From a virus: a DNA stretch of 64,000 bases. Below the pieces are notes generated by a model. The model was not told where the DNA came from, made no database searches, and saw only the letters and a list, made by a program, of their open reading frames with translations. Below, piece by piece: positions 1 through 64,000 of the stretch. The DNA is taken from IMG/VR virus record IMGVR_UViG_3300014293_000001, positions 3,732 through 67,731 of that record; one strand, 5' to 3'. Numbering within the stretch: position 1 is the stretch's first letter; every line of letters begins with the position of its first letter. A program made the translations under genes and the position numbers.

Positions 1-12
1 AATACATAATAT

Positions 13-40
13 GGGGAGGGCGACCTCCCCTATTTTTTTT
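13..40 (+). terminator. Rho-independent terminator closing the upstream (off-window) transcription unit
   Basis: GGGGAGG (13-19), GCGA loop, CCTCCCC (24-30), then TATTTTTTTT. Confidence 0.75.
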
Positions 41-50
41 AGGAGGTACT

Positions 51-404
51 ATGAAATTAGGAACACAAGTAGAGGTTGACCCTAAAACTGGTGAATGGAA
101 AATCAAACAAACATATGATGAAGGTGTAGTACTCCGTGAATGTAAACGAATGCGTGACAGCATGGAGGAAGGTAGAATTCATGGTGGTAAAGCTAAAAAG
201 ATTGCTATGATACCACGCCATAGATTTGCTACAGATTTTGAATTGATGCAATATCAACAATGTCAAGGTAAAGATAATGTAGAGGCATCTAAATGGTTAA
301 ATATCTGGTTAGCTAAAAACCCAGAATTTAGAACTACTAATACTATTTACTCTGAAAATACAGGTAAAATTATTAAATCTACAGCCAAATACGGGGGTAT
401 TTAA
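51..404 (+). CDS. hypothetical virion-module protein
   Basis: ATG follows AGGAGG; 117 aa; first gene after the terminator; no motif recognised. Confidence 0.6.
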   Translation: MKLGTQVEVDPKTGEWKIKQTYDEGVVLRECKRMRDSMEEGRIHGGKAKKIAMIPRHRFATDFELMQYQQCQGKDNVEASKWLNIWLAKNPEFRTTNTIYSENTGKIIKSTAKYGGI

Positions 405-928
405 TGATTAGAGTACAATCCGTCATTGAGAGTATTTTATATAACTTAGACGAAGCGTACAATAGACAACATTCTAATAATGAACTTATTGATGCTATTA
501 ATAGCGTATTGAGGTATGTAAATTTATCTCTTATCAATGTAGAAAGCTCTTATATTGCCAATAAGGTGAATATTAAACCAAATAATGGTGTAGCTAAATT
601 ACCTAGTGATTTTGGTAAGTTTGATAGTATTGAAGAAGATACTAATAAAACTTATGAGATTATGGGTAATAAAATCTATCTTGAAAATCCTACAACATTA
701 AAATACTATCGTATTATTAATGAAGTAGAAGATGTAACAGATGAGATTGATTTACCAGCTGTATTGTTTGATATGTTTGTACGTTTCTCTACAATGTTAT
801 TAAGAAAAGAACCTGATAAAACAGGTGGTTCTGATGGCATGGCTAAACTAATTGCTGATGAAATCAAAAAGATGACAGCGAGTGATAGTAGCAGACCTAT
901 TGAACGACCTATGCAGTTCTATGTATAA
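404..928 (+). CDS. structural-module protein, paralog 1 of 3 (head-tail adaptor-like, tentative)
   Basis: TAATG coupling to the previous gene; shares an N-terminal pattern (E-L-I..-N-x-A-I-D/N..) with the next two ORFs. Confidence 0.55.
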   Translation: MIRVQSVIESILYNLDEAYNRQHSNNELIDAINSVLRYVNLSLINVESSYIANKVNIKPNNGVAKLPSDFGKFDSIEEDTNKTYEIMGNKIYLENPTTLKYYRIINEVEDVTDEIDLPAVLFDMFVRFSTMLLRKEPDKTGGSDGMAKLIADEIKKMTASDSSRPIERPMQFYV

Positions 929-937
929 GGAGCCGTA

Positions 938-1405
938 ATGAAGGTAAAAGAAATGTTGATTTTAGCAAGACAACGCCTTGGCGATATGCAGAAAACATCA
1001 TACTCTGATATTGAGTTGATTTACTGCTTAAATAACGCTATCGACCGCTTGTCTTATGAATTATACAATCAAAACGACCCAGAACTTACAAAGAAAATGA
1101 CATTGAATGGTACACAGGAAACTAAACGTCCTGATGATTTCATTGCATTTCAAGGTCAATTCCCTGTTGAATTTGAATACCGTACTGACGGTCCTATTAT
1201 GAAACATCTTGACCCAGAGTTTGATGGGGAACTTGAAATTGTTTATTACGTAGCTATGCCCCACGTTAAAAGCTTGGAAGATGAAATTCCATTCAAGCGT
1301 GTCATGTTTAATAAACAATTATTACAATTCTTGTTATATGAAGCTAAACCTTCTCTTGAAAAGGAAGGACAAAATAGCAATACTACACCAGCTGACCAAG
1401 GCTAG
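938..1405 (+). CDS. structural-module protein, paralog 2 of 3
   Basis: AAGGAG SD; 'IELIYCLNNAIDRLSYEL' resembles the neighbours. Confidence 0.55.
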   Translation: MKVKEMLILARQRLGDMQKTSYSDIELIYCLNNAIDRLSYELYNQNDPELTKKMTLNGTQETKRPDDFIAFQGQFPVEFEYRTDGPIMKHLDPEFDGELEIVYYVAMPHVKSLEDEIPFKRVMFNKQLLQFLLYEAKPSLEKEGQNSNTTPADQG

Positions 1406-1413
1406 GAGGTAAT

Positions 1414-1878
1414 ATGACAGTAAAAGAATTAATGACTAAAGCGGCACTAAGAAACCGCTTATCTGATAGTATTGAAAGCGGGTACGATGATGATGAATTG
1501 ATTGCATACTTTAATGATGCGATTGATTTTGTATGGCATGTACTTATCGACAATAATTATTATGAGGTTATCGGCGATATTACTTTTACACAAAAGGAAA
1601 CACCAACACCGTCAGATTGGTACAAAGCAACCAACCAAGCACCATTACTTTTAAAGAACAAAGGTAAAACAATTGAATGTTATGGTGAATTGCCTTATAC
1701 AGTTCGATACTATCGCAGACCTCAATTTGTATCTACAGTTAATGATGAATTACCGTGGACAAACGAAGCATTCTCTAATATTCTTGCTCAATTGACTATC
1801 GTATTCGCAATGAGTAATCATGAATTCGATATGACAGTAGAACAAGACTTTGTGGAGGCTATTATTAATTATTTATAG
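1414..1878 (+). CDS. structural-module protein, paralog 3 of 3
   Basis: AGGAGG SD; 'DELIAYFNDAIDFVWHVL' resembles the neighbours. Confidence 0.55.
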   Translation: MTVKELMTKAALRNRLSDSIESGYDDDELIAYFNDAIDFVWHVLIDNNYYEVIGDITFTQKETPTPSDWYKATNQAPLLLKNKGKTIECYGELPYTVRYYRRPQFVSTVNDELPWTNEAFSNILAQLTIVFAMSNHEFDMTVEQDFVEAIINYL

Positions 1879-1886
1879 GAGGATAA

Positions 1887-3467
1887 ATGGATAAACAAAA
1901 TAACCTGCCATCTACCATAAATGGTGATGGTCGTAAATTTATCTCCTTGCTTAAAGGGTATCTAAATGATATTAAGGTTGCTTTAGAGGACCAAATTAGC
2001 GAAGTTACTAAAGTATGGAATGGTATAGCTGATAATCCAGACACCATTACAGAACAAATACAGAATATTACCATTGATGAAAAGAGTATTAATGGTAATG
2101 TATCATTAATGTTACGTTGGGATTCAGTACCAATTAAACAATATGCTGGTGTCAGTATTGATGTTAAAGTCGGTGACTTTCATGATACTCCTGATATGTT
2201 TGCCAATAAAGAAGTATTCCAACATTATGACACTGGCAAAACTAACACCTTTACATTGCCAAATGCAGAAATTGGCAAAAAATATGAATTCGTCATTCGT
2301 GGTAGGGATATTCGTAATGCTTTGTCAGAAAAAGTCCATGCACCTGTAACATATTACTATGTTTCTGAAGAGACCCATATCCCTAAATCACCATACGAAT
2401 TTACAGTAATTTTTGATAAACGTGGTGCTTATTGGTCATGGAAACAGCATCCACAAAATGACTACCAATGGACAGAATTACGTTTAGATGCAAATGTAGG
2501 AGAAGAGCACAATCGGTTAGACTTAACTACTGGTTGGAATTCCACCTCTTTACCATATGCACGTGTCGGTACAGCCTACTTGTATAATAAAGGTGTTGGG
2601 AATTCTTATTCTGCTCCAACTACTTTAAATTATTCTAAATCTGTTCCTGCCGCTCCAACTCACATTAATATTACACCTGTATTTGAAGGTCTATATATCA
2701 CATTTGCAAGCATTCCAGAAGATTGTATAGGAGCTAAAATTTATATTAATAATGAAGAACATTTTGTGGCTGATAACAAATTTAGTTTTAATTGTTCTAC
2801 TGGTAACTACACTATCAAGATTTGCTACACTGATGTTTTTGGTAATGGCGAGTTATCTAGTCCAGTAACAACAAGTACAGTGGAAGAAATTCCACCAGAT
2901 GCTGTACACATTACAGACAGAACAGTATTTGATAACGGCATCATTGTCGCAAAATATATTGGTGATAAAGCAGTTGTTGGTACAAAGATTGCAGATGGTG
3001 CTATTACTACTGATAAGTTAGTAGCAAATGCTATTACAGGTGATAAAATTGCAGCTAATGCTATTACTTCAGATAAAATTAAAACTGGAGAAATTACAGC
3101 AGAGAAGATAGCTACTAATACTATAACAGGTGATAAACTTAAAGCCAATACAATTACAGGCGATAAAATTATTACAGGTAGCATTTCTGGCGATAAAATT
3201 GCAGCGAACAGTATTAGCGGTGATAAAATTCAAGCTGGTTCTATTGATACAAATAAACTTGCAGCTGGTGCAGTCAATGCAGATAAAATTCAAGCAGGTT
3301 CAATTTCTGGTGACAAATTAAATGTCAATAGTTTGTCTAGTATTAGTGCTAAGATTGGCACGTTGAGAACAGCTACTACTGGTGCTAGAACAGAAATTAG
3401 AGACAACTTAATTGAGGTGTATGATGAAAATAACAGATTACGTGTTAGAGTGGGGGTGTGGAATTGA
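1887..3467 (+). CDS. tail fibre / host-recognition protein with a 10-residue repeat array
   Basis: AGGAGG SD; 526 aa; 11 tandem decapeptides (I-[TS]-G-D-K-[IL]-x-A-N-[ATS]) near the C-terminus; position in the tail module. Confidence 0.6.
   Translation: MDKQNNLPSTINGDGRKFISLLKGYLNDIKVALEDQISEVTKVWNGIADNPDTITEQIQNITIDEKSINGNVSLMLRWDSVPIKQYAGVSIDVKVGDFHDTPDMFANKEVFQHYDTGKTNTFTLPNAEIGKKYEFVIRGRDIRNALSEKVHAPVTYYYVSEETHIPKSPYEFTVIFDKRGAYWSWKQHPQNDYQWTELRLDANVGEEHNRLDLTTGWNSTSLPYARVGTAYLYNKGVGNSYSAPTTLNYSKSVPAAPTHINITPVFEGLYITFASIPEDCIGAKIYINNEEHFVADNKFSFNCSTGNYTIKICYTDVFGNGELSSPVTTSTVEEIPPDAVHITDRTVFDNGIIVAKYIGDKAVVGTKIADGAITTDKLVANAITGDKIAANAITSDKIKTGEITAEKIATNTITGDKLKANTITGDKIITGSISGDKIAANSISGDKIQAGSIDTNKLAAGAVNADKIQAGSISGDKLNVNSLSSISAKIGTLRTATTGARTEIRDNLIEVYDENNRLRVRVGVWN
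3003..3332 (+). repeat. 11 x 30-bp in-frame coding repeat (ITGDKIAANA-type decapeptide)
   Basis: Read directly from the translation ITTDKLVANA ITGDKIAANA ITSDKIKTGE ... ISGDKLNVNS. Confidence 0.85.
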
Positions 3468-3844
3468 GTTGGTTTAAAAAAATTAAAGAGAAGGTAAAAT
3501 CTTTCTTTAAAAAGGAGGACAAAGTGCCAGCTGGTATTGAGATTTATAATGAACAAAATAAATTAATTTTAGGAACTAATTATCGTGGTTTACGATTATT
3601 AAAAATGTTAAAACTGCAAGATTTGAAAGGTTCTACATCAGTTACGCCTAAAAATGGCGAAGAAATTCTTGCATTTGCTGTATTACATTGCTCTGACACA
3701 GTATGGCATTATAGTGATATTAAATATTGTAATGTCAATGGGCATACCATCTCGTGGGAATTTTCCGAGGGAAATGCATCATCTGCATTTGGTTCCAGTG
3801 AAAATGGACGTATTAATGTTTATATATTTGGGAGGGCAAAATAA
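3458..3844 (+). CDS. hypothetical structural-module protein (GTG start, uncertain)
   Basis: 128-aa ORF overlapping the end of the fibre gene; start codon uncertain. Confidence 0.45.
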   Translation: MELSWFKKIKEKVKSFFKKEDKVPAGIEIYNEQNKLILGTNYRGLRLLKMLKLQDLKGSTSVTPKNGEEILAFAVLHCSDTVWHYSDIKYCNVNGHTISWEFSEGNASSAFGSSENGRINVYIFGRAK

Positions 3845-4668
3845 TGTCAGAATATATTTCGGTAACTAATAATGGCACAAAAGTCATTGACGACAACACA
3901 GTGCATTTAAGGTTCACAAAAGAGCAAACATTTAACGACTCCTTAACACATGATGACTATTTAGATAGCACATATGATGGCTTATGGTTTACGACTGATG
4001 CCGACCAAAAACTTGTTGCAGTCAAAGGAGTTGGTTTAGCATTCCACGCAACTAATTACTTTCGCAAAAAAGGTTCTACTAAATTAATAGCCGATTATGA
4101 TGGTGCACTAACATGGATAAGTGGCATGAACACTGGCTCATTGCAAGGTTTCGATGCTCACGGATTACATTATCGTCCTTCTTCTCGTAGAGATAATCCA
4201 ACAATTACTGGTGATGCCAGTTTCCTCGGCAAAAATATCAATAAAAATCAAACAAAAATTTATACCGTAGAGCAGGGCGTTGGGGATACAAACTCCAAAA
4301 GCGGTATGCAAATTTTTAATGATAAAGGTGAAGTAATTTTTGATAGTAAAAATAAATATACTGATATTATTGATATAATCCACTTTAAAAATTTTGAAAC
4401 AGACTTCAACAAAGAGTATAAATACGATGTGCCAATCGCTATTGTTCCGTTGGACATGAGTGTATACAACTCTTTACATTATGGTCGTGGTGCTGATAAT
4501 AACAGTTATGTTGAGTTAGTTGCTTGTTATATGAATACTGAGAAGTCTTTTAAATTGGTAAAAATGAAAAAGACTGGTGCTAGTGGAACAACACGCTCAT
4601 TTTCTAAAGACAGTTTCGTTACAAATCAAACTTTGTTATTAGTGTTAGATGCTACATCTATTAGCTAG
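3844..4668 (+). CDS. hypothetical structural-module protein
   Basis: ATGA-type coupling; 274 aa. Confidence 0.55.
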   Translation: MSEYISVTNNGTKVIDDNTVHLRFTKEQTFNDSLTHDDYLDSTYDGLWFTTDADQKLVAVKGVGLAFHATNYFRKKGSTKLIADYDGALTWISGMNTGSLQGFDAHGLHYRPSSRRDNPTITGDASFLGKNINKNQTKIYTVEQGVGDTNSKSGMQIFNDKGEVIFDSKNKYTDIIDIIHFKNFETDFNKEYKYDVPIAIVPLDMSVYNSLHYGRGADNNSYVELVACYMNTEKSFKLVKMKKTGASGTTRSFSKDSFVTNQTLLLVLDATSIS

Positions 4669-4676
4669 GAGGTTTA

Positions 4677-5222
4677 ATGATTGAAATAATGCTGCCACCA
4701 CCAAGGGATAGCATTCTTTTCTATTTATATCATAGCACACCAGATAATGCTGTATATGATATTATTTTCTGTATTTTAGCCGTAACAATTCTATTGTTAA
4801 TAGATATTCTATTACGGTTTGTTATTGAACTTGTTGAATATAATAAAGCAGTTGGTAAAGAATGCACTACATGGAATATGTTTAAAGCATTATTCCTTGG
4901 TTGGGGAACTGTTACTCTCTCAAATGGGAAAACAAAAAGATTTTTAGTTAGTAAGGCATTTCGTAAATCTTTATTTTCTAAAGTATCGTTTGAATATCCT
5001 ATTTTCTTCACTCTCGCAGCTACAGCATGGTCATTACCTGATGTTCCTGTTATGGGGTTCAGAATAGACGCATTACTATCAATGCTATTTATGTTAGCAC
5101 CGATGTTGTGTGAAATTGTATCTATTATTGAAAAATTAAATGAACTAGACGCAGAAGCCTTTAAATGGTTTAAAGAGTTGCGTAAATTTATCAAGGAAAC
5201 CAAAGAGGTGATAAAATCTTGA
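4677..5222 (+). CDS. multi-pass membrane protein, holin-like (tentative)
   Basis: AGGAGG SD; several hydrophobic helices; C-terminal 'CEIVSIIEKLNEL' resembles the amphipathic tail of 4-TM holins. Confidence 0.4.
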   Translation: MIEIMLPPPRDSILFYLYHSTPDNAVYDIIFCILAVTILLLIDILLRFVIELVEYNKAVGKECTTWNMFKALFLGWGTVTLSNGKTKRFLVSKAFRKSLFSKVSFEYPIFFTLAATAWSLPDVPVMGFRIDALLSMLFMLAPMLCEIVSIIEKLNELDAEAFKWFKELRKFIKETKEVIKS

Positions 5223-5476
5223 AGCGTATTCTTGAAATGTTAATGTATGAGAATGGGGGTTTATCCCTCACTCGTACAATTTCTGTCTTGTTTGTATTGC
5301 TATTTATTGGTGTTACAATTTACTTAGTATTCTTTGACGCTAGATGGGACCATTACGAAACACTTGCTACTATGGCGGCAGGTGGTGGTCCTATGACACA
5401 AGTTGCTAATAAATTAATCAACTCTAAATACAATACAGCACAAGGAACTTATGAAGAAAGAAAAGGAGCTGAATAA
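5219..5476 (+). CDS. small single-pass membrane protein (TTG start)
   Basis: AGAGGTG SD 8 nt before TTG; TM segment 'ISVLFVLLFIGVTIYLVFF'. Confidence 0.45.
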   Translation: MKRILEMLMYENGGLSLTRTISVLFVLLFIGVTIYLVFFDARWDHYETLATMAAGGGPMTQVANKLINSKYNTAQGTYEERKGAE

Positions 5477-5856
5477 TGGCAAAGTTTAAATCTACTGTAC
5501 CAGTATATGACATTACTGTTAATCAGGGCGACGACTATGCTTTACAAATGATTATCAGTGATAGCAAGAATACACCAATTGATATTACTGGGTATAAATT
5601 TGCTTGTAAGGTTAGAGAAACAGCAGAGAGTCAAGAAGTCATTGCAGAAGCAGAATGTGTCATTAGTGATGCCACAAAAGGTGTATTAAATATTAACTTT
5701 TCTTCAGATGTAACTGGTAACATTGATACTGATGGTGAGTATTACGGTGAAACTAATTCTTACTATTATGATGTTCAGCAAACTAATGTACATGGACGAA
5801 AAGAACGTATTGTACAAGGTAAATTTATTGTCAGTCCCGGAATTTCTTTCCACTAG
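5476..5856 (+). CDS. hypothetical beta-rich structural protein
   Basis: AAAGGAG SD; 126 aa; sits directly upstream of the collagen-like fibre. Confidence 0.5.
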   Translation: MAKFKSTVPVYDITVNQGDDYALQMIISDSKNTPIDITGYKFACKVRETAESQEVIAEAECVISDATKGVLNINFSSDVTGNIDTDGEYYGETNSYYYDVQQTNVHGRKERIVQGKFIVSPGISFH

Positions 5857-5865
5857 GAGGTATAT

Positions 5866-7962
5866 ATGGCTGATAAAATTATTAAAATTATACAAGCTGC
5901 TACTCCTAATATTACGATTAATCATAATCGTGATGGGAAAGATGGCAAAAATGGTAAAGATTTTAAATTTGAAGATTTCACTCCTGCACAGTTGGAAAAA
6001 TTAAAAGGTCCTAAAGGTGATAAGGGTGAAACTGGAGAAAGAGGTCCTGCGGGTAATGTAGGTCCTCAAGGTCCAATCGGTCCAAAAGGTAATGATGGTC
6101 CGCAAGGTCCACAAGGTATTCAAGGCTTAATAGGACCTAAAGGCTTACAGGGTGATGTAGGTCCAAAGGGGGAAATAGGCTCCCAAGGTCCTATTGGTCC
6201 TACTGGTTTAACTGGTCCTAAAGGCGATACAGGCGAACGTGGTCCTATTGGACCTAAAGGTGAGCAAGGTAACGTAGGTCCTGCTGGTCCTCAAGGATTG
6301 CAAGGTATCCAAGGTATTCGTGGTGAAGCGGGTCCTCAAGGTCCCCGTGGCGTACAAGGTGAGCGTGGTCCTATTGGTCCAATCGGTCCTACTGGTCTAC
6401 AAGGACCAAGAGGTGAAAGAGGGGAACCTTTCAAAATCAGCTCTATCCAACCATCAATAGCTGTTATGAACAGCAAAATTGGTACATTTACACAAAATAG
6501 TTTGGTTATGATACGTTCTAATGACGCTGATAACGGTAAGGTATTTGTTAAAACAGATACAGCTTTAGAATATTTAACAACCATGACTGGCGTAAAGGGT
6601 GATAAAGGTGATATTGGTCCACAGGGTCCTATAGGTCCAACAGGTCCACAAGGTCCTAGGGGTGCAATAGGTCCGCAAGGTTTACAAGGTAATGCAGGAC
6701 CACAAGGACCACAAGGTATAGCAGGACCTAAAGGAGATGCAGGTGAAAGAGGACCGCAAGGTCTAACTGGTCCAGTAGGTCCTAATGGTCAAAAAGGTGA
6801 TATAGGTCCAGCAGGTCCAAAAGGTAGTGATGGTAAAAGTGCATATCAATCTTGGTTAGGTCTTGGTAATACAGGTACAGAAGCTGATTTTATTAAAAGT
6901 CTTAAAGGTTCAGAACCAACACTTTTCAAAAGTGCAGCTAATATTGTCAAGGTATTAGAAATCCCATTAGATAGCGGCGTAAACCAATGTCAGGGCTTCA
7001 CATATAATGAAGAAGTAAATGCTTTTTATATTGCTTGTGTAAATAGTGACAATACTAAACAAGTATTCTATAAATACAATGCTGATTTCTCTACTTTAAT
7101 GTCCAAACAAACATTTACAGATAAAAATAGATTGGGTCATTGCAACACATTATGTTCTTATAAAGGTAAAATCTATGTAACAAATGGTTCTGTAAATCCT
7201 AATCAAGTAGCAGTTATGAATGCTAATATGGCGATTGAAGGAACGGTAAATTTCCCTAATAAAGTCTTCAATTTAGCCTATGATAAAGCTTCAAACAAAT
7301 TTGTTTCTATCTTATATACTGGTATAACAAAGCAACGTACTATTCAATATTATAATGAGAACAGAGTATTTATCAATACTAAAACAATGCCCATTATTTC
7401 TACAAGTCAAGATACAAATGGTGCGTTATATAACGGTCAAAGTATTGTATTTTCTGTTGGTGGCTATATTATTGAGAACATAGATGATAATGTTACTAAT
7501 ACAGAGGTAACATCTACACTTGAAGTTGAAGATTTTGCTATCTATAATGGAGAGGTGTATTTTACTGTAAACCGTAATGGTAAAGTTGAAGTGTATAAAC
7601 ATAGTTCAAACACTAAATACTTTAATAATATCAATTACACTCCTCCAAGTGTACCAGCATTAGCTAATAATACTCCATTAACTGGTAAAGATACATCTGG
7701 TGTAGAATGGGGTTTAATTAAACTTAATAACGGTAATGGCGTAGAAGTTGGCAATAAAGATAAACCAATGGCTTTATCAGCGTCACGCATTACATGGTGG
7801 GACGGTACAGCATCTCGTGCTATTTTAACAACTAAAGATTTTGATAATGCTTCTAAAACATTATATACAAAAAAAGAAACAGATGATACATTTATTTCTA
7901 AGGCTAAATACGAAGCAGATTTAACAGCCCTTAAAACAGCTCTTGATAAATTAAACCAATAG
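5866..7962 (+). CDS. collagen-like tail fibre / receptor-binding protein
   Basis: AGGAGG SD; two long Gly-X-Y blocks followed by a ~370-aa globular C-terminal domain. Confidence 0.8.
6007..6429 (+). repeat. collagen triple-helix (Gly-X-Y) coding repeat, block 1
   Basis: Uninterrupted [25 protein letters not shown]... in the translation. Confidence 0.9.
6589..6840 (+). repeat. collagen triple-helix (Gly-X-Y) coding repeat, block 2
   Basis: [25 protein letters not shown]...GPKGSDGKS. Confidence 0.9.
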
Positions 7963-7970
7963 GAGGTTTT

Positions 7971-9044
7971 ATGGATATTCAAAGTGTAATTGTAAGTGTT
8001 GAAGAACTCAATAAAACAAAAAAAGCGATTGCTGATGCAATTCGTGCTAAAGGTGTAAACTCAAAAGGTAGATTTTCTACTTTTGTAAATGAAATTAATT
8101 CCATTTCAGCTGGTGTTCCACAAGACTATTTAGATAACTTAGATACTGGTAATATATTTATCAAAAACAATCAGAATACACTAGAACCTGTTGGTAATAT
8201 TAGTGAAACACATGAAGATATTAAAGAGAATCAAGTAAATGTATATTCTTTATATGATATTAACAACGTGCAAATTGTAGATAGTCCATATAAAGATAGA
8301 ATTGACTATAATACAAATACACGAATATTTAGTGTTATGGTTAATAATCAAGAATTTGGTCATGTGCCATATACAGTCTTGAGTGCTAGTATTACGCCAC
8401 AACCAGCTGAAAATACAGACGGTAATGTAGTTATTAAATATACAACAAAAGGTCAAGAACATACATTAACAATGCCAATTAAAGATATTTCAATGGTACA
8501 ACCTAATAATATATACGTGATGATGCAAACTCCATTAGACGAACATGTCGATGACGCAAATTTCCAACAACATGTAAACGTCGAAGACTATATGCCACGT
8601 TTAACTCAATTAAAAGGTGTGCGTGTTAAAATAGGCGTATATCAATCTCGTCCAGAAATTTTTAATACACTCAATAATCTAGGTGTTTACAGTTCTATTA
8701 ATGCGATGTTAATCTTACCAAAAGATAATGGCGATTTTGAATACATACCAGTTAAACTTATCAAATCTCTAGCATCACAGACAATACCTTTACATGAAGG
8801 ATATAACGCTGCCGTGTTAGAATTAGAAGACAACAGATTAGTATTCCATTATTCTGATACAGCTGGTAGATTAAATCCTCAATGCATTGTTTCAACTGAA
8901 GACGGAGTTTATAGTACTGACACTACTATTTTAGACAAGATTAAACAGAATAAACAACGACCTAATTATATGATTGGTATTGCTATCCATCATGATGGCT
9001 CTCCTATCACTGAAGAAGAAGTGAAACAAATTGGTACATATTAA
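7971..9044 (+). CDS. hypothetical tail/structural protein
   Basis: AGGAGG SD; 357 aa. Confidence 0.55.
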   Translation: MDIQSVIVSVEELNKTKKAIADAIRAKGVNSKGRFSTFVNEINSISAGVPQDYLDNLDTGNIFIKNNQNTLEPVGNISETHEDIKENQVNVYSLYDINNVQIVDSPYKDRIDYNTNTRIFSVMVNNQEFGHVPYTVLSASITPQPAENTDGNVVIKYTTKGQEHTLTMPIKDISMVQPNNIYVMMQTPLDEHVDDANFQQHVNVEDYMPRLTQLKGVRVKIGVYQSRPEIFNTLNNLGVYSSINAMLILPKDNGDFEYIPVKLIKSLASQTIPLHEGYNAAVLELEDNRLVFHYSDTAGRLNPQCIVSTEDGVYSTDTTILDKIKQNKQRPNYMIGIAIHHDGSPITEEEVKQIGTY

Positions 9045-10543
9045 TGGCTCAAAAACGTGGTAAAACTAAAAAAATTGTTACCGTCAAATTAGATGATTTG
9101 ACTGGTGGTATGAACATTGCCAAGTCTCCTGAATTTATCAAAGATAATGAAGTTGTTCGCCTAGAAAACATGGAGTTTGATGTAGTAGGTAGTAAGTTAA
9201 GAACACGGAGGGGTTTAAGTACCCCTCTTGCTTCTTTTAATTCTCCTGTGACGCATGTATACAATGATTACGAAATGAATGATTTCTTCGTATTTCTTAA
9301 AAACAAAGAGGTGTACAGATATGAATTCGGCAAACAACCTATATTAATTGGTAAAATTAATGGGGATGCGGAACGCCCTTCTTGTTGTAAATGGAAAGGC
9401 TCTTTGTTAATCGCAAGTGGCTCTAAATTACAAGAATACAATTACCAAACACTTAAAGTAATTGAAGGTAGTCCTAATTGTGATATTGTCTTTACACGTT
9501 CATCTCGTGTAGTTGTCGCCAAAACAGGTTCTGATTTGTTAATTTATTCCGCTATTGGTGACGTAACCAGCTGGAATGAAAATAGTAATGATGCTTCAGC
9601 ACGTAAAGATGTTAATGTTGGTTATGGTGATGGTGGGGACATTATTGCTGTAGCTGAATTAGCTTCTGATGTATTGGTATTTAAAAGCAATGGCTATATA
9701 TATGACGTTCAAAATGAACCAGAAGAATGGTCTATTACTCTACTTGCTAATAATTCCGATGTTGTAAGTAGACACGCTTGTGATAATATTAACTCTGATA
9801 TTGTATTCGTTTCCACTCGTGGTTTAAAATCTGTTAAAAGTTCTCAAGTATATGCCAACTTCAATGTAATGGATATTGGTGATAATATCAATCCAGAACT
9901 TAAAGAAAATGTTACTAAACCATTTATTTCTGACTTGCGAAGGACAAAACAAATGGTAGTTAGTGGTGCTTGCAGTAGAGAAATGTTCGTATACCACTAT
10001 TGGACTGGTGGTTATACTAAATGGATTTTCCCTTATAATGTTACATCAATTTGTGAAAATCAATACCATGTATTATTAGCTATGAATACTGATGATACTC
10101 ATGGTGCTATTTACGAATTTGATTTTAAATATACAACAGATAATGGTTATTCTATTCATCAACTTATTCAATCTAAGGAAATGAGAGACACTCATAACCT
10201 TAATGCTTATAGAACGTATATTGATATTCAGTCTGAACAAAATGACGGTCGTGGATATATTTACATTAATGATGTACAATTAACGCACAAATGGACAACA
10301 ACAGAGCTACAAAGGGAATTTAAAACACAAATTCTTTCCCCAATTCTTCGGTTTAAATTTGAAACAGATGACCCAATTATCTTTAAATATATCTCTTTTG
10401 ATATAGTATTAGAAAGAGAAAGTATGGTTAGTGACTCCTCTGCAACAAGGGGGAGGCGAAAATCAGCACGGCGTAGAAAGGGTAGAGACCAGAATGACTT
10501 CTTGAAAGGAGCTCATAAAAATGGCGATAGCCCTTACAGCTAA
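9044..10543 (+). CDS. hypothetical large structural protein with a basic C-terminal tail
   Basis: TAATG coupling; 499 aa; C-terminus 'RGRRKSARRRKGR'. Confidence 0.55.
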   Translation: MAQKRGKTKKIVTVKLDDLTGGMNIAKSPEFIKDNEVVRLENMEFDVVGSKLRTRRGLSTPLASFNSPVTHVYNDYEMNDFFVFLKNKEVYRYEFGKQPILIGKINGDAERPSCCKWKGSLLIASGSKLQEYNYQTLKVIEGSPNCDIVFTRSSRVVVAKTGSDLLIYSAIGDVTSWNENSNDASARKDVNVGYGDGGDIIAVAELASDVLVFKSNGYIYDVQNEPEEWSITLLANNSDVVSRHACDNINSDIVFVSTRGLKSVKSSQVYANFNVMDIGDNINPELKENVTKPFISDLRRTKQMVVSGACSREMFVYHYWTGGYTKWIFPYNVTSICENQYHVLLAMNTDDTHGAIYEFDFKYTTDNGYSIHQLIQSKEMRDTHNLNAYRTYIDIQSEQNDGRGYIYINDVQLTHKWTTTELQREFKTQILSPILRFKFETDDPIIFKYISFDIVLERESMVSDSSATRGRRKSARRRKGRDQNDFLKGAHKNGDSPYS

Positions 10544-10883
10544 TATACAAAAACATATAGATGAATATCAAAAACGTGTCGGTCGTAGTTATCTTGACGA
10601 TTGGGACTACCTATTCCATCCTCTAATTTGGTTAAGAGAAGATGGTTCTTTCTTAACATTCGGTATTATAGATGATACACTAGAGATTGATATTGGATGT
10701 GGTGTCCCTATTGTTGAGGGGTGGAAACATGTTCACTCTATGGCTAAACAATTAGGATTAAAACGGGTAGCTTCATATACTGATACACGTAATCCCAAAG
10801 CATATGCTAGATTAGCGAAGTGTGAATACGAAGAAAGAACAGACGAAAACGGTACGTATTACTATTTTACAAAGGAGGTATAA
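10521..10883 (+). CDS. hypothetical protein
   Basis: 120-aa ORF overlapping the previous gene by 23 nt. Confidence 0.45.
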   Translation: MAIALTANIQKHIDEYQKRVGRSYLDDWDYLFHPLIWLREDGSFLTFGIIDDTLEIDIGCGVPIVEGWKHVHSMAKQLGLKRVASYTDTRNPKAYARLAKCEYEERTDENGTYYYFTKEV

Positions 10884-11939
10884 ATGGGCAAGTCAAGGAC
10901 TGAATTCCATGAACGCCAATTAACACCAGAAGAACGCCAGCTAATAGCGTTGCAGGGTAGATATATAGACTCAATTCAACCAAGTATTGATGCACTTGTA
11001 AAATATGGCACAGATAACATTAGTAATATTGTTACACCTGATTGGCAAAAATTATACAATGACCAAACAGCTGAAATGCAACAAATTAAAAATGAGTTTA
11101 TTCCTCTTAGCCAAGGCATTCTACCAGACGTATTTGCTAATGCTAAACAAAACTATTTTAATCGTATGTATGAAAATACAATGGGTAAAAACCTAGCCAA
11201 CTTGGCTCAACGTGGTGTTGTTGACAGTTCTCGATTTAATACAACAACAAATGATGTACAGAAAAACTTTGCCGCTCAAATGTCGCAAGATTACGACAAG
11301 AATTTGCAAACAGCAGCTGGCTTAATGGACCAACGTATGAAATATGCGGCTACTCCTATCGAATATGCACAAAGAGCACATCAAGCATCGTTTACTCCTG
11401 TACAAAACTCTTTATCATTAGCACAAGGTCAAAGCCAAGCTACTAACCAAGCATTAGCAACTCAAGGTCAGTTAAATAATGGTAGAACATTTGCCACACA
11501 ATCTTCTAGTGGTGGCTTCTTAGGTGGTGCATTATCCTTAGCTGGTTCTATTATAGCATGTTTCCCATCTTATGTAATGGTTGAAATGGCTGATGGTAGT
11601 GAACAAGCGATTGGCTCTATTCAAGAGGGAGATAAAGTTAAGACACGTAACGGTTATGCTACTGTTTCTGAAAATAGAAACATGGGTATGCAACAAATCT
11701 TCTTACTTGTCACTCATAACCACAAACTTCGTACAACTAGTACGGAAGTATTTAACACACCTGATGGTCGTAAAGAGTTATCTGAATTGTCTGAAGGTGA
11801 TAAAGTTGAAACAAAAGATGGATTTGAGCGTATTGAATTCATTCTTGATACAGAAGACAAGGAAGAAGTATTTGAATTAGTATTAGACACTGACGATAAT
11901 ATGTTCTTGGCAGAAGGTATTTACGCAGAGTCGTTCTAG
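10884..11939 (+). CDS. Q/N-rich virion protein with a C-terminal Hint (intein/Hedgehog-like) autoprocessing domain
   Basis: AAGGAGG SD; Gly-rich hydrophobic 'GGFLGGALSLAGSIIA', then 'CFPSYVMVEMADGSEQAIGSIQEGDKV' (intein block-A-like) and a second '..DG.KELSELSEGDKV' element; the ORF ends with no following extein. Confidence 0.6.
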   Translation: MGKSRTEFHERQLTPEERQLIALQGRYIDSIQPSIDALVKYGTDNISNIVTPDWQKLYNDQTAEMQQIKNEFIPLSQGILPDVFANAKQNYFNRMYENTMGKNLANLAQRGVVDSSRFNTTTNDVQKNFAAQMSQDYDKNLQTAAGLMDQRMKYAATPIEYAQRAHQASFTPVQNSLSLAQGQSQATNQALATQGQLNNGRTFATQSSSGGFLGGALSLAGSIIACFPSYVMVEMADGSEQAIGSIQEGDKVKTRNGYATVSENRNMGMQQIFLLVTHNHKLRTTSTEVFNTPDGRKELSELSEGDKVETKDGFERIEFILDTEDKEEVFELVLDTDDNMFLAEGIYAESF

Positions 11940-11948
11940 GAGGCATAA

Positions 11949-12407
11949 ATGCAAGTAATTCAAGTTCGAGATAATGACTGGCAAACTCAATTAGGCAATT
12001 TGGCTGGTATTATCGGTGGAATGATGTTTAATAACCGTCTTGACCGTGGTGCTCTTCGTGAAGCTAATAACCAAGCTCAAAAAGAAGAATTGGCACGTCA
12101 ACAAGGTTTTACATCTGGCTTAACAAATCTTCAAGGTTTATATCAAAACCCTGAATATGAAAAAAATAAAGATTTACAAAATCAAGCTATGAATATTCAA
12201 GCGGATTTAGCTGGTCGTGGTTATCGTAATGCATTTGGTTTAAATGCTAATACAATCGGTGGTGCACTGACAAATAATGCTGGTGCTATTGACTATATTA
12301 AAGGTTATGGTCAAGCCAACCAAGGTTTGCGGGTACATGACCAAAACTACCAAGATTTTCCTAATTATTGGCAAGCATACGGTGGTTTAACACAAAATAT
12401 TAAATAG
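11949..12407 (+). CDS. Q/N/G-rich hypothetical virion protein
   Basis: AGGAGG SD; 152 aa, low complexity. Confidence 0.5.
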   Translation: MQVIQVRDNDWQTQLGNLAGIIGGMMFNNRLDRGALREANNQAQKEELARQQGFTSGLTNLQGLYQNPEYEKNKDLQNQAMNIQADLAGRGYRNAFGLNANTIGGALTNNAGAIDYIKGYGQANQGLRVHDQNYQDFPNYWQAYGGLTQNIK

Positions 12408-12415
12408 GAGGTACT

Positions 12416-13774
12416 ATGGCTGATTACATGGGATTATTACAGGGGTATGGTTTAACTCCTGCGGCAGCCGCTGGTATCATTGGTAATGGTATGATGGAAT
12501 CCAATATGGACCCTACTATTATCGAAGGTGGCGGTCATGCAAATGAAATTCCAGTTAATGGGACACATGGTTACGGTATCTTCCAATATACAAGTGCAGA
12601 TAGACAACAAGGCTTGGCAGATTTTGCCAAGTCTTTAGGCATTTCGTCTGGTAGTCCAGAAGCACAATTTCAGTATATGCTAAAAGAGCTTGGTCCAGAA
12701 GGTATTAATCAACTTAATAGTTTTGAAACTCCTGAACAAGCCGCCGTGTGGTTCCACGACAACTTTGAACGTAGTGCTGATACTGACTTATATCCAAGAG
12801 AAAAGGCTGCTCGTGATGCATTTTCTCAAGCAGGTTCTCCTACATCTATGACGCGGTATCAGAATAACAATCCCCAAGCTCAAAATTTTGCATTTGATGA
12901 CCCAAATGAAAAACTAGACTGGGGTAAAATAAATCAATTAATGAATTACCAAGTAGCTAGTCCTGAAGTAGAAGCCGCACGTGCTACACAGGCAGGGCGT
13001 ATTGCTGGCTTACGTAATTCATCTTACTTTGGTGAAATGGGAACAGCATTAAGTAGAAATAATGCAGACCAAATGAAAGCCTTAGTAAATCAAGCGGTAT
13101 CTTCCGCTAATACAGCTAATAACCAACAAAAATTAACTAATGCTGGTCAGTTAGCACAAATGATTGCAGATAGTCATAACAGTTCTAATAGCAAGATGTT
13201 AGCAAGTTTAGGTCAAGCATTAGGTGTTCGTTTAGACCCTATGGCTGATAGATATATGAATAATAATCAAATGGCTATGTTGAATATGAAACGCCAACAA
13301 GCACTTGATGACCAAGCTAGAGCATTTGCTCAAAAGAAAGAGTTAATGAATATGCAATTCCAACAACAAAAAGAATTGCAAGAGTCTAAAATGGCACAAG
13401 CACTCGCTGTTGCTGGTATGCGTGCAGGTGGTAGAGGTGCCGCAGGTGTAAAATTACCAGACGGTTCTTACTTAGGTTCTGATGGTCAACCTCATTTAAC
13501 AATAGCACAACAAAATAATGTTGGTAAAATATTAGCGGCTGGTCAAGAAGAATTTACCGCAGCTTCTGATGCGGACTGGGCTAAAACGTCTTATGACGGA
13601 TGGAAAGGCTCAGTAGCAAATACAACACAAAGTATTATTGATAAATTAGCCCCATATGCTAATACAGTAGAAGGACAAGATGCAATATCTAAAGTATTAG
13701 GTTGGCAACAATATGACCAAGATGCAAAAACAAAAGCATGGGGTACAGAAAAACAATCCGCTTATACAGGATAA
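12416..13774 (+). CDS. virion-associated peptidoglycan hydrolase (phage tail-lysozyme-type N-terminal domain) with a Q/N-rich coiled tail
   Basis: AGGAGG SD; 'GIIGNGMMESNMDP...THGYGIFQYT' matches the tail-lysozyme family pattern as I recall it. Confidence 0.6.
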   Translation: MADYMGLLQGYGLTPAAAAGIIGNGMMESNMDPTIIEGGGHANEIPVNGTHGYGIFQYTSADRQQGLADFAKSLGISSGSPEAQFQYMLKELGPEGINQLNSFETPEQAAVWFHDNFERSADTDLYPREKAARDAFSQAGSPTSMTRYQNNNPQAQNFAFDDPNEKLDWGKINQLMNYQVASPEVEAARATQAGRIAGLRNSSYFGEMGTALSRNNADQMKALVNQAVSSANTANNQQKLTNAGQLAQMIADSHNSSNSKMLASLGQALGVRLDPMADRYMNNNQMAMLNMKRQQALDDQARAFAQKKELMNMQFQQQKELQESKMAQALAVAGMRAGGRGAAGVKLPDGSYLGSDGQPHLTIAQQNNVGKILAAGQEEFTAASDADWAKTSYDGWKGSVANTTQSIIDKLAPYANTVEGQDAISKVLGWQQYDQDAKTKAWGTEKQSAYTG

Positions 13775-13787
13775 AGGAGTTTAATAC

Positions 13788-16700
13788 ATGGCAAGATGGA
13801 CAGACGGATTAGCTAATAGAAATGCTCAAGCCGCATATGAAAATAACTTAGCCCAATATGGTTCTGACTATATGGGTAAAGCCAGTTATGATGGTATTCT
13901 TGACGAGACGTTAGGCAACTTTAGTGCTGGTATTGATAGACTAGGTTCTGATATGTTAGGGTCCGTTGCATACGGACTTTCTAACATTGATGGAGATACA
14001 GCACAATGGCTTAGAGGTAAGGCTGAAAACGAAGCAAACTTTTATGCTAATCTAGCTGGCTATCGTAGCACAATGGGCGATACTGCTGATTTACCTTGGA
14101 ATGAGCAAGTAATCAATCCTCATTACTGGGCTGCTCAAATTGGTAATTTTGCAGGTAATACGGTACCACAAATCGGTATGGCTGTTCGTACAGCAGGTTT
14201 TGCAAGTGGTGCGATGAATGTTGGTAAAATTGGTGGTTTACTAGGTAGAGCTGGTTTAAGTGAAGGTTTAGCTGGTAGCGTTGCAAATGGTTTAGGTAAA
14301 GTAGCTAAATATGGTACAGAAATCGCAACAGGTGCTGGTTTAGAAAACCTACAAAATGCTGGTTCTATTTATAACGATTACCGTAATGCTGGTTATAATA
14401 CCGATGTAGCAGGTAGTGCATTTGAACAATCTTTAAACCAAGGTTGGGCACCTGCCGCATTAGATTATATTGCAGACCGTGCTGGTGTTTCTGGTAAAGC
14501 TGGTATGCTTGCTAGTGCGTTCGCTAAAGATGGCGGTAAACTTATTGCTAAAAGTATGCTTGGTAATGCTGTCAATAGTTCACTAGAAGGTTATACAGAA
14601 GCATGGCAACAAGCGATTGAAGGTCGTATCAAAGGGCAAGAAGGTTATGACCAAGTATCTATGTTAGACCCATCTACATGGACTGATGATATGTGGTCTG
14701 CCGCTAAAGACGCATTTAACGTATCTATGGCTGTTGGCGGTATGGGTAGTGCTGCTAGACATATTGGTAATAAGGCATTAAATAAAGCAGATGAAATGGC
14801 TGATTTAACAGCAGATAATGATATTATCAATGATGGTACTCAACCACCTATCGCAGTAAATGATACTCCAATGGCTGATACGGGTATTGATATTGCATCT
14901 GATGTTACTGAAACTCCTGATATTATCAACGAAACTCCACTTGGTAATGTAGAAATTGATGATATTTCTAACGCCTCCTATTCTCCTATGATGGAAGAAA
15001 GTGGTTTTGCGACTGCTGTCAATAAAGCACTTAATAATCGTCCACCTGAAGATTATGCAGAAATGATGAATAGACTTCAAGACGAACGTGCAAATATTAT
15101 GGAGTTGCATGGTGATAAACCTGCTGACCAACTTTCTCCACGTATGTTTGAAGAAAACTTCGTAAACGCTGGATTAGAACCAAAATCTGCACGATTAGTA
15201 TCTCGTAATCTTTACAATGATATGGTGGGTGCAAATAATACTGAGACGATTGAAGATGCAAGTGAAGTACCACAAGAAGAAAGTTTAGCAGATAAAGCTG
15301 ATAGACTTGGTGTAACATTGACAGATGCTGAACGTGCTAATTTAGAACGTGAAAACCCAGATAAAACATCTGTTCGTGAAGTCGAACGCCGTGTTGCAGA
15401 TACTGAAAAGAATAACGCATATAACGACCAAATTCGTGCTATAGCAGAACATCGTAAAGCGTATAATGAAGACAGATATGCTAATTCTCCTAATAAAACA
15501 TTCTTTGAAAACGAATATAAAGATAACCCATATAAAGCACAAGACGCAGCTTACCGTGTACATAATGCAATGGAAGCACGTAAAAAAGATGCTAAAAGTT
15601 CTGATATTAAAAAACAAGAGCAATCTAAAAATGTTCGTAACTACTTAGCTAAAGCTGGTATTAAACCTTCTAATGGTTATTCTACAGAAGAACTTAAAAA
15701 TATCGCAGAATACGCTAAACATATGGATAACCAAGAGCGTACTCCTCAAAACGTGCAAAGCTATATTCAAAACCGTGATATGGCTAAACAGGTTGAGAAT
15801 GTAATTAGTACTTTACCTCCTAAAGACAGTCCTGACTATTTACCAGCTAAACGACATTTAGCACAACAATTAAGTAAACACTTAGTAACAATGGGTGTTA
15901 ATGGTTTTGATGTAACTGGTCCACAATTTGAGAATGTACGTAAAATCTTATCTACGCAAGAACGACGTATGTTGCAAGATAATATTGATGAAGCTAAACG
16001 TGCTAAAGAAGAAACACGTAGAGCAAATTCACAATTAGCTGAACGTAAACCACAAGATACACAAAAGTTTGTTAATAATAAACAAGTAGCTGTATCTGAA
16101 GGTAACTTCGCCGCCGCTGATAAAGAAATGGCTGATTATCTTAACAGCGATAGAGTAACCAATGAAGGCTTACTAGAAATTCAGCGAAGATTATCTCACA
16201 CTAGTAGAGAACATAAACCTAAATTTAAACAAACACTTGATGCTTTGCAATACCGTGCACAAAAAGGAGATATTCTTGGTGGCAAGGTTGGTAATTATAA
16301 TGTAATGGTTCGTAAACCTAATTCCGAATGGAAAGCACGTGAGGTAAAGGATTACACCCGAACTATTGACCATGATAATCCTACAGGTGAAAATAGAGAA
16401 CCTATTGTTACTCCATACGAAGAACGTAAAGCGTTAAATCCTGCACAACCTAAAGAAAAGAAAAAGAAAACTCAGTCCAAATCTCGTACAGTAGACGTAA
16501 CTACAGAAGAACAAAAAGCTAAAATGCGTGATATAGACCAATTAGCGAAATTAAAATCTACATTACAACAGTTTGGTCAAATGAATGAAGAAACAGCTAA
16601 ACAGGCTATTGATTCTGTTCCTATGGAAACGAAGTATGGTAAAGAACAAAAACAAAAATATAAAGAATATGTTCTTCGTCAAGCTAACGAAGATACTGGT

Positions 16701-19700
16701 GACATTGATTTAAGTGATGATATTCAACAACCAGAAGACGTTATATCTAAACATAAAGATACACTAGAAAGTATCTCCAAAGATATTAAATATATTAAAG
16801 ACAATCCTCATATGTCTTTACGTGAATACCAACGTATTTATAATGGTATCGTTGCAAAGCGTAATCATTTAGTTCGTCAATCTCCTGAGTTTGTAGATAA
16901 CTGGAATAATATTTTTAATAAAGTACCTAAATATAAGGTACCTAATGTAACTTCATTAATGCAAGCTATCCGTAAAGGGGAAGTTAAAATTCCTCAAACA
17001 ATACTAAGTTCATTCATTGATAAACCAAATCATTTTGATGAAAACTTAAAAGCATGGTTTACTAAAGATTATAATTTAACTGACGTAGAAAATACACGTG
17101 ATTTTGATAAAACACGTAATGCTATCATTTTGCAAGCAATGCAAAAAGCTTCTACACGTATCAAAACTATTGGTATGCAACAGCTTATGGAAGAGCTAGA
17201 CGACAAGAACGGCAACCATTTATTAGGTCGTTTTGTAAACCGTGCTATTCAAATGTACCCTGTTTACAGAAATAAAGATAAATATAGAAGTTTATCTGGT
17301 AAAGTCGCTGCTAAACGATTATTTCCAGAAGGTGCATCTGATTTTAGTAGTATGAATAGCCCTCTAGCTAAACGTGTATATGCTGATGTTAAGAAAATTG
17401 TACCAGCTGTAATGTCTGACAGAATTGCTAAGAATGGCAAAATTCAAGAAGAACGAATGAAAGATGCCAAAACTAAGAACCAAATTCAATCTGCATTGCG
17501 TTTAGGTGATTATGTAGATGGTGTATTAAATGCACATATTCCTGATGAGCAAGGCGGTACATATGATACTAACATCAAGATGAACATTAAACTTGACGAC
17601 GACTTTAATGTAGAAGCACCAATTCCAGAAGATGTTGATATTGAAGCATTTAAAGAAGCATTGGACTATTACCTATCTGATATGGGTATTATCGCTAACG
17701 ACGAAATGGTCGAAGATGGTAATACAGTTAAATTTGAGGCATCTTATATTCCAGAAACTGTATTTAACAATAGTGCTTATATCGCACAAGCCGCGTGGAA
17801 TACATTAGGTGGTGTAGTTAGACAACACGGTCATGTAATCTTAGATAATGCAAATCTTGACGAAGCAGGTCGTAAAGCGTTACAAACAGAAGCTAAGCAA
17901 GCATGGAAACAAGCTGGGTTTGAACTTATTTCTAACGATGATACATATACTTTAGTACCTATTGAAGAAATTCAAAAATCTATTACAGGTAATAAACAAG
18001 TATCAAATAATAAAAATACTAAATTCCATGAACCCGGTCCTATTGAAATGGATATTTTACGTAAAGTTGCCGATAGAAGCGAAGGTCTTGGAAAATTGTC
18101 AAATGACGAAATGAAAACAATCTTACAATCTATTATGCACCAACTTGACGGAGACCGTGAAGCGTATGTCGCTGTATTACAATATCTCAAAAATCACCCT
18201 GATTTAGAGATATATGTTGCAGATAGAATGTTTGACATGGACTCTCTTGATTATACATTTGATGGTTTCTATATGCCGTCAACCAAGCGATTGTATATGA
18301 CAAAAGATGCTATTATACCTGATGGAGATGTATTCTTGCACGAATTATTGCACAGTGCAACACACTACACTGGCGTAAATGAAATTGTACCAAATGTAAA
18401 TGACGCACTTAGAACATTAAGAAAGGAATTGGAATATGATGAAGGACTTGCAGGACAAATATACAGAGCTTCTGAACCAAGTGAAATACTTACATTTAGC
18501 GGAGAGCACTCAAAGAAAGATGTTGAAAACGCTCTTCAAAATGCCGCAGGCAACATTGGAAGTGCAGCAATCACTATGCGTGATGCTCTCTCTAATACAA
18601 GTGAAGGCAAAACAATTCCAGATTTCCGCAAAGCTAGAAGTGGGAAAGATAATATCCCAGTTGGAGAAAATGCACAGCGAGAAAGAAGTAGACGACTTAT
18701 TCAAAGAGCTAATGCCATTCTACAAGAACAAAAAATAACACCAGAACATTTCGCTAAAATAGCACTGATGGCTGATATGAAAGCGGACGAACCGTTTGAA
18801 TATGCTGATGAACTTATGGACACTCCAGTTCCAGCTGAAGTAAAAATACTTGTAGCGGCGATGACTATCCCTGAAATACCACCTAAATTGGTTAATAACT
18901 ATGATGGTTATAAGTTTATGAATGAAATGATGTCGTATGGTGGCTCTAAATTATTCTCTACTCACACAGTTAAAGAACATTTACGAAATGCATTGAGTGA
19001 TATGAGACAAGTAGGTAAACAAAGTGAGCTCACCAAATTAAATAGAGTAAACAATAAACCAGCAGATGTTTTAAATGCGATGAAACAAAAGATAGATTAC
19101 GCTATTAGAGCTAACGATAGAATTGACCAAGCAGAACAAAAATTACTTGCTGATATTATGGAACATGGTGGTGGTATCATTGAACGTATTAACCCATCAG
19201 AAGATGGTATATCTTTTGCATGGTTCCGTAAAATGCTACAATCTCCATCATCTTTAGCACGTAAACTTGTCCCAGAATTAAAACCTATTATCCAAGCAGC
19301 TTATGTTGCCGCACGTACAGCACGATATAAGCGTAGAGAATATATCGCAGACCTTGATAAATATTTCTTATCCTTAGACGAAAAAGCTGGCGAAGACAAA
19401 CAAATTAATAAACTCTTTGATGATATTGATAAACGTGGTCGTGAATTTGCACAACCAGTTGCAGTCCGCATCAATGGAGAATTAAAATACGCTATTATTA
19501 AACCTAACGATGAATTCACAGAATTTGGTTTAGGCGATGATAAACGTATGCGTAAATTTGTTAAAGCGGAACGTGAAAAGGGTAACCATGTTTACGTTGG
19601 TATGTCTAAAGATGTATACCAAGTTATTTCTAGTAAAGATAATATTGCCGCATACAAAGATAAAGCAAATGCTAATAAAGTAGCGATTGATATGTCTAAA

Positions 19701-22190
19701 GCGTATGCTAAGCAATTAGGTTATAGCGATAACGTATGGAATGCATATGTTGGTGTGCGTAATACACTTAACAAAATTCATAAAGACGTAAATGATAACC
19801 AAGTTGCACGTGGTAAAGAACCGTCTGCTGATTTATGGGGTTATATCCCTCGTGAACATAAACGATATGGTGTATATCGTGTTGAAGTTAAATATGACCC
19901 AGAAATAAAAGATTATCGAAAAAAATATACAGCATTAACATCTTTTGATACAGAACATCAAGCTAACCGATTTGTTGATAGCTTAACTCCTGAAAAGGGT
20001 ATAGCATATGCAACAATTCATCGTGATAGATACCAAGCAGATGCTTCTCAATCTTATGAAGGTTACTATTCCAATCTTACAGAAGAAGAAGAAAACTTAA
20101 ATAAAGTATATGAAAAAATGTCTACTGAAGATGCAGCAGCATTATTCAATAAAGTACAAGGTAATTATACAGAGACTAAGAAATTCATTGACCATTTCTT
20201 AAAAGGTAAAGATAAGTCTATGACTTATGATGATTTTCAAAACTTAATTAATAACAAAGAACGAATGAAAGAAATCGGTCTTGACCCTCGTAAATTACAA
20301 AAAGAAGTAGCACAAGCTAACTTTGAAAAATTATTGAAGAAAGATAAAGATGGTCTTTTAACACATGAAAATGTGAGTGCATATTTATACCGTAGTTCTG
20401 GGGCTCAAATGTGGAATAAACATAATCTTAAACGTGCTGGTGTTATGGGTCATAACGAAGACCACACAGCAGCTATTTACCATTATGCTATGACACAAGC
20501 TAAGTATCAAGGTAATGCTCCATTCTTAGACTTTGCTACACGCTATTACGAAGAAGCTTTTGGTGAAAACTATGAAAAGCAATATGGTCGTAATGGTACT
20601 GGTGCTAAAAATGCACGACAAGATATTGTCCATGATTATATCCAACGTGTAATTGGTGCACCAAATAAAGTAGATAAAGTCCTCAATCGTATTGGTCGTG
20701 AGTTACCATATATTGGTAATTTCATGGTTAAATACATGGGTGATAATTGGGTAACTAAATTACTCAACCGTAATATGCAAGCAATGGCTGTATTTAAACT
20801 AGGTGTATTCAGACCTACAGCCGCTATCGCACAGTTTGGTACATTAGCCAACGTAGCTGCTTTAACAGGGTTTACTCCTGAATTACGTTACGCAATGAAA
20901 GAAGCTGGTCGTGGTGGTAAAGATGGTAAATACGGCAAGTTATTTGATGACCTTGAAGTATATGAAGAAAATGCAAACCAAGCATCTGAATTCTTTAGCG
21001 ATACACTAGACTATCGTAAATTAAAGGTTCATGGTATTAATATTGGTAAAGCATTTGATTTATCTATGAAAGGTTTCATGAAAGCCGACTCTTATACACG
21101 CAAAGTAGCCGCTATTGTAGCATACGAAAAATACTGTAAAGACCACAATATGGACCCTATGCAACCAAATAAAAATGACCCAGATGGTTATCGTAAAGCT
21201 ATGGAATACGCAAAAGATTTTGTTGTAAAAACAAACTTTGACTATAGTGATATTGATAGCCCTAGATTGTTTACTCAATTTGGTACATTAGGTAAAACAT
21301 TATTACAATTTAAAAAGTTCGGTGTTAAAGAAGCTGAATTCTTATTCACTGCATTTAAACGTAATGATGGTTCTATTGACTATAAAGGTTTAGGCAGATT
21401 TATGAGCATCACAATGGGTATGGCTGGTTTCATGGGCTTACCATTTATGGGTGCTGGTGATGATATGCTTAAATGGTTGACAGGTAAGGGATTATCTGAC
21501 CGTGCTAAAGACCTTGCTTATGAATGGGCTGGTAACGACCAAACTAAACAAAAAATTGCCTTACTTGCTATGATGGGTGCACCATCTATGTTCGGTGTAG
21601 ACTTTAGCCGTAATGTAGGTTTTGGTGATTTAACTCCAAGTAATGGTAGTGATTTGTTAGGTCCTACATTATCTACATGGGGCTCTCTTGCTGACGTAGC
21701 TAGAAATAGCCATGATTGGAGAGATGTAGTTGCTGGTATTGGTCACTCATTATCACCACAACTTGGTAACGTATACCAAGCGTATACAGGCAATATGCGT
21801 GACTGGAAAAATGCTGAAGATAAAGGTGCTTATACACCTGCTGAACGCATGATGAAGTTAATGGGCTTCAGACCTGCACGTGAATCTGTAGAAAATGATT
21901 TAGCTTATAGATTGACTATGGCAAATCAAGAGTTAAAAGAAGGTAAAAAACAAGCAATCAATGATTTCTTGAGAGACCCTTCTGATGAAAACCGTAAACG
22001 CCTTAAAGATTTTGGTGTTACTGGTAAACAACTTAAAGATGCTAGAGACTTAAAACAAATGTCTGCTATTGACAAGGCTAATAAATACCTACCTAAGAAA
22101 TCTTCTGTAGAAGCTGATAAGGTTAAGGAACAAGCTAATGTTTATAATACATTTGTTGACGGTATGTATGATGGATTGGAGGAAGAATAA
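13788..22190 (+). CDS. giant (2800 aa) virion-associated protein: ejection / tape-measure-like / polyvalent, with a zincin HExxH motif
   Basis: AAAGGAG SD; Gly/Ala-rich N-terminus; HELLH at 18339-18353; hydrophobic Gly-rich segments near the C-terminus; lies between the lysozyme-domain gene and the endolysin. Confidence 0.55.
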   Translation: MARWTDGLANRNAQAAYENNLAQYGSDYMGKASYDGILDETLGNFSAGIDRLGSDMLGSVAYGLSNIDGDTAQWLRGKAENEANFYANLAGYRSTMGDTADLPWNEQVINPHYWAAQIGNFAGNTVPQIGMAVRTAGFASGAMNVGKIGGLLGRAGLSEGLAGSVANGLGKVAKYGTEIATGAGLENLQNAGSIYNDYRNAGYNTDVAGSAFEQSLNQGWAPAALDYIADRAGVSGKAGMLASAFAKDGGKLIAKSMLGNAVNSSLEGYTEAWQQAIEGRIKGQEGYDQVSMLDPSTWTDDMWSAAKDAFNVSMAVGGMGSAARHIGNKALNKADEMADLTADNDIINDGTQPPIAVNDTPMADTGIDIASDVTETPDIINETPLGNVEIDDISNASYSPMMEESGFATAVNKALNNRPPEDYAEMMNRLQDERANIMELHGDKPADQLSPRMFEENFVNAGLEPKSARLVSRNLYNDMVGANNTETIEDASEVPQEESLADKADRLGVTLTDAERANLERENPDKTSVREVERRVADTEKNNAYNDQIRAIAEHRKAYNEDRYANSPNKTFFENEYKDNPYKAQDAAYRVHNAMEARKKDAKSSDIKKQEQSKNVRNYLAKAGIKPSNGYSTEELKNIAEYAKHMDNQERTPQNVQSYIQNRDMAKQVENVISTLPPKDSPDYLPAKRHLAQQLSKHLVTMGVNGFDVTGPQFENVRKILSTQERRMLQDNIDEAKRAKEETRRANSQLAERKPQDTQKFVNNKQVAVSEGNFAAADKEMADYLNSDRVTNEGLLEIQRRLSHTSREHKPKFKQTLDALQYRAQKGDILGGKVGNYNVMVRKPNSEWKAREVKDYTRTIDHDNPTGENREPIVTPYEERKALNPAQPKEKKKKTQSKSRTVDVTTEEQKAKMRDIDQLAKLKSTLQQFGQMNEETAKQAIDSVPMETKYGKEQKQKYKEYVLRQANEDTGDIDLSDDIQQPEDVISKHKDTLESISKDIKYIKDNPHMSLREYQRIYNGIVAKRNHLVRQSPEFVDNWNNIFNKVPKYKVPNVTSLMQAIRKGEVKIPQTILSSFIDKPNHFDENLKAWFTKDYNLTDVENTRDFDKTRNAIILQAMQKASTRIKTIGMQQLMEELDDKNGNHLLGRFVNRAIQMYPVYRNKDKYRSLSGKVAAKRLFPEGASDFSSMNSPLAKRVYADVKKIVPAVMSDRIAKNGKIQEERMKDAKTKNQIQSALRLGDYVDGVLNAHIPDEQGGTYDTNIKMNIKLDDDFNVEAPIPEDVDIEAFKEALDYYLSDMGIIANDEMVEDGNTVKFEASYIPETVFNNSAYIAQAAWNTLGGVVRQHGHVILDNANLDEAGRKALQTEAKQAWKQAGFELISNDDTYTLVPIEEIQKSITGNKQVSNNKNTKFHEPGPIEMDILRKVADRSEGLGKLSNDEMKTILQSIMHQLDGDREAYVAVLQYLKNHPDLEIYVADRMFDMDSLDYTFDGFYMPSTKRLYMTKDAIIPDGDVFLHELLHSATHYTGVNEIVPNVNDALRTLRKELEYDEGLAGQIYRASEPSEILTFSGEHSKKDVENALQNAAGNIGSAAITMRDALSNTSEGKTIPDFRKARSGKDNIPVGENAQRERSRRLIQRANAILQEQKITPEHFAKIALMADMKADEPFEYADELMDTPVPAEVKILVAAMTIPEIPPKLVNNYDGYKFMNEMMSYGGSKLFSTHTVKEHLRNALSDMRQVGKQSELTKLNRVNNKPADVLNAMKQKIDYAIRANDRIDQAEQKLLADIMEHGGGIIERINPSEDGISFAWFRKMLQSPSSLARKLVPELKPIIQAAYVAARTARYKRREYIADLDKYFLSLDEKAGEDKQINKLFDDIDKRGREFAQPVAVRINGELKYAIIKPNDEFTEFGLGDDKRMRKFVKAEREKGNHVYVGMSKDVYQVISSKDNIAAYKDKANANKVAIDMSKAYAKQLGYSDNVWNAYVGVRNTLNKIHKDVNDNQVARGKEPSADLWGYIPREHKRYGVYRVEVKYDPEIKDYRKKYTALTSFDTEHQANRFVDSLTPEKGIAYATIHRDRYQADASQSYEGYYSNLTEEEENLNKVYEKMSTEDAAALFNKVQGNYTETKKFIDHFLKGKDKSMTYDDFQNLINNKERMKEIGLDPRKLQKEVAQANFEKLLKKDKDGLLTHENVSAYLYRSSGAQMWNKHNLKRAGVMGHNEDHTAAIYHYAMTQAKYQGNAPFLDFATRYYEEAFGENYEKQYGRNGTGAKNARQDIVHDYIQRVIGAPNKVDKVLNRIGRELPYIGNFMVKYMGDNWVTKLLNRNMQAMAVFKLGVFRPTAAIAQFGTLANVAALTGFTPELRYAMKEAGRGGKDGKYGKLFDDLEVYEENANQASEFFSDTLDYRKLKVHGINIGKAFDLSMKGFMKADSYTRKVAAIVAYEKYCKDHNMDPMQPNKNDPDGYRKAMEYAKDFVVKTNFDYSDIDSPRLFTQFGTLGKTLLQFKKFGVKEAEFLFTAFKRNDGSIDYKGLGRFMSITMGMAGFMGLPFMGAGDDMLKWLTGKGLSDRAKDLAYEWAGNDQTKQKIALLAMMGAPSMFGVDFSRNVGFGDLTPSNGSDLLGPTLSTWGSLADVARNSHDWRDVVAGIGHSLSPQLGNVYQAYTGNMRDWKNAEDKGAYTPAERMMKLMGFRPARESVENDLAYRLTMANQELKEGKKQAINDFLRDPSDENRKRLKDFGVTGKQLKDARDLKQMSAIDKANKYLPKKSSVEADKVKEQANVYNTFVDGMYDGLEEE

Positions 22191-22723
22191 TGGCATTTTA
22201 CACATTAAATGATATTGCGTATTTAGCCGCACACTGTAATGCGGATAAGGTTACTTTACATTGGAGTGGTGGGGGGTATGAAAATACCTCTCCATATTAC
22301 CACTTAAATATCCTAGGTGATGGTCGTGTATGGTCAGACTTTGATAGTTTTGATGTAGCTGGTAAACATACATGGCATCGTAATACAGGTAATATTGGTG
22401 TATCTATTCTGTGCTGTGCAGATGCTAGTGTAGATACAGATGGTAACGTGACATGGGGTACTGTTCCACCAACTGATGCACAAGTTAATAAAATGGCTAT
22501 GATTATCAAAACCATTGCTGATGCTAAAGGTTGGGAAATTGATAAAGAACATTTTAAAACTCACAACGACTGGGCAATTATCGATGGATATTCTATCTAT
22601 GACAATGACCCTGATATGCGTTGGGACTTAATTGCGTTACCACAAGAAGATGGAGACGGAGGTGCTATTATTCGTGGAAAAGCTATCTGGTATCATTACC
22701 ATCCTGAAGAATGTAAAGATTAA
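22190..22723 (+). CDS. N-acetylmuramoyl-L-alanine amidase-type endolysin (Amidase_2/PGRP-like)
   Basis: TAATG coupling; 'TLHWSGGG...YHLNILGDGRVW...HTWHRNTGNIGVSI' pattern. Confidence 0.6.
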   Translation: MAFYTLNDIAYLAAHCNADKVTLHWSGGGYENTSPYYHLNILGDGRVWSDFDSFDVAGKHTWHRNTGNIGVSILCCADASVDTDGNVTWGTVPPTDAQVNKMAMIIKTIADAKGWEIDKEHFKTHNDWAIIDGYSIYDNDPDMRWDLIALPQEDGDGGAIIRGKAIWYHYHPEECKD

Positions 22724-23273
22724 AATTTATATTATCCTTATAATTGCGTTATTTGCGTTCTGTGGGCTGTTTTATATATTCCATAGGCAAACACACGTGG
22801 AACAATCTACACCCACCTTACAGCCTAAAATAATGAACGAGAAGGCTACTGTAGGAACAAAGACTACTGTATCTTATATCCCAAAAGAACGAGAACTGGT
22901 TTACGTGAATAATGTGCCTACATATGTGAAAGAAGATACCGATGTAGAAGCTAATATTGATAAGCCTGCTGTTACAGTTAAAGTAAATGGCAAGAAACAA
23001 AAGTTTGATTTACAACAAAATGAAACTCAAAAGTTTGAAGATGGTAAGGTGGTATTAGACCAAAAATCTACAGTAGAGTTTGATATTAAAGTACCAGAAC
23101 GCCATGAATTAAATGTATACGGTCAAGAAGAATTCCGTGCAGGTAAATTTCACAGTCAAGTTGGTATTGATAAACAAAATGGCAAATTAGTATACGGTGC
23201 TAAATACGATATTACAGACAAAGAACCTGTATATTATGTACGCTATAATCTAGTAAAAATGTACACAAATTAA
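22674..23273 (+). CDS. N-terminally anchored membrane protein of the lysis region (holin/spanin-like role is speculative)
   Basis: GTG at 22674 sits 9 nt after GGAGGTG; TM 'IYIILIIALFAFCGLFYIF'. The ORF track starts at TTG 22632 without an SD. Confidence 0.45.
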   Translation: MEKLSGIITILKNVKIKIYIILIIALFAFCGLFYIFHRQTHVEQSTPTLQPKIMNEKATVGTKTTVSYIPKERELVYVNNVPTYVKEDTDVEANIDKPAVTVKVNGKKQKFDLQQNETQKFEDGKVVLDQKSTVEFDIKVPERHELNVYGQEEFRAGKFHSQVGIDKQNGKLVYGAKYDITDKEPVYYVRYNLVKMYTN

Positions 23274-23277
23274 AAGC

Positions 23278-23306
23278 TTGACAAATTGATTTTTATATGT
23301 TACTAT
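23278..23306 (+). promoter_or_regulatory. sigma-A-type promoter P0
   Basis: TTGACA (23278-83), 17 nt, TACTAT (23301-06). Confidence 0.55.
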
Positions 23307-23352
23307 TACTATAGACATAATTATTTCCTCCTCAGCGTGGTCAGGGGTGGGC

Positions 23353-23382
23353 TTGACGGCTCGCCCTCGGCTGTGCTACAAT
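23353..23382 (+). promoter_or_regulatory. GC-rich cassette promoter P1
   Basis: TTGACG (23353-58), 18 nt, TGC-TACAAT (extended -10, 23377-82). Confidence 0.55.
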
Positions 23383-23421
23383 CCTCACAAACCCAGCAAC
23401 GGTGCGGTGTCAGCAAAGGTG

Positions 23422-23450
23422 TTGACAGCTGACAGCTAGGGTGCTACAAT
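23422..23450 (+). promoter_or_regulatory. GC-rich cassette promoter P2
   Basis: TTGACA (23422-27), 17 nt, TGC-TACAAT (23445-50). Confidence 0.65.
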
Positions 23451-23499
23451 GTGAGTAGTGGTGGAGCCACGGAACTTGCTCTACCGAAAGGAGAAAACT

Positions 23500-23694
23500 A
23501 TGGCAAAAAGAAATTTTGGTGTTTCGATGTGTGGTCGTATTGAGTATACTCGAAGAAAGCCAAGAAAAGCGTATTGTAAAAATTGTATACATTGTTTATT
23601 GACTGAACATGGTACAGAAATGTACTGTAAAAAGTATAAAAGATTTAAGTCAATAAGACAATCAAAAAAGCCATCTTGTTTAGTAGCAAGATAG
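23500..23694 (+). CDS. 64-aa highly basic Cys-rich (zinc-ribbon-like) protein
   Basis: AAAGGAG SD 7 nt before ATG; 'MAKRNFGVSMCGRIEY..CKNCIHC..YCKKYKRFK'. The ORF track starts earlier, at 23458. Confidence 0.55.
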   Translation: MAKRNFGVSMCGRIEYTRRKPRKAYCKNCIHCLLTEHGTEMYCKKYKRFKSIRQSKKPSCLVAR

Positions 23695-24556
23695 CACTCT
23701 ATATGAGCAGAGGTGGACCTGTAATGTGTACGGGCGGACAACGGTCTTGAAAACCAATATAGAAGCCGACAGGGACTGACATATAGACTAAATATATCAG
23801 TTGATATCATATCGAGATAGTCGTTGACACTGCAAGCCGACTTTAAAAAATAACAGGGGGCGGACTCACCATTCCTCAATAGGGGCTGTTGGGCACGCCC
23901 TTTTGTCGTGCACTTTCCTAGATTTTGTCCCGTCGTAGATGGCAGTCGAAACAAACTCTTGTGAGTGGTAGATAAAGCTACACCTAGGCTACCTTGGTAT
24001 TAACCATGAAGTTTCGATAGTATACCAACAGTATACGTTGCTCCCATGTATATGGGGGCAATACCTCGGCACTACCTTGGGCAGTCATCAAGTATAGAAT
24101 ACAGTAGATATTCACTAAGATATATATAATACAATCAGCTACGAAGTAGCTACAAACGAAGTGCGTAGTAACAGATATAGAGTAGATGCTCAACATTACT
24201 ACCAATAAGTGATACAGTTACTTGGTATTCATAACTGGTGCGTTCGCAGAATATCTTCACTAGCGTTCAGATATTGATTAGTTGATAATACACATAAAGA
24301 AAAGAAATTACGAACAGAAATGTTCCCTCTTGGTATTATCTACAACTACAGCAACTAACGATGTGAGTAATTCACCTAGCGTAGCGGTTATACAGTATCA
24401 GTATTTTAGGTATTTAAAACACTACCACTTAAAGCGTAATAACATTACTACAACTTAGTATATAAAACAAAGAAGAATAGCATTACTCAGCGTAATATTG
24501 AATTACACTTCGTAATACGTTACACTTAATAGACCCCTTTATGGGGTCCTTTTTTA
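23695..24556 (+). ncRNA. candidate large structured non-coding RNA (3' portion of the P0/P1/P2 transcript)
   Basis: No + strand ORF of 60 aa or more. The only - strand ORFs lack an SD. Many hairpins, e.g. 24038-24061 and 24137-24151. The segment is bounded by the terminator at 24532-24556. Confidence 0.45.
24532..24556 (+). terminator. Rho-independent terminator
   Basis: GACCCC (24532-37), TTTAT, GGGGTC (24543-48), then CTTTTTTATTT. Confidence 0.8.
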
Positions 24557-24557
24557 T

Positions 24558-24586
24558 TTGACAAATTTAGTATAATACGATATACT
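24558..24586 (+). promoter_or_regulatory. sigma-A-type promoter for the replication-side operon
   Basis: TTGACA (24558-63), 17 nt, TATACT (24581-86), immediately after the terminator. Confidence 0.6.
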
Positions 24587-24605
24587 ATATTAAAGGAGGT
24601 ATAAT

Positions 24606-24782
24606 ATGTTAAGGGAAGAAACAATACGTATTATAGAAAGCTATCACCATGATTTAGGTAATCAAAGCTGGTTATCTACATATCTCAGTAACTGTAAAAC
24701 TGGTGATAGTTTAGAAACTATTTCAAGTAGAGAATTAAGTTTAATATTAGCTTATATGGAAGATGATTACGCAGATTTATAA
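24606..24782 (+). CDS. 58-aa hypothetical protein (below the ORF-track cutoff)
   Basis: AAAGGAGG SD; ATG 24606; stop 24780-82. Confidence 0.45.
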   Translation: MLREETIRIIESYHHDLGNQSWLSTYLSNCKTGDSLETISSRELSLILAYMEDDYADL

Positions 24783-24791
24783 GGAGATATT

Positions 24792-24968
24792 ATGAAAGCT
24801 TTATGGAATGTTATTAAATGGACGATATACAGTATGATTGTGTTTATTATTTTTGATTTTGTGTTTTGCAATCCATCTTTAAATGCAGAATATATAGTGA
24901 GATTATTAATTGCATTTAGTATGTATTTAATAGCTTGGGGAATATATTTTACGATTAAAGGAGAATAA
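24792..24968 (+). CDS. 58-aa two-helix membrane protein (below the ORF-track cutoff)
   Basis: AAGGAG SD; 'WTIYSMIVFIIFDFVF...LLIAFSMYLIAWGIYF'. Confidence 0.45.
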   Translation: MKALWNVIKWTIYSMIVFIIFDFVFCNPSLNAEYIVRLLIAFSMYLIAWGIYFTIKGE

Positions 24969-24970
24969 AT

Positions 24971-25552
24971 ATGAGCAAATATATCATACACAAAATACCT
25001 GTAGATATTAGCGATGATAAACGTGAAGAATATATTCAATATATGAAAAATATATCAAATAATGATAGAAATGCGTATTTTGTTTCACTATCAAAATATG
25101 GTAATTATTTAATTATTGATATTTCCGAAACATCGGAACCTGTTTTACAGATTAAAACTATGTTACTAGGAGAAAGAGAATTTATTAAATCTATTAGCCA
25201 TGAAATATTACAAATTTCATACGATAAAGACAGTAATGGTATGTTTATAAAAAAAATGATGATACACCCTATGTTAAATGGGTTTTCAATGTCAAGTCCA
25301 TATGCATACTATTATTTTAGAAATAATAATGAAGAATCTCAAATTAGGATAGTTGAAAAAAGTATAGTACCACTTGCACTATATACTGGACACATTGAAA
25401 AAATATTAATGCCAAGCTCTAGGGTATGTGAAAGTGAAGTGGCTGAACTTAAAAAATTAATTCAAGAATATGAGTATTCTATATACCGCTATATGATTTG
25501 CAATATTATTCAAAATCATTGTGATGTAGAAAAATATGAGGTAAATATATGA
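24971..25552 (+). CDS. hypothetical protein
   Basis: AAAGGAG SD; 193 aa; very AT-rich. Confidence 0.55.
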   Translation: MSKYIIHKIPVDISDDKREEYIQYMKNISNNDRNAYFVSLSKYGNYLIIDISETSEPVLQIKTMLLGEREFIKSISHEILQISYDKDSNGMFIKKMMIHPMLNGFSMSSPYAYYYFRNNNEESQIRIVEKSIVPLALYTGHIEKILMPSSRVCESEVAELKKLIQEYEYSIYRYMICNIIQNHCDVEKYEVNI

Positions 25553-28467
25553 ATTTTACAGATTTACATAGTCATAGCTTTTATAGTAGGCGTGATGCAT
25601 ATTCATCTTTAGAAGAACGCATACAACGTGCTAAAGAAATAGGATATTCAGCTGTATCTTTAACAGACCACGGTACTACATCAGGTTTAACTTCTCACTA
25701 TTTAGCTTGTCAACAAGCTGGTATTAAACCCATTCTTGGTATGGAAGCATATTTTTCATATGATTTAGATATTAAAACACGTGATAGTTACCACCTTATT
25801 TTGTTGGCAAAAAATACAGAAGGTTTATATAACTTGCGTAGATTATCTACATTTGGTGCTTATCATCATTACTATAAACCATTAATTGATTATAATGCTT
25901 TACGGCAATATAGTAATGGCATTATTGTTAGTACTGCTTGTGTAGCTGGTCCATTGCGTAATGAATTATTACGAGACGAATTTGTTGAAATCATGACTGA
26001 TATTTTTAAAGATGATTTCTATTTAGAGGTACAGCCACATGATTTTCCATTACAATGGGAATATAATAAAATTGTAGAAGAACTTGGTAAACAATATAAT
26101 ATTCCTATCATCGTTACTGGTGATAGTCATTATGCTTATCCAAAACAAATGCAGTCTCATCGTGATTTCTTATTATTAGATAGAACACTAGCTGATAAAA
26201 AGGCACAAATTGACGATGCTTATACTGAAAAAGCTAAAGAGAAATACCAAGAAGAATATAATCATATGTTAGAATACTATGGTAGTCGTGATTACCATAT
26301 GTGGACTATTGATGAATTTAAAGCTGTAATTCCTAATCAAGAATACTATGATAATGTTGGTAAAATCATTGATAAGTGTAATGTAGAAATACCATTTGGT
26401 GAAAACCATTATCCTGTATTCCCTGTTAAAGACCCTGCTAAATACGTAAGAGACCATTGTGCAGATGGATATAAACTACATCGTATTGCAAAGAAAGGCA
26501 ATAAGGATGTATACGTGAACCAAATAACACATGAATTATCCGTATTAAATCAGCTTAATTATAACAATTATTTTTGTATTATCCATGATATGTTACAATG
26601 GGCAAAACGAAATGGTATGAGAACTGGTGCAGGTCGTGGTTCTGTTTGTGGTAGTTTAGTTGCATATTTAATGGGGATAACAGAAATTGACCCAATTCAA
26701 TATAACCTTGTATTTGAAAGATTTGCTAACCCTGAGCGTGTTACCAACCCAGATATAGATTGTGATTTCCAACAAAGTAGACGGCAAGAAATTATTAAAT
26801 ATGTACAAGATAAATATGGTTATGCATACCCTGTTAGAACATTTGGCTTCCTAGGTCCAAAAGCGGCAGTGCAACATGCTGGCAGAGTACTTGGTCGTAA
26901 AGCATCTGATATGACTGCTATATCTAAAAATATCAATGATATCGTAGATATTAAAGATAAAGAAGTTAGAGAAATGGCTAGCACAGTAGTGAATCGTTTA
27001 GTAAACTATGGTACTCATGCTAGTGCAGTAGCCGTATTCCCTATCGACCCTGCTCAATGGTGTGCTATCGAGTATCAAGATGGGCAATATGTAGCGGCAG
27101 AAGATTTCCATATCTTAGAAAAACAAGGTATTCTTAAATTAGATATTCTTGGTTTAGCTACATTAGATATTATTGATGATGTGTTAAAGCGTGTCAAAGA
27201 TTGTGATATACATTCCATCCCTTTACAAGATGACAAGACTGCACAATTATTACAATCTGGTAATACTACTGGAATATTCCAAATTGAGTCTGATGTAATG
27301 ACTAATATTGTAACTAATATCCATTCTAAAAGTGTATATGATTTAGTTGATACCGTAGCTATAGGAAGACCGGGAGTATTAGATGTAGGAATGGATAAAG
27401 TATTTATAGCACGTAGGCAGGGTAAAGAGCCTGTTAAATATTTACACCCATTACTTGAGCCAATTCTAAAAGATACAGAAGGTGTTATCTTATATCAAGA
27501 GCAAATAATGCAAATTGTGCAAGCATTGGCAGGATATACAATGGGTGAAGCAGATACTCTTAGACGTATTATTGGGCGTAAAGAATTGGATAAAATTAAT
27601 ACAGCTGTTGATGAGTTTGTTGAGCGTGCAGGCAAGAATGGTATTAGTGAAGATGTTATTCGTCCTATTGCAGAACAAATGATTGCTTGTGGTTCTTATG
27701 TATTTAATAGAGGTCATAGTGCAGCATATGGTTTAACTGCATGGCGATGTGCTTATTTAAAAGCTCATTACCCAGAAGCGTATTATGCATCTATTCTTGA
27801 TATGAATTTTGGAGATAAAGAAAAGCTATCAGTGTTTATTAATGATGCCAAGAAACATGGTATTAATATTATACCACCTGATATATATGGTGATATAAAA
27901 TGTACTACAGGTAAAAATATTGTATGTTTAGGGTTAGGTGCTATAGCAGGATGTAGTAATTTACACGCATTTAAATTTGAGCGTGGTAAAGCATTTTTAG
28001 AACTCAACCAAACAATGAACATGACACAACTCAAAGGTTTAATTTATAGTGGTGCTATTGATGATGGCGGTGATAGAAATGATTACATACAATATATTAA
28101 ATGGTTAAAAGATAAACGTAAATCTAAAGGTGAATACGTATTTGATGCAAATCATAAAGATAATCTAAGTAAAGGTGCAATGGAATTATCTGTATTAGGT
28201 TATACATTCCATAGTATTTTTGATGAATACGATACAAGTATCTGCGTAGGAAATGTTAAACCAGCCATTATCTTATCTGTTACAGCACGGAAAACTAAGA
28301 AAGGTAAACCATATGCGTTCTTAACGGTGCAAACACCTACAGGTGTAGAAAAATTAGTAACATTTGAAGTTGATTTTACTATGTTTACCAAAGGAAATGT
28401 ATACGCACTACGAATTAGGGACGGCGTGGTGGTCGATGCCTGCTCAATAAACCGCTTGACCGCCTGA
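25549..28467 (+). CDS. dnaE: DNA polymerase III alpha-subunit-like replicative polymerase (PHP + pol core + OB)
   Basis: 'DLHSHSFYS' PHP motif; 'GRGSVCGSLVAYLMGITEIDP'; catalytic 'PDIDCDF'; C-terminal OB-like segment. Confidence 0.85.
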   Translation: MNFTDLHSHSFYSRRDAYSSLEERIQRAKEIGYSAVSLTDHGTTSGLTSHYLACQQAGIKPILGMEAYFSYDLDIKTRDSYHLILLAKNTEGLYNLRRLSTFGAYHHYYKPLIDYNALRQYSNGIIVSTACVAGPLRNELLRDEFVEIMTDIFKDDFYLEVQPHDFPLQWEYNKIVEELGKQYNIPIIVTGDSHYAYPKQMQSHRDFLLLDRTLADKKAQIDDAYTEKAKEKYQEEYNHMLEYYGSRDYHMWTIDEFKAVIPNQEYYDNVGKIIDKCNVEIPFGENHYPVFPVKDPAKYVRDHCADGYKLHRIAKKGNKDVYVNQITHELSVLNQLNYNNYFCIIHDMLQWAKRNGMRTGAGRGSVCGSLVAYLMGITEIDPIQYNLVFERFANPERVTNPDIDCDFQQSRRQEIIKYVQDKYGYAYPVRTFGFLGPKAAVQHAGRVLGRKASDMTAISKNINDIVDIKDKEVREMASTVVNRLVNYGTHASAVAVFPIDPAQWCAIEYQDGQYVAAEDFHILEKQGILKLDILGLATLDIIDDVLKRVKDCDIHSIPLQDDKTAQLLQSGNTTGIFQIESDVMTNIVTNIHSKSVYDLVDTVAIGRPGVLDVGMDKVFIARRQGKEPVKYLHPLLEPILKDTEGVILYQEQIMQIVQALAGYTMGEADTLRRIIGRKELDKINTAVDEFVERAGKNGISEDVIRPIAEQMIACGSYVFNRGHSAAYGLTAWRCAYLKAHYPEAYYASILDMNFGDKEKLSVFINDAKKHGINIIPPDIYGDIKCTTGKNIVCLGLGAIAGCSNLHAFKFERGKAFLELNQTMNMTQLKGLIYSGAIDDGGDRNDYIQYIKWLKDKRKSKGEYVFDANHKDNLSKGAMELSVLGYTFHSIFDEYDTSICVGNVKPAIILSVTARKTKKGKPYAFLTVQTPTGVEKLVTFEVDFTMFTKGNVYALRIRDGVVVDACSINRLTA

Positions 28468-28485
28468 CCGAGCCGTGCTACACTG
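28457..28485 (+). promoter_or_regulatory. GC-rich cassette promoter P3, overlapping the polymerase stop codon
   Basis: TTGACC (28457-62), 17 nt, TGC-TACACT (28480-85). Confidence 0.5.
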
Positions 28486-28546
28486 AGGTTGTCCACGAGG
28501 GGATAGCCTCCCCGAATATTTATTTTATTTAAGAAAGGATAATACT

Positions 28547-29242
28547 ATGAAAGAAAAAACAGTAGAAGAAATCTTTGAACAATTAAGAGAACCTTTTCCT
28601 CCACAGGATATCCAATGGAGAATTGGACAAAAGTCTAAAGATGGAAAGAAAGCAATGGTATTACCATATGTAACTAATCGTGCGATTATGGAACGTCTTG
28701 ACCAAGTAGTTGGTGTTGGTAATTGGTTCCCAGAGTTTAGACCAGTAGATGCTGGTGGGGAACATGGTATGATTTGCCGTTTAAATATCGTTATTTATAC
28801 TGGTGATGAATTAGGATGGCGTACATTAACACGTGAAGATGGTGCAAGCAATACTAAGATTGAACCTATTAAGGGTGGTATTTCTGATAGTATGAAACGT
28901 GCGGCTGTACAGTTTGGTATTGGTCGTTATCTATATAATTTAAAAGAAAGCTGGGTAGTACTTGGAGACTATAATCGGTTTGACCCTCCTAATTTGCCTA
29001 TTTGGGCTTTACCTAAAGGTTTCACAGGGGCACAAATACAAGGCACGGACGTTGAGTTGTATGACTCAAGAGAAACAAGTACGGCTACATCTGCTACGAC
29101 ATTTACACAAGGTAAATATGCGAATAAAGCGATTTCTGAAGTAAGTGATATACATTATTTGCGTTGGGTAGTAGAACAATCTAAGTTTAGTGCAGATACT
29201 AAGAAAGCTTGTCAAGAAAGATTAGGTGAATTGAATGGTTGA
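28547..29242 (+). CDS. Rad52/Rad22-family single-strand annealing protein (Sak-like)
   Basis: 'PFPPQDIQWRIGQ...LPYVTNRAIMERLDQVVGVGNW...SMKRAAVQFGIGRYLY' pattern. Confidence 0.6.
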   Translation: MKEKTVEEIFEQLREPFPPQDIQWRIGQKSKDGKKAMVLPYVTNRAIMERLDQVVGVGNWFPEFRPVDAGGEHGMICRLNIVIYTGDELGWRTLTREDGASNTKIEPIKGGISDSMKRAAVQFGIGRYLYNLKESWVVLGDYNRFDPPNLPIWALPKGFTGAQIQGTDVELYDSRETSTATSATTFTQGKYANKAISEVSDIHYLRWVVEQSKFSADTKKACQERLGELNG

Positions 29243-29507
29243 TAATTTAAACATTGACCTTAATGTATTTCATAAATACAAACCGTCGGTCGCTCTAGTG
29301 CATGGTTATATTAGGCAAGAAGCCAACGACCGTGGGTATACATTAGCTGGCAAAAAGTTTATCGTATTAACAGCTGGTGAGATTGCAGAAGCTACTGGAT
29401 TAAGTCGTATCACATCATGGCGTGCTATTAAAGTCTTGGTTGAAGATGGTCTTTTAGAACGTATTCAAATTCAGGGTCCTCATAATATTTCATATGCGGT
29501 GATGTAA
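29235..29507 (+). CDS. winged helix-turn-helix DNA-binding protein
   Basis: 'LTAGEIAEATGLSRITSWRAIKVLVEDGLLE'. Confidence 0.55.
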   Translation: MVDNLNIDLNVFHKYKPSVALVHGYIRQEANDRGYTLAGKKFIVLTAGEIAEATGLSRITSWRAIKVLVEDGLLERIQIQGPHNISYAVM

Positions 29508-29836
29508 TGGCTAAGAAGTTTAACATTTTTGACAGAATAACTAGGTTATACATGGAGAAATGTTCTACTGAACCTATATTTATTAATAGGAGGTTCAACC
29601 CCTCCTATTTTAAATTAAGGGCACACTTTTATAAACAAGACGAAAATACTCTTGATAAATTATTACGATACCTAGAAGATAAGCCAAAGAAAAGCATTAT
29701 GACATTAACAGATGTGTATCACGAGGCTGAACAGTATAGATTGTATCGTATTAAAAAATATCACGAGAAAGAAATGAAATCAATAAAAGTGGAACGTGTT
29801 GATGGTTATAGCCTAGACGATGTATTAAATTTATGA
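29507..29836 (+). CDS. hypothetical protein
   Basis: TAATG coupling; 109 aa. Confidence 0.5.
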   Translation: MAKKFNIFDRITRLYMEKCSTEPIFINRRFNPSYFKLRAHFYKQDENTLDKLLRYLEDKPKKSIMTLTDVYHEAEQYRLYRIKKYHEKEMKSIKVERVDGYSLDDVLNL

Positions 29837-29843
29837 GGTGTAT

Positions 29844-31823
29844 ATGAATATTACAGAAACTATAATTCAACAAGTAGATATTATAGATTTCATTGGCAAA
29901 TACACTAATTTACACCAAAGTGGAAGATATTGGAAAGGTAAGTGTCCTTTACACGAAAGTGATGATACATCTGAGACGTTAGTTGTATTCCCTGATACAA
30001 ATTCATTCTATTGTTTTAGTTGTGAATGTGGTGGCTCTGTAATTAATTTCTTATCTGATAAAGAAAAAGTTAGTTATCGTGCAGCTACAGAAATACTAGC
30101 AAAAGAATGCAATATTAGCTTAAAGGATAATAAGGAGTACCAACTTGAAGCTAGTGAAGAAATGCGTTTCACTAGAGAAGCAGATATGTATCATAAAAAT
30201 GTAGGTGCTATTGGTGAGTACTTAGCTAAACGTGGTTTAACTAATAGTACTATTAACGATTTTAATTTAGGTTTTCATGCTGATTGCTTAACAATTCCAT
30301 TAAGGAATGAGCACGGACAATACGTTAGTATGGCTATTAGACAATTTAATAAGAAGCCTAAATACAAAAATACACCAAATAGTATTCTATATAAGAAATC
30401 ATCTTTCCTATTTAATCTTGATTTAGCAAGAAAGAAAATTAAAGATAGATTGTATGTATGCGAAGGATATATGGATGCAATGAGCGGTCATCAAATGGGC
30501 GAACCTACAGTAGCTTATTGTGGTAGTGAATTACATAGAGACCAAATTAGAAAGCTGGCAGGTTTTATTCGTAAAGAAATTACGATTGTAATTTGTCCAG
30601 ATAATGATGAAGCTGGTGTTAAACATTTACCAAGAACTAGAGACCACTTCCAATCTATGCTTCCAAAAGCCAATATACGTGTATTAATTATGCCAGAAGA
30701 ATGCAAAGATATTAATGATTTGTTATGTGCAGGTTATGAACTTGCTGACTTGCCAACAGAACATATTGATATTTTTGTTATTAAACAATTAGTAAAACGG
30801 TACAAAACAATTGAAGAACAATATGTTGTAGCAGAAGCATTTCTTAAAACAATACGTTCTCCTATGATTAGGGCAGAAGCTATTCAAGCATTAGGTGAAA
30901 TTTGGAAACGTGATGTATCTGACTTAAAAGCATATTTTGATAGTGGTGTATCGTCTGAACAAGATTTATTAGAAACATTGCATGACGCATCTAGTAGTCT
31001 TAATCAATTACGAGATATTTACAAACGTGGTACCTATCCAACACATTTTCAATTATTAGACAACTGTATTGGTGGTGTATCAAAAGGGCAAGTATTCTTG
31101 ATTGGTGCTTATTCGTCATCGGGCAAAAGTGATATTGCTATTGAATATATATTACGACAGATAGTCCAGAATAAAGCTAATGTGGTATTTTTTAGTTTAG
31201 AAATGCCACGTGGTAAAATTATGGAACGTATTGTATGCAAGATACTCAAGAAGCGTATAGCAGAAGTTAAAGAACTCATTATACAAGGAGACCCTTTGGT
31301 CAATCAAGTACTTGACAAAATAGGTAAGAAATTGTATATTGTAGATGAGAATAATTTATCTATGCATGATATTGAGCGTTATATTAATACAATTAACACT
31401 CGTAATATTATGGAAGGTGGCGTTGATGTTATCGTTGTTGATTATTTCACTTACTTAAAAGGTGCAGGTGATTATGATGGTGCAAGCGAACAAGCCTTGA
31501 TGATGAAAGGTATTGCAAAACGATACAACGTAATTTTTACAATGTTGTCTCAGCTCAATCGTAGTGGTAATACATACGAAGAACCAACAATGAACCAGTT
31601 AAGAATGACTGGTGATTTAGAGGCATCTGCTGACTATATTCTAATGATATGGAGACCTGATAGGGCACCTAATTTATCGTTAGAGAAACAGCAAGAACTT
31701 CGTAATATTACACGATGTAAAGTAGAGAAAGCACGTGATGGTATGAATGGTCCGCCAATGTTTGAGTTAAAATATGATGTGAATACTTCACGATTAGAAG
31801 AAGTGTTGACAACTGACAATTAA
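29844..31823 (+). CDS. bifunctional DnaG-type primase / DnaB-like helicase
   Basis: CHC2 zinc finger 'CPLHESDD..FYCFSCECGG'; TOPRIM 'CEGYMDAMS' and 'CPDNDEAG'; Walker A 'GAYSSSGKSD'; Walker B 'VIVVDYF'. ATG 29844 is preferred over the track's GTG 29838. Confidence 0.8.
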   Translation: MNITETIIQQVDIIDFIGKYTNLHQSGRYWKGKCPLHESDDTSETLVVFPDTNSFYCFSCECGGSVINFLSDKEKVSYRAATEILAKECNISLKDNKEYQLEASEEMRFTREADMYHKNVGAIGEYLAKRGLTNSTINDFNLGFHADCLTIPLRNEHGQYVSMAIRQFNKKPKYKNTPNSILYKKSSFLFNLDLARKKIKDRLYVCEGYMDAMSGHQMGEPTVAYCGSELHRDQIRKLAGFIRKEITIVICPDNDEAGVKHLPRTRDHFQSMLPKANIRVLIMPEECKDINDLLCAGYELADLPTEHIDIFVIKQLVKRYKTIEEQYVVAEAFLKTIRSPMIRAEAIQALGEIWKRDVSDLKAYFDSGVSSEQDLLETLHDASSSLNQLRDIYKRGTYPTHFQLLDNCIGGVSKGQVFLIGAYSSSGKSDIAIEYILRQIVQNKANVVFFSLEMPRGKIMERIVCKILKKRIAEVKELIIQGDPLVNQVLDKIGKKLYIVDENNLSMHDIERYINTINTRNIMEGGVDVIVVDYFTYLKGAGDYDGASEQALMMKGIAKRYNVIFTMLSQLNRSGNTYEEPTMNQLRMTGDLEASADYILMIWRPDRAPNLSLEKQQELRNITRCKVEKARDGMNGPPMFELKYDVNTSRLEEVLTTDN

Positions 31824-31855
31824 TATGTTATATTATATATAGAAAGGTTAATGAA

Positions 31856-32770
31856 ATGCCATATACACTATACAAATGCCCTGATGGAGAACTAACAAAT
31901 ATAGAAGATTGCCTTTCTAAATGTAGATTATGTGGTGAATATGATAGTAATGGAGAACCTTGGGTACCTGCTGGTAGATGTATGAGCCTACAAACACTAC
32001 GTGCCATTTCAGAACAGCGTAAATGGACAGGTAAACCATCTACTACACAACTACTCAAAGGTACTCGTGAAGTTTTTTTAGAACTCACACAAAATTATCA
32101 TATCTCACCTAAAGATTCTGTATTTATGTTATTTGGTACAGAAGTACATGGTGGTTTAGAAAGTCATGCTATTAATGCTAACGGTGAAGTTGCTGAAATA
32201 CGTATTGAAGATGATTATTCAACTGGTGCGTTTGACTATTACACACCAGAAAATGGTGGAACATTAGTTGATACTAAGACATATGGTAGTTATAAAGCAG
32301 CTCATACTCTTGGGTATTACATGAAGAAAGAAGAAACTGACTATATCTACAAATCTGGACAGAAGAAAGGTCAGAAGAAAACTATTAATGTGTTATACAA
32401 AGACGGTCCGCATTTAAGATTTGACTTAGCAGTACAGCTAAATGATTATCGTATGAAGATTGAGAATAAACTCGGTTTACCAGTAGCTAATATGTGTTGT
32501 CAAATTTTAGTGCGTGACGGTAATACTCATGTGGCAACTAGCCGTGGTATTACAGAGCCAAGTTATTTAGTCCCGATTAATAAAATCTCAGATATTTGGG
32601 TCGAAAGATATATGAGAAAGAAAAGTCAGGACTTAATATATGCATTAGAACATAACGTATTACCTCCTCCATGTAGGCATAGAGAAACATGGGGTGGTAG
32701 AAAATGTAAAGATTATTGTAATGTATGGAATTTTTGTGAAGAAGGAAGGAAAGCACATGGAATTCAGTAA
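31856..32770 (+). CDS. PD-(D/E)XK-type exonuclease with a Cas4-like Cys cluster (tentative)
   Basis: N-terminal Cys residues plus C-terminal 'C..(x)..CKDYCNVWNFC'; neighbours the annealing protein and the helicase. Confidence 0.45.
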   Translation: MPYTLYKCPDGELTNIEDCLSKCRLCGEYDSNGEPWVPAGRCMSLQTLRAISEQRKWTGKPSTTQLLKGTREVFLELTQNYHISPKDSVFMLFGTEVHGGLESHAINANGEVAEIRIEDDYSTGAFDYYTPENGGTLVDTKTYGSYKAAHTLGYYMKKEETDYIYKSGQKKGQKKTINVLYKDGPHLRFDLAVQLNDYRMKIENKLGLPVANMCCQILVRDGNTHVATSRGITEPSYLVPINKISDIWVERYMRKKSQDLIYALEHNVLPPPCRHRETWGGRKCKDYCNVWNFCEEGRKAHGIQ

Positions 32771-33146
32771 AGGTTATTTAAAAGTAATTACAAACAAAGA
32801 CGGTTATAAAGTTGATATTGATGGTATTACACCTCAAGAATTGACTGTTATTTATTCTAGTATCATTGCACAACATTTTGGTTTAGATACAGAAGAATTT
32901 ATGGACGTAATGTTGTCTCATCTTGAAAAAACACTTGATGATATTGAAAATGAACCAGTATATGAAGACCCTAATGAAGCTGGTTATGATGCATTCACTG
33001 GTGAACCTATCGAAGAAGATGATGATGAATTTGAATGTGATTGTGAATTAGGTATTTGCTATGATACTAATGGTTGCGAAGTTTCATTTGAAGATTTACC
33101 AAAAGAAGTGCAAGCAATGTTGTTAGCAGTAGCTGAGGAACTATAA
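32757..33146 (+). CDS. highly acidic small protein
   Basis: GAAGGAAGGA SD before ATG 32757; 'EPIEEDDDEFECDCELG...'. Confidence 0.5.
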   Translation: MEFSKGYLKVITNKDGYKVDIDGITPQELTVIYSSIIAQHFGLDTEEFMDVMLSHLEKTLDDIENEPVYEDPNEAGYDAFTGEPIEEDDDEFECDCELGICYDTNGCEVSFEDLPKEVQAMLLAVAEEL

Positions 33147-33466
33147 TGGAAACTAAAGATTTTACTAATAAACTCAATACGATTATCGACCTATTCGTAA
33201 AGAAAAGTGAACAATACTCTAATGGTAAAGATATTCTATCTGCTTTCCGCAAAGCTGGTTTTGTTCATGGTGATGGTAGTGTAAAATCTATGTTTGAAGC
33301 TATGTTGGTTTATAAAGGTAAACATGATTTAGCATTAGCTGAACATGGACTTGACCTACCTGATGCTCAAGAACGATTACATGATATTATTGTTTATTGT
33401 GTATTAGGGAGTTTGATGATTGACGAAATGCAAAGTAAAGACAAATTGCAAAGTTCCAAAGGATAG
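33146..33466 (+). CDS. hypothetical all-alpha protein
   Basis: TAATG coupling; 106 aa. Confidence 0.5.
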   Translation: METKDFTNKLNTIIDLFVKKSEQYSNGKDILSAFRKAGFVHGDGSVKSMFEAMLVYKGKHDLALAEHGLDLPDAQERLHDIIVYCVLGSLMIDEMQSKDKLQSSKG

Positions 33467-34094
33467 TTGTTGGTATTGCGATAACTATAATTTGTATCAA
33501 CCTAAAAACCCTAATATTTTATCACCTCGTCAAGAACAACAAAAACTTGAATATAAGTTAGCAAAAAAGGTTAAGAAGCAGACTACAGCAAGTAAGAGAG
33601 GCAAGGCTAACCGTCGTAACGGTAGAAAAGCAGAAAATGATTTGCTTAAATATTTACAATCTCTACATCTTACAGTACATGCGGTACCTGCTTCTGGTGC
33701 CTTTAAACTAACAAATGCTATTAAAGGCTACGGAGATAGTGAAATAGCTAAGCGTATGTCAGGTGATTTGAAGTGGGATATTGGAGATAAAATATATACC
33801 ATTGAGAGTAAACGTGATGTAAATACAGATGGATTATATAAGAAAGCTGAAGATGGTCCTATCCATTACACAGGTTTTGCTTATATGTTGCGTCAAGATT
33901 TATTTGAAGCGTTAATCAATAAGGTGGAGTTTGGTGATGCAATTCCTAAAGAACCTAAAGGTCTTAAAAAAATTGAAAAATATTTTAATCAGGATAATAG
34001 TGATATGGTTGTAATTAGTAGACCATATTTACCTAGATTATTTTTTATTAAAGAGGAGTTATACAATGCAATCAAAAGAGAAGAAATACTTTAA
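33420..34094 (+). CDS. resolvase-like PD-(D/E)XK nuclease with an N-terminal Cys cluster (tentative, TTG start)
   Basis: AGGGAG SD 8 nt before TTG; 'GRKAENDLLKYLQSLHLTVHAVPASGA...GDLKWDIGDKIYTIESK'. Confidence 0.4.
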   Translation: MTKCKVKTNCKVPKDSCWYCDNYNLYQPKNPNILSPRQEQQKLEYKLAKKVKKQTTASKRGKANRRNGRKAENDLLKYLQSLHLTVHAVPASGAFKLTNAIKGYGDSEIAKRMSGDLKWDIGDKIYTIESKRDVNTDGLYKKAEDGPIHYTGFAYMLRQDLFEALINKVEFGDAIPKEPKGLKKIEKYFNQDNSDMVVISRPYLPRLFFIKEELYNAIKREEIL

Positions 34095-34314
34095 TATTAT
34101 GTTAAGTGAAGACGAAATTATAACATTTGATACAAATATTGCACAGTCTGGTACATTGTTAAAAGTAATTGCTACAGCCAATGCGGCTACAATTAATATT
34201 TTAACGGAAGCAACTGGTCGTGAAGATATTGCTGAAATGCTAGTTCAGGCAACATTGGTAGCATTAGATGACATTCAGAAAAAAGAAGGTGGTGAAGCTG
34301 ATGAAAGTAATTAA
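34066..34314 (+). CDS. hypothetical protein
   Basis: AGAGGAG SD; 82 aa. Confidence 0.5.
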   Translation: MQSKEKKYFNIMLSEDEIITFDTNIAQSGTLLKVIATANAATINILTEATGREDIAEMLVQATLVALDDIQKKEGGEADESN

Positions 34315-34552
34315 TGAAACATTTGATAAAATTTTAGATTGTCAATCCATCTTCATTTCAGCTGTATATGATGATGAAGATAAAAACCTTATTTTAGGTT
34401 ATAATGTCAAAGGTTCTTTAACTAACGGTCGTACAGAAGTTATTGCTAAGTTTACTAACAAAGAGGACGCACAGCAACTAATTAAACATTTAACTGTAGA
34501 TTTAGATGTATGTACTAGACCTAGTTATTTCAAAGAAAGACCACAGGCGTAA
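34301..34552 (+). CDS. hypothetical protein
   Basis: AAGGTGG SD before ATG 34301 (the track starts at 34268). Confidence 0.5.
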   Translation: MKVINETFDKILDCQSIFISAVYDDEDKNLILGYNVKGSLTNGRTEVIAKFTNKEDAQQLIKHLTVDLDVCTRPSYFKERPQA

Positions 34553-34554
34553 TT

Positions 34555-34986
34555 ATGGTGCAATACGAAGACATTAAAGAATTATCTGATGAAATTAGTG
34601 ATATGTATAGAACACTACAAGATAATGATGCTGATACTGCATTTTATTTAATGAAAGAGTCGTCTCTCTTGTTACCAAGTTTTGAGGAATTGTCTCATGA
34701 ATTACTTAAATTATTAAGCAATTTGGAAAAGACTGCTAAGGCTACGCAAGCTACAGTAAGTAGAGAAAGTTCTAATAAGGTAACAGAGGGAGACCGTATT
34801 GCCATATCTGACCCAACCGTATTGCAAGCATGGAGCAATTATGCTGATATACAATACAAACAAAGGTTGGTACAAACACAAATAGATTTTCTGAAGCGTA
34901 TTTACTTTGATTGTAAACTTGTTTATGAAAATGTATGTAGACAAAACAGAACAGTAGTGCATGAAAAGATGGTGGGACATACATGA
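34555..34986 (+). CDS. hypothetical protein
   Basis: 143-aa ORF in the operon frame; weak SD. Confidence 0.45.
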   Translation: MVQYEDIKELSDEISDMYRTLQDNDADTAFYLMKESSLLLPSFEELSHELLKLLSNLEKTAKATQATVSRESSNKVTEGDRIAISDPTVLQAWSNYADIQYKQRLVQTQIDFLKRIYFDCKLVYENVCRQNRTVVHEKMVGHT

Positions 34987-35168
34987 CATTAAGAGAGTAT
35001 AAAGTGGTATCACAATACGAAAATGCATTTATACAATATTGTACAGAACAGGCAATGTTATTAAGTATGGTCAATAATCAAGAAGTGTATCTATTATGTG
35101 ATGCTGTACAAATGAAAGCATTAGTTTTAACGTATAATGGTAGGGTGTTAGGAAAATATGAGTACTAA
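34983..35168 (+). CDS. hypothetical protein
   Basis: ATGA coupling; 61 aa. Confidence 0.4.
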   Translation: MTLREYKVVSQYENAFIQYCTEQAMLLSMVNNQEVYLLCDAVQMKALVLTYNGRVLGKYEY

Positions 35169-35388
35169 AAATAGAGAGATTAAGCTAGGAACACATATTA
35201 ATACACCTGATGGTGAAATACGTGTTGGTTTAGTTAAATATGACCCAAAGAAGGATAAATATTTTTATTCAGTATTTGGTAGTAAATCCAAATGGTATAG
35301 TGAAAAGGATGTGACAATATGCGAAAAACAACCGAAAGTAAGAAAGAGAAAATTATCAACTTCTGTAAAGAAAACAAAGATACGTTAG
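35158..35388 (+). CDS. hypothetical basic protein
   Basis: AGGAAAA SD; 76 aa. Confidence 0.45.
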   Translation: MSTKNREIKLGTHINTPDGEIRVGLVKYDPKKDKYFYSVFGSKSKWYSEKDVTICEKQPKVRKRKLSTSVKKTKIR

Positions 35389-35576
35389 GTGAATTCATTG
35401 CCATTTTTGTTTTTGGTTTTATATCTATCGTTTTGTCAATGTTGAATTTGGATATGCCTCATGGTATTCAAATCATGTTATGTATTATCTTGTTTAATGT
35501 GTTATGGACACAATTTTATGCTCAACGTGCATATTATGAAATGAAAGAACTAAAAGAACAGGAGAAAAAGAAATGA
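35319..35576 (+). CDS. small membrane protein (start uncertain; 70-nt overlap with the previous ORF)
   Basis: Two hydrophobic helices 'FIAIFVFGFISIVLSML' and 'IQIMLCIILFNVLW'. Confidence 0.35.
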   Translation: MRKTTESKKEKIINFCKENKDTLGEFIAIFVFGFISIVLSMLNLDMPHGIQIMLCIILFNVLWTQFYAQRAYYEMKELKEQEKKK

Positions 35577-36025
35577 TAATAGCACCAGAAGAAAATATAG
35601 TAAGATTATTACGACAAATGAAAGACCAAGGTTTTACTGATTTTGTTATATTAGATGGAAATCTCCACATTTTTGGCGACGGTATTGATGGAAAGATTAT
35701 GTATTTGCCTAAAACAATCATGACTACCTTATGTACATTTTTATTGTCGCATAGACCACCGTATTCTATATCTAAAATTATTGCGGATATTGAACATGAT
35801 TATGTTGGTCCAGATAAAGGATTTCAGTGGTTTGATTGTGTTCATAAACCAAATAAGCTTCGTTTCCGTGAAAGTAAACTTGGCGAAATGGTATTTACAT
35901 TAAATGGTATTGTACGTTGTAACAAAGGCGATAAAATCATCATTGGTGTTAATGGTGAGCAATACCCATGTGATAAAGAAATTTTTAAATTATTATATGA
36001 CGAGGTGGAAAATGCAAGTAATTAA
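35573..36025 (+). CDS. hypothetical protein
   Basis: AGGAGAAAAAG SD; ATGA coupling; 150 aa. Confidence 0.5.
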   Translation: MIIAPEENIVRLLRQMKDQGFTDFVILDGNLHIFGDGIDGKIMYLPKTIMTTLCTFLLSHRPPYSISKIIADIEHDYVGPDKGFQWFDCVHKPNKLRFRESKLGEMVFTLNGIVRCNKGDKIIIGVNGEQYPCDKEIFKLLYDEVENASN

Positions 36026-39000
36026 ACGTGATGGAACAACCGAAGAATATTTAGGTCAAAAAATTGAGCGTGCAGTAGAAAAGGCAATGTTTGCAACATA
36101 TCTTGTTATGGAGCCAACTATGTTAGCAGAACCATTCCAAGTGTCGTTATATGTATGGGATATTATTAAAGACGCAAAAGAACCTATATCTATTAAACAA
36201 TTAGAAAATATTATTTTTCGTAAATTAACTGATGATGGTTATACTGATGCCGCTGTTAATTATATTGAATACAAAACAAAACGTGATATGGAACGTAGTA
36301 AACATAAATTAACTCAAGAATTCTTGGACAAATATCCTGATTACCCTGATTGTATGGACGAGTTAGCTAAATTTGTGTATATTCGTACATATTCTCGTTG
36401 GTTGCCAGATAAAAATCGTCGTGAAACATGGAAAGAAACGTGTGCTCGTGCTATTAATGGTAATTGTTCTTATTTGCCTACGGCAGACGGTGAACCAGAA
36501 GCATTGTTTGATAATATGTTTAATTTACGACAACGTATTTCTGGTCGTATGTTATGGATGGGTGGTACTGAAGCATTGGAAAAAACACCATTAGCGGCGT
36601 ATAATTGTTCTGGTATTACGATGGATAGTATTCATGCATTTCATGAATTATTTTATTTGTTAATGGTAGGTACTGGTGTTGGTTGTCGTGTATTGAAAGA
36701 AGATATTGCAAAATTACCTCAGTTTGATACAACTAAAAAGTTATATCACGTTAAAACTCCTGTTCCTAAAGGTACAACATTAGAGCATACAAAAGTATCT
36801 AACTATGGTCATAGTGTTATCATTACAGTAGGTGATAGTAAAGAAGGTTGGTGTGAAGCATTAACTGCATATCTTACTACTATGACGGATAATGTAACTA
36901 CATCTATTTCTATTGATTACAGTTATATTAGACCTCAAGGTGCACCACTTAAAACATTCGGTGGTTATGCAAGTGGCTATGCATCTTTAAAAGAAATGTT
37001 TGAAAAGCTTCATAAAATTATTGTCAAAGAAAGCACCGATGGTAAATTACGTCCATTGAATGTTGCCGATATGTGTAATATTGTTGGGCAAAATGTAGTT
37101 GCAGGTGGTACACGCAGAACAGCAGAACTTATCCTATTTAGTCCTGATGATGAAGAAATGCTACACGCTAAGGAAAACCTAGACCCAGAACATTACTTCC
37201 GTTATATGTCTAATAACTCTATGTATTTAGAAGAAAAGCCTTCTAAAGAAGGTTTACGTAAGTTAATGATGTCTATTAAAGAAACAGGAGAACCGGGTTT
37301 TATTAATGTTGCTTCTGCTAAAAAGCGTCGTGAAGATTTTGATATATGTAATCCATGTGTAACTGGTACTACAGAAATCTTAACTAAAGAGTATGGTTAT
37401 ATTCAAATTAAAGACGTTGTTGACGAAGATGTAACAGTATGGAATGGTTATGATTGGAGCCCTGTAACACCTAGAGTAACTGGTTATGACCAACCTATGA
37501 TGAGAATTCAATTTTCTAATGGTAATGAATTAGAATGTACTAATTACCATAAATTTGTGATGCAAGATGGTTCTCGCATTGAAGCTCGTGAATTATGTAT
37601 TGGCGACAAATTAGAAAGATGGGAATTCCCTGTAGTTGAAGCAGATGAACGTGCTATGGGTATCTATTATGCAGAAGATTATGACCCATATATTCACGGA
37701 TATTATGCTGGTGATGGTATACAAAATAAACCTTTGATTTACTTATATGGTGAAAAACGTAAATTAGTAGATGTATTCAGCAATTCATCTGGATGTACGA
37801 TTAGTGAAGGGTTAGAACGTGATACAGTATTATTGCCTAAACAACTATCTAAATATCTTGTACCAGATGTTGGGGACGCAGTATATCATAGATTGCGTTA
37901 CTTAGCTGGTCTACTTGATAGTACTGGATGCGTACATTTCAGTGAAGGCTCTGTTGCTATTCCATCTATTGATAAAGAATTCCTTATTAAGATTTCTCGT
38001 CTGTTAAATACACTAGGTTGTCATGCTTCTATTCATTTAATGCATGAAGGTGGTTATCGTAAAGTGCCAGTTGAAGGTGGTCCTGATGATAGTCAAGTAT
38101 ATTATTGCCGACCTACATATAAATTAATTATTCCCGCTTGGTATGTTAGACGTTTAATTAATTTGGGTTTGTCAACTCATTATATTCATTTAGATGCTTA
38201 TCCAAATAGTAATGATAGCCAAGCTATTTATATCACATCTATTGAATATATTAGAAATTGTCCAACAGTATATTGTTTTACTGAAAATAAAAATCATACT
38301 GGTATTTTTAATGGTGTTATGACTGGACAATGTGCTGAAATTTTATTACCATCTAAAGCAGTATGCAACCTTACTAATATCAACGTATCTAAGTTTATTG
38401 ATGAACGTGGTAATGTAATGATACCTCAGCTTAAAGAAGCATGTAAATTATCTGCTCGTGCTTGTTATCGTTTAACTGAACCTGAATTAGAATTAGAAGG
38501 TTGGAGTGATATTCACCATAGAGACCGTTTAATTGGTTGCTCTATTACAGGTTGGCAAGATGCTGTAGCTGGTAATTTAACGAAAGAAGAACAAGAAGCA
38601 TTACTTGTATTAATGAAAATGTGGATTAACGATGCGGCTAATAAATACGCAGATGAAAACCATCGTCCTCACCCTGTATTGTATACAACAGTACAACCAG
38701 ATGGTACAGGTGGATTAATTAGTAGTTGTTCTGCTGGTGTTCATTATAATCATGCTCCATATTATTTCAGACGTGTACGTATTTCAACCAATTCTCCATT
38801 ATACCAAGCTGTTAAATATTTAGATGGCTGGCAAATTGATAATGAAGTTGGTCAAGGTGATGATGGTAATACAAAAGTAATTACATTCCCTTGTAAATCT
38901 AAATCTACAATTACAAAATATAATGTATCAGCTATTGAACAATTAGAACAATATAAGATGATGCAAACATGTTACGTGGACCATAATACATCAATTACTG

Positions 39001-39281
39001 TTACAGTAAAAGACAATGAATGGGACGATGTAATAGATTGGTTAGATAAAAATTGGGATTGTGTAGTAGGTATTTCATTCTTGTCTCTAAATCAAGATTA
39101 CTATCCGTTAATGCCTTATGAAGAATGCACTAAAGAACAGTACTTAGAATTAAAATCTAAAATGTCTCCACTTGACCCAGAATTAGTCAATAAATATGAA
39201 TTTGAACTACAAACTGTAGGTAAAGATTTTGAAATTGATGAAAGTGGAGAATGTGAAGATGGTCATTGCCCAGTGCGGTAG
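36012..39281 (+). CDS. ribonucleotide reductase large chain (class II/NrdJ-like, tentative class) interrupted by an intein
   Basis: GAGGTGG SD before ATG 36012 'MQVIKRDGTTEEY'; 'GGTRRTAELILFS'; active site 'NP|C..intein..|CAEILLP...CNL'; C-terminal Cys pair 'CEDGHC'; no small-subunit gene in the window. Confidence 0.75.
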   Translation: MQVIKRDGTTEEYLGQKIERAVEKAMFATYLVMEPTMLAEPFQVSLYVWDIIKDAKEPISIKQLENIIFRKLTDDGYTDAAVNYIEYKTKRDMERSKHKLTQEFLDKYPDYPDCMDELAKFVYIRTYSRWLPDKNRRETWKETCARAINGNCSYLPTADGEPEALFDNMFNLRQRISGRMLWMGGTEALEKTPLAAYNCSGITMDSIHAFHELFYLLMVGTGVGCRVLKEDIAKLPQFDTTKKLYHVKTPVPKGTTLEHTKVSNYGHSVIITVGDSKEGWCEALTAYLTTMTDNVTTSISIDYSYIRPQGAPLKTFGGYASGYASLKEMFEKLHKIIVKESTDGKLRPLNVADMCNIVGQNVVAGGTRRTAELILFSPDDEEMLHAKENLDPEHYFRYMSNNSMYLEEKPSKEGLRKLMMSIKETGEPGFINVASAKKRREDFDICNPCVTGTTEILTKEYGYIQIKDVVDEDVTVWNGYDWSPVTPRVTGYDQPMMRIQFSNGNELECTNYHKFVMQDGSRIEARELCIGDKLERWEFPVVEADERAMGIYYAEDYDPYIHGYYAGDGIQNKPLIYLYGEKRKLVDVFSNSSGCTISEGLERDTVLLPKQLSKYLVPDVGDAVYHRLRYLAGLLDSTGCVHFSEGSVAIPSIDKEFLIKISRLLNTLGCHASIHLMHEGGYRKVPVEGGPDDSQVYYCRPTYKLIIPAWYVRRLINLGLSTHYIHLDAYPNSNDSQAIYITSIEYIRNCPTVYCFTENKNHTGIFNGVMTGQCAEILLPSKAVCNLTNINVSKFIDERGNVMIPQLKEACKLSARACYRLTEPELELEGWSDIHHRDRLIGCSITGWQDAVAGNLTKEEQEALLVLMKMWINDAANKYADENHRPHPVLYTTVQPDGTGGLISSCSAGVHYNHAPYYFRRVRISTNSPLYQAVKYLDGWQIDNEVGQGDDGNTKVITFPCKSKSTITKYNVSAIEQLEQYKMMQTCYVDHNTSITVTVKDNEWDDVIDWLDKNWDCVVGISFLSLNQDYYPLMPYEECTKEQYLELKSKMSPLDPELVNKYEFELQTVGKDFEIDESGECEDGHCPVR
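37356..38330 (+). mobile_element. 325-aa intein with a LAGLIDADG homing-endonuclease domain inside the RNR active-site motif
   Basis: Starts 'CVTGTTEILT'; LAGLIDADG-like 'GYYAGDG' and 'LAGLLDSTG'; ends 'HTGIFNGVMTGQ' followed by Cys. Confidence 0.75.
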
Positions 39282-39298
39282 CCATGCTCAGCGAGGGG

Positions 39299-39328
39299 TT
39301 GACAGCCGACCCCTCTTTGTGCTATCAT
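39299..39328 (+). promoter_or_regulatory. GC-rich cassette promoter P4
   Basis: TTGACA (39299-304), 18 nt, TGC-TATCAT (39323-28); GAGGGG/CCCCTC inverted repeat brackets the -35. Confidence 0.55.
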
Positions 39329-39349
39329 AGAAGCATGGAAGGAGGATAT

Positions 39350-39811
39350 ATGATTATTTATAAAACAGGAAATATGTTTAATTCTGATGCTAACTATTTT
39401 GTAGACCCAGTGAATCTTATGGGTACATCTGGTAAAGGATTAGCACTTGAGGTTAAACGACGATACCCACAAGCCGAACGAATTTATCAAGTGATATGTA
39501 AATCTGGTCAATTTGATATTGGCGATATTTTACAAACACCAACAGGTGATGATAAATTTATTTTATTTTTCCCAACTAAAAAACATTGGAAAGACCCATC
39601 TGAATATTCGTATATCGAACGTGGTTTAGACTCATTAAAATATCGTTGTCAAGATATACCTAAAAATTCTATTGTTGCCGTACCACAATTAGGTTGCGGT
39701 TTAGGTGGATTAAAATGGGATAAAGTCCATGATTTAATTATCCAAAATCTTAAAGATATTCGTGACGTTACATTTTATATATATGGACCAAATGTGGGTG
39801 AGAAAAAATGA
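39350..39811 (+). CDS. macro-domain protein (ADP-ribose binding/hydrolase fold)
   Basis: GGAAGGAGG SD before ATG 39350; 'IIYKTGNMFNSDANYFVDPVNLMGTSGKGLA...QLGCGLGGL'. Confidence 0.65.
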   Translation: MIIYKTGNMFNSDANYFVDPVNLMGTSGKGLALEVKRRYPQAERIYQVICKSGQFDIGDILQTPTGDDKFILFFPTKKHWKDPSEYSYIERGLDSLKYRCQDIPKNSIVAVPQLGCGLGGLKWDKVHDLIIQNLKDIRDVTFYIYGPNVGEKK

Positions 39812-40098
39812 AACACTTATTTAGAGCAAAAGATGAAAATGGTAATTTAGTTTACGGTTCAGTTGTGTATGGTCAATCTATACCACAGTATTGGGACGGA
39901 GAATTGGATAAAACTTATTTTTTTGTTACTGATATTGAATTTAACGAAAGATGGGAAGTAGTATTTGACGAAGATGGATATGCAGATGATGAATATTATC
40001 CAAATTGGGACGTAGAAGTTACTGAAATTGATTGGGATACATTAGAATTCAATTTGAATGGACAATGGATAAAATATGAGGTGAAAGAATGCAAGTAG
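39808..40098 (+). CDS. YopX-like small protein, paralog A
   Basis: 'MKHLFRAKDENGNLVYGSV...'; similar to 41219..41506. Confidence 0.45.
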   Translation: MKHLFRAKDENGNLVYGSVVYGQSIPQYWDGELDKTYFFVTDIEFNERWEVVFDEDGYADDEYYPNWDVEVTEIDWDTLEFNLNGQWIKYEVKECK

Positions 40099-40751
40099 AA
40101 TTAATAGCTAATACATTATTAGAACTGCCAGTACATGCAATGAGTAAGTGTTATGGTTCTAATACCACAGAGAAGTCTTTAATTAATGCGTGTAAAGCTG
40201 GTCATTTGTCTTTATTGGAACATGCATATGCTACATTCGATATTGAAATGAGCCAAAAATGTTTGGCACAAATTACACGTCATAGACAATTATCTTTTAC
40301 TGTAAAATCTACACGTGGCACAGATTTTAGCGATGGTGGATATTTTGACTCTCATGAACATGATTGGGGTGATATTCCACATCACACAGTAGTGGCAGAT
40401 TGTATTAATAAAATTATTGAAAAACAAATTCAAGAATACCAACTACTAATTCAAGATGGTATTCCATATCAAATTGCCGCTTATGTGTTACCACTAGCTA
40501 CAAATGTTACTATGACTGTTACTGGTAATCTTAGAGCGTGGTTAGAGTATTTGCCTAAACGATTGTGTAAACGTGCTTCTCGTGAACATCAAGCGATTGC
40601 TCGTGAAATTTTTAGACAATTAAACAAAGCATATCCAGATTTATTTACATTAGAAATTTTGGGCATGTGTGAGGGTTGTAAAGAAACATCTTGCGATTTT
40701 ACATCTCATAAAAAACAACCTAAGACACCTGTAAGAAAGGAACTACAATGA
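40089..40751 (+). CDS. thyX: flavin-dependent thymidylate synthase
   Basis: ThyX signature 'RHRQLSFTVKSTR'; 220 aa. Confidence 0.8.
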   Translation: MQVELIANTLLELPVHAMSKCYGSNTTEKSLINACKAGHLSLLEHAYATFDIEMSQKCLAQITRHRQLSFTVKSTRGTDFSDGGYFDSHEHDWGDIPHHTVVADCINKIIEKQIQEYQLLIQDGIPYQIAAYVLPLATNVTMTVTGNLRAWLEYLPKRLCKRASREHQAIAREIFRQLNKAYPDLFTLEILGMCEGCKETSCDFTSHKKQPKTPVRKELQ

Positions 40752-40993
40752 ACACATTAATAATTTTAGTTGTATCAATACTTACATTTTCAGTACTAGT
40801 ATGTGCTATTTTAGCTAAAGTTTTGTCTGTTCTTACTATCATTGGTGCTGTATGTTGGTTATTAAATTTATTTAGTGTAACTGGTACAACAGTTTTATGG
40901 TTATTTGTTGGCACCATTGCTTGTGGATTATATATTTTGATTTTGCCAATTCTTATCGCAATAATTGCAGAATTTGGAGGTAACAATGGATAA
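40748..40993 (+). CDS. small three-helix membrane protein
   Basis: 81 aa, almost entirely hydrophobic; ATGA coupling. Confidence 0.55.
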   Translation: MNTLIILVVSILTFSVLVCAILAKVLSVLTIIGAVCWLLNLFSVTGTTVLWLFVGTIACGLYILILPILIAIIAEFGGNNG

Positions 40994-41219
40994 AAACGAA
41001 CAAAATAACTACAAACAAAGATTTATCAATGAATATGTAGAACTTAAAGATAAATATATTAAACTACATAAAATGTTAGTTAAATATGATGCTGGTAAAT
41101 TGGAATTTACACCAACCTGTCCGATTGATTTATTGCGTAAACAAAAATCTTTAATGGGCGAGTATCTTAATGTGTTAGAAATTAGAGCCGTTATTGAAGA
41201 TGTGGAGTTACCAGAATAA
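40986..41219 (+). CDS. hypothetical helical protein
   Basis: GGAGGT SD before ATG 40986 (the track starts at 40965). Confidence 0.5.
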   Translation: MDKNEQNNYKQRFINEYVELKDKYIKLHKMLVKYDAGKLEFTPTCPIDLLRKQKSLMGEYLNVLEIRAVIEDVELPE

Positions 41220-41506
41220 TGAAATCACCATTTAGAGCTAAGAAAGATGGTCAATGGATATATGGAACGGTACATGTAGACCAACAAGGTGTTGCTCATT
41301 TCTTATCACCAGCTGCTATACGTAATATCAATGATTACGAACCAAGTGAGTTACAAGGAATGATATTCAAAATAGAACTTATGTCAGTAGAGTGGGGTAC
41401 ACTTGAAATTAATATTGGTTCTAAATATGTTCCATATGATATTGCGAATCCCAAAAAACGTATTGGAGGTGGCTTGTTTGAGTTCATACCTTTCCGATTA
41501 TTTTGA
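41219..41506 (+). CDS. YopX-like small protein, paralog B
   Basis: 'MKSPFRAKKDGQWIYGTV...'; similar to 39808..40098. Confidence 0.45.
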   Translation: MKSPFRAKKDGQWIYGTVHVDQQGVAHFLSPAAIRNINDYEPSELQGMIFKIELMSVEWGTLEINIGSKYVPYDIANPKKRIGGGLFEFIPFRLF

Positions 41507-41990
41507 TATTATTAATCAAATCAATCAACATTATAGAACTAATAAACCGATTAAGAATCTCGATTATCTATTCAATAAAGCCGAATTTTTACGTTCTTCT
41601 TGTATTGAAACAAAGCAAGCACTATATAATATATATAGTGATATAGATAATATTGATGATGATTGTATTATGGACGGAATGCCACATGGACGATTAATAT
41701 TACATGGTGATAAAGTACAGTTTATGTGCAAAGATAATGGGGCTGATGAGTTGAGATGTGAAATATCTATGCCAAAATCAGTGAGCGATTTGACATTCGC
41801 TGATATGAGTGGTAAAATACAATCAGAAGTTACAGTAGTAGCTTTCATACAGCGTGTTAATACGTTAATTAATCGTGAACATGAATACATTCAAAACAGA
41901 AAGGGGTATTTACATGAACGATACAGTGAAAAGTCTAAGCGATATAATGCCAGCGAAACCGATGAAATACAATGTATCTGTATTCACTAA
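41478..41990 (+). CDS. hypothetical protein (TTG start inferred)
   Basis: GGAGGT 7 nt before TTG 41478; the track start at 41403 overlaps the previous gene by 100 nt. Confidence 0.4.
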   Translation: MSSYLSDYFDIINQINQHYRTNKPIKNLDYLFNKAEFLRSSCIETKQALYNIYSDIDNIDDDCIMDGMPHGRLILHGDKVQFMCKDNGADELRCEISMPKSVSDLTFADMSGKIQSEVTVVAFIQRVNTLINREHEYIQNRKGYLHERYSEKSKRYNASETDEIQCICIH

Positions 41991-42132
41991 TTTGATTGCT
42001 ACGAAGCAAGAAATATATGCAAGTAAACGTGATTTTTATGCAGAGGCAAATGATGACATAAATATGAGGTATTACGACGCCAAAGCAGACGCTTGTCGGG
42101 AATTACTATATACTATGGAGAAAATATTTTAG
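41914..42132 (+). CDS. hypothetical protein
   Basis: AAAGGGG SD before ATG 41914. Confidence 0.45.
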   Translation: MNDTVKSLSDIMPAKPMKYNVSVFTNLIATKQEIYASKRDFYAEANDDINMRYYDAKADACRELLYTMEKIF

Positions 42133-42181
42133 AAAGGATGATTTTATTAAACAGGTAAGATTATTTATTATCACAACGATT

Positions 42182-42463
42182 TTGGCAATGTTGCCACTTA
42201 TTACATTTGCATATCCAGTTAATGTAGAGCTTACAGCTTATACACATACTGGTTCTGTAATGGCTAACGGTGAATATCCCTATGTAGGAGCCGTTGCATC
42301 TAATGACTATCCTCTTGGAACTACAGTGTATATTGATGGTAATCCTTATACAGTAGCAGATAGAATGGCAGATGGCGTATATGGGGTTATTGATATTTTT
42401 ATGGACAGCTATGACGAAGCTGTCAATTTTGGTAGACGATATACCACAGTTTATGTTAATTAA
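42182..42463 (+). CDS. secreted 3D-domain (RlpA-like barrel) cell-wall protein; true start may be ATT 42146
   Basis: 'VASNDYPLGTTVYIDGNPYTVADRMADGVYGVIDIF'. The in-frame upstream codons encode the rest of a signal peptide. Confidence 0.55.
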   Translation: MAMLPLITFAYPVNVELTAYTHTGSVMANGEYPYVGAVASNDYPLGTTVYIDGNPYTVADRMADGVYGVIDIFMDSYDEAVNFGRRYTTVYVN

Positions 42464-42473
42464 GGAGTAAAGT

Positions 42474-42764
42474 ATGAACAAAGTAATTCTTGAAGGCGTT
42501 ATGGCTCGTAATCCTCAAACCAAAGAGGTTGGTTCTGGTAAAGTATGTAACTTTACAGTTAAATGTGTTGACGAAGTGGAAGTAAAAGGTGAAACAAAAC
42601 AATTTACATCTTTTGTGAATTGCGTAGCGTGGAATGAATTTTCTGACCAATATGTAAATGCAGTTGAGGGCGAACCTGTTAGTGTAGAAGGTCGCCTACA
42701 AACTCGCTCTTATGAAAAAGATGGTCAAAAACATTACGTAACTGAAGTCAATGTTAATAAATAG
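42474..42764 (+). CDS. ssb: single-stranded DNA-binding protein (OB fold, no acidic tail)
   Basis: 'MNKVILEGVMARNPQ...FVNCVAWNEFS...VEGRLQTRSYEKDGQK'. Confidence 0.7.
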   Translation: MNKVILEGVMARNPQTKEVGSGKVCNFTVKCVDEVEVKGETKQFTSFVNCVAWNEFSDQYVNAVEGEPVSVEGRLQTRSYEKDGQKHYVTEVNVNK

Positions 42765-42772
42765 GAGGTTGT

Positions 42773-43204
42773 ATGAGATTATTTGCAAAAGTATCTTATA
42801 TGCCTAACGGTGTTTTACCAGAAAGAAAAACAAAACATTCTGCTGGTTACGATTTAGCGGTAGTTGAAGGTGGGGTTATCCCACCTCATTCTACTAAAAT
42901 CTTTAATACAGGGATTAAGGCATGTATGGAAGATGATGAGGTATTATTAATTTTTGTGCGTTCATCTATTGGTATTAAACGTGGCATTACCTTAGCTAAT
43001 GGTACAGGTGTAATTGATTCTGATTATTATAATAATGAAGACAACGAAGGTCATATTATGTTAGCATTATATAATAATACAGATGAAAATGTAACTATTG
43101 ATGATGGTGAATATGTAGCACAAGGTGTATTTGTAAATTATTTATGCACTGGTGACACAGTAGTAAAAGAACGAAAAGGCGGTATTGGTTCTACAAATGG
43201 CTAA
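42773..43204 (+). CDS. dut: trimeric dUTPase
   Basis: 'SAGYDL', 'GVIDSDY', 'RKGGIGSTN' motifs. Confidence 0.85.
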   Translation: MRLFAKVSYMPNGVLPERKTKHSAGYDLAVVEGGVIPPHSTKIFNTGIKACMEDDEVLLIFVRSSIGIKRGITLANGTGVIDSDYYNNEDNEGHIMLALYNNTDENVTIDDGEYVAQGVFVNYLCTGDTVVKERKGGIGSTNG

Positions 43205-43712
43205 AGATTACGACCAATGGTATATTGATATTGTAAACACAGCCGAAACGCCTGAGAGAGGAATAATTACTGTCCGTAAATTAATGGAGAAACGTGAAGA
43301 ATGGGAAGATGCTACGGCATATTGTAAAGATAAAAGATGGTTTTATAAAACAGGACAACATAATAAAAATAAAGAAAAAATAGAAATGTCTAACCCTAGT
43401 GAGTATTTTGATAAACTTTCACGCACAGCTTCTATTAATAAAATTATGCAAGCGGTCAATTCATATGCTATGATGTGTGATAAGAAAGCATGGAAATCTT
43501 TCTGTAAAAAAGTCTTAGCTGGTGAATACTACGTTAAACAAGGAGCGTATTCTGAACGAAAAACTAAGTCCATTAAAAATAGTGTGGCTCGTTTACTTCC
43601 GAAATTACGTGAATTTATAACTGTTTATGTAGAACATGACCCAACGATTGATGATGATGTAAAGGAGTACATTAAGCGTGTTAGCAAGAAAAATAAAAAG
43701 TTTAAACGATAG
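43197..43712 (+). CDS. hypothetical protein
   Basis: ATG 43197 (the track uses TTG 43185); 171 aa. Confidence 0.45.
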   Translation: MAKDYDQWYIDIVNTAETPERGIITVRKLMEKREEWEDATAYCKDKRWFYKTGQHNKNKEKIEMSNPSEYFDKLSRTASINKIMQAVNSYAMMCDKKAWKSFCKKVLAGEYYVKQGAYSERKTKSIKNSVARLLPKLREFITVYVEHDPTIDDDVKEYIKRVSKKNKKFKR

Positions 43713-44484
43713 CTACGAAAAGCATATTATGCAAGTACGTGTAGACGCAGATAAAGGTGCATTAGCCGTATTATCTGATGTGCATGAAGGGTTAAATAAT
43801 CGTAAACAATTACAAGAAGCTGTTAATATGCTTGTTGCATTAGGTCCGAACTGTAAAGTGGTATTAGGTGGTGATAGTACTAATACTGTCACAAAAAATT
43901 CTAAAGGTAATGTACTGGAAGAATGGTGTAGTGGTGATAAACAAGTATATAGTCTTGTAGATGATATTAGACCACTATATGAAACAGGTCAGCTGATTGG
44001 TATTATCGCAGGTAATCATGGTGCACGTGCGTATAATGAAGCCTTTATTAATGTTGAAATGATGATTGCAAGTTTATTGGGCGACCGAAACTTGTATAAA
44101 GGTGAATTTGGTATTGTCTATTTTAATGTAAACAAAAATTGTTACGTTCATCACATCTTACATAAACACAAAAAGGCTAAAAATCATTATGATTATTTTA
44201 ATGCTGATGTAACATGGTATGAACATTTCCATGAACCGTATGCTGTACCTAAATTAGTTATTGAGCATAACAAATACGTTAAAAAACCAGTAGCGAAAGA
44301 AATTTGGGAATTACATCAAGGTTCATTTCAAGTATATCCTGATTACTGTAAAGCAAGTGGTATTAGACCTACAGTAGGTGGTTTTTATATTGCTGAAATG
44401 AATGGTATTGAACATCAACGTCAAGTCATTCCTTATTTAGACCACCAATTACAATCTCTTATTGAAAGGGGTTATTCATTATGA
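43678..44484 (+). CDS. calcineurin-like metallophosphoesterase
   Basis: 'LSDVHEG', 'LGGDS', 'AGNHGAR' motifs; AAAGGAG 10 nt before GTG. Confidence 0.6.
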   Translation: MLARKIKSLNDSYEKHIMQVRVDADKGALAVLSDVHEGLNNRKQLQEAVNMLVALGPNCKVVLGGDSTNTVTKNSKGNVLEEWCSGDKQVYSLVDDIRPLYETGQLIGIIAGNHGARAYNEAFINVEMMIASLLGDRNLYKGEFGIVYFNVNKNCYVHHILHKHKKAKNHYDYFNADVTWYEHFHEPYAVPKLVIEHNKYVKKPVAKEIWELHQGSFQVYPDYCKASGIRPTVGGFYIAEMNGIEHQRQVIPYLDHQLQSLIERGYSL

Positions 44485-44897
44485 GTTTACTAAATACAGC
44501 CTATATCAATGTAGGCTTTAAAACCTATATTCCCCTTGATAGCATTGATTACATATTAGATAGCACTGAACAACGATATAAGCGTTTAGTAATTGCGATG
44601 AAAAAAGAAGGTCTAATTAAACTTGATGCGACTAAACGTAGAAAGTGTCGCAGTCTTATCGTTACTAAAGATAAAATGGGTATCTTATCTGCATTTCCAC
44701 CTGAATATTTATTAGGTTTAAATGTAGATGATGAAATACAAGATAAGCTATTAGAGCAAGATAAGATTGAAAAGGCAAAAGGTCGAATTCGTTATTATAA
44801 ATGGGGGTATGAACATGGATATAAAACAGAGGAAGAGTATAGAAGAGCGTGTGAAGAAGCCAAGACCCTCGGAATACAAGAAGAAACCGAAGCCTAG
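44481..44897 (+). CDS. RemA/DUF370-like DNA-binding protein with a C-terminal extension
   Basis: 'INVGFKTYIPLDSIDYIL...LIKLDATKRRKCRSLIVTKDKMGILSAFPPEYL' resembles B. subtilis RemA. Confidence 0.45.
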   Translation: MSLLNTAYINVGFKTYIPLDSIDYILDSTEQRYKRLVIAMKKEGLIKLDATKRRKCRSLIVTKDKMGILSAFPPEYLLGLNVDDEIQDKLLEQDKIEKAKGRIRYYKWGYEHGYKTEEEYRRACEEAKTLGIQEETEA

Positions 44898-45282
44898 TGC
44901 TCAACAAGAATTATACGCTCGTGTAAAAGCTGAGACTGGTAATACAGCATTAGCAAAAGCAGAAGCAGGATATTCACCAAATTATCCTACTAAATTATTA
45001 GAGCATACTGAAACAATGGAAATTGCCTTAGAAAAACAAAAACAAATAGTACAAGATAAATTTATAAAACGTGCAGAAGAAATGGCAGACCAAATGTATC
45101 ATTTAGCACTTAATGCTCGTTCAGACCAAGTTAAATTCCAAGCTACTAAAGACTTATTAGATAGAGCTGGTTTTGCACCTGAACAAAAAACCATTAATGA
45201 AACACGATTTACAACTATTGAATCTCGTGTTACACAAGATATGCTCGCACGATTTAATCGTATTAAAGAGATTGACAACTAA
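44815..45282 (+). CDS. small-terminase-like HTH protein (tentative)
   Basis: GGGGGT SD before ATG 44815; 'TGNTALAKAEAGYSPNYP' resembles the terS N-terminal HTH. Confidence 0.4.
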   Translation: MDIKQRKSIEERVKKPRPSEYKKKPKPSAQQELYARVKAETGNTALAKAEAGYSPNYPTKLLEHTETMEIALEKQKQIVQDKFIKRAEEMADQMYHLALNARSDQVKFQATKDLLDRAGFAPEQKTINETRFTTIESRVTQDMLARFNRIKEIDN

Positions 45283-45292
45283 AAATGGACAT

Positions 45293-45326
45293 AAAAAAAG
45301 CCCCAATTAAGGGGCTTATTTTTTTA
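45293..45326. terminator. bidirectional rho-independent terminator at the convergence of the + and - blocks
   Basis: A-run, AAGCCCC (45298-304), AATTAA, GGGGCTT (45311-17), T-run. Confidence 0.8.
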
Positions 45327-45635
45327 TTTATTTAATAATTTATCAATAGCGTCATCACCAAGCAATTCCATTAATTGCTCTTTCATTAAATCATACATAG
45401 CAATTTCTGTCATGCCTTTAACAATATCCATAGCTTCAGTGGCTTCCATGTGTGAGTCAGCACATCGACGTATAATTTCTTTGTGTATTTCAATACCAAG
45501 AAGTGCAAGTTCATATACTGTAGTGTCTTTCGTAATAGAAGCACGTACACCATGATTATCATATTGGAATGTAGCACGTGCATGAGTGTCTTTCACGTTA
45601 ATGTCTTCTAATTTTGCTTTTAAATTTGTTTGCAT
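45324..45635 (-). CDS. hypothetical protein
   Basis: GGAGG 9 nt before ATG 45635 (the track's TTG 45650 is rejected). Confidence 0.55.
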   Translation of the reverse strand: MQTNLKAKLEDINVKDTHARATFQYDNHGVRASITKDTTVYELALLGIEIHKEIIRRCADSHMEATEAMDIVKGMTEIAMYDLMKEQLMELLGDDAIDKLLNK

Positions 45636-45706
45636 ATTATTTACCTCCAACTAAACATAATATTATAAATTACTGATACCTGTTATTTAATAATCACCAC
45701 CTTTCA

Positions 45707-46084
45707 TTAAATGCTATTAGTTTCATCGTATATAATTGGGTCTTTACCATAAGTATTATCCCAATCAACAAACTTACTATTAACGGGGTAAAAATACCCA
45801 TAAGGAGACCATACACTACTAAAACACAACTGTTGAATAGTTTCTGCGTCGTAAATACAATTTACTAAATCATCTTCTACTTCACTTTCTCGTGATTCGC
45901 TAAGTGTTCTATATAAATTGTCAAGAAGATTTTTCAAAGCAAACACCAGTGTCCACGGTACTTCCACATTAAATGTTTCTTCCAATTCTGATAAAATATA
46001 TTCTACGCTATAATATAATGTTTTATCATTGAATTGAACACCATTGATATAACCTTTAAAATCATGAACAATCTTTTCTTTCAT
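45707..46084 (-). CDS. hypothetical acidic protein
   Basis: AAAGGAG SD before ATG 46084. The track's N-terminal extension 'MMMNMNMM..' overlaps the upstream gene and is rejected. Confidence 0.5.
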   Translation of the reverse strand: MKEKIVHDFKGYINGVQFNDKTLYYSVEYILSELEETFNVEVPWTLVFALKNLLDNLYRTLSESRESEVEDDLVNCIYDAETIQQLCFSSVWSPYGYFYPVNSKFVDWDNTYGKDPIIYDETNSI

Positions 46085-46385
46085 TATATCTCCTTTTACA
46101 TTTACTACTACAAAACCTCCCATATTTACGTTCTTGAATTGGTGGTAATCTACCACCACACACACAGCAATGAGTAGCTTTAGAACCACGTTTACCATTA
46201 ACACCATCATATTCATGTTCATCATCATATTGTTGCCATTTCATGTCAAACTTTTGTTGCCATGTTAATGTATCTTCAGGCGGTTTAAAACTTTTTCGTG
46301 TTGCTGGATTTTTACAAGCATCACATAATACATCGTTGCCGTGCACTTCAAATAATGTGCTACAACTATGACATTTTCTCTGCAT
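46062..46385 (-). CDS. double zinc-ribbon protein
   Basis: AGGAGG SD; 'CHSC...CDAC' and 'CCVCGG...CSSKC'. Confidence 0.55.
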   Translation of the reverse strand: MQRKCHSCSTLFEVHGNDVLCDACKNPATRKSFKPPEDTLTWQQKFDMKWQQYDDEHEYDGVNGKRGSKATHCCVCGGRLPPIQERKYGRFCSSKCKRRYNERKDCS

Positions 46386-46395
46386 ATAACCTCCT

Positions 46396-46575
46396 TTATA
46401 TTAATTCAGCATAATACGTTGTATTAGATACTGAACGATTGCTATACATATTCATATAAAACGCATATGTATCATCACGCCACTTTTGTACTCTATATTG
46501 CACTCTTGTAGTCAATATCTCAGACGTAACAAAGCACCCACACAATGAGCGAAATCTATCTTCTGGTCTAATCAT
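46396..46575 (-). CDS. small early paralog family, member 1/13 (59 aa, below the track cutoff)
   Basis: GGAGGAAGC SD; 'MIRPEDRF...'. Confidence 0.45.
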   Translation of the reverse strand: MIRPEDRFRSLCGCFVTSEILTTRVQYRVQKWRDDTYAFYMNMYSNRSVSNTTYYAELI

Positions 46576-46584
46576 GCTTCCTCC

Positions 46585-46776
46585 TTATACAAAAAACTTA
46601 ACTTCATAAATCATATTACGTGACATACTCTTACCGTAACGCCCTATGTAGCAATATTTTAATGGTTCTACATCTATACTCAAATAATGGTCATGCAATA
46701 CATTAAATAATAAGTCTTGTTCATACGCATCATATTGGATAGAAGTTGCTTTTAATATATCGCTTTTCCTTATCAT
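46585..46776 (-). CDS. small early paralog family, member 2/13
   Basis: GAGGTG SD before ATG 46776; 'MIRKSDIL...'. Confidence 0.5.
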   Translation of the reverse strand: MIRKSDILKATSIQYDAYEQDLLFNVLHDHYLSIDVEPLKYCYIGRYGKSMSRNMIYEVKFFV

Positions 46777-46786
46777 ATTCACCTCA

Positions 46787-46996
46787 TTAGTATCTTTGTA
46801 ATTTAGCTGCACATATAGATTTATATATTATTGCATTGTAAGAATCTCGTGTATCATATCGCATAATATATAAACCATCTATTGTTAAAACAGTTTGACC
46901 AAATTTGTTTGGAGGACAACAATAACCGTATGTATATGTCGTAGACGCATAATTTTTAACAAGATATACTCTTAACATATTTTTTGTATCAATCAT
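46787..46996 (-). CDS. small early paralog family, member 3/13
   Basis: AGAGGTG SD; 'MIDTKNML...'. Confidence 0.5.
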   Translation of the reverse strand: MIDTKNMLRVYLVKNYASTTYTYGYCCPPNKFGQTVLTIDGLYIMRYDTRDSYNAIIYKSICAAKLQRY

Positions 46997-47199
46997 TCTA
47001 CACCTCTTGTTAATACCACTTTAAATGGTCTTATTCTATCTACATAATAACGTTCACCATATAAATAGTAGAATAATTGTGAAATCGCACATTCGTCTTC
47101 AAGACGTTCATAATTTTCCATATATCTAGTAGTTTTAACTATAGTCGGTCGTTTAATAACATCTGTAAATTGATATAAATATTTTGTATTTAACATCAT
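46993..47199 (-). CDS. small early paralog family, member 4/13
   Basis: AGAGGA SD; ATGA coupling. Confidence 0.5.
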   Translation of the reverse strand: MMLNTKYLYQFTDVIKRPTIVKTTRYMENYERLEDECAISQLFYYLYGERYYVDRIRPFKVVLTRGVE

Positions 47200-47399
47200 T
47201 ATCCTCTTTTCTTCACGTATTTTATTTCAATAACTTTACGATATGCATTATTTTTATTACTATAATTATTTCTATAAGCTAATTTTAATGGGCATAATAC
47301 ATCAGCAACACGTGTCGGATGAAATATAAAGCTAACGTTACCTATACAATTAGAGTAATGTTTAGTTGTTAAAATTACACCATCTGCCGCTCTTATCAT
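47199..47399 (-). CDS. small early paralog family, member 5/13
   Basis: GGTGAAG SD; '..AYRNNYSNKNNAYRKVIEIKY'. Confidence 0.5.
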   Translation of the reverse strand: MIRAADGVILTTKHYSNCIGNVSFIFHPTRVADVLCPLKLAYRNNYSNKNNAYRKVIEIKYVKKRG

Positions 47400-47578
47400 T
47401 TTAACTTCACCACTCTAAACATATTATGACATTGATATAAGTATATAAAATTATCCAACATTACAAATGGTACTGCGTATGTTGATAAATTATTATTATT
47501 TATGAATTGAGATACACGTATTCTCTGTTTAGGATGTACTATATTGACTTGATACAGTCTATCATTTTTGTTTATCAT
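47396..47578 (-). CDS. small early paralog family, member 6/13
   Basis: 'MINKNDRLYQV..'; ATGA coupling. Confidence 0.5.
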   Translation of the reverse strand: MINKNDRLYQVNIVHPKQRIRVSQFINNNNLSTYAVPFVMLDNFIYLYQCHNMFRVVKLK

Positions 47579-47580
47579 AA

Positions 47581-47766
47581 TTAATCACATAACCCCTCAT
47601 ATTTTATTTCAATCATCTGCTGGTAATTATACATATATTTATAAATATATAATAATAGAATATTACCATCATATATATATCCAATACGTTCTTTACACGA
47701 TAGTTTATCTACTACATTCGGATAATCTGTATATGTACATATTACTTTGGCTTTGTTATGTATCAT
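47581..47766 (-). CDS. small early paralog family, member 7/13
   Basis: GGAG SD; 61 aa. Confidence 0.45.
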   Translation of the reverse strand: MIHNKAKVICTYTDYPNVVDKLSCKERIGYIYDGNILLLYIYKYMYNYQQMIEIKYEGLCD

Positions 47767-47953
47767 AATCTAGCTCCATTATTGCAAAAATATAATTATT
47801 ATCGTATCTCATTTGTAATATGTCTATTAATCGCCATTTGACATTATGACATACGAATATACATTCAGATGTATCTACTTTATGACGAATGAATGGCAAA
47901 GTTACATCATTGGATGTTTCTTTTATCAAAAAAGTGTCATTCTTCTTCATCAT
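47756..47953 (-). CDS. small early paralog family, member 8/13
   Basis: AGGTGAAG SD; 'MMKKNDTF...MRYDNNYIFAIMELDY'. Confidence 0.5.
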   Translation of the reverse strand: MMKKNDTFLIKETSNDVTLPFIRHKVDTSECIFVCHNVKWRLIDILQMRYDNNYIFAIMELDYDT

Positions 47954-48137
47954 ACTTCACCTGTACTAATTCATAATTATATCCAGCGGAATATTGATTA
48001 CGAAATATATTGTATACTCCACGAATCTGTTCGTGTATAAATAATAATGGATAGTTGTGTGTATCACCTCGTAGTTCGTAAGCCACTGCATTGGCTCTTA
48101 TTTCAATTAATCGAACACCATCATTTTTATTCAACAT
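47937..48137 (-). CDS. small early paralog family, member 9/13
   Basis: AGGAG SD; 'MLNKNDGV...FRNQYSAGYNYELVQVKY'. Confidence 0.55.
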   Translation of the reverse strand: MLNKNDGVRLIEIRANAVAYELRGDTHNYPLLFIHEQIRGVYNIFRNQYSAGYNYELVQVKYDEEE

Positions 48138-48321
48138 TTTTTACTCCTGCTATGGTATATTCATATCCATTTTTATAATTTCTAATATAAACATCACGTA
48201 TACTATTTAAATCGTCATATGTAAAATACCAACTGTAAGGTTGCACTGAACTGCATAATTTACCAATAGTTTTCGCTGCTCTCATTTCTATTAATGAGAT
48301 TTGATGATATATATTTAACAT
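48127..48321 (-). CDS. small early paralog family, member 10/13
   Basis: AAGGTGAAG SD; '..IRNYKNGYEYTIAGVK'. Confidence 0.55.
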   Translation of the reverse strand: MLNIYHQISLIEMRAAKTIGKLCSSVQPYSWYFTYDDLNSIRDVYIRNYKNGYEYTIAGVKNVE

Positions 48322-48506
48322 AACTTCACCTTAAATGCATTTAACATACCCTGATAATCATTTCTAGCATATTTGTTGCGGAACATTTTTTCGACAAGTA
48401 CTGTACTGATGTAAAAATCAGCACGATAATATCTACTTGCTCCACCACAAAATTGTGGTACATATTCTATTGCTGTCATTCTAATTTTTTGATTTTTATT
48501 TATCAT
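48315..48506 (-). CDS. small early paralog family, member 11/13
   Basis: GAGGTG 6 nt before ATG 48506; 'MINKNQKI...FRNKYARNDYQGML'. Confidence 0.55.
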   Translation of the reverse strand: MINKNQKIRMTAIEYVPQFCGGASRYYRADFYISTVLVEKMFRNKYARNDYQGMLNAFKVKLC

Positions 48507-48516
48507 TCGTATCACC

Positions 48517-48708
48517 TCAATCTTCTAATTTCAAATAAAACACACCGTTATCATCTTTATCGTAACACGCAATTAGTTCATTACACAGATAACAATCAGG
48601 TGAGCTATCTGTTTGTTGATAATCCGTTGTAATAGGACCAAATAATTTGTTAATTATATTATAATTAACTGTATAATAGCTAGTAACTGATGCATAACGA
48701 TTTAGCAT
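48517..48708 (-). CDS. small early paralog family, member 12/13
   Basis: AGAGGTG SD; 63 aa. Confidence 0.45.
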   Translation of the reverse strand: MLNRYASVTSYYTVNYNIINKLFGPITTDYQQTDSSPDCYLCNELIACYDKDDNGVFYLKLED

Positions 48709-48887
48709 ATAAACACCTCTTCACTTATTTGATATACAAAAGCAGCACCGTGCTTGTAGTTTCTTGTAAACAGTGCTAATAATGTCATTGAAGATAATTC
48801 TGTTACAGGATTAGGAAAATCTTGTGTCCATCTGAAATGATTTTTGTATGTTGTTATTTTTACTTTAAATGTTTTTTGTTCTATCAT
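48702..48887 (-). CDS. small early paralog family, member 13/13
   Basis: GAGGTGAAA SD; '..TRNYKHGAAFVYQISEE'. Confidence 0.5.
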   Translation of the reverse strand: MIEQKTFKVKITTYKNHFRWTQDFPNPVTELSSMTLLALFTRNYKHGAAFVYQISEEVFIC

Positions 48888-48914
48888 AATTTCACCTCAT
48901 CACTCTTTTTTATA

Positions 48915-48932
48915 GGGGAGCCGAAGCTCCCC
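48915..48932 (-). other. stable 7-bp hairpin with a UUCG tetraloop (on the - strand RNA), no U-tract
   Basis: GGGGAGC CGAA GCTCCCC on the + strand. It lies between the 48939 gene stop and the SD of paralog 13. Confidence 0.6.
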
Positions 48933-48938
48933 ACTGGA

Positions 48939-49496
48939 CTATTGGGAAACTTCAGCAGTATTTACTTCTTCATTCACTTCATTTTCTACAGGTGTTTCTG
49001 TAGCTGTTTCAGAAGGTGTTTCAGGAGTTGGTTCTGTTGGTGCTTGAACCATTACAACTGGAGTTGGGTTGGACATTTTGTAGTGTTCGTAGAATTCGGT
49101 ACCCATTTCACGGTCAATTCGTTTTAATTCTTGAATTAACAAATAAGATGTTTCAGCACCACGTTCGATGTATTTCTTAGTGCGTGCTTTAATAGCCATT
49201 AACACGATTTGTTGTAAATCACGTACTTTAACAGTACCAGCTTTAGATACGAATACGAATTTCTTAGCCGTTTCTTCGTTTAAAGAGATAACAGGGATTT
49301 TAATAGTATCTACTGCATCTTTACCAGTGTTAGTAGCGGCAAATTCAGAAATTGCACGAGCAACACCAGATGGAGTAGCAGAATATACTTTAGTTTGTTT
49401 TAAAGAATTGGCAATAAAACGTAATTGTTCTTTATCAGATAAAGCAGAAACGTAGTTAGTAATAATCAAGTTCATTTGTGCAACAGTTGTAGCCAT
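48939..49496 (-). CDS. hypothetical protein with an acidic Pro/Thr/Glu-rich C-terminal tail
   Basis: AGAGGT SD; tail 'PTEPTPETPSETATETPVENEVNEEVN'. Confidence 0.55.
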   Translation of the reverse strand: MATTVAQMNLIITNYVSALSDKEQLRFIANSLKQTKVYSATPSGVARAISEFAATNTGKDAVDTIKIPVISLNEETAKKFVFVSKAGTVKVRDLQQIVLMAIKARTKKYIERGAETSYLLIQELKRIDREMGTEFYEHYKMSNPTPVVMVQAPTEPTPETPSETATETPVENEVNEEVNTAEVSQ

Positions 49497-49500
49497 AATT

Positions 49501-50688
49501 TTATACCTCTTTCATAGTATGATTAATAATTGTTTTCTTAATATTTTGAGTTCGCAATCTGTATTCATCAATGCTATCTTTAGCATAGAGATATACAATA
49601 TTGCAAGGTTCTGTCTGACCAATACGATGTATACGGTCTTCAGCTTGACCCATTAGAGAGGGCGACCACGGATATTCAATAAATATAGCCGTGTGTGCTT
49701 TGGTTAGGGTAATACCAACAGCACTTGCCTGTAAACTACAGATAATCAAATTTGTGTGATTAGCATTCGAGCCAGAGTGCATCTGGAAATTGTCAATATT
49801 TTGTTGTCTATTTCGTTTAGATTGACCACCGATGATGTATTTTGCATCAGGAAATTCCTTTCTTAATTTTTCTACAATATTTCGATGGTGTGCAAATACC
49901 ACAAGGGACTCACCTCTTTCTAATACTTTACGAATGTATTCTATACAATAAGGAAGTTTTTGTTTTAACACTTCTTTATCGTATTTTTCAATCTCCTCAA
50001 ACGAAGTTGGTTCTGGTTGAGATATAGTGCAACAAGGAACCATGTGGACAGTTTTTGGAGGAAGATTTTTTTGTACATTTTTAAGACGTCTTATCCATAC
50101 TTTTTTCATCGCTTCATTGAGCTTTGATAAATTTGAATGACCGTCGTTTGATGTACCCCATGGTGATTGATAAGCTCCACAGAAATCTCTTAGGAATTTA
50201 TCTTTACCACCAAATTTATATGTAAGTCCTGCAATCTCTAATTGACATAACAACTCTTTAGGTCTGTTTAATACTGGTGTACCTGTAATCATAATACGAT
50301 AACGAACACCTTCAACCAATTTCATCGCTGCTTTAGTACACTGAGATGTGGGAGTTTTTAAAATATGACATTCATCGAATATAACTTGTTGTATATTAAG
50401 GCGTTTAAGTGAAACTAAATATCTGGTTAAACGCTCATAATTTGTAATGATAACTTTGGAACTCATATCATCAACATTTACATCAATTCCAGCCCATGTT
50501 TTCAACTCTCTTTTCCAGTTTTCTTTTAGAGGAGCAGGACAAACAACTAAAGTAGGGAACTTATTTCGTTCCTTAATTAAAGTGCATACTTGAACAGTTT
50601 TACCTAAACCCATATCATCACAAAGGAAAATAGATGATTGGTTAAGCATTTTATTAACGCCTTGTCTTTGATATGGGTATAGTTTCAT
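49501..50688 (-). CDS. SNF2-family helicase/translocase
   Basis: 'LCDDMGLGKT' (motif I), 'DECH' (II), 'QAEDRIHRIGQ' (VI). Confidence 0.8.
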   Translation of the reverse strand: MKLYPYQRQGVNKMLNQSSIFLCDDMGLGKTVQVCTLIKERNKFPTLVVCPAPLKENWKRELKTWAGIDVNVDDMSSKVIITNYERLTRYLVSLKRLNIQQVIFDECHILKTPTSQCTKAAMKLVEGVRYRIMITGTPVLNRPKELLCQLEIAGLTYKFGGKDKFLRDFCGAYQSPWGTSNDGHSNLSKLNEAMKKVWIRRLKNVQKNLPPKTVHMVPCCTISQPEPTSFEEIEKYDKEVLKQKLPYCIEYIRKVLERGESLVVFAHHRNIVEKLRKEFPDAKYIIGGQSKRNRQQNIDNFQMHSGSNANHTNLIICSLQASAVGITLTKAHTAIFIEYPWSPSLMGQAEDRIHRIGQTEPCNIVYLYAKDSIDEYRLRTQNIKKTIINHTMKEV

Positions 50689-51812
50689 TATGCCTCCAGT
50701 CTTACAGTACCAGTTTTGTCATCGTAGACACCTTTCACTGTACCGATAACACTATAAAAAATATCGTTTAATGAACCACTAACATGTGGAAAATTTGTGA
50801 CAAAGAATACGCAAGACTTATCTTTAGTATTCTCAGTTAAGTCCCATACAGCACCTTTTTCATCTTCAATAAATTCCATCATAGCATTCATTTTTTCTTG
50901 ATTCATTGGCGTTTTACCACCATTTGCAATACATTTAACCATTGTGTATGTGGTTTTTACCTTTTCTTCTGCTTTAGGTACTTTATACCCAGATAAATAA
51001 GAGGAGTATTTTAATCCATATCTATTAAAGAATGGTGTTTGTACCCAACCATCTAGCACAACATAATGTTTACCACCGTCGATATAATGTTCAATGATTG
51101 TATTACCGTAACCTTCTACTAATTTAGTAAAGTTTGCTAACCAATCTGGTTCTCCAACTGGCGGTGTAATTTCATATTCATAGTAGCTAGTATAAGATGT
51201 ATAACCACATCCACCATAATAGTAACTACTTTTGCGTTCTTCATAACTTGTATTAGAATATTGAATACCTGTTTCAGTAGAAGTATTCCAAGAACCAAGG
51301 ATAATCGCACTTTTTTTACCAAGGATAGCGTACTTGTTTGTACCCATCGCCTTTTTGATAAGATATTGAGTGCTTTCTTTATACAGTTTATCTTTAAGAG
51401 GGAATAACACTTGTGCACCAAAGTACATTGTATCACTATAAGGTGATAACATGCCTTCTTTTGGTGTAAAGTCACTCATTACACCATTATGAGAAAAACC
51501 AATATCTGTAAATACATCAGTTTCACGCATTGTTTCCAAATTGTCGCTAAGTGCAAACGGATGGCAACATTCTGGCGAAATTTTACCAGACGTTGCAATT
51601 CTAAAGTGGAATACACGGTCCCTGTCAGTAGGAAGGTCTTTCACTGCATTCCAAAAATCATCAAAATTCATAAACCCTTTACGAATATGAACTTTCTTTT
51701 TGTTATCATCGTAAATCATGAAACCAGCACCATCAGGATTATTTACGAAGCAGTTTCTAAATTCTTTCTCTGATAACTCTGTATACTTAGATGCATAAGC
51801 AATAACGCACAT
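50688..51812 (-). CDS. class-II (Ntn) glutamine-amidotransferase-like / thiol-peptidase-like protein with a ~190-aa C-terminal extension
   Basis: AAAGGAGG SD; N-terminal 'MCVIAY' nucleophile Cys; 'NPDGAGF'. Confidence 0.6.
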   Translation of the reverse strand: MCVIAYASKYTELSEKEFRNCFVNNPDGAGFMIYDDNKKKVHIRKGFMNFDDFWNAVKDLPTDRDRVFHFRIATSGKISPECCHPFALSDNLETMRETDVFTDIGFSHNGVMSDFTPKEGMLSPYSDTMYFGAQVLFPLKDKLYKESTQYLIKKAMGTNKYAILGKKSAIILGSWNTSTETGIQYSNTSYEERKSSYYYGGCGYTSYTSYYEYEITPPVGEPDWLANFTKLVEGYGNTIIEHYIDGGKHYVVLDGWVQTPFFNRYGLKYSSYLSGYKVPKAEEKVKTTYTMVKCIANGGKTPMNQEKMNAMMEFIEDEKGAVWDLTENTKDKSCVFFVTNFPHVSGSLNDIFYSVIGTVKGVYDDKTGTVRLEA

Positions 51813-53539
51813 TATTTTGCCTCCTTTAATAATCCTGTCTTCTGTAAGACATTACGTAACTCAATGTATTTTTTATTTTTCGCTATACGAGCGATGTTAC
51901 TCCAACCAATATAGCGTATAGAATTCATATTCGCTAAGTCGGTAATTACATCGACAAACTGAATATAAGCATGAATTCGCTCTACATCTTGTGTGGAGCG
52001 GAACATGCGGAACTCTACAGTCTGACTAGGACAAAGATTAATTGCACGATATTTTTCGTTTTCATCTTTTGCCACAGTATAAATTTGAGATAACTCCTTG
52101 ACTGTCATTCCATACTTTTGGCACCAATTACTATCTTCATCAGTTCTGCAAGCAAAAAGCATTAATGTATCAAAATTATTTTCAACAAATCGAATAATTT
52201 TGGCAATTTCATTATTGCCTTTGAAGAAATTACGATTTACATGAATATGTAAACCTGAGTTTGCACTAGACTCACCATGCAAATCTTGCACACGTTTAAA
52301 GAATTTATCATAGTCGATATTACTTAAATGGAATTGAGGTGTACATGGGTGAGTAACGAACTCCATTCCGTCGCGTAATGAGCCGTCATGTTTAGCATAG
52401 ACAATTTTGTTTAAATCACCAATAATCAAATCAGCTCTTTCATTACTTTCGCCACAACGGTGGAATTCCATTTCAATACCAAGGAATTTCTTGCCTTCAC
52501 CATTAAACACTGGCTCTGGTTTAAAATTGTAAGAATGTAAGCCAGTCAATGGAGCTGCACTTTGGGACGAATAATATTTATTGTTTGAATGTCGATAAAA
52601 TTCATTACGTCGTGCCTTACTAAACTTCTTGCCCAAATCTTCTACAAAAATAAAGTCTTCTTCAGTTGCACCATATGTTCCATTATGACATACAAGTCTG
52701 TCTTTTACGCTAGGGTGGAAATAAACTTTACCAGTGCCAGAAATATAACCTTCTATCATTTCTGTTTTCAATCCTGTTTGATGAGATAGAGGACATGTAA
52801 CAATGAATTGGTCTACTAATACTGGGTGTATACCCGATTGTTTAACAATGTCACGTTCATCTGCAATATAGAACGGCACGCCAGTAACTTTACAAATGGC
52901 AAAATCAGGATAATCCACAAGTTTATCTAACTCATCAAAACCAATGTATAGATTTTCATAATCTTTACCTAAAATCAAGTGGAAGTTTTGAGGGTTGTAC
53001 CAATTACCACTTACAAACGATTTCTTAATGAACTCTGGTTTGTCATCTTTATTCATTCGCATGATACCCAGTTTTGTTCTAACTATAATAACATCATTAC
53101 CCAATGGTTTACCTGTTATAGCACAATGCGTATTAATATTACCAATTACTTCTGTATCATCGTCTACTACCAAGATTTTACTGTCGATAGCAGCACAGTA
53201 GTAATATACCACATCGCCACGTGTCATAACAGTTAAGATATTGTTATATCTATCTTTAAGGACTTGACCAACATGATATTTACATTTTCTATGTGTGTCT
53301 GTAGTACAACCATAATTAATAACAGTTCTACCTGTTACTTTTTCCACTACTAATTCACTATCAGTAGGTGTAATCTGTAATTCAGAAGGTAAAAGAACAG
53401 TACATTCATCAGCTAGAAAGAAATCACGTGAATCATTACTAGCACATAAATATCCGTATGCTCCTTCATGGTTATAACCATCGCCAATTACACGATAAAC
53501 ACTACGTCCGTGTTTAATTTTAATGCCTAATGTAATCAT
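51812..53539 (-). CDS. amidoligase-family (Amidoligase_2-like) protein with a ~330-aa unknown N-terminal region
   Basis: 'FLGIEMEFHR...AKHDGSLRDGMEFVTHP...SGLHIHVNR'. Start ATG 53539 (TAATG overlap) is preferred over the track's 53548. Confidence 0.55.
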   Translation of the reverse strand: MITLGIKIKHGRSVYRVIGDGYNHEGAYGYLCASNDSRDFFLADECTVLLPSELQITPTDSELVVEKVTGRTVINYGCTTDTHRKCKYHVGQVLKDRYNNILTVMTRGDVVYYYCAAIDSKILVVDDDTEVIGNINTHCAITGKPLGNDVIIVRTKLGIMRMNKDDKPEFIKKSFVSGNWYNPQNFHLILGKDYENLYIGFDELDKLVDYPDFAICKVTGVPFYIADERDIVKQSGIHPVLVDQFIVTCPLSHQTGLKTEMIEGYISGTGKVYFHPSVKDRLVCHNGTYGATEEDFIFVEDLGKKFSKARRNEFYRHSNNKYYSSQSAAPLTGLHSYNFKPEPVFNGEGKKFLGIEMEFHRCGESNERADLIIGDLNKIVYAKHDGSLRDGMEFVTHPCTPQFHLSNIDYDKFFKRVQDLHGESSANSGLHIHVNRNFFKGNNEIAKIIRFVENNFDTLMLFACRTDEDSNWCQKYGMTVKELSQIYTVAKDENEKYRAINLCPSQTVEFRMFRSTQDVERIHAYIQFVDVITDLANMNSIRYIGWSNIARIAKNKKYIELRNVLQKTGLLKEAK

Positions 53540-53754
53540 TATAACCATTCCCCCTCAATAATTCTATCAATATCAATAATATTAGATGGTTTTCTGCGGA
53601 ACTCTTTTTCCGTATAGAATGGGTTGGAATAAACTTCGATAGTACCATCAACACCATCTGCTGTTCTACCAACTTGTGTCAAACAATCTGATAGTGTACG
53701 TGTTTTCATAGCGTAAGCTATAGGATAAAATCTTTTAACCATTTTTTTAGGCAT
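53539..53754 (-). CDS. hypothetical 71-aa protein
   Basis: AAAGGTGG SD before ATG 53754. Confidence 0.5.
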   Translation of the reverse strand: MPKKMVKRFYPIAYAMKTRTLSDCLTQVGRTADGVDGTIEVYSNPFYTEKEFRRKPSNIIDIDRIIEGEWL

Positions 53755-54532
53755 TAAAAATACCACCTTTCTTTAACATTAAACCTAAAGAATTATACCA
53801 CATAGGATGTAGAATTTCTTTATTACTACTGAAATAGCGTTTGATTTTTAATACATCAAACGATTTTAATTGTTTCTGCCATACATCATTTTCTGATGTA
53901 AACAATGCAATTTGACATTTTGGCAAATCTTGTGCCAAAGTTGTAGAGGAAATTAATCTTTCTACAAACCCTACTTTGTGTTCACCATCATTGTAATATC
54001 TAGCGGCACAAAGCAAACCATTAATAAACACCAACCCAATAGTAATTGTCTTATCACTACTGATAATGACAGTTGGTACATCTTTTTTAGCTTTATCCTT
54101 ACATAATTGATAAAGTCCTTCGCCGTAATAACTAATGCTACGAAGGTCGGTACCAAATCGTTTTAAACTTTCGTGCAAGCTATCTACTTGAAAATTAGGG
54201 ATAGCAACTAAACTAACATATTGCTTCCCTAAAATAGTACCAATACGTAATGTAGATTTATCGTGTGTTGGACTACCAACAATATATGGCAAGGCACCGT
54301 ATTTAATAAGCTCCTTATCCAAATCGCTTTGTACTAACAAAACTTCAGGACGATACATGCGTGCCACATGTAATCTAAATTCACCCTTTTTAAAACCTTT
54401 CATTGTCTGAGAGGCTCTATCTAATTTTGATGTTTTATACCCGTCAAATTCGGTGAATGTAATTTCACCTTCCTTGTTTCGATATACAGCAAACCCCGTT
54501 TCGGAATTTACCGTTAAACCTAGATTTTTCAT
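53747..54532 (-). CDS. hypothetical 261-aa protein
   Basis: AGGAGG SD; coupled to downstream genes. Confidence 0.55.
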   Translation of the reverse strand: MKNLGLTVNSETGFAVYRNKEGEITFTEFDGYKTSKLDRASQTMKGFKKGEFRLHVARMYRPEVLLVQSDLDKELIKYGALPYIVGSPTHDKSTLRIGTILGKQYVSLVAIPNFQVDSLHESLKRFGTDLRSISYYGEGLYQLCKDKAKKDVPTVIISSDKTITIGLVFINGLLCAARYYNDGEHKVGFVERLISSTTLAQDLPKCQIALFTSENDVWQKQLKSFDVLKIKRYFSSNKEILHPMWYNSLGLMLKKGGIFNA

Positions 54533-54540
54533 ATTACCTC

Positions 54541-54879
54541 CTAAATACCAATGCTAAGACAACCTTCTACTTTGCTTCCATTACGGATAACTTCAGCAGG
54601 AACTAATAAATCGTCCCTTTCTGGATAATGCAACTTGAATAGAGCTGATACAATATACCATACACCTTTTTTAGGCTCTGGTAATTGCGAACAACGATAT
54701 ACCGTTTTAGTAACTCTAATACCGTTGATATACCCTTGGAGTGTGGTAACTTCATCCAATCTCCATTCCTCACCTTTTACAGCAGGAATAACTTGGTCGA
54801 TGTCACCTGTTTCATCAAGTATAGTCACTTCATGGGGAGTTTTGTTCAATATTTCCCCATGATAGCTGAATAAAAACAT
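54541..54879 (-). CDS. hypothetical 112-aa protein
   Basis: GAGGGA SD. Confidence 0.5.
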   Translation of the reverse strand: MFLFSYHGEILNKTPHEVTILDETGDIDQVIPAVKGEEWRLDEVTTLQGYINGIRVTKTVYRCSQLPEPKKGVWYIVSALFKLHYPERDDLLVPAEVIRNGSKVEGCLSIGI

Positions 54880-54888
54880 GCTATTCCC

Positions 54889-55380
54889 TCACTTCTCTAC
54901 ATTAAACCAGTCTTGAATGGTAAAAGATAATTCGGTATTACGTAACTCATTAAAACTCATAAAACCGAAGTCCTTATCATTAAAAAAGAAGTCATCGGAT
55001 GTGGAATACAAGCCAATTTCGGCACTTTCCATAGCAACTTGTACAGCTTTATTACCACGGCAAACTTGTTTATTATAATCCGTATTTTCAAAAGCCATAT
55101 CTTGTGGCAAGCATACGGAATTGAAAAGAAATACTTTATCTTTATTGTTGAGCTTCATTGCTTTTTGGCAAATACGCTCAATCAATTTTTGCGTAGGTTT
55201 TGCTACAGTCCACATACTGTATGCTAATTCTACGACATTATTACTAACGCCGTATTGATTAGCAAGAATTGTCAATTCCTCACCATTGAGGTCGGTAGAT
55301 ACTTCTCTACCAACAGAAAAATCTAGTTTTTGTTTTTCGCTTAACCATAAAGCAAAAATTCCAAAAATTGTACGTGCCAT
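54889..55380 (-). CDS. hypothetical protein
   Basis: AGGAAGGAG SD before ATG 55380 (the track starts at 55401). Confidence 0.5.
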   Translation of the reverse strand: MARTIFGIFALWLSEKQKLDFSVGREVSTDLNGEELTILANQYGVSNNVVELAYSMWTVAKPTQKLIERICQKAMKLNNKDKVFLFNSVCLPQDMAFENTDYNKQVCRGNKAVQVAMESAEIGLYSTSDDFFFNDKDFGFMSFNELRNTELSFTIQDWFNVEK

Positions 55381-55401
55381 AATAGGCTCCTTCCTAAGCA
55401 T

Positions 55402-55476
55402 TTATTGCTTAAACACGATATAAATGCAGTAACCAATATATACTGCAATTCCAATACATAGTAAATCTAATCCCAT
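55402..55476 (-). CDS. 24-aa hydrophobic micro-protein (tentative)
   Basis: GGAGGTG SD 4 nt before ATG; 'MGLDLLCIGIAVYIGYCIYIVFKQ'. Confidence 0.35.
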   Translation of the reverse strand: MGLDLLCIGIAVYIGYCIYIVFKQ

Positions 55477-55486
55477 ATATCACCTC

Positions 55487-55879
55487 CTATAATGACACAT
55501 TCCAATCTATCTTCCAGTAATACCTCCACGGTTGGCGATATTTACGGTCTTTACCAACGAATTTCTTATATTGATTAGCCTCATTAATTAAGCCAACTGA
55601 CGCAAGTGTGTAATACAAACACTCCTCTGGTGTCCATAATGGTGCTGTATCACCATCATAACACTCTGCGATGTTATTATAATAGTCAACATAAATATGC
55701 CCATTTTCAACATAGATACATGTAACATCATAATCAAATTCGTTATAAAAATCACGAACATAGATTTCATATGCAACAGAAAAAAGACTATTCCCTAATG
55801 GCAATACACCATCATGGTCAAAATATTGCATAAATGCTCTAATTGTCAATAATTCCAATGGGTTTTCAGGCTTAAACAT
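55487..55879 (-). CDS. hypothetical protein
   Basis: AGGAGG SD before ATG 55879. Confidence 0.5.
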   Translation of the reverse strand: MFKPENPLELLTIRAFMQYFDHDGVLPLGNSLFSVAYEIYVRDFYNEFDYDVTCIYVENGHIYVDYYNNIAECYDGDTAPLWTPEECLYYTLASVGLINEANQYKKFVGKDRKYRQPWRYYWKIDWNVSL

Positions 55880-55887
55880 GATGCCTC

Positions 55888-56031
55888 CTAAAAGTCTAGG
55901 TATATTAAATAGCCATGATGTTGACACCATTGACCAATTATTAATAATAATACGAATACACCTAATAGAAATAACGTATCTTCACAATACTCTTTGTCTT
56001 TTTTTTGTTTACGATAACGTTCTTTTGTCAT
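55888..56031 (-). CDS. 47-aa single-pass membrane protein (tentative)
   Basis: GGAGGT SD inside the end of the upstream gene; 'LFLLGVFVLLLIIGQW'. Confidence 0.35.
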   Translation of the reverse strand: MTKERYRKQKKDKEYCEDTLFLLGVFVLLLIIGQWCQHHGYLIYLDF

Positions 56032-56218
56032 AATGACCTCCACAATAATCACGCCAGTAATTGTCTAGTTCGTGAACATTAACCTTAAACCAGTATGCGA
56101 TGTGTTCTACATCTACTGGGTCGTATTCAACAATAATCTTTTCACCACGGCTCTTTTCAGCTTCTAGGTGCCTAGTTGCATGCTCATATAATGCACACTT
56201 TACATCGTCAGAAATCAT
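56009..56218 (-). CDS. small acidic protein, paralog of 56745..56942
   Basis: GGAG SD before ATG 56218; 'VKCALYEHA...VEYDPVDVEHIAYWF...NYW'. Confidence 0.5.
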   Translation of the reverse strand: MISDDVKCALYEHATRHLEAEKSRGEKIIVEYDPVDVEHIAYWFKVNVHELDNYWRDYCGGHYDKRTLS

Positions 56219-56230
56219 AATTTTCTCCAA

Positions 56231-56260
56231 TTTAAAAAGACTGGGATTTTACTCCCAGTC
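56231..56260 (-). terminator. rho-independent terminator inside the early block
   Basis: On the - strand: GACTGGGA, GTAAAA, TCCCAGTC, then TTTTTAAA. The first arm overlaps the stop of 56249..56464. Confidence 0.65.
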
Positions 56261-56464
56261 TAATTCGCCCTTTTTAAAATATTCATGCTCTAACAAAATG
56301 GTATGCATAGAGACACATCTTACGGTAGCTAAACATTCTAGGTCATCAGCTTGCAACTCATCAGGCAAATCTTCACCCATGTGAGCTGCTATAATCCTAG
56401 CACTGTCTAACATAAGAAAGAAATCAGTACCAGCAGGATAGGTTACACTAAATTCAGCTCTCAT
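56249..56464 (-). CDS. hypothetical acidic protein
   Basis: GAGGTAG SD; 71 aa. Confidence 0.5.
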   Translation of the reverse strand: MRAEFSVTYPAGTDFFLMLDSARIIAAHMGEDLPDELQADDLECLATVRCVSMHTILLEHEYFKKGELDWE

Positions 56465-56748
56465 ACTTCTACCTCACTTTCATATTTATCCCATAATTCT
56501 TGAAGGCGTTTATATTCCTTCCACAAATCGTGGGTTGACATGTAGTGGAAATCATCATAATCATTATGCGATGCCGCATAATCATTAGCATGCTGAGTAG
56601 CATAATCCGTATTACGCTCTTTTTCATCATACTCAAACAATTTTGATACGTAATCGTAGTCATATGACAAACGATATACGCGATTGACTAAATTGTTATG
56701 ATTAATCCAGCTGTAGAATTTCATATATTGTTTCGTGTGGGTATTCAT
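56461..56748 (-). CDS. hypothetical Tyr/Asp-rich protein
   Basis: GGGGGTG SD; ATGA coupling. Confidence 0.5.
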   Translation of the reverse strand: MNTHTKQYMKFYSWINHNNLVNRVYRLSYDYDYVSKLFEYDEKERNTDYATQHANDYAASHNDYDDFHYMSTHDLWKEYKRLQELWDKYESEVEV

Positions 56749-56942
56749 AATGACACCCCCAAGAAACTACACCAATAAGCATTTAGGATATCGAAATCCA
56801 TGCCAAATAGATTGGCTACACGTTCTACGTCGGTGCGTTCGTAAACAATAATGAGTATTTCATCACCGTTTTCGTCGAACTCATGATTAGTAGACGCACT
56901 TTCATACAAAGCGTCTTTTACTGTTTGGGAAATCTCAGCCAT
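56745..56942 (-). CDS. small acidic protein, paralog of 56009..56218; first gene of the leftward block
   Basis: AAAGGTGG SD before ATG 56942; 'VKDALYESA...IVYERTDVERVANLF...AYW'. Confidence 0.5.
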   Translation of the reverse strand: MAEISQTVKDALYESASTNHEFDENGDEILIIVYERTDVERVANLFGMDFDILNAYWCSFLGVSL

Positions 56943-57000
56943 AATAGACCACCTTTCTCTCCGCTTTTTTCTGGAGATACCAAGCACTAATTAAAAATTT

Positions 57001-57140
57001 GTATTGTGTCTACCCAACGTGGTGCTGTCCGTCGGGGACAACCTCACTATGCCCCATCTCCGTGGCTCTACCACAAAACCCAGCAACCATGCGGGCTGGC
57101 AAGCTCTCACGTCATGCACCCCAGCCACTCAAGCAAACGT
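57001..57140. promoter_or_regulatory. GC-rich island related to the 23.33-23.48 kb promoter cassette; probable leader/control region of the leftward block
   Basis: Shares 'ACAAA(A)CCCAGCAAC..TGCGG' (same orientation) and 'GTGGT.GAGCCACGGA' (inverted) with 23386-23474, and 'GAGGTTGTCC' with 28486-95. Confidence 0.4.
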
Positions 57141-57179
57141 ATGTTCGATGTTACATCAAATTATATTTTATACAATACG

Positions 57180-58085
57180 TGTATGTGAAATTAAATCGTA
57201 TGCAATATAATATATAAAAAATATATCGTGCGTGATTATATATAATTAAAAATAATTGTATACAACCAATCTATTATAAATTAAATTGTACAAAATATAA
57301 TTGTATTTTTTATCAAATGTAAATATAATAAAATACCATATATATATAATTTTGTCAATAGCCCTAGAATTGATTATATTAGCCTCTAAGGTGCTTCTAA
57401 CTATTTTTAGGTATAATCTATCATTGAATATATAAAAACGCCATACAGGGCAAATAAAGCGTTTTTAATTACACAATTAAATTGTACACAATATAATTGG
57501 ACATAAAAAAAGGCTACCCTACACAATAGGATAGCCTAAAATTAAATTGTACAAAACTAACAATTATCACGATTGAATAATACAAAATAAGATTGCATAC
57601 AATTAATTGAGCATGATGCCACAATATACAATACAATTGAATACCATAAAATAATATCAAATTAAAACAGGTACAACTAAATTGAGTACAATATGATTAT
57701 ATACAATACGGTTGCGGGGAAAATAAAAGTATCAAATTCCATTGTATAAAATATAAACGATATAAGATAATACAGTATAAGATATAATATAATAAAATCA
57801 AATTGTATGCAATACAATTTCTATAAAATAAAATAGTGTAAAACTCAATTGTATACAATATAAGTATAATCACAAACTACATTATACACAATTCAATTTT
57901 ACACAATATATATAAACATATGTTCGATTTTAAAGACAATAAAAAATACCAGATAATCGAATACAATTCAATTGTACACAATTAGTCAGGCGGGGTAATA
58001 AAAAGAATAAAATTCCATTGTATCAAATATACGTATATAGTAATATAAACATATAAAACTAAATTGTATACAATAGAATAGATAC
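57180..58085. repeat. AT-rich non-coding array of at least a dozen ATTGTA(N0-2)TACAAT-type inverted repeats
   Basis: Copies near 57195, 57256, 57284, 57478, 57545, 57595, 57625, 57682, 57740, 57802, 57848, 57885, 57970, 58015 and 58062. There is also a ~50-bp direct repeat at 57714-57764 and 57990-58040. Confidence 0.8.
57504..57537 (-). terminator. rho-independent terminator within the repeat array
   Basis: On the - strand: AGGCTATCCT, ATTGTGT, AGGGTAGCCT, then TTTTTTT. Confidence 0.65.
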
Positions 58086-58115
58086 AAAAAAAGGGTAGCC
58101 TTAATAGACTACCCT
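58085..58115 (-). terminator. rho-independent terminator of gene 58125..58595
   Basis: On the - strand: AGGGTAG, 10-nt loop, CTACCCT, then TTTTTTTG. Confidence 0.7.
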
Positions 58116-58124
58116 CTCAAGATA

Positions 58125-58595
58125 TTATTTTGTTTGACTTGCCAATAGCTGTTCCATCATCTTTTCAAGTCTTTCAGCACGAGCCTCCGCCTCTTGATTT
58201 TTTTCAATAAGTGCTTTCATGTCCGCTTCTAATTGTGCAGTTTTAGATGTTTTAGCAGTTTTTACTTCTTTTTCAGCCTCTAATTCTACAGTGGAAATAT
58301 ATATTCTGTCAGTAAATAAGCGTACAGTCAAACCGTCATCGCTATGGGCTTCTACGACGCCAGCCCCCCGTACAGATGTAGTGTTGGCAACAGGAATGAC
58401 AAAATTAGAGCCTTTCGCGGACTTAACAATATCACGGGCGTTCATAGTCAACACCATAGTAATGTCCCCTGTATTTTTATCTACAGATACGCCGTATGCA
58501 TGGTCGCGAATCGGTAACTTCTCGCCATCTTGTAATTTTTTAGCGTTTTTAATGATGTTTTGTAATTCGAATTTTGTTGTAACAGTTTTAGCCAT
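58125..58595 (-). CDS. hypothetical protein with a C-terminal coiled coil; isolated monocistronic unit
   Basis: AGAGGT SD; 156 aa; own terminator. Confidence 0.6.
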   Translation of the reverse strand: MAKTVTTKFELQNIIKNAKKLQDGEKLPIRDHAYGVSVDKNTGDITMVLTMNARDIVKSAKGSNFVIPVANTTSVRGAGVVEAHSDDGLTVRLFTDRIYISTVELEAEKEVKTAKTSKTAQLEADMKALIEKNQEAEARAERLEKMMEQLLASQTK

Positions 58596-59159
58596 GATAG
58601 ACCTCTTTCTACGCTTTCAAGCGTTAATGAATAGTTGGTATCGTTTATTGATACCCTGAAAGCCATTCGCTTTCCGTGGCTACACTATCTCATACCTCCG
58701 CTGATATAGTGCAATGCGTTGTATTTACCCCGCTTTTTGCGACATTACCCCCCTCACTATATATTATTCGTTGTGATACAGTGAATTTTTTCTATCTGCT
58801 TCGATACTTTTCGATATATCCTACCTCCCCTCTCAGGGGGTGGGGCTTCGCATTTGGCGGGTGGTGGCGGGACATAGAAAATAGAGACTGCTTATACAAA
58901 AATCCATACCTTCTCAAAAACATTTATACAAAAATCTATAAACCTATAGGTCGAAGAGCACCCAATGATGAGCAATAACTTCTCCCTATAAAAACTAATA
59001 CAAATATGAAGATAACATGAAGTAATTGTTTCACAGTTGATTACGAGTTGTACCGTTTTTGTTTCCCAACAGAAACAGGGTCAAATAGGGTTATTTTGAT
59101 ACCATAGGGGTATCGTAAGTACCCAAAAATGGCAAAATACATATTGTATGGTTTACTAG

Positions 59160-59223
59160 TTCTTTTTCTCTTTCTTTTCTTTCTTTATATATTTCTTTCT
59201 TTATCTTTCTCTTTTTCTTCCTC
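59160..59223 (+). repeat. ~64-nt polypyrimidine (CT-rich) tract
   Basis: tctttttctctttcttttctttctttatatatttctttctttatctttctctttttcttcctc. Confidence 0.85.
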
Positions 59224-59325
59224 GTACTTACGTACTCGTCAGAAAAAGACGTTATCAGCTTTCTAGGGTGGGGCTTCAAAATACCGTAGTACTATCTATT
59301 ACGAAACCGATAACGTGTAATATTT

Positions 59326-59355
59326 TTACAAATCCAAATTAGCTTGTGGTATTAC
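59326..59355 (+). promoter_or_regulatory. possible promoter for the packaging operon
   Basis: TTACAA (59326-31), 18 nt, TGG-TATTAC (59350-55). Confidence 0.3.
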
Positions 59356-59438
59356 CAAATGAACTGTTATGAAACAAACAAAAGTCTAAATCGTATTTTT
59401 CACCGATAGTAGTGAAAGGGCAAGAAAGGAGATTGGTA

Positions 59439-60875
59439 ATGTCAAACGAAATTGAACAGTTAGCAGAGATATACGACAGATGCAAAAATGATTTGGTATT
59501 ATTCCGACAAATGTTTCTTCCAGCAGAACACGAAGTCAAGCCTGCTTGGTTCCATTACAAGTGGGGAGATGTATTACTGAATGGTAATCGACATTATGCT
59601 GTAGAAGGTTTTCGTGAATCAGCAAAAACGTCGTATGTATTGAGAGCTTTCCCAATTCATTGCTTGGTATTTCCATCCAAGAAGAAACAATATATCGTAT
59701 TCATCATGGCTAACCAACGGGCAGCCAGCCGAAGACTTAAAGATATTGCTGAAGAATATACTAGTAACGAATTAATGAACCTTAATCTTGTTCGTATTAA
59801 AGAGCAGTCTGAGAAAGCATTTGAGATTGTAGTTAAAGACGAGAATGGTGAAGAAATTACTGTACGTATGGAAGCGTATGGTAAAGGTTCTAGTGTCCGT
59901 GGTTTAAATAACAAAGATAGACGACCTGATATTATTTTGATAGATGACCCTCAAGACTTGGAAGATAGCTTATCTGATACAGTACAAAAATCTGACTATC
60001 AATGGTTCTTATCTGATGTGTATTTCCTTGGTAAAAATACACGGATATTCTTTATCGGTAATAACCTTGGTGAAAAGTGTATTATTGAACAGGTAATATC
60101 CAACAAAGAGGAACTTGACTTTGATGCGGAACGCATTCCTGTATTGAATGAAGATGGTAAATCTAACTGGGAAGAAATGTACCCAGTAGAAGCTATTAAT
60201 AATGAACGTGAAAAGTGGCGTAAACTTGGTCAGTTAGATATTTGGGAACGTGAAAAGCTATGTATTGCTATTTCTCCTGAAAGCCAAATCTTTAAGAAAG
60301 AATACTTCAGGTATTATGACCCTAATACGATACAACTAGAAGAATGTTCTGTATTCGTCGCATGTGACTTGGCTATTTCAGAAAAGGAAACAGCTGACTT
60401 TACATCTGTCTGTGCTGTTGCTGTAAACCCAGATAACCATTGGTTCCTACTTGAGATTGATTATGGTAGGTGGGACCCAACTAAAACAATTGATACCATA
60501 TTCCAAATGGTTCAAAAATACCGACCAATTTATGTTGGTATTGAAAAAGTCGCTTATCAAGCGGCTCTTATTCATTTTGTGGAAAAGGAAATGATTAAGC
60601 GTAATACTTGGTTTACCGTTAAACCTTTAGAAGCAAAAGAGAAAAAAGAAATCCGTATTGCAGCTTTGCAGCCAAGATTTAAAGCTGGTACATTATGGTT
60701 CCCTATGGGACAGGATTTCTTAGTAGAGTTAGAGAGTGAGTTTTTGTCATTCCCTAAATCTTTACATGATGATTTAATTGATAGTTTAGCACACATTTCA
60801 GCTATTGCCAGTCCACCTGTTGGTACATTTGGTACGGTAAGTACAGCTGATATACCGATGGGAGGTGCGATGTAA
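59439..60875 (+). CDS. terL: terminase large subunit
   Basis: AAAGGAG SD before ATG 59439; Walker A-like 'GFRESAKTS'; Walker B 'IILIDDPQD'; nuclease 'VACDLAIS' and 'LHDDLIDSLA'. Confidence 0.8.
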   Translation: MSNEIEQLAEIYDRCKNDLVLFRQMFLPAEHEVKPAWFHYKWGDVLLNGNRHYAVEGFRESAKTSYVLRAFPIHCLVFPSKKKQYIVFIMANQRAASRRLKDIAEEYTSNELMNLNLVRIKEQSEKAFEIVVKDENGEEITVRMEAYGKGSSVRGLNNKDRRPDIILIDDPQDLEDSLSDTVQKSDYQWFLSDVYFLGKNTRIFFIGNNLGEKCIIEQVISNKEELDFDAERIPVLNEDGKSNWEEMYPVEAINNEREKWRKLGQLDIWEREKLCIAISPESQIFKKEYFRYYDPNTIQLEECSVFVACDLAISEKETADFTSVCAVAVNPDNHWFLLEIDYGRWDPTKTIDTIFQMVQKYRPIYVGIEKVAYQAALIHFVEKEMIKRNTWFTVKPLEAKEKKEIRIAALQPRFKAGTLWFPMGQDFLVELESEFLSFPKSLHDDLIDSLAHISAIASPPVGTFGTVSTADIPMGGAM

Positions 60876-60877
60876 GA

Positions 60878-63800
60878 TTGGCTGAAGATTTCACAGTTGA
60901 ATTAACTGGTCAGGAAGCTGACAAGGCTTTACTAAGTTTAGTAAAAGCTGATATTGCCGATGCTGAGGCGTATCAACAATCCATTATTCAGCCTACTGTG
61001 CGTGAGCGTTACAATATCTATTACGCAGATAAAGAATATTATGCTCATAAATTCCCTATTTTAAGTAAAACTTCTTCTTTGGTATCTACAGATGTGGCAG
61101 ATACTATAGAATGGGCATTACCATCTTTGATGAAAGTATTTACTGGCTCTGATGAAGTAATTACTGTAGCTGGTGTTACAGAAGAAGATGACCAAAATGC
61201 AGAAGTTATGCAAAGCTTATTGGTATACCAATTACAAAGACAAAACAAATTCTTCCCTATCTTGTATAACTGGATGAAAGATGCTTTGATTACTGGTATG
61301 GGTATTATCAAATGCTATTGGGAGCGTACAGAAGGTTATACACCAGAAACAGCACAGCTTAATGCTGATGCATTAAAACTCTTAACACAAACTGGTGTAG
61401 AAATTACCAACGTAGAAGGACCTGATATAATGGGTGATTTCACTGTAACATGGAATTCTCCGTATTATATTAAGAATAGTCCTAAATTAGAAAACATATT
61501 AGTATCGGAGTTTTTATATTCTCCTGATGCTAAAAACCTCGAAGATGCGAATTTCGTAGCACACCGTAAAAAGGTTACTATGTCTCATCTTCGTCAAAAA
61601 GAGCGTGAAGGTATTTACGCAAATGTCGATATGGTTCACCCTGATAATGGTCCTGTATCTTGGATTACAGACCAAGTAGAAGATGTAATTGGAGACCACT
61701 ACACGCCATTACATAATAATCAACAAGATAAAGCTCGTGAAGAAGTTACGATTTATGAATGTTATACTAAAATTGACTTTAATAACGATGGTATTCTTGA
61801 AGATATGATTATTACTATTGCTGGTGATGTAATTCTTCGTGCAGAACCTAACTATATGGGTAGACACCCATTCTTTTCTATTTCTCCAACTAAAGACCCT
61901 CATCGTATTTGGGTTAAACGCTCTTATGCAGAGTTAATTGGGGAATTACAGGACATGAAAGTTGCCCTTACACGTCAAATTGTACAAAATATCGCCTTAA
62001 CTAATGACCCTAAAATGATTTTAGCAGAAGATAGTATTAATATCTCTGACTATATTGAAGGTCGTAAAGTTATTCGTAAAAAACCGGGGTCTAATATGGG
62101 TGATGTAGCGATGCCAATGCCAGTCAACCAATTATCTCCTCAAACATTCCAATTCTTGGAGTATTTAGAAGGTCAAAAAGAAAATCGCACTGGTATTACA
62201 CGGTATAACCAAGGTCTTGATGCTAATAGTCTTAATAAAATGTGTGATATTCACCATATGATACCTTTAGCTAATGGCAAATTTAAAGAATTAAAAGACA
62301 TTGTAGACGGCGATATTCTCGTAGGTCAAAATGGTCAACCAACCACTGTTATCAAGGCACATGAAATTCAGCTTCCTAAAAAAGCATATGAATTAAAATT
62401 CTCTAATGGAGAAGTAATTCGTGCTGGTGGCGAACATTTATGGACAATCCAAAACCAACGTGGCACTAGAAAAACGGTTGATACAGACCATATCTTCAAT
62501 TATATGTCAAAATATAAAGAGAGAGTCTACATTGACCGTGTTCAAAAACCTTTATCAGGTTTAGATAAAGATTTGCCATTGGACCCATACTTCTTAGGAT
62601 TATGGCTAGGCGATGGTGGTAGTTGGCAAAACGTATTCTGTTCAGAAGACGAAGAAATTATCGAATATGTAAACAATTGGACTATTGAACATGGTGGCTA
62701 TCTTGAAAAAACTAAACACCAAAATTCTGGTAAGGCAGTAACATATCGCATTAAAGATACAGATTTGACTGATATTTGTATTGATTTGGGTATTCGTAAG
62801 TCATATAGTGAAAATAGTGGCGTTAAACACATCCCAGAAATCTATTTTGAAGCAAGTTACGAACAACGCTTAGAATTACTTCGTGGTTTAATGGACACAG
62901 ATGGCTGTCATCATAGTGGTGGGTTCTGTATCTTTACTCAAAAAGAAGGTCAATTATGTGATGATGTAGTTAGATTAGCGAAATCACTTGGTTGGGACGT
63001 AACAGTTACAGAAACAAACCCCGGAAAACTTGCTAAACCTAATACTAAATATTACAATATTGGTATTTCTGCGTTAGATAATCCGTTCAAACTAGCTAAA
63101 AAAGCTAAAAAATGGAAACGTCAAACTAGAATGGTTAATAAAGTTCGCATTGTTTCTATTACTGAAATTGAACCTATCCCAATGCGTTGTTTAACAGTAG
63201 ATGCTCCAGATGGTCAATTTTGTATTGAATATACCTATACCGTGACTCACAATACTGCGACTGGCATATCAGCTATTTTAGGGCAAAGTGCACAACGGCT
63301 AGAATTAGTGGCTCGTATGTTTGCGGAGACAGGAATATCGGAACTGTTTCGTTTCATGGTTAGCCTCAATCAAAAATTTGTAGACCAAGACACCGTGATT
63401 AGGCTAACGAATAAACAGTTACGTATTAGTCCTGACGACCTTAATGGTAATTTTGACTTAGTGGTCAATGCTGGTATTAGTATTTCTACTAAAGAATCTA
63501 CCATTATGACATTGCAAACCATGCTTACGGCATTAATGCAAACACAAGCAGCTGGTATTCCTATCGTAACACCACAAAACATTTACAATCTGTTTAAAAA
63601 ATGGATTGAAAGTGCTGGCTTTAAAAACTACAACGATTATGTTACAGACCCAGCAGTTGTACAACAACGTGCAATTATGGATATGCAGCTTAAACAACAA
63701 GTGTTAAGTAGCTTACCACCTGAAGCATTGCAATCGTACATGACATTTGGTGTATTACCACCTCAATATTTATTGATGTTACCACCTGAATTACAATTAT

Positions 63801-64000
63801 TATTTGGAGGCGAAGGCAATGGCTCGGAACAAAGCGGATTATTCAACACTGTCCAAAATAACGGACAACCTGCAAGCGGAAATGCAGGAACGGGATTTAG
63901 CTTCGGCGGTGCAAACCTTGCTCAAGGACTGGTTGGAGGCGTATCAAGGGTTGATAATCAATCGCCTCAAAACGTGCCCCGTCAAGGAAATGGAGCACCA
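60878..64000 (+). CDS. portal protein (T7-type head-to-tail connector family), intein-interrupted, 3' end outside the window
   Basis: Not in the ORF track because there is no stop in the window. TTG 60878 sits 11 nt after GGAGGT. The open frame reaches 64000. 'GQKENRTGITRYNQGLD' precedes the intein and '..TATGISAILGQSAQRLELVARMFAETG' follows it. Confidence 0.7.
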   Translation, partial: MAEDFTVELTGQEADKALLSLVKADIADAEAYQQSIIQPTVRERYNIYYADKEYYAHKFPILSKTSSLVSTDVADTIEWALPSLMKVFTGSDEVITVAGVTEEDDQNAEVMQSLLVYQLQRQNKFFPILYNWMKDALITGMGIIKCYWERTEGYTPETAQLNADALKLLTQTGVEITNVEGPDIMGDFTVTWNSPYYIKNSPKLENILVSEFLYSPDAKNLEDANFVAHRKKVTMSHLRQKEREGIYANVDMVHPDNGPVSWITDQVEDVIGDHYTPLHNNQQDKAREEVTIYECYTKIDFNNDGILEDMIITIAGDVILRAEPNYMGRHPFFSISPTKDPHRIWVKRSYAELIGELQDMKVALTRQIVQNIALTNDPKMILAEDSINISDYIEGRKVIRKKPGSNMGDVAMPMPVNQLSPQTFQFLEYLEGQKENRTGITRYNQGLDANSLNKMCDIHHMIPLANGKFKELKDIVDGDILVGQNGQPTTVIKAHEIQLPKKAYELKFSNGEVIRAGGEHLWTIQNQRGTRKTVDTDHIFNYMSKYKERVYIDRVQKPLSGLDKDLPLDPYFLGLWLGDGGSWQNVFCSEDEEIIEYVNNWTIEHGGYLEKTKHQNSGKAVTYRIKDTDLTDICIDLGIRKSYSENSGVKHIPEIYFEASYEQRLELLRGLMDTDGCHHSGGFCIFTQKEGQLCDDVVRLAKSLGWDVTVTETNPGKLAKPNTKYYNIGISALDNPFKLAKKAKKWKRQTRMVNKVRIVSITEIEPIPMRCLTVDAPDGQFCIEYTYTVTHNTATGISAILGQSAQRLELVARMFAETGISELFRFMVSLNQKFVDQDTVIRLTNKQLRISPDDLNGNFDLVVNAGISISTKESTIMTLQTMLTALMQTQAAGIPIVTPQNIYNLFKKWIESAGFKNYNDYVTDPAVVQQRAIMDMQLKQQVLSSLPPEALQSYMTFGVLPPQYLLMLPPELQLLFGGEGNGSEQSGLFNTVQNNGQPASGNAGTGFSFGGANLAQGLVGGVSRVDNQSPQNVPRQGNGAP
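62243..63253 (+). mobile_element. 337-aa intein with a LAGLIDADG homing endonuclease in the portal gene
   Basis: Starts 'CDIHHMIPLANG'; 'LGLWLGDGG' and 'LRGLMDTDG'; ends 'YTVTHN' followed by Thr. Confidence 0.75.

Follow-up and report, generated by a model that had tools for sequence, protein, structure and literature searches.

A predicted EGFOA-family RNA with covarying flanking helices and a repeat-bearing tail between the lysis and replication genes of a phage

Introduction

What is encoded by 862 nt of phage DNA that lack any + strand ORF of 60 aa or more and lie between genes for lysis and genes for replication? The question is raised by positions 23695-24556 of a 64,000-nt stretch of viral DNA (hereinafter the window; all coordinates refer to it), across which the ORF list and protein-family matches give phage gene content, including tail-fibre and tail-lysozyme genes and a 2800-aa ORF. 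A preliminary description of this gap, drawn from the letters, had read it as a candidate for a single, highly expressed, hairpin-dense, ornate + strand RNA of ~0.85 kb, either of the GOLLD/ROOL type or of a new class, encoded by a Gram-positive phage. Using covariance-model scans, collection of related loci and comparative analysis of base-pairing, we trace the gap instead to the EGFOA family. This family emerged from a screen published in 2017 (Weinberg et al. 2017, NAR 45:10811) and has been described as a putative small RNA that occurs where genes are absent over an unusually large region (bioRxiv 10.64898/2026.07.01.735769). Two members of ~117-120 nt have been solved by cryo-EM, namely Vei_C1A6 from Veillonella seminalis, which is a trimer in vitro, and Pae_6186 from Paenibacillus vortex, which is a strand-exchanged dimer (bioRxiv 10.64898/2026.07.01.735769).

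Results

The gap matches the EGFOA RNA family

On its lysis side, the gap is preceded by the gene for an Amidase_2 endolysin (22190-22723) and one for a 213-aa protein, and on its 3′ side there are small genes together with those for a DnaE-type polymerase (25549-28467) and a Rad52-like protein. This bears out the placement between lysis and replication modules given in the preliminary description, and the relatives described below have the same arrangement. The ORF list likewise agrees with the description in that the + strand from 23694 to 24556 is free of ORFs reaching 60 aa; the longest there starts at TTG and encodes 58 aa (24282-24458). The first part of the gap is indeed more GC-rich than the flanks (0.46-0.47 at 23700-24000 vs ~0.30), the fraction in the tail being 0.28-0.34, and all the hairpins that had been named were recovered at their coordinates. 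The 64-kb window has no tRNA genes.

We scanned the whole window with all 4227 Rfam models and the segment 23200-24700 permissively, with E-values up to 10. The sole Rfam match in the window was to the EGFOA RNA (RF02955) at 23912-24018 on the + strand; it spans the full model (positions 1-108), and its score of 72.3 bits (E=1e-12; 4.7e-11 for the window) exceeds the gathering score of 37.7. Neither GOLLD nor ROOL matched anywhere in the window at the gathering score or in 23200-24700 at E≤10, and the permissive scan of that segment recovered no other large RNA; thus, the gap belongs to neither of the two options first considered, a GOLLD/ROOL-class RNA or a new class, since Rfam places it in a known family. 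The sub-threshold matches (preQ1-II, mir-1244, U6, and others) were spurious: for example, that to preQ1-II at 24516-24606 (27 bits vs 47) is an alignment built from the terminator hairpin and the Shine-Dalgarno (SD) sequence of the next gene. A search of six diverse EGFOA loci at E≤0.1 found no "EGFOA-associated" or other family near the EGFOA RNA.

The core comprises a conserved 5′ strand, an outer helix (23945-52/24011-18), two hairpins enclosed by it (23955-66 and 23967-93), and an insert hairpin (23995-24006). The conserved 5′ blocks CCnAGAU...CCGUCnUAG and the loop GUAAAGCUAnACCUnGG are present in the window and in 27/27 first-round loci. In our alignment of the core and the adjacent 3′ region (hereinafter A2), the outer helix with its two hairpins is 89-100% paired; in a larger alignment (A5; 41 distinct rows), obtained by aligning the matches of a covariance model built from A2, every pair shows both-sided changes. 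The consensus hairpin that follows CCGUCnUAG (model positions 28-40) is deleted in the window; it is equally missing from the solved Vei_C1A6, and because this accepted member also lacks it, we treat it as variable and non-defining. The window core in fact has the layout of Vei_C1A6: the first consensus hairpin is missing, and the closing strand is preceded by an additional hairpin. Identity across related phages is 81-90% in the core as opposed to 64-75% in the flanking genes. On this combination of model match and covariation, which upholds the first reading of a structured non-coding + strand RNA, we assign the content of the gap to the EGFOA family, Vei_C1A6 subtype.

The RNA recurs at the same position in a family of ~65-kb phages

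BLASTN searches with the gap, and with the 10 kb around it, against 50,697 GenBank phage records gave no match. Accordingly, the relatives analyzed here come from pattern scans of viral and metagenome contigs and of genome contigs (four added), and from a further viral scan. A loose 17-mer pattern gave mostly chance matches in genome contigs, with ~4 real ones among the matches listed (120 stored loci), and two matches to the anchored viral pattern (L236 and L243) were rejected as chance occurrences inside ORFs. The ~100 EGFOA instances collected form 57 clusters at 97% identity and 23 superclusters. Forty-six instances are syntenic with the window, sharing the order giant protein, amidase, 200-aa protein, terminator/promoters, small ORF, gap, and DnaE, and many of the syntenic contigs are 64-69 kb long.

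The distant lineages L173/L208/L240, L244/L245, and L246 hold the RNA at the same position. L246, a 63-kb viral contig with the same layout, carries the exact Vei_C1A6 sequence, that is, the solved Veillonella seminalis RNA; its DnaE and amidase are 49% and 59% identical, respectively, to those of the window. The synteny of lysis genes, RNA, and DnaE is thus maintained despite a DnaE identity of only 49%, which supports a fixed position of the locus at the lysis/replication junction of a ~65-kb phage family related to a Veillonella seminalis prophage. Because this distant syntenic lineage carries the Veillonella seminalis EGFOA sequence, the host of the family is probably a member of the Negativicutes, not a classical Gram-positive, and the earlier attribution to a Gram-positive phage appears doubtful, L246 being the nearest relative that can be placed. 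In the published text on EGFOA, the supplement of the 2017 screen aside, we found no statement on the position between lysis genes and DnaE or on co-transcription with the Cys-rich ORF described below.

Unrelated EGFOA loci have other neighbors, namely recombinases/integrase, HTH proteins, or convergent genes. Their intervals free of ORFs of at least 70 aa are mostly 250-1070 nt long; three, GC-rich or gene-dense, are shorter.

The RNA lies just downstream of promoter-like sites

Upstream of the gap, the three promoters first described stand as promoter-like sites scoring 10-11/12, each with an extended −10 TG: P1 (TTGACA-17-TACTAT, 23278-23306), P2 (TTGACG-18-TACAAT, 23353-23382), and P3 (TTGACA-17-TACAAT, 23422-23450; 11/12). 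The P1 region is conserved in three further loci (L037, L206, and L235) and shows 76% similarity to the promoter-like site in front of the downstream replication block (24558-24586; 11/12). The first cistron of the unit is a basic, Cys-rich ORF of 64 aa (23500-23694) with the SD AAAGGAG, which is conserved at the protein level in group A and in the L173/L208 and L244/L245 lineages; it has no protein-family match, and the protein database returns close relatives only. We ruled it out as an obligatory partner of the RNA, as it is missing from L246 and from other superclusters. The gap ends, as had been noted, in a canonical intrinsic terminator (GACCCC-UUUAU-GGGGUC plus U-run, 24532-24556; hairpin 24532-24548). 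An internal promoter candidate at 23824 (TTGACA-16-AAAAAT) was rejected since it is not conserved in V2-type loci (those with the alternative 5′ module described below) or in L173-type loci.

Judging from these consensus signals, the RNA would be made from two or three strong tandem promoters, with high early expression, as the untranslated portion of a transcript headed by the 64-codon ORF, and its predicted ends include a stop at the terminator 24532-24556. The relatives have a terminator after the lysis block, followed by two to three promoters scoring 11-12/12, the small ORF, and the gap. They differ at the 3′ end: a gap-closing terminator with promoter restart is confined to loci with the same type of tail as the window (D1), those with the alternative tail (D2) have a promoter but no terminator between the RNA and the next genes, and L208 and L246 have neither, the gap leading straight to the DnaE start codon. 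As the terminator is present only in D1-type loci, the RNA may be a discrete transcript in the window and possibly a leader elsewhere.

The reading that we favor, and consider probable on balance, is that of an abundant early, self-associating EGFOA-family RNA, comprising a fold of ~340 nt and a tail, which would act in trans. The same layout can also be read as that of a cis-acting leader, the structured RNA being the 5′ untranslated part that controls the early replication operon, for instance by stabilizing the mRNA, by regulated processing, or by processive antitermination that carries transcription past 24532-24556 and terminators further on. The RNA invariably lies close to the promoters and ahead of the DnaE block, and in the loci of the D2, L208, and L246 types, which lack the terminator, it is physically a leader of the replication genes, so that a cis role fits these equally well. 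The terminator directly after the RNA in the window is also the layout expected of an element like put of phage HK022, which is promoter-proximal and ahead of terminators; the arrangement in the relatives fits as well. Nevertheless, we regard this alternative as unlikely: D1-type loci, including the window, provide the downstream genes with their own promoter (11/12), and the RNA in other superclusters has recombinase neighbors or a next gene on the opposite strand, the convergent gene at L152 and L229 favoring a trans-acting product over a leader. Further, Rfam classes the family as 'Gene; sRNA', and the isolated core forms defined oligomers alone (bioRxiv 10.64898/2026.07.01.735769).

Covarying helices extend the domain on both sides of the core

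The stretch of ~200 nt that separates the small ORF from the core is exchangeable, one version (V1) being that of the window and the other (V2) having sub-versions. In a structure-blind MAFFT alignment of this 5′ side (A1), we identified four helices. Helix a (CCUGU 23718-22/ACAGG 23769-73) shows both-sided changes in 4/5 pairs, its stem being CCUGU/ACAGG, AUAUAC/GUAUAU, or CAUAC/GUAUG; it encloses hairpin b (GGU-CUUGAAA-ACC, 23743-23755), with both-sided changes in 3/3 pairs, four different stems, and a conserved CUUGAAA loop. Hairpin c (AUAUC-aguu-GAUAU, 23794-23807) has at least four complementary stems across lineages. Helix d (GUCG/CGAC or GUUG/CGAC, 23819-23842) is followed by the A-rich AAAAAAUAAC and occurs across lineages as the alternative stems GUCG/CGAC, GUUG/CAAC, AUUG/CAAU, and AUCG/CGAU. 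Together, these four helices have 90.6% of alignment cells paired vs 33-42% when the partner strand is slid; 11/17 pairs carry compensatory changes, the observed covariation score was reached by 0/500 shuffles, and complementarity persists through the V1/V2 replacement. Between them and the core lies a GC-rich, V1-specific segment (23856-23911) in which the overlapping helices GGGCG/CGCCC and GCACG/CGUGC can be read; it is kept in window-type loci and swapped out in V2-type loci. An AAUAAC element upstream of the core is also present in unrelated EGFOA loci.

On the 3′ side, the core is followed by two hairpins that the Rfam model does not cover: g (24020-25/24031-36) and h (GCUCCCAU-guau-AUGGGGGC, 24040-59), the latter followed by a conserved UACCU (to 24066). 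They are 81.5% and 95.2% paired on A2, and the core with both has 92.5% of cells paired vs 33-45% when slid, with compensatory changes in 14/35 pairs. The covariance model built from A2 gave full-length matches in all the syntenic lineages (105 bits in L244 and 48 bits in L246); in other superclusters its matches were also full-length but weaker. On A5, g and h are 84.6% and 97.7% paired with every pair covarying, and the whole is 93.7% paired with 35/35 pairs compensatory, figures inflated by the fitting of this alignment to the structure under test. Because the deep covarying lineages number only ~5-8, these compensatory counts represent non-independent events. As a strand signal, the curated helices hold 32 G.U cells vs 5 A.C, most of the G.U coming from two fixed positions.

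Folding energies were compared with those of dinucleotide-preserving shuffles (60 for parts; 20 for the whole 862 nt). The core with its 3′ hairpins (23912-24066) has z=−2.8 on the + strand and the 5′ module z=−0.8, and the two halves of the tail (24067-24531) have z=+0.66 and +0.58, no better than shuffled sequence; the values for the whole 862 nt (−1.96 on the + strand and −4.04 on the − strand) are indecisive, with the − strand folding better. Hence, the hairpin density first described exceeds chance for the core and its 3′ hairpins but not for the 5′ module or the tail. The covariation supports well a predicted + strand structured domain of ~340 nt (23718-24059), larger than the 108-nt Rfam model. 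Of the proposed ornate RNA of ~0.85 kb, this is the part that stands; the whole is not established as a single such RNA because the 3′ 465 nt, which make up more than half of it, are without excess stability or a structure common to all lineages and show almost no compensatory change among close relatives.

The AT-rich tail carries a strand-specific motif

The remaining ~465 nt (24067-24531) form an AT-rich tail, for which RNAalifold gave essentially no structure common to all lineages downstream of 24066. Among 13 distinct close relatives with D1-type tails, 91/504 columns vary and a single predicted pair shows both-sided change, the alignment having the lower energy on the − strand. The D2-type tails together with L244/L245 yield 51 predicted pairs, of which 13 are compensatory; the pairs include a terminal hairpin in which the GAA/GAA internal loop stays fixed as the stems covary. 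A C-GAA-G triloop hairpin (24137-24151 in the window) is present at the start of the tail in all lineages, even the distant L246, and has eight different stems across them, and an AUUAC/GUAAU hairpin ends the tail in both D1 and D2 (in the window, such hairpins can be read at 24431-24523).

The tails are also marked by the heptamer ACGAAGU, found in the window at 24141 and 24156 on the + strand and at 24507 on the − strand. In 15 representatives, its density in the tails is 5.6/kb on the + strand and 0.88/kb on the − strand (32 vs 5 occurrences), as against 0.05/kb in the remaining locus sequence, which is a >100-fold enrichment. There are one to four copies per tail, partly in the C-GAA-G triloops, and the motif recurs in every lineage. 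We conclude that the predicted tail is weakly structured and carries a strand-specific repeated motif, a statement well supported by the comparison.

One alternative to a functional unit of this extent is that only the core and its immediate hairpins (~150-200 nt) matter, and that the rest is mosaic spacer left by recombination of phage modules. The mosaic conservation, with its V1/V2 5′ modules, D1/D2 tails, and breakpoints at the core edges, is in keeping with this, as are the tail z-scores of ~+0.6 and the lack of a tail structure shared by all lineages; moreover, D1 and D2 tails cannot be aligned by BLASTN though their flanking genes can. We nevertheless judge it rather improbable, since spacer would hardly account for 5′ helices that retain their pairing through the V1/V2 replacement, for tails about as conserved within lineages (86-88%) as the neighboring genes (79-89%), for the recurrence of the triloop hairpin and the strand-specific ACGAAGU in every lineage, L246 included, or for the 13 compensatory pairs of the D2-type tails.

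The tail could also act as DNA, namely as the replication origin of the phage, with the short repeats as initiator-binding sites and transcription from the strong promoters activating or priming replication. Transcribed non-coding origins with tandem promoters are known from T7 and lactococcal phage c2, and the low GC of the tail, its position directly upstream of the replication module, and its clustered short and inverted repeats would suit such a role. We consider it distinctly improbable: the repeats are strongly strand-biased, which double-stranded binding sites need not be, and the hairpins retain non-palindromic GAA/GAA internal loops while their stems covary, as is typical of RNA. In addition, there is no GC-skew inflection near 24 kb, and EGFOA loci elsewhere do not lie beside replication genes.

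The gap shows no conserved coding sequence

The two − strand ORFs of the preliminary description are present at 23481-23954 (157 aa) and 23984-24205 (73 aa); that these, or small + strand peptides, represent unrecognized genes is exceedingly improbable, since neither they nor the 58-aa + strand ORF have Pfam or PHROG matches, the − strand ORFs are shortened to 132, 103, or 98 aa or missing in relatives, where the 58-aa ORF is not retained either, they run antisense to a unit whose neighboring genes are all on the + strand, and the larger one shares positions with both the RNA core and the conserved + strand ORF. The homologous regions thus lack a conserved intact ORF and show covariation over ~340 nt instead.

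Discussion

Returning to the abundant early, trans-acting EGFOA RNA that we favor, we would expect its core to fold compactly, as in the cryo-EM homolog, and to self-associate, as do published close homologs. How such an RNA might work is a matter of speculation: being abundant early, it could serve in trans as a protein-binding scaffold or decoy at the switch to phage replication, perhaps with the ACGAAGU repeats as the contact; this function, and any ACGAAGU-binding partner, are guesses at this point. More broadly, it is possible, at a little short of an even chance in our estimate, that there is a much larger phage RNA of which EGFOA is only the conserved core; it would measure 340 nt or more, perhaps up to the entire 0.6-0.9 kb, with exchangeable 5′ domains and a tail of repeated ACGAAGU motifs. 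In ~65-kb Negativicutes phages, such an RNA would come first among the transcribed elements of the early replication operon, and its accessory parts might tune oligomer assembly or recruit a partner.

EGFOA has a solved and unusual quaternary structure, and its biology is not known. The locus described here supplies a phage setting for it: a phage-borne RNA just 3′ of strong promoter-like sites at the lysis/replication junction. The natural RNA is predicted to be about three times longer than the constructs studied and to bear a repeated motif, and structural work on minimal cores may therefore miss domains that affect assembly. The Veillonella seminalis contig with the same layout offers a tractable system for studying function.

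Among the known phage RNAs, GOLLD and ROOL are described as RNA-only homo-oligomers from phages and prophages of Bacillota, of function not known (Nature 2025, PMC12286853). The window RNA shares with them a location in a phage non-coding gap. However, they often adjoin tRNA genes, of which the window has none, and they have a multi-junction fold of 500-800 nt, in contrast to a ~340-nt domain made mostly of simple hairpins.

The CsrB/RsmZ type of RNA titrates proteins through repeated loop motifs. It provides an analogy only: ACGAAGU is also repeated, strand-specific, and partly located in hairpin loops, but the motif is different, its copy number is far lower, there is no homology, and the partner protein is hypothetical. 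The pRNA of phi29, a structured RNA of 120-170 nt, is likewise phage-encoded and promoter-proximal, and it self-associates; however, its phage is of a different type, and the full Rfam scan found no sequence or model match to it in the window. The presence of EGFOA beside integrase/recombinase genes in prophage-like elements also argues against a role in a packaging motor.

The closest comparison is with EGFOA itself. With the Rfam family and its solved members, the window RNA shares the 5′ single-stranded block, the outer helix, the two inner hairpins, and the conserved loop, and, as elsewhere in the family, it is set in a gene-free gap of unusual length. The Rfam model and the solved constructs span 108-120 nt, whereas in the window and its relatives predicted structure continues for ~195 nt further upstream and ~45 nt downstream, and is followed by the tail with its repeated motif. 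To what was known of EGFOA RNAs, the comparison adds these domains on either side of the core, a motif in the tail, a phage context, and a connection with the solved Veillonella RNA.

Modular exchange around the EGFOA core and the extent of the family

Comparison of the window with related phage loci showed that the conserved core of the EGFOA RNA (Rfam RF02955; 23912-24018, + strand) is embedded in a mosaic: the two versions of the module 5' of it (V1 and V2; window 23647-23901 compared with loci L037, L026 and L052) and those of the AT-rich tail (D1 and D2; window 24067-24531 compared with L010 and L048) have been exchanged independently of each other between phages that are otherwise related, and the breakpoints fall at the edges of the core. 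In loci from other EGFOA superclusters (sequence groups of EGFOA instances; L093, L116, L196, L153 and L229), common conserved sequence extends far beyond the Rfam model, comprising an upstream block (GGAAUAACAC...) and a second block (GGGGGGUUUCUGUCCGUUUCCAGCC) located about 150-250 nt downstream. From these conserved blocks, the family in general therefore seems to be longer than its curated model. A single metagenome contig carries two EGFOA copies 4.2 kb apart (L214:2968-3047 and 7148-7227, - strand).

The small ORF and promoters of the transcription unit

Directly 5' of the RNA, the window encodes a very basic, Cys-rich 64-aa ORF (C-x2-C-x2-C ... C ... C; 23500-23694, + strand), which is kept in three phage lineages, whereas EGFOA loci that are unrelated lack it. 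The protein matches no family and retrieves only close relatives from the protein database; its Cys29 and Cys32 are not strictly conserved. The ORF is also missing from the 63-kb viral contig L246, which matches the window in gene order and bears the Veillonella seminalis EGFOA, source of the 2.96 A cryo-EM trimer (L246:8978-9179 and flanks, + strand); there its place is occupied by a mini-ORF of 11 codons (MCMELMSGKPV) that has a strong SD. On the - strand, a terminator-like hairpin and its T-run overlap the 3' end of the 64-aa ORF (23670-23695); this hairpin is found only alongside the V1-type ORF variant, and no conserved antisense promoter was seen. As a separate observation, a single 2800-aa ORF (13788-22190, + strand) lies upstream of the lysis genes.

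The unit's first promoter (23278-23302, + strand) and the promoter after its terminator (24558-24582, + strand) are 76% alike across 25 nt (TTGACAAATT...), a likeness that suggests a shared regulatory design. In L010, L045, L177 and L222, repeated boxes (cttcatcaaa / cttcataaaaaagtacTTGACA) flank the 12-of-12 promoters 5' of the small ORF of each locus, and may represent operator sites for a phage regulator.

Neighboring RNAs and comparison with GOLLD and ROOL

A slightly sub-threshold int-alpA RNA match (34.1 bits vs 35.8; L182:2294-2367, - strand) lies about 260 nt from the EGFOA RNA of that locus. The window itself contains no tRNA genes; in two unrelated loci, tRNA genes (L174:796-1761, - strand; L204:12423-12493, + strand) are situated 0.3-1 kb from EGFOA, recalling the proximity to tRNAs that has been reported for GOLLD and ROOL.

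Follow-up and report, generated by a model that had tools for sequence, protein, structure and literature searches.

A tandem array of 13 small, diverged genes in an uncultured bacteriophage and its probable origin as a clade-specific multigene family

An uncultured phage of ∼67 kb carries a tandem array of 13 small genes that occupies ∼4% of its genome. On balance, we favor the interpretation that this array is a clade-specific multigene family which was duplicated in tandem, diverged in place and provides a probable host-interaction repertoire. The analysis covers a window of 64 000 nt (positions 3732–67 731 of IMG/VR record IMGVR_UViG_3300014293_000001), to which all coordinates refer, together with the relatives of the phage. 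Every relative found carries 7–16 such ORFs in the same slot, which is bordered on one side by a conserved 185-aa gene and on the other by a zinc-ribbon-like gene.

Organization of the array

The array (46396–48887, − strand) consists of 13 tiled ORFs of 59–69 aa, here termed m01–m13. All of the consecutive ORFs listed in the initial annotation were recovered, separately initiated and coding beyond chance. Starts are spaced by 179–220 nt and 828 codons contain no in-frame stop, compared with 89 and 108 stops in the two other same-strand frames and 51–57 in the opposite-strand frames. As a run of well over three adjacent genes of similar size on one strand, the array has the make-up of a tandem family, and its tiling is kept in all relatives, which comprise at least seven lineages, with a protein length of 61.2 ± 4.1 aa (261 unique proteins). 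At 0.289, the G+C content is the lowest in the window. Neighboring ORFs are separated by gaps of at most 10 nt or overlap by 1–17 nt, so that the proposed limit of ∼12 nt for both applies to the gaps but is exceeded by the m05/m06 overlap (17 nt). Similarly, the attribution of a Shine–Dalgarno (SD) site to each ORF fits 12 of them (GAGGTG/AGGAG-type, 5–12 nt before ATG); at m08 the site (GAGGGG) lies 14 nt upstream of a start that is itself 2 nt past the m07 stop. The suspicion that some starts had been mis-called proved correct: the mechanical ORF list extends m03 and m12 to GTG codons farther upstream, and for both the SD-preceded ATG is the better choice.

The upstream anchor of the slot is the 185-aa gene (48939–49496, −), which shows 64–100% amino-acid identity in all relatives and has no Pfam or PHROGs match. 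Downstream, the array is followed by a 107-aa Cys-rich, zinc-ribbon-like gene (46062–46385, −; 60–99% identity in relatives) with weak treble-clef/RING Pfam matches that are under the cut-offs. The flanking DNA is 72–84% identical up to both borders, whereas inside the array no DNA can be aligned across lineages: between-lineage alignments end at 48879–48861 and restart at 46394–46416, exactly at the array borders. The slot is a sharply bounded variable island: its flanks are conserved, whereas the inner genes differ in number between relatives, are each dispensable and are under only weak constraint.

The 51-nt spacer before m01 (48888–48938) contains the hairpin GGGGAGC-UUCG-GCUCCCC (48915–48932, −), which marks the upstream border. 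It has a 7 bp stem and a 4 nt loop, occurs once in the window and is found in all lineages, with one compensatory G–C to A–U change and one paired deletion. A role as a terminator was rejected and the hairpin is not a canonical one, because no U-tract follows it on either strand. An N4-like reading, in which a giant ORF would be the virion RNA polymerase and the hairpin an early promoter, was dropped as unsupported; the 2800-aa ORF has no PHROGs match and the hairpin has the stem and loop lengths given above.

The leftward operon that contains the array is 13 kb long. The array begins after ∼10 kb of it, preceded by amidoligase and SNF2-helicase genes and ∼10 kb downstream of a divergent region near 58.6 kb; a bidirectional terminator follows 1 kb beyond its end. 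The number of promoter-like sites (35) does not exceed the background expectation (36), and none of the promoters or terminators sought inside the array rises above background. As neighboring genes also overlap at stop and start or lie no more than 10 nt apart, the tandem genes of the operon would most likely be expressed from a single polycistronic mRNA with coupled translation. This position and the absence of promoter signal above background give no support to the early-region location proposed in the initial annotation.

Homology among the members

All-versus-all BLASTP of the 13 proteins links only m04 with m05 (E 3e-8) and, weakly, m07 with m09. Direct BLASTP was therefore insufficient, and profiles were built from relatives. 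Comparison of 66 cluster profiles with hhalign gave 28 links at P ≤ 1e-3, compared with none for reversed decoys. A leave-one-group-out family HMM on termini-free cores recovered 24 of the 66 clusters at P < 0.01 (0.7 expected), and after removal of seven N-terminal and 11 C-terminal residues the signal was present in 28 of 64 clusters at P < 0.05; the 18 other small ORFs of the window gave no match to this HMM. The profile network takes in nine members at P ≤ 1e-3, and relaxing the cut-off to P ≤ 3e-3 or P ≤ 5e-3 raises this to 11 or 12, respectively; with decoys, 0 of 549 links spanned 25 or more columns at P values up to 0.01. When merging is restricted to P < 1e-4, only small groups form. 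Inclusion of one further lineage, L036, merged groups that had been separate: BLASTP closure (E ≤ 1e-4) then joins m04, m05, m06 and m08, and also m11 and m12, with no decoy matches. The profile comparison could have shown the ORFs to be unrelated; instead, homology is supported for 12 of the 13 and the decoys remained unlinked. The initial description as 13 diverged paralogs is therefore upheld for all but m02, with direct pairwise similarity nearly absent. Judged from these comparisons, paralogy is largely supported, in that most members appear to be old, diverged copies of one gene, and the m04/m05/m06/m08 and m11/m12 groups are firmly linked.

All 13 members have an N-terminal M-[IL] and a hydrophobic-x-x-x-Y pattern followed by a terminal strand. 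Part of the C-proximal motif originally noted is an artifact, since the SD of the following gene (GGTGAAG, GAGGTG) accounts for its V-K/E-V residues. Both this C-terminal V-K/E-V and the N-terminal MxxKND were discounted as family signatures, because the former is SD-encoded and the latter results from A-rich codons; homology was therefore re-tested on the trimmed cores described above. An 'invariant Tyr' column in the MAFFT alignment (64/64) was likewise rejected as proof of homology, as MAFFT alignments of composition-matched shuffles of the 64 sequences give 50–62 of 64, a recurrence that follows from a Tyr content of 10.4%. This content is twice that of other proteins encoded by DNA of the same composition. 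The members are soluble, with pI values from 4.2 to 10, and are without membrane segments.

One of the two firmly linked groups contains the E12/Y49 subfamily, m04 (48127–48321, −; 64 aa), m05 (47937–48137, −; 66 aa) and m06 (47756–47953, −; 65 aa), whose alignment is gap-free with the Glu and Tyr invariant. The BLASTP match between m04 and m05 extends over 61 aa; at 28% amino-acid identity, they are the closest pair in the window. m06 merges with the m04/m05/c17 profile (P 8.5e-5) and has an ortholog in L036 (x08, 37% identity). m08 (47396–47578, −; 60 aa) is tied to m04–m06 by the BLASTP closure through L036 x09. With its badly spaced SD it is the weakest gene call and is absent from the calls of the ENA gene caller. 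Both W-type and L006-type lineages retain its ORF (cluster 3). m09 (47199–47399, −; 66 aa; leave-one-out P ≤ 0.002) is linked by hhalign to the m04–m06/m08 group (P 4.6e-4, 28 columns). The other firm group, m11 (46787–46996, −; 69 aa) and m12 (46585–46776, −; 63 aa), is paralogous through L036 x12 (E 5e-6 and 2e-8); m12 starts at an ATG with SD GAGGTGA, where the mechanical list has a 75-aa frame with a GTG start at 46812.

m03 (48315–48506, −; 63 aa; ATG start with SD GAGGTGA) and m10 (46993–47199, −; 68 aa) are linked by hhalign at P ≤ 1e-5. The leave-one-out P of m03 is 0.004 and falls to ≤0.002 on stringent trimming; that of m10 is ≤0.002, and m10 is the best-conserved member, with 62% identity to L036 x11. 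The first gene of the array, m01 (48702–48887, −; 61 aa; SD GAGGTGA), is an exact match to database protein P0013, and profile comparison connects it with the L006-type clusters c6/c7 (P 6e-10) as well as with the m13 group (P ≤ 1e-4). The last gene, m13 (46396–46575, −; 59 aa; SD AGGAGG), is the most constrained member (dN/dS 0.07); it is linked to the last-position genes of L006-type arrays (P 2e-8) and shares 49% identity with L036 x13. m07 (47581–47766, −; 61 aa, including 10 Tyr; SD GGAG) has a leave-one-out P of ≤0.002, but this becomes 0.1 on stringent trimming, and it enters the main network only at P 0.0014–0.005, via L027_07. The family membership of m02 (48517–48708, −; 63 aa; SD GAGGTG), an acidic protein (pI 4.2) with a colinear ortholog in L036 (x02, 44% identity), is unproven: its leave-one-out profile P is 0.28, its best hhalign P (0.002) covers only 24 columns and its single BLAST link (5e-4) is to an m04-type protein.

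Distribution and rate of evolution

The initial annotation had pointed to copy number among relatives, and the count does differ between them, over the range of 7–16 given above, through duplication and loss. The E12/Y49 subfamily, for example, has one copy in L006-type genomes, three in the window and four to five in L036. In L004, a natural 261-nt deletion destroyed m05 and m06, and both L004 and L010 have lost members in nature without replacement. The arrays of different lineages are nevertheless colinear. None of the genomes contains near-identical copies, and no close pair occurs in any of five lineages; ongoing amplification is therefore not seen.

Searches of 1.84 billion representative proteins gave only 12 matches, and every such match that is traceable to a contig of at least 40 kb falls in this phage clade. 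One fuzzy superfamily profile run against 5.8 billion proteins retrieved clade members only, with poor E-values. A wider locus search in IMG/VR with the alignment of the 185-aa gene gave no new lineages, and the host search yielded no close cultured phage and no copy in 185 579 reference genomes. The family thus appears, from these searches, to be specific to one phage clade.

The pooled dN/dS of the array is ∼0.70, compared with 0.14–0.28 in five flanking genes. Values for individual clusters range from 0.07 to 1.1, being ∼1 in c7, c13 (m11), c15 and c19 and 0.2–0.3 in c28/c29. When the ORF is divided into deciles, values lie between 0.45 and 0.71, with no hot or cold spot of constraint. Synonymous divergence (pS 0.64) is as deep as elsewhere in the mosaic genome, so relaxed constraint together with deep divergence is sufficient, and positive selection or faster-than-neutral divergence between lineages was tested and set aside. 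The pooled dN/dS is not above 1, and no cluster is clearly above 1. Of the earlier description as a rapidly diversifying family, the faster divergence relative to neighboring genes is retained and positive selection was not detected; a dN/dS of 0.7 is equally compatible with an arms race and with near-neutral drift. The frames have stayed open across a dS of at least about 1 in DNA of 29% G+C.

Predicted structure and database comparisons

The pLDDT of AlphaFold2 models of m05 was 49.8 when the alignment was confined to the subfamily and rose by 20 points, to 70.0, once the other paralogs had been included to give the superfamily alignment. The 70.0-pLDDT model predicts strands at residues 7–14 and 31–40 and a helix at 41–51. 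The two models disagree in part: the better one, whose pLDDT is no higher than 70, makes the middle a second strand, whereas a short strand at the C-terminus is seen only in the model of lower confidence. The predicted layout would consist of an N-terminal strand, a variable middle and a helix carrying the hydrophobic-x-x-x-Tyr pattern. No curated family or fold was matched: Pfam, PHROGs and NCBIfam gave no family at or above cut-off for any member, the best E in a PDB sequence search was 0.09, and Foldseek comparison of the moderate-confidence m05 model with PDB and BFVD gave best E values above 1.

Comparison with known systems

Tandem arrays of diverged paralogs are known from African swine fever virus (ASFV; MGF110/360/505), poxviruses and herpesviruses, where they vary in copy number between strains, evolve fast, are individually dispensable and are linked to host interaction. 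Among such large eukaryotic DNA viruses, arrays with over ten paralogs are familiar; in a 67-kb phage they are unusual. The present array resembles these families in its tandem diverged paralogs, variable number, individually dispensable members and fast evolution. However, theirs are larger proteins with partly known functions in viruses of eukaryotic hosts, whereas here the unit is ∼61 aa in a bacteriophage.

In anti-CRISPR (acr–aca) loci and anti-defense islands the members are normally mutually unrelated, and a neighboring HTH regulator (aca) marks them. The array shares with them fast-evolving, homolog-less small genes (theirs 50–150 aa), variability between close relatives and conserved borders, but most of its members are paralogs, no HTH domain is present in the flanking genes and no homology to known Acr proteins was found. 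The host-takeover modules of SPO1 (gp37–60) and the early genes of T4, T5 and T7 are non-paralogous and lie beside early promoters or genome ends. Like these modules, the array lines up small genes with individual SDs in a non-structural operon; in contrast, it is distal in its operon and its members are mostly paralogs.

Tandem copy-number change of a small accessory phage gene is also seen in gene accordions, such as the segmental amplification of T4 tifA against toxIN (PMC9391042) and the SegB-driven amplification in T6 (PMC13096335). Accordion copies are identical, recent and unstable, whereas the array copies share at most 30% identity and keep their order across lineages at dS ∼1; near-identical copies with repeat junctions were not found, the closest pair being m04/m05 at 28%. 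Accordion-type amplification is a plausible first step in the origin of the array. Polymorphic toxin systems of bacteria contain tandem, small, diverged immunity paralogs beside toxin genes or cassettes, and such arrays, like the present one, can be read as a repertoire against variable partners (PMC3482391).

Functional implications and alternative explanations

In the mechanism that we favor, a unit of ∼190 bp (an SD and a ∼61-codon gene) would have been duplicated in tandem many times, and the copies would have diverged in place to 30% identity or less, each gene encoding a small, soluble, Tyr-rich (10%) protein. The array is then probably a variable host-interaction toolkit, for which an anti-defense or host-takeover role is plausible, although no known anti-defense homolog or marker gene is found near it. 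That the members are small binding proteins, each neutralizing or redirecting a variable host component as an accessory anti-defense or host-takeover arsenal, is a tentative assignment that we hold with somewhat less than even confidence. We regard as rather unlikely the more specific proposal of a repertoire of mini-binders, in which one Tyr-rich scaffold of ∼61 residues in 7–16 copies, with a surface re-tuned in each copy, would inhibit polymorphic host defense or surface factors.

The same data can be read without a host target. The ORFs might be translated into proteins that do little, with selection preserving open frames and length, either because ribosomes are kept on the long polycistronic mRNA, avoiding polarity or decay before the zinc-ribbon gene, or because the genome is kept at packaging size. 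The overall dN/dS of 0.70, the values of ∼1 in four clusters, the even constraint along the ORF, the lowest G+C content in the window, the natural losses in L004 and L010 and the sufficiency of deep dS and relaxed constraint all agree with such near-neutral filler. Against it stand the profile signal shared by the cores across the family, the narrow length range (61 ± 4 aa), a Tyr content twice that of other proteins from DNA of the same composition, the clear constraint on some members (m13 and c28/c29) and the long persistence of open frames in AT-rich DNA; we judge this explanation to have perhaps a small minority share of the probability.

Mixed clusters of small accessory genes occur in many phage non-structural operons, and the array could be one of them, with a few true paralog groups (m04–m06/m08, m11/m12, m03/m10 and m01/m13) among unrelated ORFans and a general resemblance produced by AT-rich composition, A-rich post-start codons, SD-encoding C-termini and a generic strand–helix pattern. 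The sparse direct BLAST links, the small groups left by strict merging, the Tyr column that is nearly as good in shuffles and the unlinked m02 would all be expected on this basis. However, decoys of the same composition remain unlinked over 25 or more columns, the signal is still present with both termini trimmed, the family HMM does not match other small ORFs of the phage, a single added lineage merged separate groups and the paralog alignment raised the confidence of the m05 model, which together make this explanation quite unlikely. Many exclusion proteins carry membrane segments, and the members do not, which also argues against an immunity or exclusion set in which each member would guard the infected cell or the phage from its own adversary, be it a toxin, a bacteriocin or a competing phage. 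Such a set would account for tandem, small, diverged, soluble paralogs of variable copy number and of widely differing pI, and it has parallels in the immunity arrays already cited, but no toxin gene or cassette adjoins the array and no Pfam or NCBIfam immunity family is matched; we consider it improbable.

The interpretation as a host-interaction family, should its members bind host factors, would provide a natural variant series on one tiny scaffold, of use in finding anti-defense activities, a possible minimal protein scaffold and a case of a phage repertoire built by duplication rather than by gene capture. If the mini-binder proposal were true, the array would correspond, in a phage, to the multigene immune-evasion families that large eukaryotic viruses carry, with a fold that has no known relative. 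If the members are instead near-neutral, they would be a clean example of long ORFs persisting under weak protein-level constraint, an outcome that bears on the reading of ORFan genes in viral dark matter.

Genomic context of the array

The window covers most of the genome of an uncultured phage of about 67 kb, and the same genes are present on public contigs of about 66–68 kb. No cultured close relative was found by megablast, and the best identities to known proteins are no higher than 33% for both the SNF2 helicase and the DnaE-like polymerase. The plus strand carries tail and structural genes at 1–23 kb and replication genes at 25–45 kb, the latter including a Pol III alpha-like polymerase, a primase-helicase, Erf, a ribonucleotide reductase and a dUTPase. 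Between these two modules lies a full-length match to EGFOA RNA (RF02955; 23912–24018, plus strand; 72 bits, gathering score 37.7). The tail/structural module contains an ORF of 2800 aa (13788–22190, plus strand) with no match in PHROGs. The ribonucleotide reductase ORF (35904–39281, plus strand; 1125 aa) aligns with a PHROGs profile of 701 positions over two discrete stretches and may therefore hold an insertion or an intein.

The rightward replication genes meet a leftward operon (about 58.6 kb to 45.3 kb, minus strand) at a bidirectional intrinsic-terminator hairpin (45298–45317; AAGCCCC...GGGGCTT) with T-runs on both strands. The operon encodes an amidoligase, a 374-aa protein, an SNF2 helicase, a conserved 185-aa protein, the array and a Cys-rich 107-aa protein; from this gene order, the array is distal in a non-structural operon. 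Its initial assignment to an early region is thus unsupported, and promoter-like sites occur at background frequency (35 observed, 36.3 expected). The amidoligase-domain protein (578 aa), the 374-aa protein, which has a weak GATase-like match, and the helicase form a trio directly upstream of the array (49501–53548, minus strand) that is conserved in all relatives and may be a module for modifying DNA or protein.

The spacer between the 185-aa gene (48939–49496, minus strand) and m01, the first ORF of the array, contains a hairpin (GGGGAGC-UUCG-GCUCCCC; 48915–48932, minus strand) that occurs once in the window and is not followed by a U-tract. It is kept in all lineages, with one compensatory G–C to A–U change and one paired deletion, and may act in RNA processing or stabilisation and so set the array apart from the upstream genes. 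Downstream of the array, the mechanical ORF list has the 107-aa zinc-ribbon ORF (46062–46385, minus strand) and the next ORF (45707–46228, minus strand) overlapping by ~160 nt. Public gene calls give the latter a later start and a 125-aa product, and its long Met/Asn/Val-rich N-terminus is probably untranslated.

Coding status of the array ORFs

Thirteen minus-strand ORFs of 59–69 aa each (m01–m13) tile window positions 46396–48887, as the initial annotation had described. Neighbouring ORFs lie no more than 10 nt apart or overlap by 1–17 nt; the limit of ~12 nt proposed earlier is exceeded by one overlap, the 17 nt shared by m05 and m06. A Shine–Dalgarno (SD) sequence of the GAGGTG/AGGAG type stands at normal spacing before 12 of the 13. 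The exception is m08, in which the SD is badly spaced; its start lies 2 nt past the m07 stop, and it is absent from the set of the public gene caller. Two members had been suspected of falling below the 60-aa cutoff or of having mis-called starts; m03 and m12 are likely to begin at the ATG that follows the SD rather than at the upstream GTG of the mechanical ORF list. The 828 array codons contain no in-frame stop, compared with 89 and 108 stops in the other two frames and 51–57 in each opposite-strand frame. Chance is excluded as an explanation for frames that stay open at a G+C content of only 29%, and we conclude that the array consists of real, co-oriented and tightly packed genes.

The array slot in related phages

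An IMG/VR scan with the helicase yielded 34 loci, to which further contigs from ENA and Logan were added. Every locus that covers this region has 7–16 tiled ORFs of 53–71 aa between its 185-aa and zinc-ribbon genes, with a mean protein length of 61.2 ± 4.1 aa (261 unique proteins). The 344 array proteins fall into 66 BLAST clusters from five lineages; two more, L036 and L069, were added subsequently as the sixth and seventh. DNA identity between the window and other lineages is 72–84% up to positions 48879–48861 and resumes from 46394–46416, and nothing aligns at the DNA level between lineages inside the array. The slot is thus a variable island with sharp borders, within which genes are gained and lost and proteins diverge fast.

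Gene content differs between relatives. In L004, which is 95% identical to the window in nucleotide sequence, a natural 261-nt deletion (L004 6008–6105, corresponding to window 48121–47861) destroys m05 and m06, with the first five m05 codons now running out of frame into the final third of m06. The L010 array has only seven genes. The subfamily comprising m04–m06 and their orthologs has one copy in L006-type genomes, three in the window and four or five in L036, which shows that copies within the array have been duplicated or lost. Near-identical array copies are absent from every genome, so that on the time scale sampled amplification is not under way. In L068, a locus of the window's own lineage (ENA ERZ27230118), a gene of 315 aa (5820–6767) whose YadA-like adhesin domains are weak or faint lies just downstream of the zinc-ribbon gene; it is absent from the window, and its site is a second variable spot adjoining the array.

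Evidence for a common family

The 13 genes had been described as diverged paralogs, and this stands for most of them. Within the window, BLASTP links m04 to m05 (E = 3e-8) and, weakly, m07 to m09, with no other pairs, and profiles were therefore built for each cluster from relatives. Among 2145 profile pairs, hhalign linked 28 at P ≤ 1e-3 and 93 at P ≤ 1e-2, compared with 0 and 24, respectively, for reversed-sequence decoys. In a leave-one-group-out HMM analysis (tested group excluded; cores lacking the first five and last four residues; 500 shuffles), 13 of the 66 clusters scored at P ≤ 0.002, 24 at P < 0.01 and 37 at P < 0.05. Harder trimming (seven N-terminal and 11 C-terminal residues), which drops the A-rich start and all SD-encoded residues, still left 28 of 64 clusters at P < 0.05. 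The family HMM matched none of 18 other small ORFs in the window.

The L036 array is colinear with that of the window (x02/m02 44%, x11/m10 62% and x13/m13 49% identity) and supplies bridging sequences: x09 ties m08 to the m04–m06 group and x12 ties m11 to m12. Accordingly, BLASTP closure at E ≤ 1e-4 with L036 joined m04, m05, m06 and m08, and also m11 and m12, with no decoy matches. A profile network restricted to links spanning 25 or more aligned columns, for which none of 549 decoy comparisons gave a link up to P = 0.01, contained the groups {m01, m13}, {m03, m10}, {m04–m06, m08} and {m11, m12} at P ≤ 1e-4, and comprised nine members at P ≤ 1e-3, 11 at P ≤ 3e-3 and 12 of the 13 at P ≤ 5e-3. 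The member left outside is m02 (best P = 0.002 over 24 columns; one BLAST link at 5e-4). The AlphaFold2 pLDDT of m05 was 49.8 with the alignment of its own subfamily and rose to 70.0 once the other paralogs and their orthologs were included. For most members the evidence supports a single family well, and most of the array genes descend from one gene; m07 is a probable member and m02 a candidate.

No array member matches Pfam, PHROGs or NCBIfam, and a PDB sequence search with the profiles found nothing (best E = 0.09). An exhaustive HMMER search of 1.84 billion representative proteins with the subfamily profile returned 12 proteins, one of them a low-complexity false match, and all those traceable to contigs of at least 40 kb fall within this phage clade. 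Word-indexed searches of 5.8 billion proteins matched only unnamed proteins of 37–108 aa, on phage contigs of about 66–68 kb where the contig was long enough to tell. The family thus occurs only in a single clade of uncultured phages and is without a known relative.

Sequence and structural features

The motifs initially taken to be shared are only partly a property of the proteins. The M-[IL] start is common, but the C-terminal V-K/E-V is the translated SD of the next gene (GGTGAAG, GAGGTG), as can be read directly in the sequence. A Tyr column present in all 64 representatives aligned with MAFFT also appeared in 50–62 of 64 shuffled sequences, since the array proteins are 10.4% Tyr (4.7% in the other proteins of this phage). 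The real common feature is positional: the M-[IL] start is followed by a hydrophobic strand at about residues 7–14, and a hydrophobic-x-x-x-Tyr helix ~15–25 residues from the end precedes a short hydrophobic strand. The m04–m06 subfamily aligns without gaps and has invariant Glu12 and Tyr49. The better m05 model contains strands at residues 7–14 and 31–40 and a helix at 41–51; its Foldseek search against PDB and BFVD gave a best E above 1 and TM scores of at most 0.45, a weak negative at a pLDDT of 70. The proteins are soluble (GRAVY −0.17 to −0.60, pI 4.2–10) and have no membrane segments.

Evolutionary rates and possible function

The pooled dN/dS of the array is 0.70 (Nei–Gojobori; clusters 0.07–1.1, with m13 the most constrained member), compared with 0.14–0.28 for five flanking genes from the same loci, which bears out the rapid divergence initially proposed. 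Between the window and the L007 lineage, the flanking helicase and 185-aa genes have a dS of 0.40–0.45, the zinc-ribbon gene one of 0.74 and the 374-aa gene one of 1.29, and positional array counterparts have a pS of 0.64 and a pN of 0.49. Deep divergence and weak constraint suffice to make the arrays unalignable. The diversifying selection suggested earlier is neither needed nor supported by the data, as dN/dS deciles along the ORF span 0.45–0.71 and no segment stands out.

The array genes are most likely transcribed within the leftward operon with coupled translation, and the array probably arose by tandem duplication of a ~190 bp unit followed by divergence in place. By analogy, the proteins might be small Tyr-rich binders of variable host factors, acting in anti-defence or host takeover. 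We advance this tentatively, as possible rather than probable, on the basis of their small size, individual dispensability and turnover between lineages, and of the parallel with viral multigene families and with the counter-defence amplifications described in phages (PMC9391042; PMC13096335). The main rival is that the ORFs are near-neutral filler, with which the high array dN/dS is consistent; this reading is at odds with the conserved protein length, the family-wide profile signal, the high Tyr content and the existence of constrained members.

Arrangements of this kind are well known in large DNA viruses and unusual in a mid-sized phage; the array represents a new protein family.

Follow-up and report, generated by a model that had tools for sequence, protein, structure and literature searches.

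A gene pair encoding an amidoligase and a hydrolase resembling glutamine amidotransferases (GATases) was reportedly predicted as a system in 2009. A literature search turned up no experimental characterization of this pair, in agreement with the original prediction for the locus described here. To our knowledge, every characterized member of the glutamine-synthetase/YbdK fold uses the gamma-carboxyl of a glutamate as its carboxylate. In glutamine synthetase the nucleophile is ammonia, and the chemistry of GlmS depends on a pocket that needs a glutamyl head group with free alpha-amino and alpha-carboxyl groups. In characterized class-II amidotransferases the glutaminase is always fused N-terminally to the synthase; we know of no split case.

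The locus analyzed here lies in a window of 64,000 nucleotides from an uncultured tailed phage of about 66 kb with an SU10-type portal, relatives of which sit in Veillonella and Phascolarctobacterium assemblies. This phage carries a version of the 2009-predicted system with clade-specific extra domains.

Gene organization

Six closely packed genes lie on the minus strand between 49501 and 54879, the range given originally (Table 1). The longest open reading frame of the 71-aa gene has a GTG start at 53766 (75 aa), and an alternative upstream ATG would lengthen the 575-aa protein to 578 aa; the starts used here are supported by the orthologs, all of which begin there. Direct reading of the junctions confirmed the claimed overlaps of start and stop codons: the 261-aa and 71-aa genes share 8 nt, ATGCCTAA, at 53754/53747, and one-base TAATG overlaps occur at 53539, 51812, and 50688. 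A Shine-Dalgarno-like AGGAGG, GGAGG, or GAGGGGG is located 6-10 nt 5' of each overlapping start. The suggestion that such overlaps mark a special operon is not supported, as they occur genome-wide; by a rough gene call on the window, 34 of 72 same-strand neighbor pairs overlap, and 22 further pairs are separated by 0-15 nt.

Table 1. Features of the amidoligase/GATase-like locus and its flanks (window coordinates)
Feature	Position	Strand	Basis or remark
Promoter matches, four, strong, sigma-70-like	57160-57358	-	candidate start of leftward unit, weak
Crn4b-type ring nuclease, 112 aa	54541-54879	-	ORF list; PADLOC, PDB and family-profile matches
Clade-restricted protein, 261 aa	53747-54532	-	ORF list; clade-only homologs
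Clade-specific protein, 71 aa	53539-53754	-	ORF list; stop overlaps amidoligase start (TAATG)
Amidoligase gene, 575 aa	51812-53539	-	ORF list
N-terminal extension, residues 1-330	52550-53539	-	AF2 model, alignment
Amidoligase_2 catalytic domain, residues 331-575	51812-52549	-	HMM, fold, invariant residues
GATase-like gene, 374 aa	50688-51812	-	ORF list
Class-II Ntn Cys-1 GATase-like domain, residues 1-193	51234-51812	-	residues, fold
Two C-terminal ferredoxin/ACT-like domains, residues 205-277 and 286-372	50697-51200	-	AF2, Foldseek
Minimal SNF2-family ATPase, 395 aa	49501-50688	-	ORF list; Pfam, PHROG, motifs
Clade-specific protein, 185 aa	48939-49496	-	4 nt after SNF2 gene
Bidirectional terminator-like hairpin	45298-45317	.	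leftward block meets rightward genes; candidate unit end

These six genes form only the middle of a leftward block of ~12 kb that extends on both sides, with a 170-aa gene 9 nt upstream and the 185-aa gene immediately downstream. The promoter matches, at 57358, 57323, 57262, and 57189, each agree with the consensus at 10-11 of 12 positions, and overall the region has no more promoter-like sites than shuffled controls. No minus-strand terminator-like sites were found between 56238 and 46551. Position and consensus promoter matches suggest that the block probably comprises early genes. The promoter cluster itself sits in a repeat-rich region without genes.

The first of the six genes encodes a 112-aa protein that matches PADLOC Unk_01 (PDLC01138) over its full length (E=9e-22). 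As a single sequence it matches the PDB entries for Crn4a (9sma), Crn4 H15A (9qs9), and Crn4b (9r7b), and its family profile matches Crn4b 9r7b across the whole protein (E=7e-18). A T-x-H motif (T14, H16) and an arginine (R99) are invariant in this profile; in Crn4, catalytic roles have been assigned to T13, H15, and R112 (PMC12830947). These matches identify the protein as a Crn4 ring nuclease, a newly described type. It is predicted to degrade cyclic oligoadenylates, and we propose it as a candidate anti-type-III-CRISPR or anti-CBASS protein. The gene had gone unmentioned in the original prediction.

Domain structure of the ligase and hydrolase

The motifs from which the two enzyme families had been read (GIEMEFHR, HDGSL, GMEFVTHP, SGLHIHVN, and MCVIAY) are all found in the sequence, and HMM and fold tests bear out both family assignments. 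For the 575-aa protein, the match to Pfam PF12224 is marginal (E=9.1e-5; 22.9 bits against a cut-off of 22); it also matches phrog_16683 (E=2e-38), PHROGs named "amidoligase" (1e-8), and, by BLASTP, the phiEco32 amidoligase gp84 (2e-8). Across 24 sequences the invariant residues are E358, K383-H-D-G-S387, E393, H431, H433-V-N-R436, E509-F-R511, and R514, with E356 nearly so. Foldseek matches include YbdK (1tt4/1r8g, 2e-5), Dop (2e-3), and glutamine synthetases, and most of 54 viral structure matches are named amidoligase. The C-terminal domain is therefore an Amidoligase_2 domain of the glutamine-synthetase/YbdK fold, and a predicted ATP-dependent carboxylate-amine ligase. PafA is also among its fold matches.

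In the AF2 model, mostly at pLDDT 80-95 here, the N-terminal extension begins with two small beta modules (1-105); after a disordered linker (109-122) comes a series of beta-hairpin units (130-330). Homologs of residues 1-320 are confined to the immediate clade. Residues 130-330 align with CxxC zinc-ribbon/LIM-like repeats of relatives in which the cysteine pairs have here been lost: the extension contains no CxxC motif, as against 3-8 in the relatives compared, and C249 and C284 fall on the first Cys of the relatives' CxxC knuckles. One top BFVD match of the amidoligase is named "LIM domain containing protein." Alignment and model together identify the N-terminus as apparent Zn-less descendants of CxxC ribbon repeats, preceded by two clade-specific beta modules.

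The 374-aa protein matches GATase_4 only weakly (E=0.018, below the cut-off), but 20 of 37 members of its family do hit GATase_4. Invariant among these 37 sequences are M1-C2, N25, G28-A-G30, H69, R71-I-A-T-S-G76, H84-P-F86, H108-N-G110, S126-D127, and S186-N187; D27 is nearly invariant. In a profile search of the PDB, the R, HPF, and HNG motifs line up with the YafJ-like protein 1te5. The GATase-like domain is modeled at pLDDT >90, with Foldseek matches to the GlmS glutaminase domain (4e-6), EgtC (6e-4), and PurF. The protein is a standalone, Cys-1 class-II glutamine-amidotransferase-like Ntn hydrolase. A disordered, Tyr-rich linker leads to its two C-terminal domains, each modeled as beta-alpha-beta-beta-alpha-beta, with weak Foldseek matches to proteins of the ACT type: BT0572, GcvR (1u8s), the SerB ACT domain, and aspartokinase regulatory domains. 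In the family alignment the first of these domains is an extra block of the immediate clade only, and the second is common to the wider family; a query with residues 201-374 found matches in 32 loci, all in the immediate clade. The ligase N-terminus and hydrolase C-terminal region represent clade-specific co-accretion. What had been described as large extra domains of unknown function can be assigned in part (ferredoxin/ACT-like in the hydrolase, ribbon-derived in the ligase); the two small beta modules of the ligase are clade-specific.

Distribution and genomic neighborhood

The predicted conservation of this neighborhood was borne out: of ~170 phage and bacterial loci examined, nearly all have the two genes side by side, including 31/31 and 41/43 viral loci, all of a second viral sample (22/22), and 51/55 genome loci from many phyla. 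Adjacency is kept also in Marvin, MEP402, and a conjugative element. A sister cluster in phiEco32 includes genes annotated as gamma-glutamyl cyclotransferase and ATP-grasp "S6 glutaminyl transferase," and C. clostridioforme prophages likewise combine amidoligases with a gamma-glutamyl cyclotransferase. In mobile elements the pair neighbors SSB, DUF3846-like genes, a recombinase, and a relaxase.

A second, divergent Crn4-like gene follows the pair at 0.7-1.4 kb in 11 of 22 other viral loci and is also found in one Phascolarctobacterium MAG; none was found near the pair in other SNF2-linked clades or in 66 of 67 genome loci. With Crn4 encoded by its first gene, the probably early region around the pair looks anti-defense-like, an argument by association that holds in two phage lineages only.

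Proposed function and alternatives

The reading we prefer, though tentatively, is that the pair may carry out glutamine/gamma-glutamyl amide chemistry, with a ligase and a gamma-glutamyl-processing hydrolase acting in a counter-defense or host-takeover setting. The amidoligase would use ATP to convert a carboxylate to an acyl-phosphate and couple this to an amine; if its fold is a guide, the target would end up carrying a gamma-glutamyl amide. The hydrolase retains all the residues with which GlmS grips the free alpha-amino and alpha-carboxyl ends of glutamine and builds its oxyanion hole, so it would have to act on free glutamine or a gamma-glutamyl-X amide. It may remove, transfer, or otherwise process the gamma-glutamyl group of the ligase product, for which EgtC in ergothioneine synthesis provides a model. 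The extra ligase modules and extra hydrolase ACT-like domain arose together and probably dock the enzymes to one another or to a target they share. A probable early region starting with Crn4, together with bacterial mobile-element neighbors of the SSB and DUF3846 type, suggests a role in host takeover or counter-defense, which would fall soon after DNA entry. The gamma-glutamyl reading is supported by the folds and conserved residues, by the adjacency of the pair and the co-accretion of its extra domains, by the hydrolase's nearest relatives, which include the standalone YafJ/EgtC type besides GlmS, and by sister clusters that add enzymes acting on glutamyl bonds. Against it, a ligase and hydrolase that target one bond and are produced in equal amounts would form a futile cycle unless they act sequentially or on different molecules; the conserved pocket is just as compatible with a true glutaminase; the window contains neither the gamma-glutamyl cyclotransferase nor the ATP-grasp gene of the sister clusters; and the Pfam scores are marginal.

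That the pair is instead a two-subunit glutamine-dependent amidotransferase is unlikely, though the foremost of the alternatives. Here the GATase-like protein would free ammonia from glutamine and the amidoligase would amidate an activated carboxylate (X-COOH + Gln + ATP -> X-CONH2 + Glu + ADP + Pi) on a protein C-terminus, a Glu side chain, cell-wall D-Glu, or a metabolite. The glutaminase residues are all intact, the top fold match is the GlmS glutaminase domain, and the ligase shares its fold with ammonia-using glutamine synthetase. Invariant gene order and frequent translational coupling would suit a 1:1 complex, whose interface could be built from the parts that both proteins gained in this clade, and a minimal two-gene module would achieve the net reaction without a futile cycle. 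However, this would be a split class-II enzyme where the characterized ones are fused, the family's Pfam affinity is to GATase_4, of the standalone YafJ/EgtC hydrolase type, and the gamma-glutamyl cyclotransferase of the sister clusters is left without a role.

Modification of the cell envelope by the pair appears improbable: amino-acid moieties would be added to peptidoglycan or a surface polymer, or amidated there, and competing phages could then no longer adsorb. Such superinfection exclusion was reportedly proposed for phiEco32 by Iyer et al. in 2009, to whom later papers attribute it; amidation and ligation of cell-wall glutamate is known chemistry (MurT/GatD). However, no signal peptide, membrane segment, or wall-binding domain is recognizable in either protein, and the hosts of the pair have very different envelopes, one being an archaeal MAG.

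The original prediction joined the pair to the SNF2 ATPase as a DNA-tracking machine modifying bases or DNA-bound host proteins such as a nucleoid or defense protein, a reading that we consider highly improbable. The 395-aa protein (Pfam SNF2-rel_dom, 3.7e-35; Helicase_C, 1.8e-13; phrog_62, 1e-86) has readable GLGKT, DECH, TGTP, and QAEDRIHRIGQ motifs and is an SNF2 core only, without a targeting domain; matches to ZorD, DpdE, and DrmD are sub-threshold, local, and limited to the cores. Within the family of ~65-kb phages to which the source phage belongs, every testable locus (21/21 and 33/33, or 54/54) has SNF2 after the pair on the same strand. This synteny spans clades with only 40-51% identity to the GATase domain of the window, survives insertion of 0-3.3 kb of other genes between pair and SNF2, and places SNF2 here rather than with the replication genes of the other strand; the two are also coupled by the TAATG at 50688. 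Nevertheless, none of 22 other viral loci has SNF2 within 8 kb, 39 of 42 bacterial and archaeal genome loci lack it within 5 kb (3 have it), and it does not adjoin the pair in Marvin, MEP402, AR1086-1, or phiEco32. Because the portal/terminase arrangement is identical, the synteny is explained by common descent. The amidoligase and GATase-like genes are co-conserved as expected, but SNF2 joins them only within one phage family, and the claim of a functionally meaningful lock is not supported: the conserved unit is a two-gene pair, not a trio, and SNF2 is a syntenic neighbor outside it. Overlapping codons, as noted, are genome-wide. A DNA or DNA-bound target is likewise unsupported, as neither enzyme has a recognizable nucleic-acid-binding domain and the phage encodes ThyX and dUTPase, with no hydroxymethylase, kinase, or glycosylase-type DNA-modification enzyme seen.

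Least probable of all, by analogy with Pup/PafA/Dop, is that the 71-aa protein is a ribosomal peptide or tag conjugated by the amidoligase and matured or removed by the Ntn hydrolase: its stop overlaps the ligase start, its C-terminal EG[ED][WFY]L is kept, the ligase fold matches include Dop and PafA, and small ORFs flank the pair in other elements too, but it is limited to the immediate clade (33 loci) where the pair is widespread, it ends in Leu rather than Glu or Gln, and a peptide terminus cannot offer the glutamyl head group that the hydrolase pocket needs. A second motif, NPFY..EF.RK, is also kept in this protein, which has no match in Pfam, PHROG, or PADLOC.

The 261-aa protein matched nothing in Pfam, PHROG, NCBIfam, or PADLOC, nor, as a profile, in the PDB, and HMMER, run exhaustively against 1.84 billion representatives, recovered only its own clade, where identity across orthologous loci is 61-86%. 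It shows no similarity to the phiEco32 COOH-NH2 ligase gp86. The 185-aa protein, without family or PDB matches, has orthologs in 28 loci, all of the immediate clade, and an acidic, Pro/Glu/Thr-rich tail.

Co-conservation of the amidoligase and GATase-like genes

Loci surrounding the gene pair, which comprises an Amidoligase_2 ligase and a class-II GATase-like hydrolase, were gathered as 80 viral loci fetched with the GATase alignment and 67 bacterial and archaeal genome loci; a second viral set, ranked on a distant family member, contributed 22 new contigs. Single-protein scans of IMG/VR with distant GATase relatives returned nothing or near-identical contigs, whereas an alignment headed by the distant member succeeded. 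Six-frame ORFs of the fetched loci were searched with the window proteins and profiles, and SNF2 genes were counted over the 5 kb downstream of the pair, extended to 8 kb in the second viral sample.

The amidoligase lies directly upstream of the GATase-like gene in 31/31 loci of the immediate clade (the closest relatives of the window phage), 41/43 loci of more distant clades within the same SNF2-linked phage group, 22/22 loci of the second viral sample, and 51/55 genome loci, the last from Firmicutes, Coriobacteriia, Bacteroidota, Spirochaetes, Ignavibacteria, Planctomycetota, Patescibacteria, and a Thaumarchaeote. The original prediction that this pairing constitutes a conserved neighborhood is thus upheld. 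Its further proposal, that the pair is locked to an SNF2 ATPase as a functional trio, is not: SNF2 is present in all 21 immediate-clade loci counted, where it abuts the pair, and in all 33 from the more distant clades, at a gap of 87–3344 nt, but in none of 22 loci in the second viral sample and only 3 of 42 genome loci. It is likewise absent beside the pair in Marvin, MEP402, AR1086-1, and phiEco32. As the SNF2-bearing phages have a single portal–terminase–early-block layout, inherited synteny is the best explanation of the trio; the conserved unit comprises two genes, almost never separated, rather than three. The ligase N-terminus, the C-terminal region of the hydrolase with its extra ACT-like domain, and the Crn4, 261-aa, 71-aa, and 185-aa genes travel together in the immediate clade, and this whole set is absent from the more distant clades.

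Recurrent neighbors of the pair in bacterial genomes include SSB, DUF3846-like proteins, serine recombinases, and a 200-aa "HWNGGR" family; additionally, DUF3846 is fused to the amidoligase in a relaxase-bearing element. Given the SSB, DUF3846-like, and recombinase neighbors and this fusion, the bacterial-genome setting of the pair is a mobile-element, establishment-type one. Members of the ~200-aa family begin MGNRAVIT...HWNGGRD and recur in mobile elements near the pair, accompanied by SSB and DUF3846-like genes.

The amidoligase

Profile searches, motifs, and fold all bear out the assignment of the C-terminal half of the 575-aa protein (residues about 331–575) to Amidoligase_2. The PF12224 match is a marginal one, at 22.9 bits (cut-off, 22; E = 9.1e-5), and is limited to the final part of the model. 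However, precomputed PF12224 matches exist for orthologues 54%–78% identical to the protein, amidoligase PHROG families match at 1e-8 to 1e-38 (phrog_16683, E = 2e-38), and the phiEco32 amidoligase gp84 is recovered by BLASTP (E = 2e-8). The metal- and ATP-binding motif set (ExE, KHDGS, HxHVNR, EFRxFR) is invariant or nearly so across 24 sequences of 25%–83% identity. Foldseek searches with an AlphaFold (AF2) model (pLDDT 86) returned YbdK, a carboxylate–amine ligase (2e-5), Dop (2e-3), and many glutamine synthetases, as well as 54 matches among predicted viral structures, mostly named amidoligase and originating from crAss-like, Pseudomonas, Cronobacter, Cellulophaga, mycobacterial, and giant viruses. 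As modeled, this half of the protein is a bona fide Amidoligase_2 domain with a glutamine-synthetase/YbdK-like fold, and a predicted ligase.

The first ~330 residues fold confidently in the model as small beta units, and homologs of residues 1–320 were found solely in the immediate clade. The N-terminal region of relatives outside that clade contains three to eight CxxC motifs (zinc-ribbon/LIM-like repeats), compared with none inside it; C249 and C284 align with the first Cys of the CxxC knuckles in these relatives. Some of the more distant clades encode a second Amidoligase_2 protein of ~840 aa between the GATase-like gene and SNF2; the hydrolase is flanked by two ligases in these loci, and their SNF2 is longer, at 523 aa.

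The GATase-like hydrolase

The proposed class-II GATase identity of the 374-aa protein holds at the level of Cys-1, motifs, and fold, but not at that of the Pfam family model. GATase_4 scores below threshold (14.4 bits against a cut-off of 23; E = 0.018), and the assignment therefore rests on motifs and fold; weak GATase_4 matches occur in 20 of 37 family members, the best at 5.9e-5. In the 37 sequences aligned from 341 GATase-like homologs, M1-C2, H69-x-R71-I-A-T74-S-G, H84-P-F, H108-N-G110, S126-D127, and the G-A-G of D27-G-A-G are invariant, and D27 itself nearly so. The motifs of the 374-aa protein also align to YafJ-like 1te5 and to the phiEco32 GATase gp83. We take R71, T74, H84, N109-G110, and D127 to correspond to GlmS Arg73, Thr76, His86, Asn98-Gly99, and Asp123; by the same analogy to GlmS, the conserved Cys1 is presumably the class-II amidotransferase nucleophile and Asn-Gly the oxyanion hole, with Arg, Thr, and Asp presumably holding the alpha-carboxyl and alpha-amino groups of glutamine.

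The structural model (pLDDT 84 overall, >90 in the N-domain) adopts the Ntn alpha-beta-beta-alpha fold, with Foldseek matches to the GlmS glutaminase domain (3.7e-6), the ergothioneine gamma-glutamyl hydrolase EgtC (6e-4), and PurF. C-terminal to a Tyr-rich disordered linker are two beta-alpha-beta-beta-alpha-beta domains, weakly ACT-like (a ligand-binding type); the second is common to the wider family, while the first is an insertion confined to the immediate clade. The fused synthase domain of true amidotransferases is not found in this standalone protein, the C-terminus of which consists of the two ACT-like domains. From its conserved residues, the pocket is predicted to need a free glutamyl or glutaminyl head group, which would confine its chemistry to glutamine or gamma-glutamyl amides.

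A single ORF in an Atopobiaceae MAG (L109) joining ligase and hydrolase was considered as a Rosetta-stone link and rejected as an apparent artifact. The joining stretch is Arg-rich and off-frame-looking, in a high-GC MAG, and the usual ligase C-terminus is missing, which suggests a frameshift or a stop-free off-frame stretch rather than a real fusion.

Gene organization and transcription

Direct reading of the junctions verified the six minus-strand ORFs and their start/stop overlaps. The TAA stop of the 261-aa gene, at 53747, falls within the ATG-CCT-AA start of the 71-aa gene at 53754; for the 71-aa, 575-aa, and 374-aa genes, the last A of TAA is the A of the next ATG (53539, 51812, and 50688, respectively). 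Purine-rich ribosome-binding sites are located 6–10 nt 5′ of each start, and since orthologues begin at identical methionines, 575 and 71 residues are the right lengths. These overlaps had been taken as a special mark of an operon, but they are ordinary for this genome: 34 of the 72 same-strand neighbor pairs in a crude gene call of the window overlap, and 22 more are ≤15 nt apart. Nor is the stretch self-contained: 9 nt separate it from a 170-aa gene upstream, and 4 nt from a 185-aa gene downstream.

From 56.2 to 46.6 kb, no terminator-like hairpin was found for the minus strand. Four strong, clustered sigma-70-like promoter matches and a bidirectional terminator-like hairpin were identified, in each case as consensus matches only. 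Judging from these signals, the transcription unit is likely the whole ~12-kb leftward block. The gene-free, AT-rich region in which the four promoter matches lie also contains at least 10 copies, in both orientations, of a palindromic motif resembling AAATTGTATACAAT, along with two strong terminator-like hairpins; it is probably an early control region, or a genome end or origin. A separate run of 13 head-to-tail small genes, many overlapping by 1–8 nt, encodes weakly similar proteins of 59–75 aa (mean identity 23%), most of which start M-[IL]-x-K-N-D and have a common Tyr near the C-terminus. They resemble a family of small early proteins that has undergone expansion.

Table. Coordinates of features in the window and in comparison loci (L-numbers denote loci around the pair fetched from viral contigs or from bacterial or archaeal genomes)
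Feature	Source	Position	Strand
Predicted Crn4b-type ring nuclease, 112 aa	Window	54541–54879	−
Amidoligase, 575 aa	Window	53539–51812	−
GATase-like hydrolase, 374 aa	Window	51812–50688	−
Sigma-70-like promoter matches (four)	Window	57.16–57.36 kb	−
Bidirectional terminator-like hairpin	Window	45.3 kb
Gene-free, AT-rich region	Window	57130–58100
Strong terminator-like hairpins (two)	Window	58118–58089, 57537–57511
Small-gene array (13 genes)	Window	46396–48887	−
2800-aa ORF	Window	13788–22190	+
Ribonucleotide reductase ORF, 1125 aa	Window	35904–39281	+
Macro-domain protein	Window	39266–39811	+
ThyX	Window	40089–40751	+
dUTPase	Window	42773–43204	+
Divergent Crn4-like gene	L162	9617–9943
Divergent Crn4-like gene	L163, L173, L174, L177, L179, L181, L190, L192, L195, L197
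Divergent Crn4-like gene	L098	6965–7291
~200-aa HWNGGRD family	L162	10297–10926
~200-aa HWNGGRD family	L098, L099, L100, L149
Second Amidoligase_2, ~840 aa	L010	5099–7621
Second Amidoligase_2, ~840 aa	L065, L068, L073, L089, L091–L093, L096
Apparent ligase–hydrolase ORF	L109	4969–7215
Phage-group relative, Veillonella sp. VA139	L095 (NZ_RQVL01000001.1)	18815–39384

SNF2 and clade-specific proteins

The 395-aa protein matches PF00176 (3.7e-35) and PF00271 (1.8e-13), with motifs I–VI readable, and is a complete SNF2 ATPase core with nothing besides. Local matches, all far below the cut-offs, reflect this core being shared with ZorD, DpdE, DrmD, and RapA; however, those proteins are about 900–1200 aa in length, and the window SNF2 is without nuclease or other partner domains. 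Against the curated ZorD, DpdE, and DrmD equivalog models it scores 61–117 bits, compared with cut-offs of 500–1500 (e.g., 112–117 vs. 1200–1500). No Zorya, Dpd, or DISARM partner genes were found in the window, and its SNF2 belongs to none of these systems.

The 261-aa, 71-aa, and 185-aa proteins have no detectable relatives beyond the clade; for the 261-aa protein, an exhaustive HMMER search of 1.84 billion representative proteins recovered its own clade only. Its identical size and place upstream of the amidoligase raised the candidate identity of a phiEco32-type COOH-NH2 ligase, which was rejected: BLASTP found no similarity to phiEco32 gp86, and there was no Pfam, PHROG, NCBIfam, PADLOC, or PDB match. 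An SSB-like identity for the 185-aa protein found no support in family or PDB searches.

A predicted Crn4-type ring nuclease

The first gene of the stretch did not figure in the original prediction. For its 112-aa product, matches were obtained to PADLOC "Unk_01, sometimes fused to CARF" (9e-22) and to the solved Crn4a and Crn4b structures. The family profile aligns to Crn4b 9r7b over its full length (E = 7e-18), and the T-x-H and Arg positions, which have catalytic roles in Crn4 (PMC12830947), are invariant. On this evidence the protein, which retains the catalytic T-x-H and Arg, is a predicted ring nuclease of the Crn4b type, acting on cyclic oligoadenylates. A December 2025 paper reported that Crn4 (Unk01) degrades cA3, cA4, and cA6, a broad spectrum, and is present in just 11 of 28,137 phage genomes; it proposed phage and plasmid copies as likely anti-CRISPRs (PMC12830947). 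The Crn4b-type gene is conserved throughout the immediate uncultured phage clade (31 loci); a large uncultured clade thereby joins the very few phages known to carry Crn4. Unlike a type III CRISPR locus, the setting of the window copy is a phage genome, and its position two genes upstream of the amidoligase is an association absent from the published account (PMC12830947).

Of the 22 loci in the second viral sample, 11 also contain a divergent Crn4-like gene, situated 0.7–1.4 kb downstream of the pair, as does one Phascolarctobacterium MAG. The match of this gene to Unk_01 is at 1e-13, NLCDH replaces NLTPH, and the catalytic Arg is apparently missing; the viral contigs bearing it have no SNF2 nearby. 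The other SNF2-linked clades and 66 of 67 genome loci have no Crn4-like gene, and the association of Crn4 with the pair is not general. However, as a rare ring-nuclease family is found near the pair in two lineages, at different positions, these data suggest anti-defense islands around the pair, which may be recurrent.

Comparison with known systems

Iyer, Abhiman, Burroughs, and Aravind reportedly predicted, in 2009, a phage and mobile-element neighborhood of Amidoligase_2 with a class-II GATase (GAT-II). The pair has since been annotated in many phage genomes, including phiEco32 (gp84/gp83), LUZ24-like phages, mycobacteriophage Marvin (gp105/gp106), and the OM43 phages MEP401/402, and since 2009 has been predicted to make or remove amide-linked tags. 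The literature search identified no experimental study of the pair, in agreement with its earlier description as experimentally uncharacterized, and no link to anti-defense or to plasmid leading regions. As in the window, these phages contain both families, ligase then hydrolase, usually adjacent or overlapping, among the non-structural genes of phages and mobile elements; Marvin and MEP402 proteins are homologous to the catalytic domains of the window proteins (tblastn, 1e-10 to 1e-18). The phiEco32 and LUZ24 clusters additionally contain a COOH-NH2 ligase (PF14395), an ATP-grasp ligase, and a gamma-glutamyl cyclotransferase, which the window clade does not; Pfam searches detected none of the three beside the pair among 38 window proteins. 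A tblastn search of the window with phiEco32 cluster proteins missed even the true amidoligase homolog, and its negatives were therefore not counted. In further contrast to the phiEco32, LUZ24, Marvin, and MEP pairs, the window pair has Crn4, two ORFans, and SNF2 as its flanking genes. The window variant is distinguished by a Zn-less N-terminal extension, an extra ACT-like domain, two or three clade-specific partner genes, SNF2 synteny across the phage family, and an adjacent Crn4.

Among metabolic systems, the EgtA/EgtC and PuuA/PuuD pairs are similar in logic, in that a GS/GCS-fold ligase makes a gamma-glutamyl amide and an amidotransferase-like hydrolase removes the gamma-glutamyl group. 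In fold, the 374-aa protein directly matches EgtC, and the ligase matches gamma-glutamyl-methylamide synthetase and glutamine synthetases. However, the likeness is at the fold level only (9%–16% identity), further enzymes act between the two metabolic steps and none such is evident in the window phage, and the window pair is set in a probable phage early region. The pupylation system likewise combines a ligase (PafA) and an amide hydrolase (the deamidase/depupylase Dop) acting on a glutamyl/glutaminyl group, and shares the carboxylate–amine ligase fold of the window ligase (Dop 4b0r, E = 2e-3; PafA 4bjr among the matches). There, though, both enzymes are ligase-fold proteins, while the window hydrolase is an Ntn class-II GATase; the window is also without a Pup-like protein bearing a C-terminal Gln/Glu and without proteasome context.

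Proposed mechanism

The GS-fold ligase and Ntn hydrolase both keep their catalytic residues and are predicted to be catalytically intact. To our knowledge, all characterized GS/GCS-fold ligases activate the gamma-carboxyl of glutamate, examples being glutamine synthetase, gamma-glutamylcysteine ligases, PuuA, gamma-glutamylmethylamide synthetase, and PafA; moreover, a gamma-glutamyl cyclotransferase and an ATP-grasp glutamyl ligase are additionally encoded in sister phage clusters. Because of this fold precedent and these glutamyl enzymes, we favor a reading in which the ligase would form a gamma-glutamyl amide on an amine-bearing target and the hydrolase would remove, transfer, or process that gamma-glutamyl group, following EgtA/EgtC and PuuA/PuuD logic. 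Candidate targets include polyamines, a lysine on a host or phage protein, or a defense component. The main rival is a split glutamine-dependent amidotransferase that would turn a target carboxylate into a carboxamide; this would explain a two-gene module without a futile cycle, but we know of no such split precedent among class-II enzymes. Nothing in the analysis supports DNA bases as the target, as originally suggested, and the known thymidine-hypermodification route was rejected, no hydroxymethylase or kinase having been seen in the window, where ThyX and dUTPase are present.

The pair is set in probably early phage regions and, in mobile elements, in establishment-type regions, and on two occasions it neighbors a ring nuclease of the Crn4 type; this setting provides a concrete hypothesis of counter-defense or host takeover through amide chemistry. 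The question is narrowed to a conserved two-gene unit with a pocket predicted to confine the chemistry to glutamine or gamma-glutamyl amides, and the idea of a trio that modifies DNA, more exciting but unsupported, is dropped. In its strongest form, which we regard as improbable, the pair would be a new enzymatic class of counter-defense, deployed with the ring nuclease immediately after DNA entry and covalently disabling a host immune component via amide chemistry. This would operate, for example, through gamma-glutamylation of an amine, or through amidation capping the C-terminal carboxylate that conjugation-type immune systems, such as CBASS Cap2-primed cyclases and ubiquitin-like Bil systems, must activate. 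Were counter-defense the role, the SNF2 motor may help the pair act at DNA in the phage family of the window.

The phage and its probable hosts

The window is a nearly complete genome of an uncultured tailed phage with a G+C content of about 34%. It encodes tail-fiber and tail proteins, a family-A DNA polymerase, a primase-helicase, ribonucleotide reductase, and the large terminase, as well as Rad52, ThyX, dUTPase, a macro-domain protein, a RemA-like protein, and an amidase endolysin; no tRNA genes were found in the 64 kb. Megablast against 50,697 GenBank phage records identified no nucleotide-level relative. Metagenomic contigs with the same proteins are 64–68 kb long, and an SU10-type portal adjoins the terminase.

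A 2800-aa ORF in the structural region has zero PHROG matches and may encode a giant virion or ejected protein. The PHROG match of the ribonucleotide reductase ORF is split in two, which hints at an insertion (an intein or extra domain). A macro domain is also found in phiEco32 and could represent another counter-defense or ADP-ribose-processing function.

A distant member of the phage group is present in a Veillonella sp. isolate assembly and others in Phascolarctobacterium MAGs; from these relatives, we infer that the hosts of the window phage are probably Negativicutes of the human mouth or gut. The Veillonella relative lies within a 247-kb contig of the cultured isolate VA139, which provides a host lead and possibly a culturable system.
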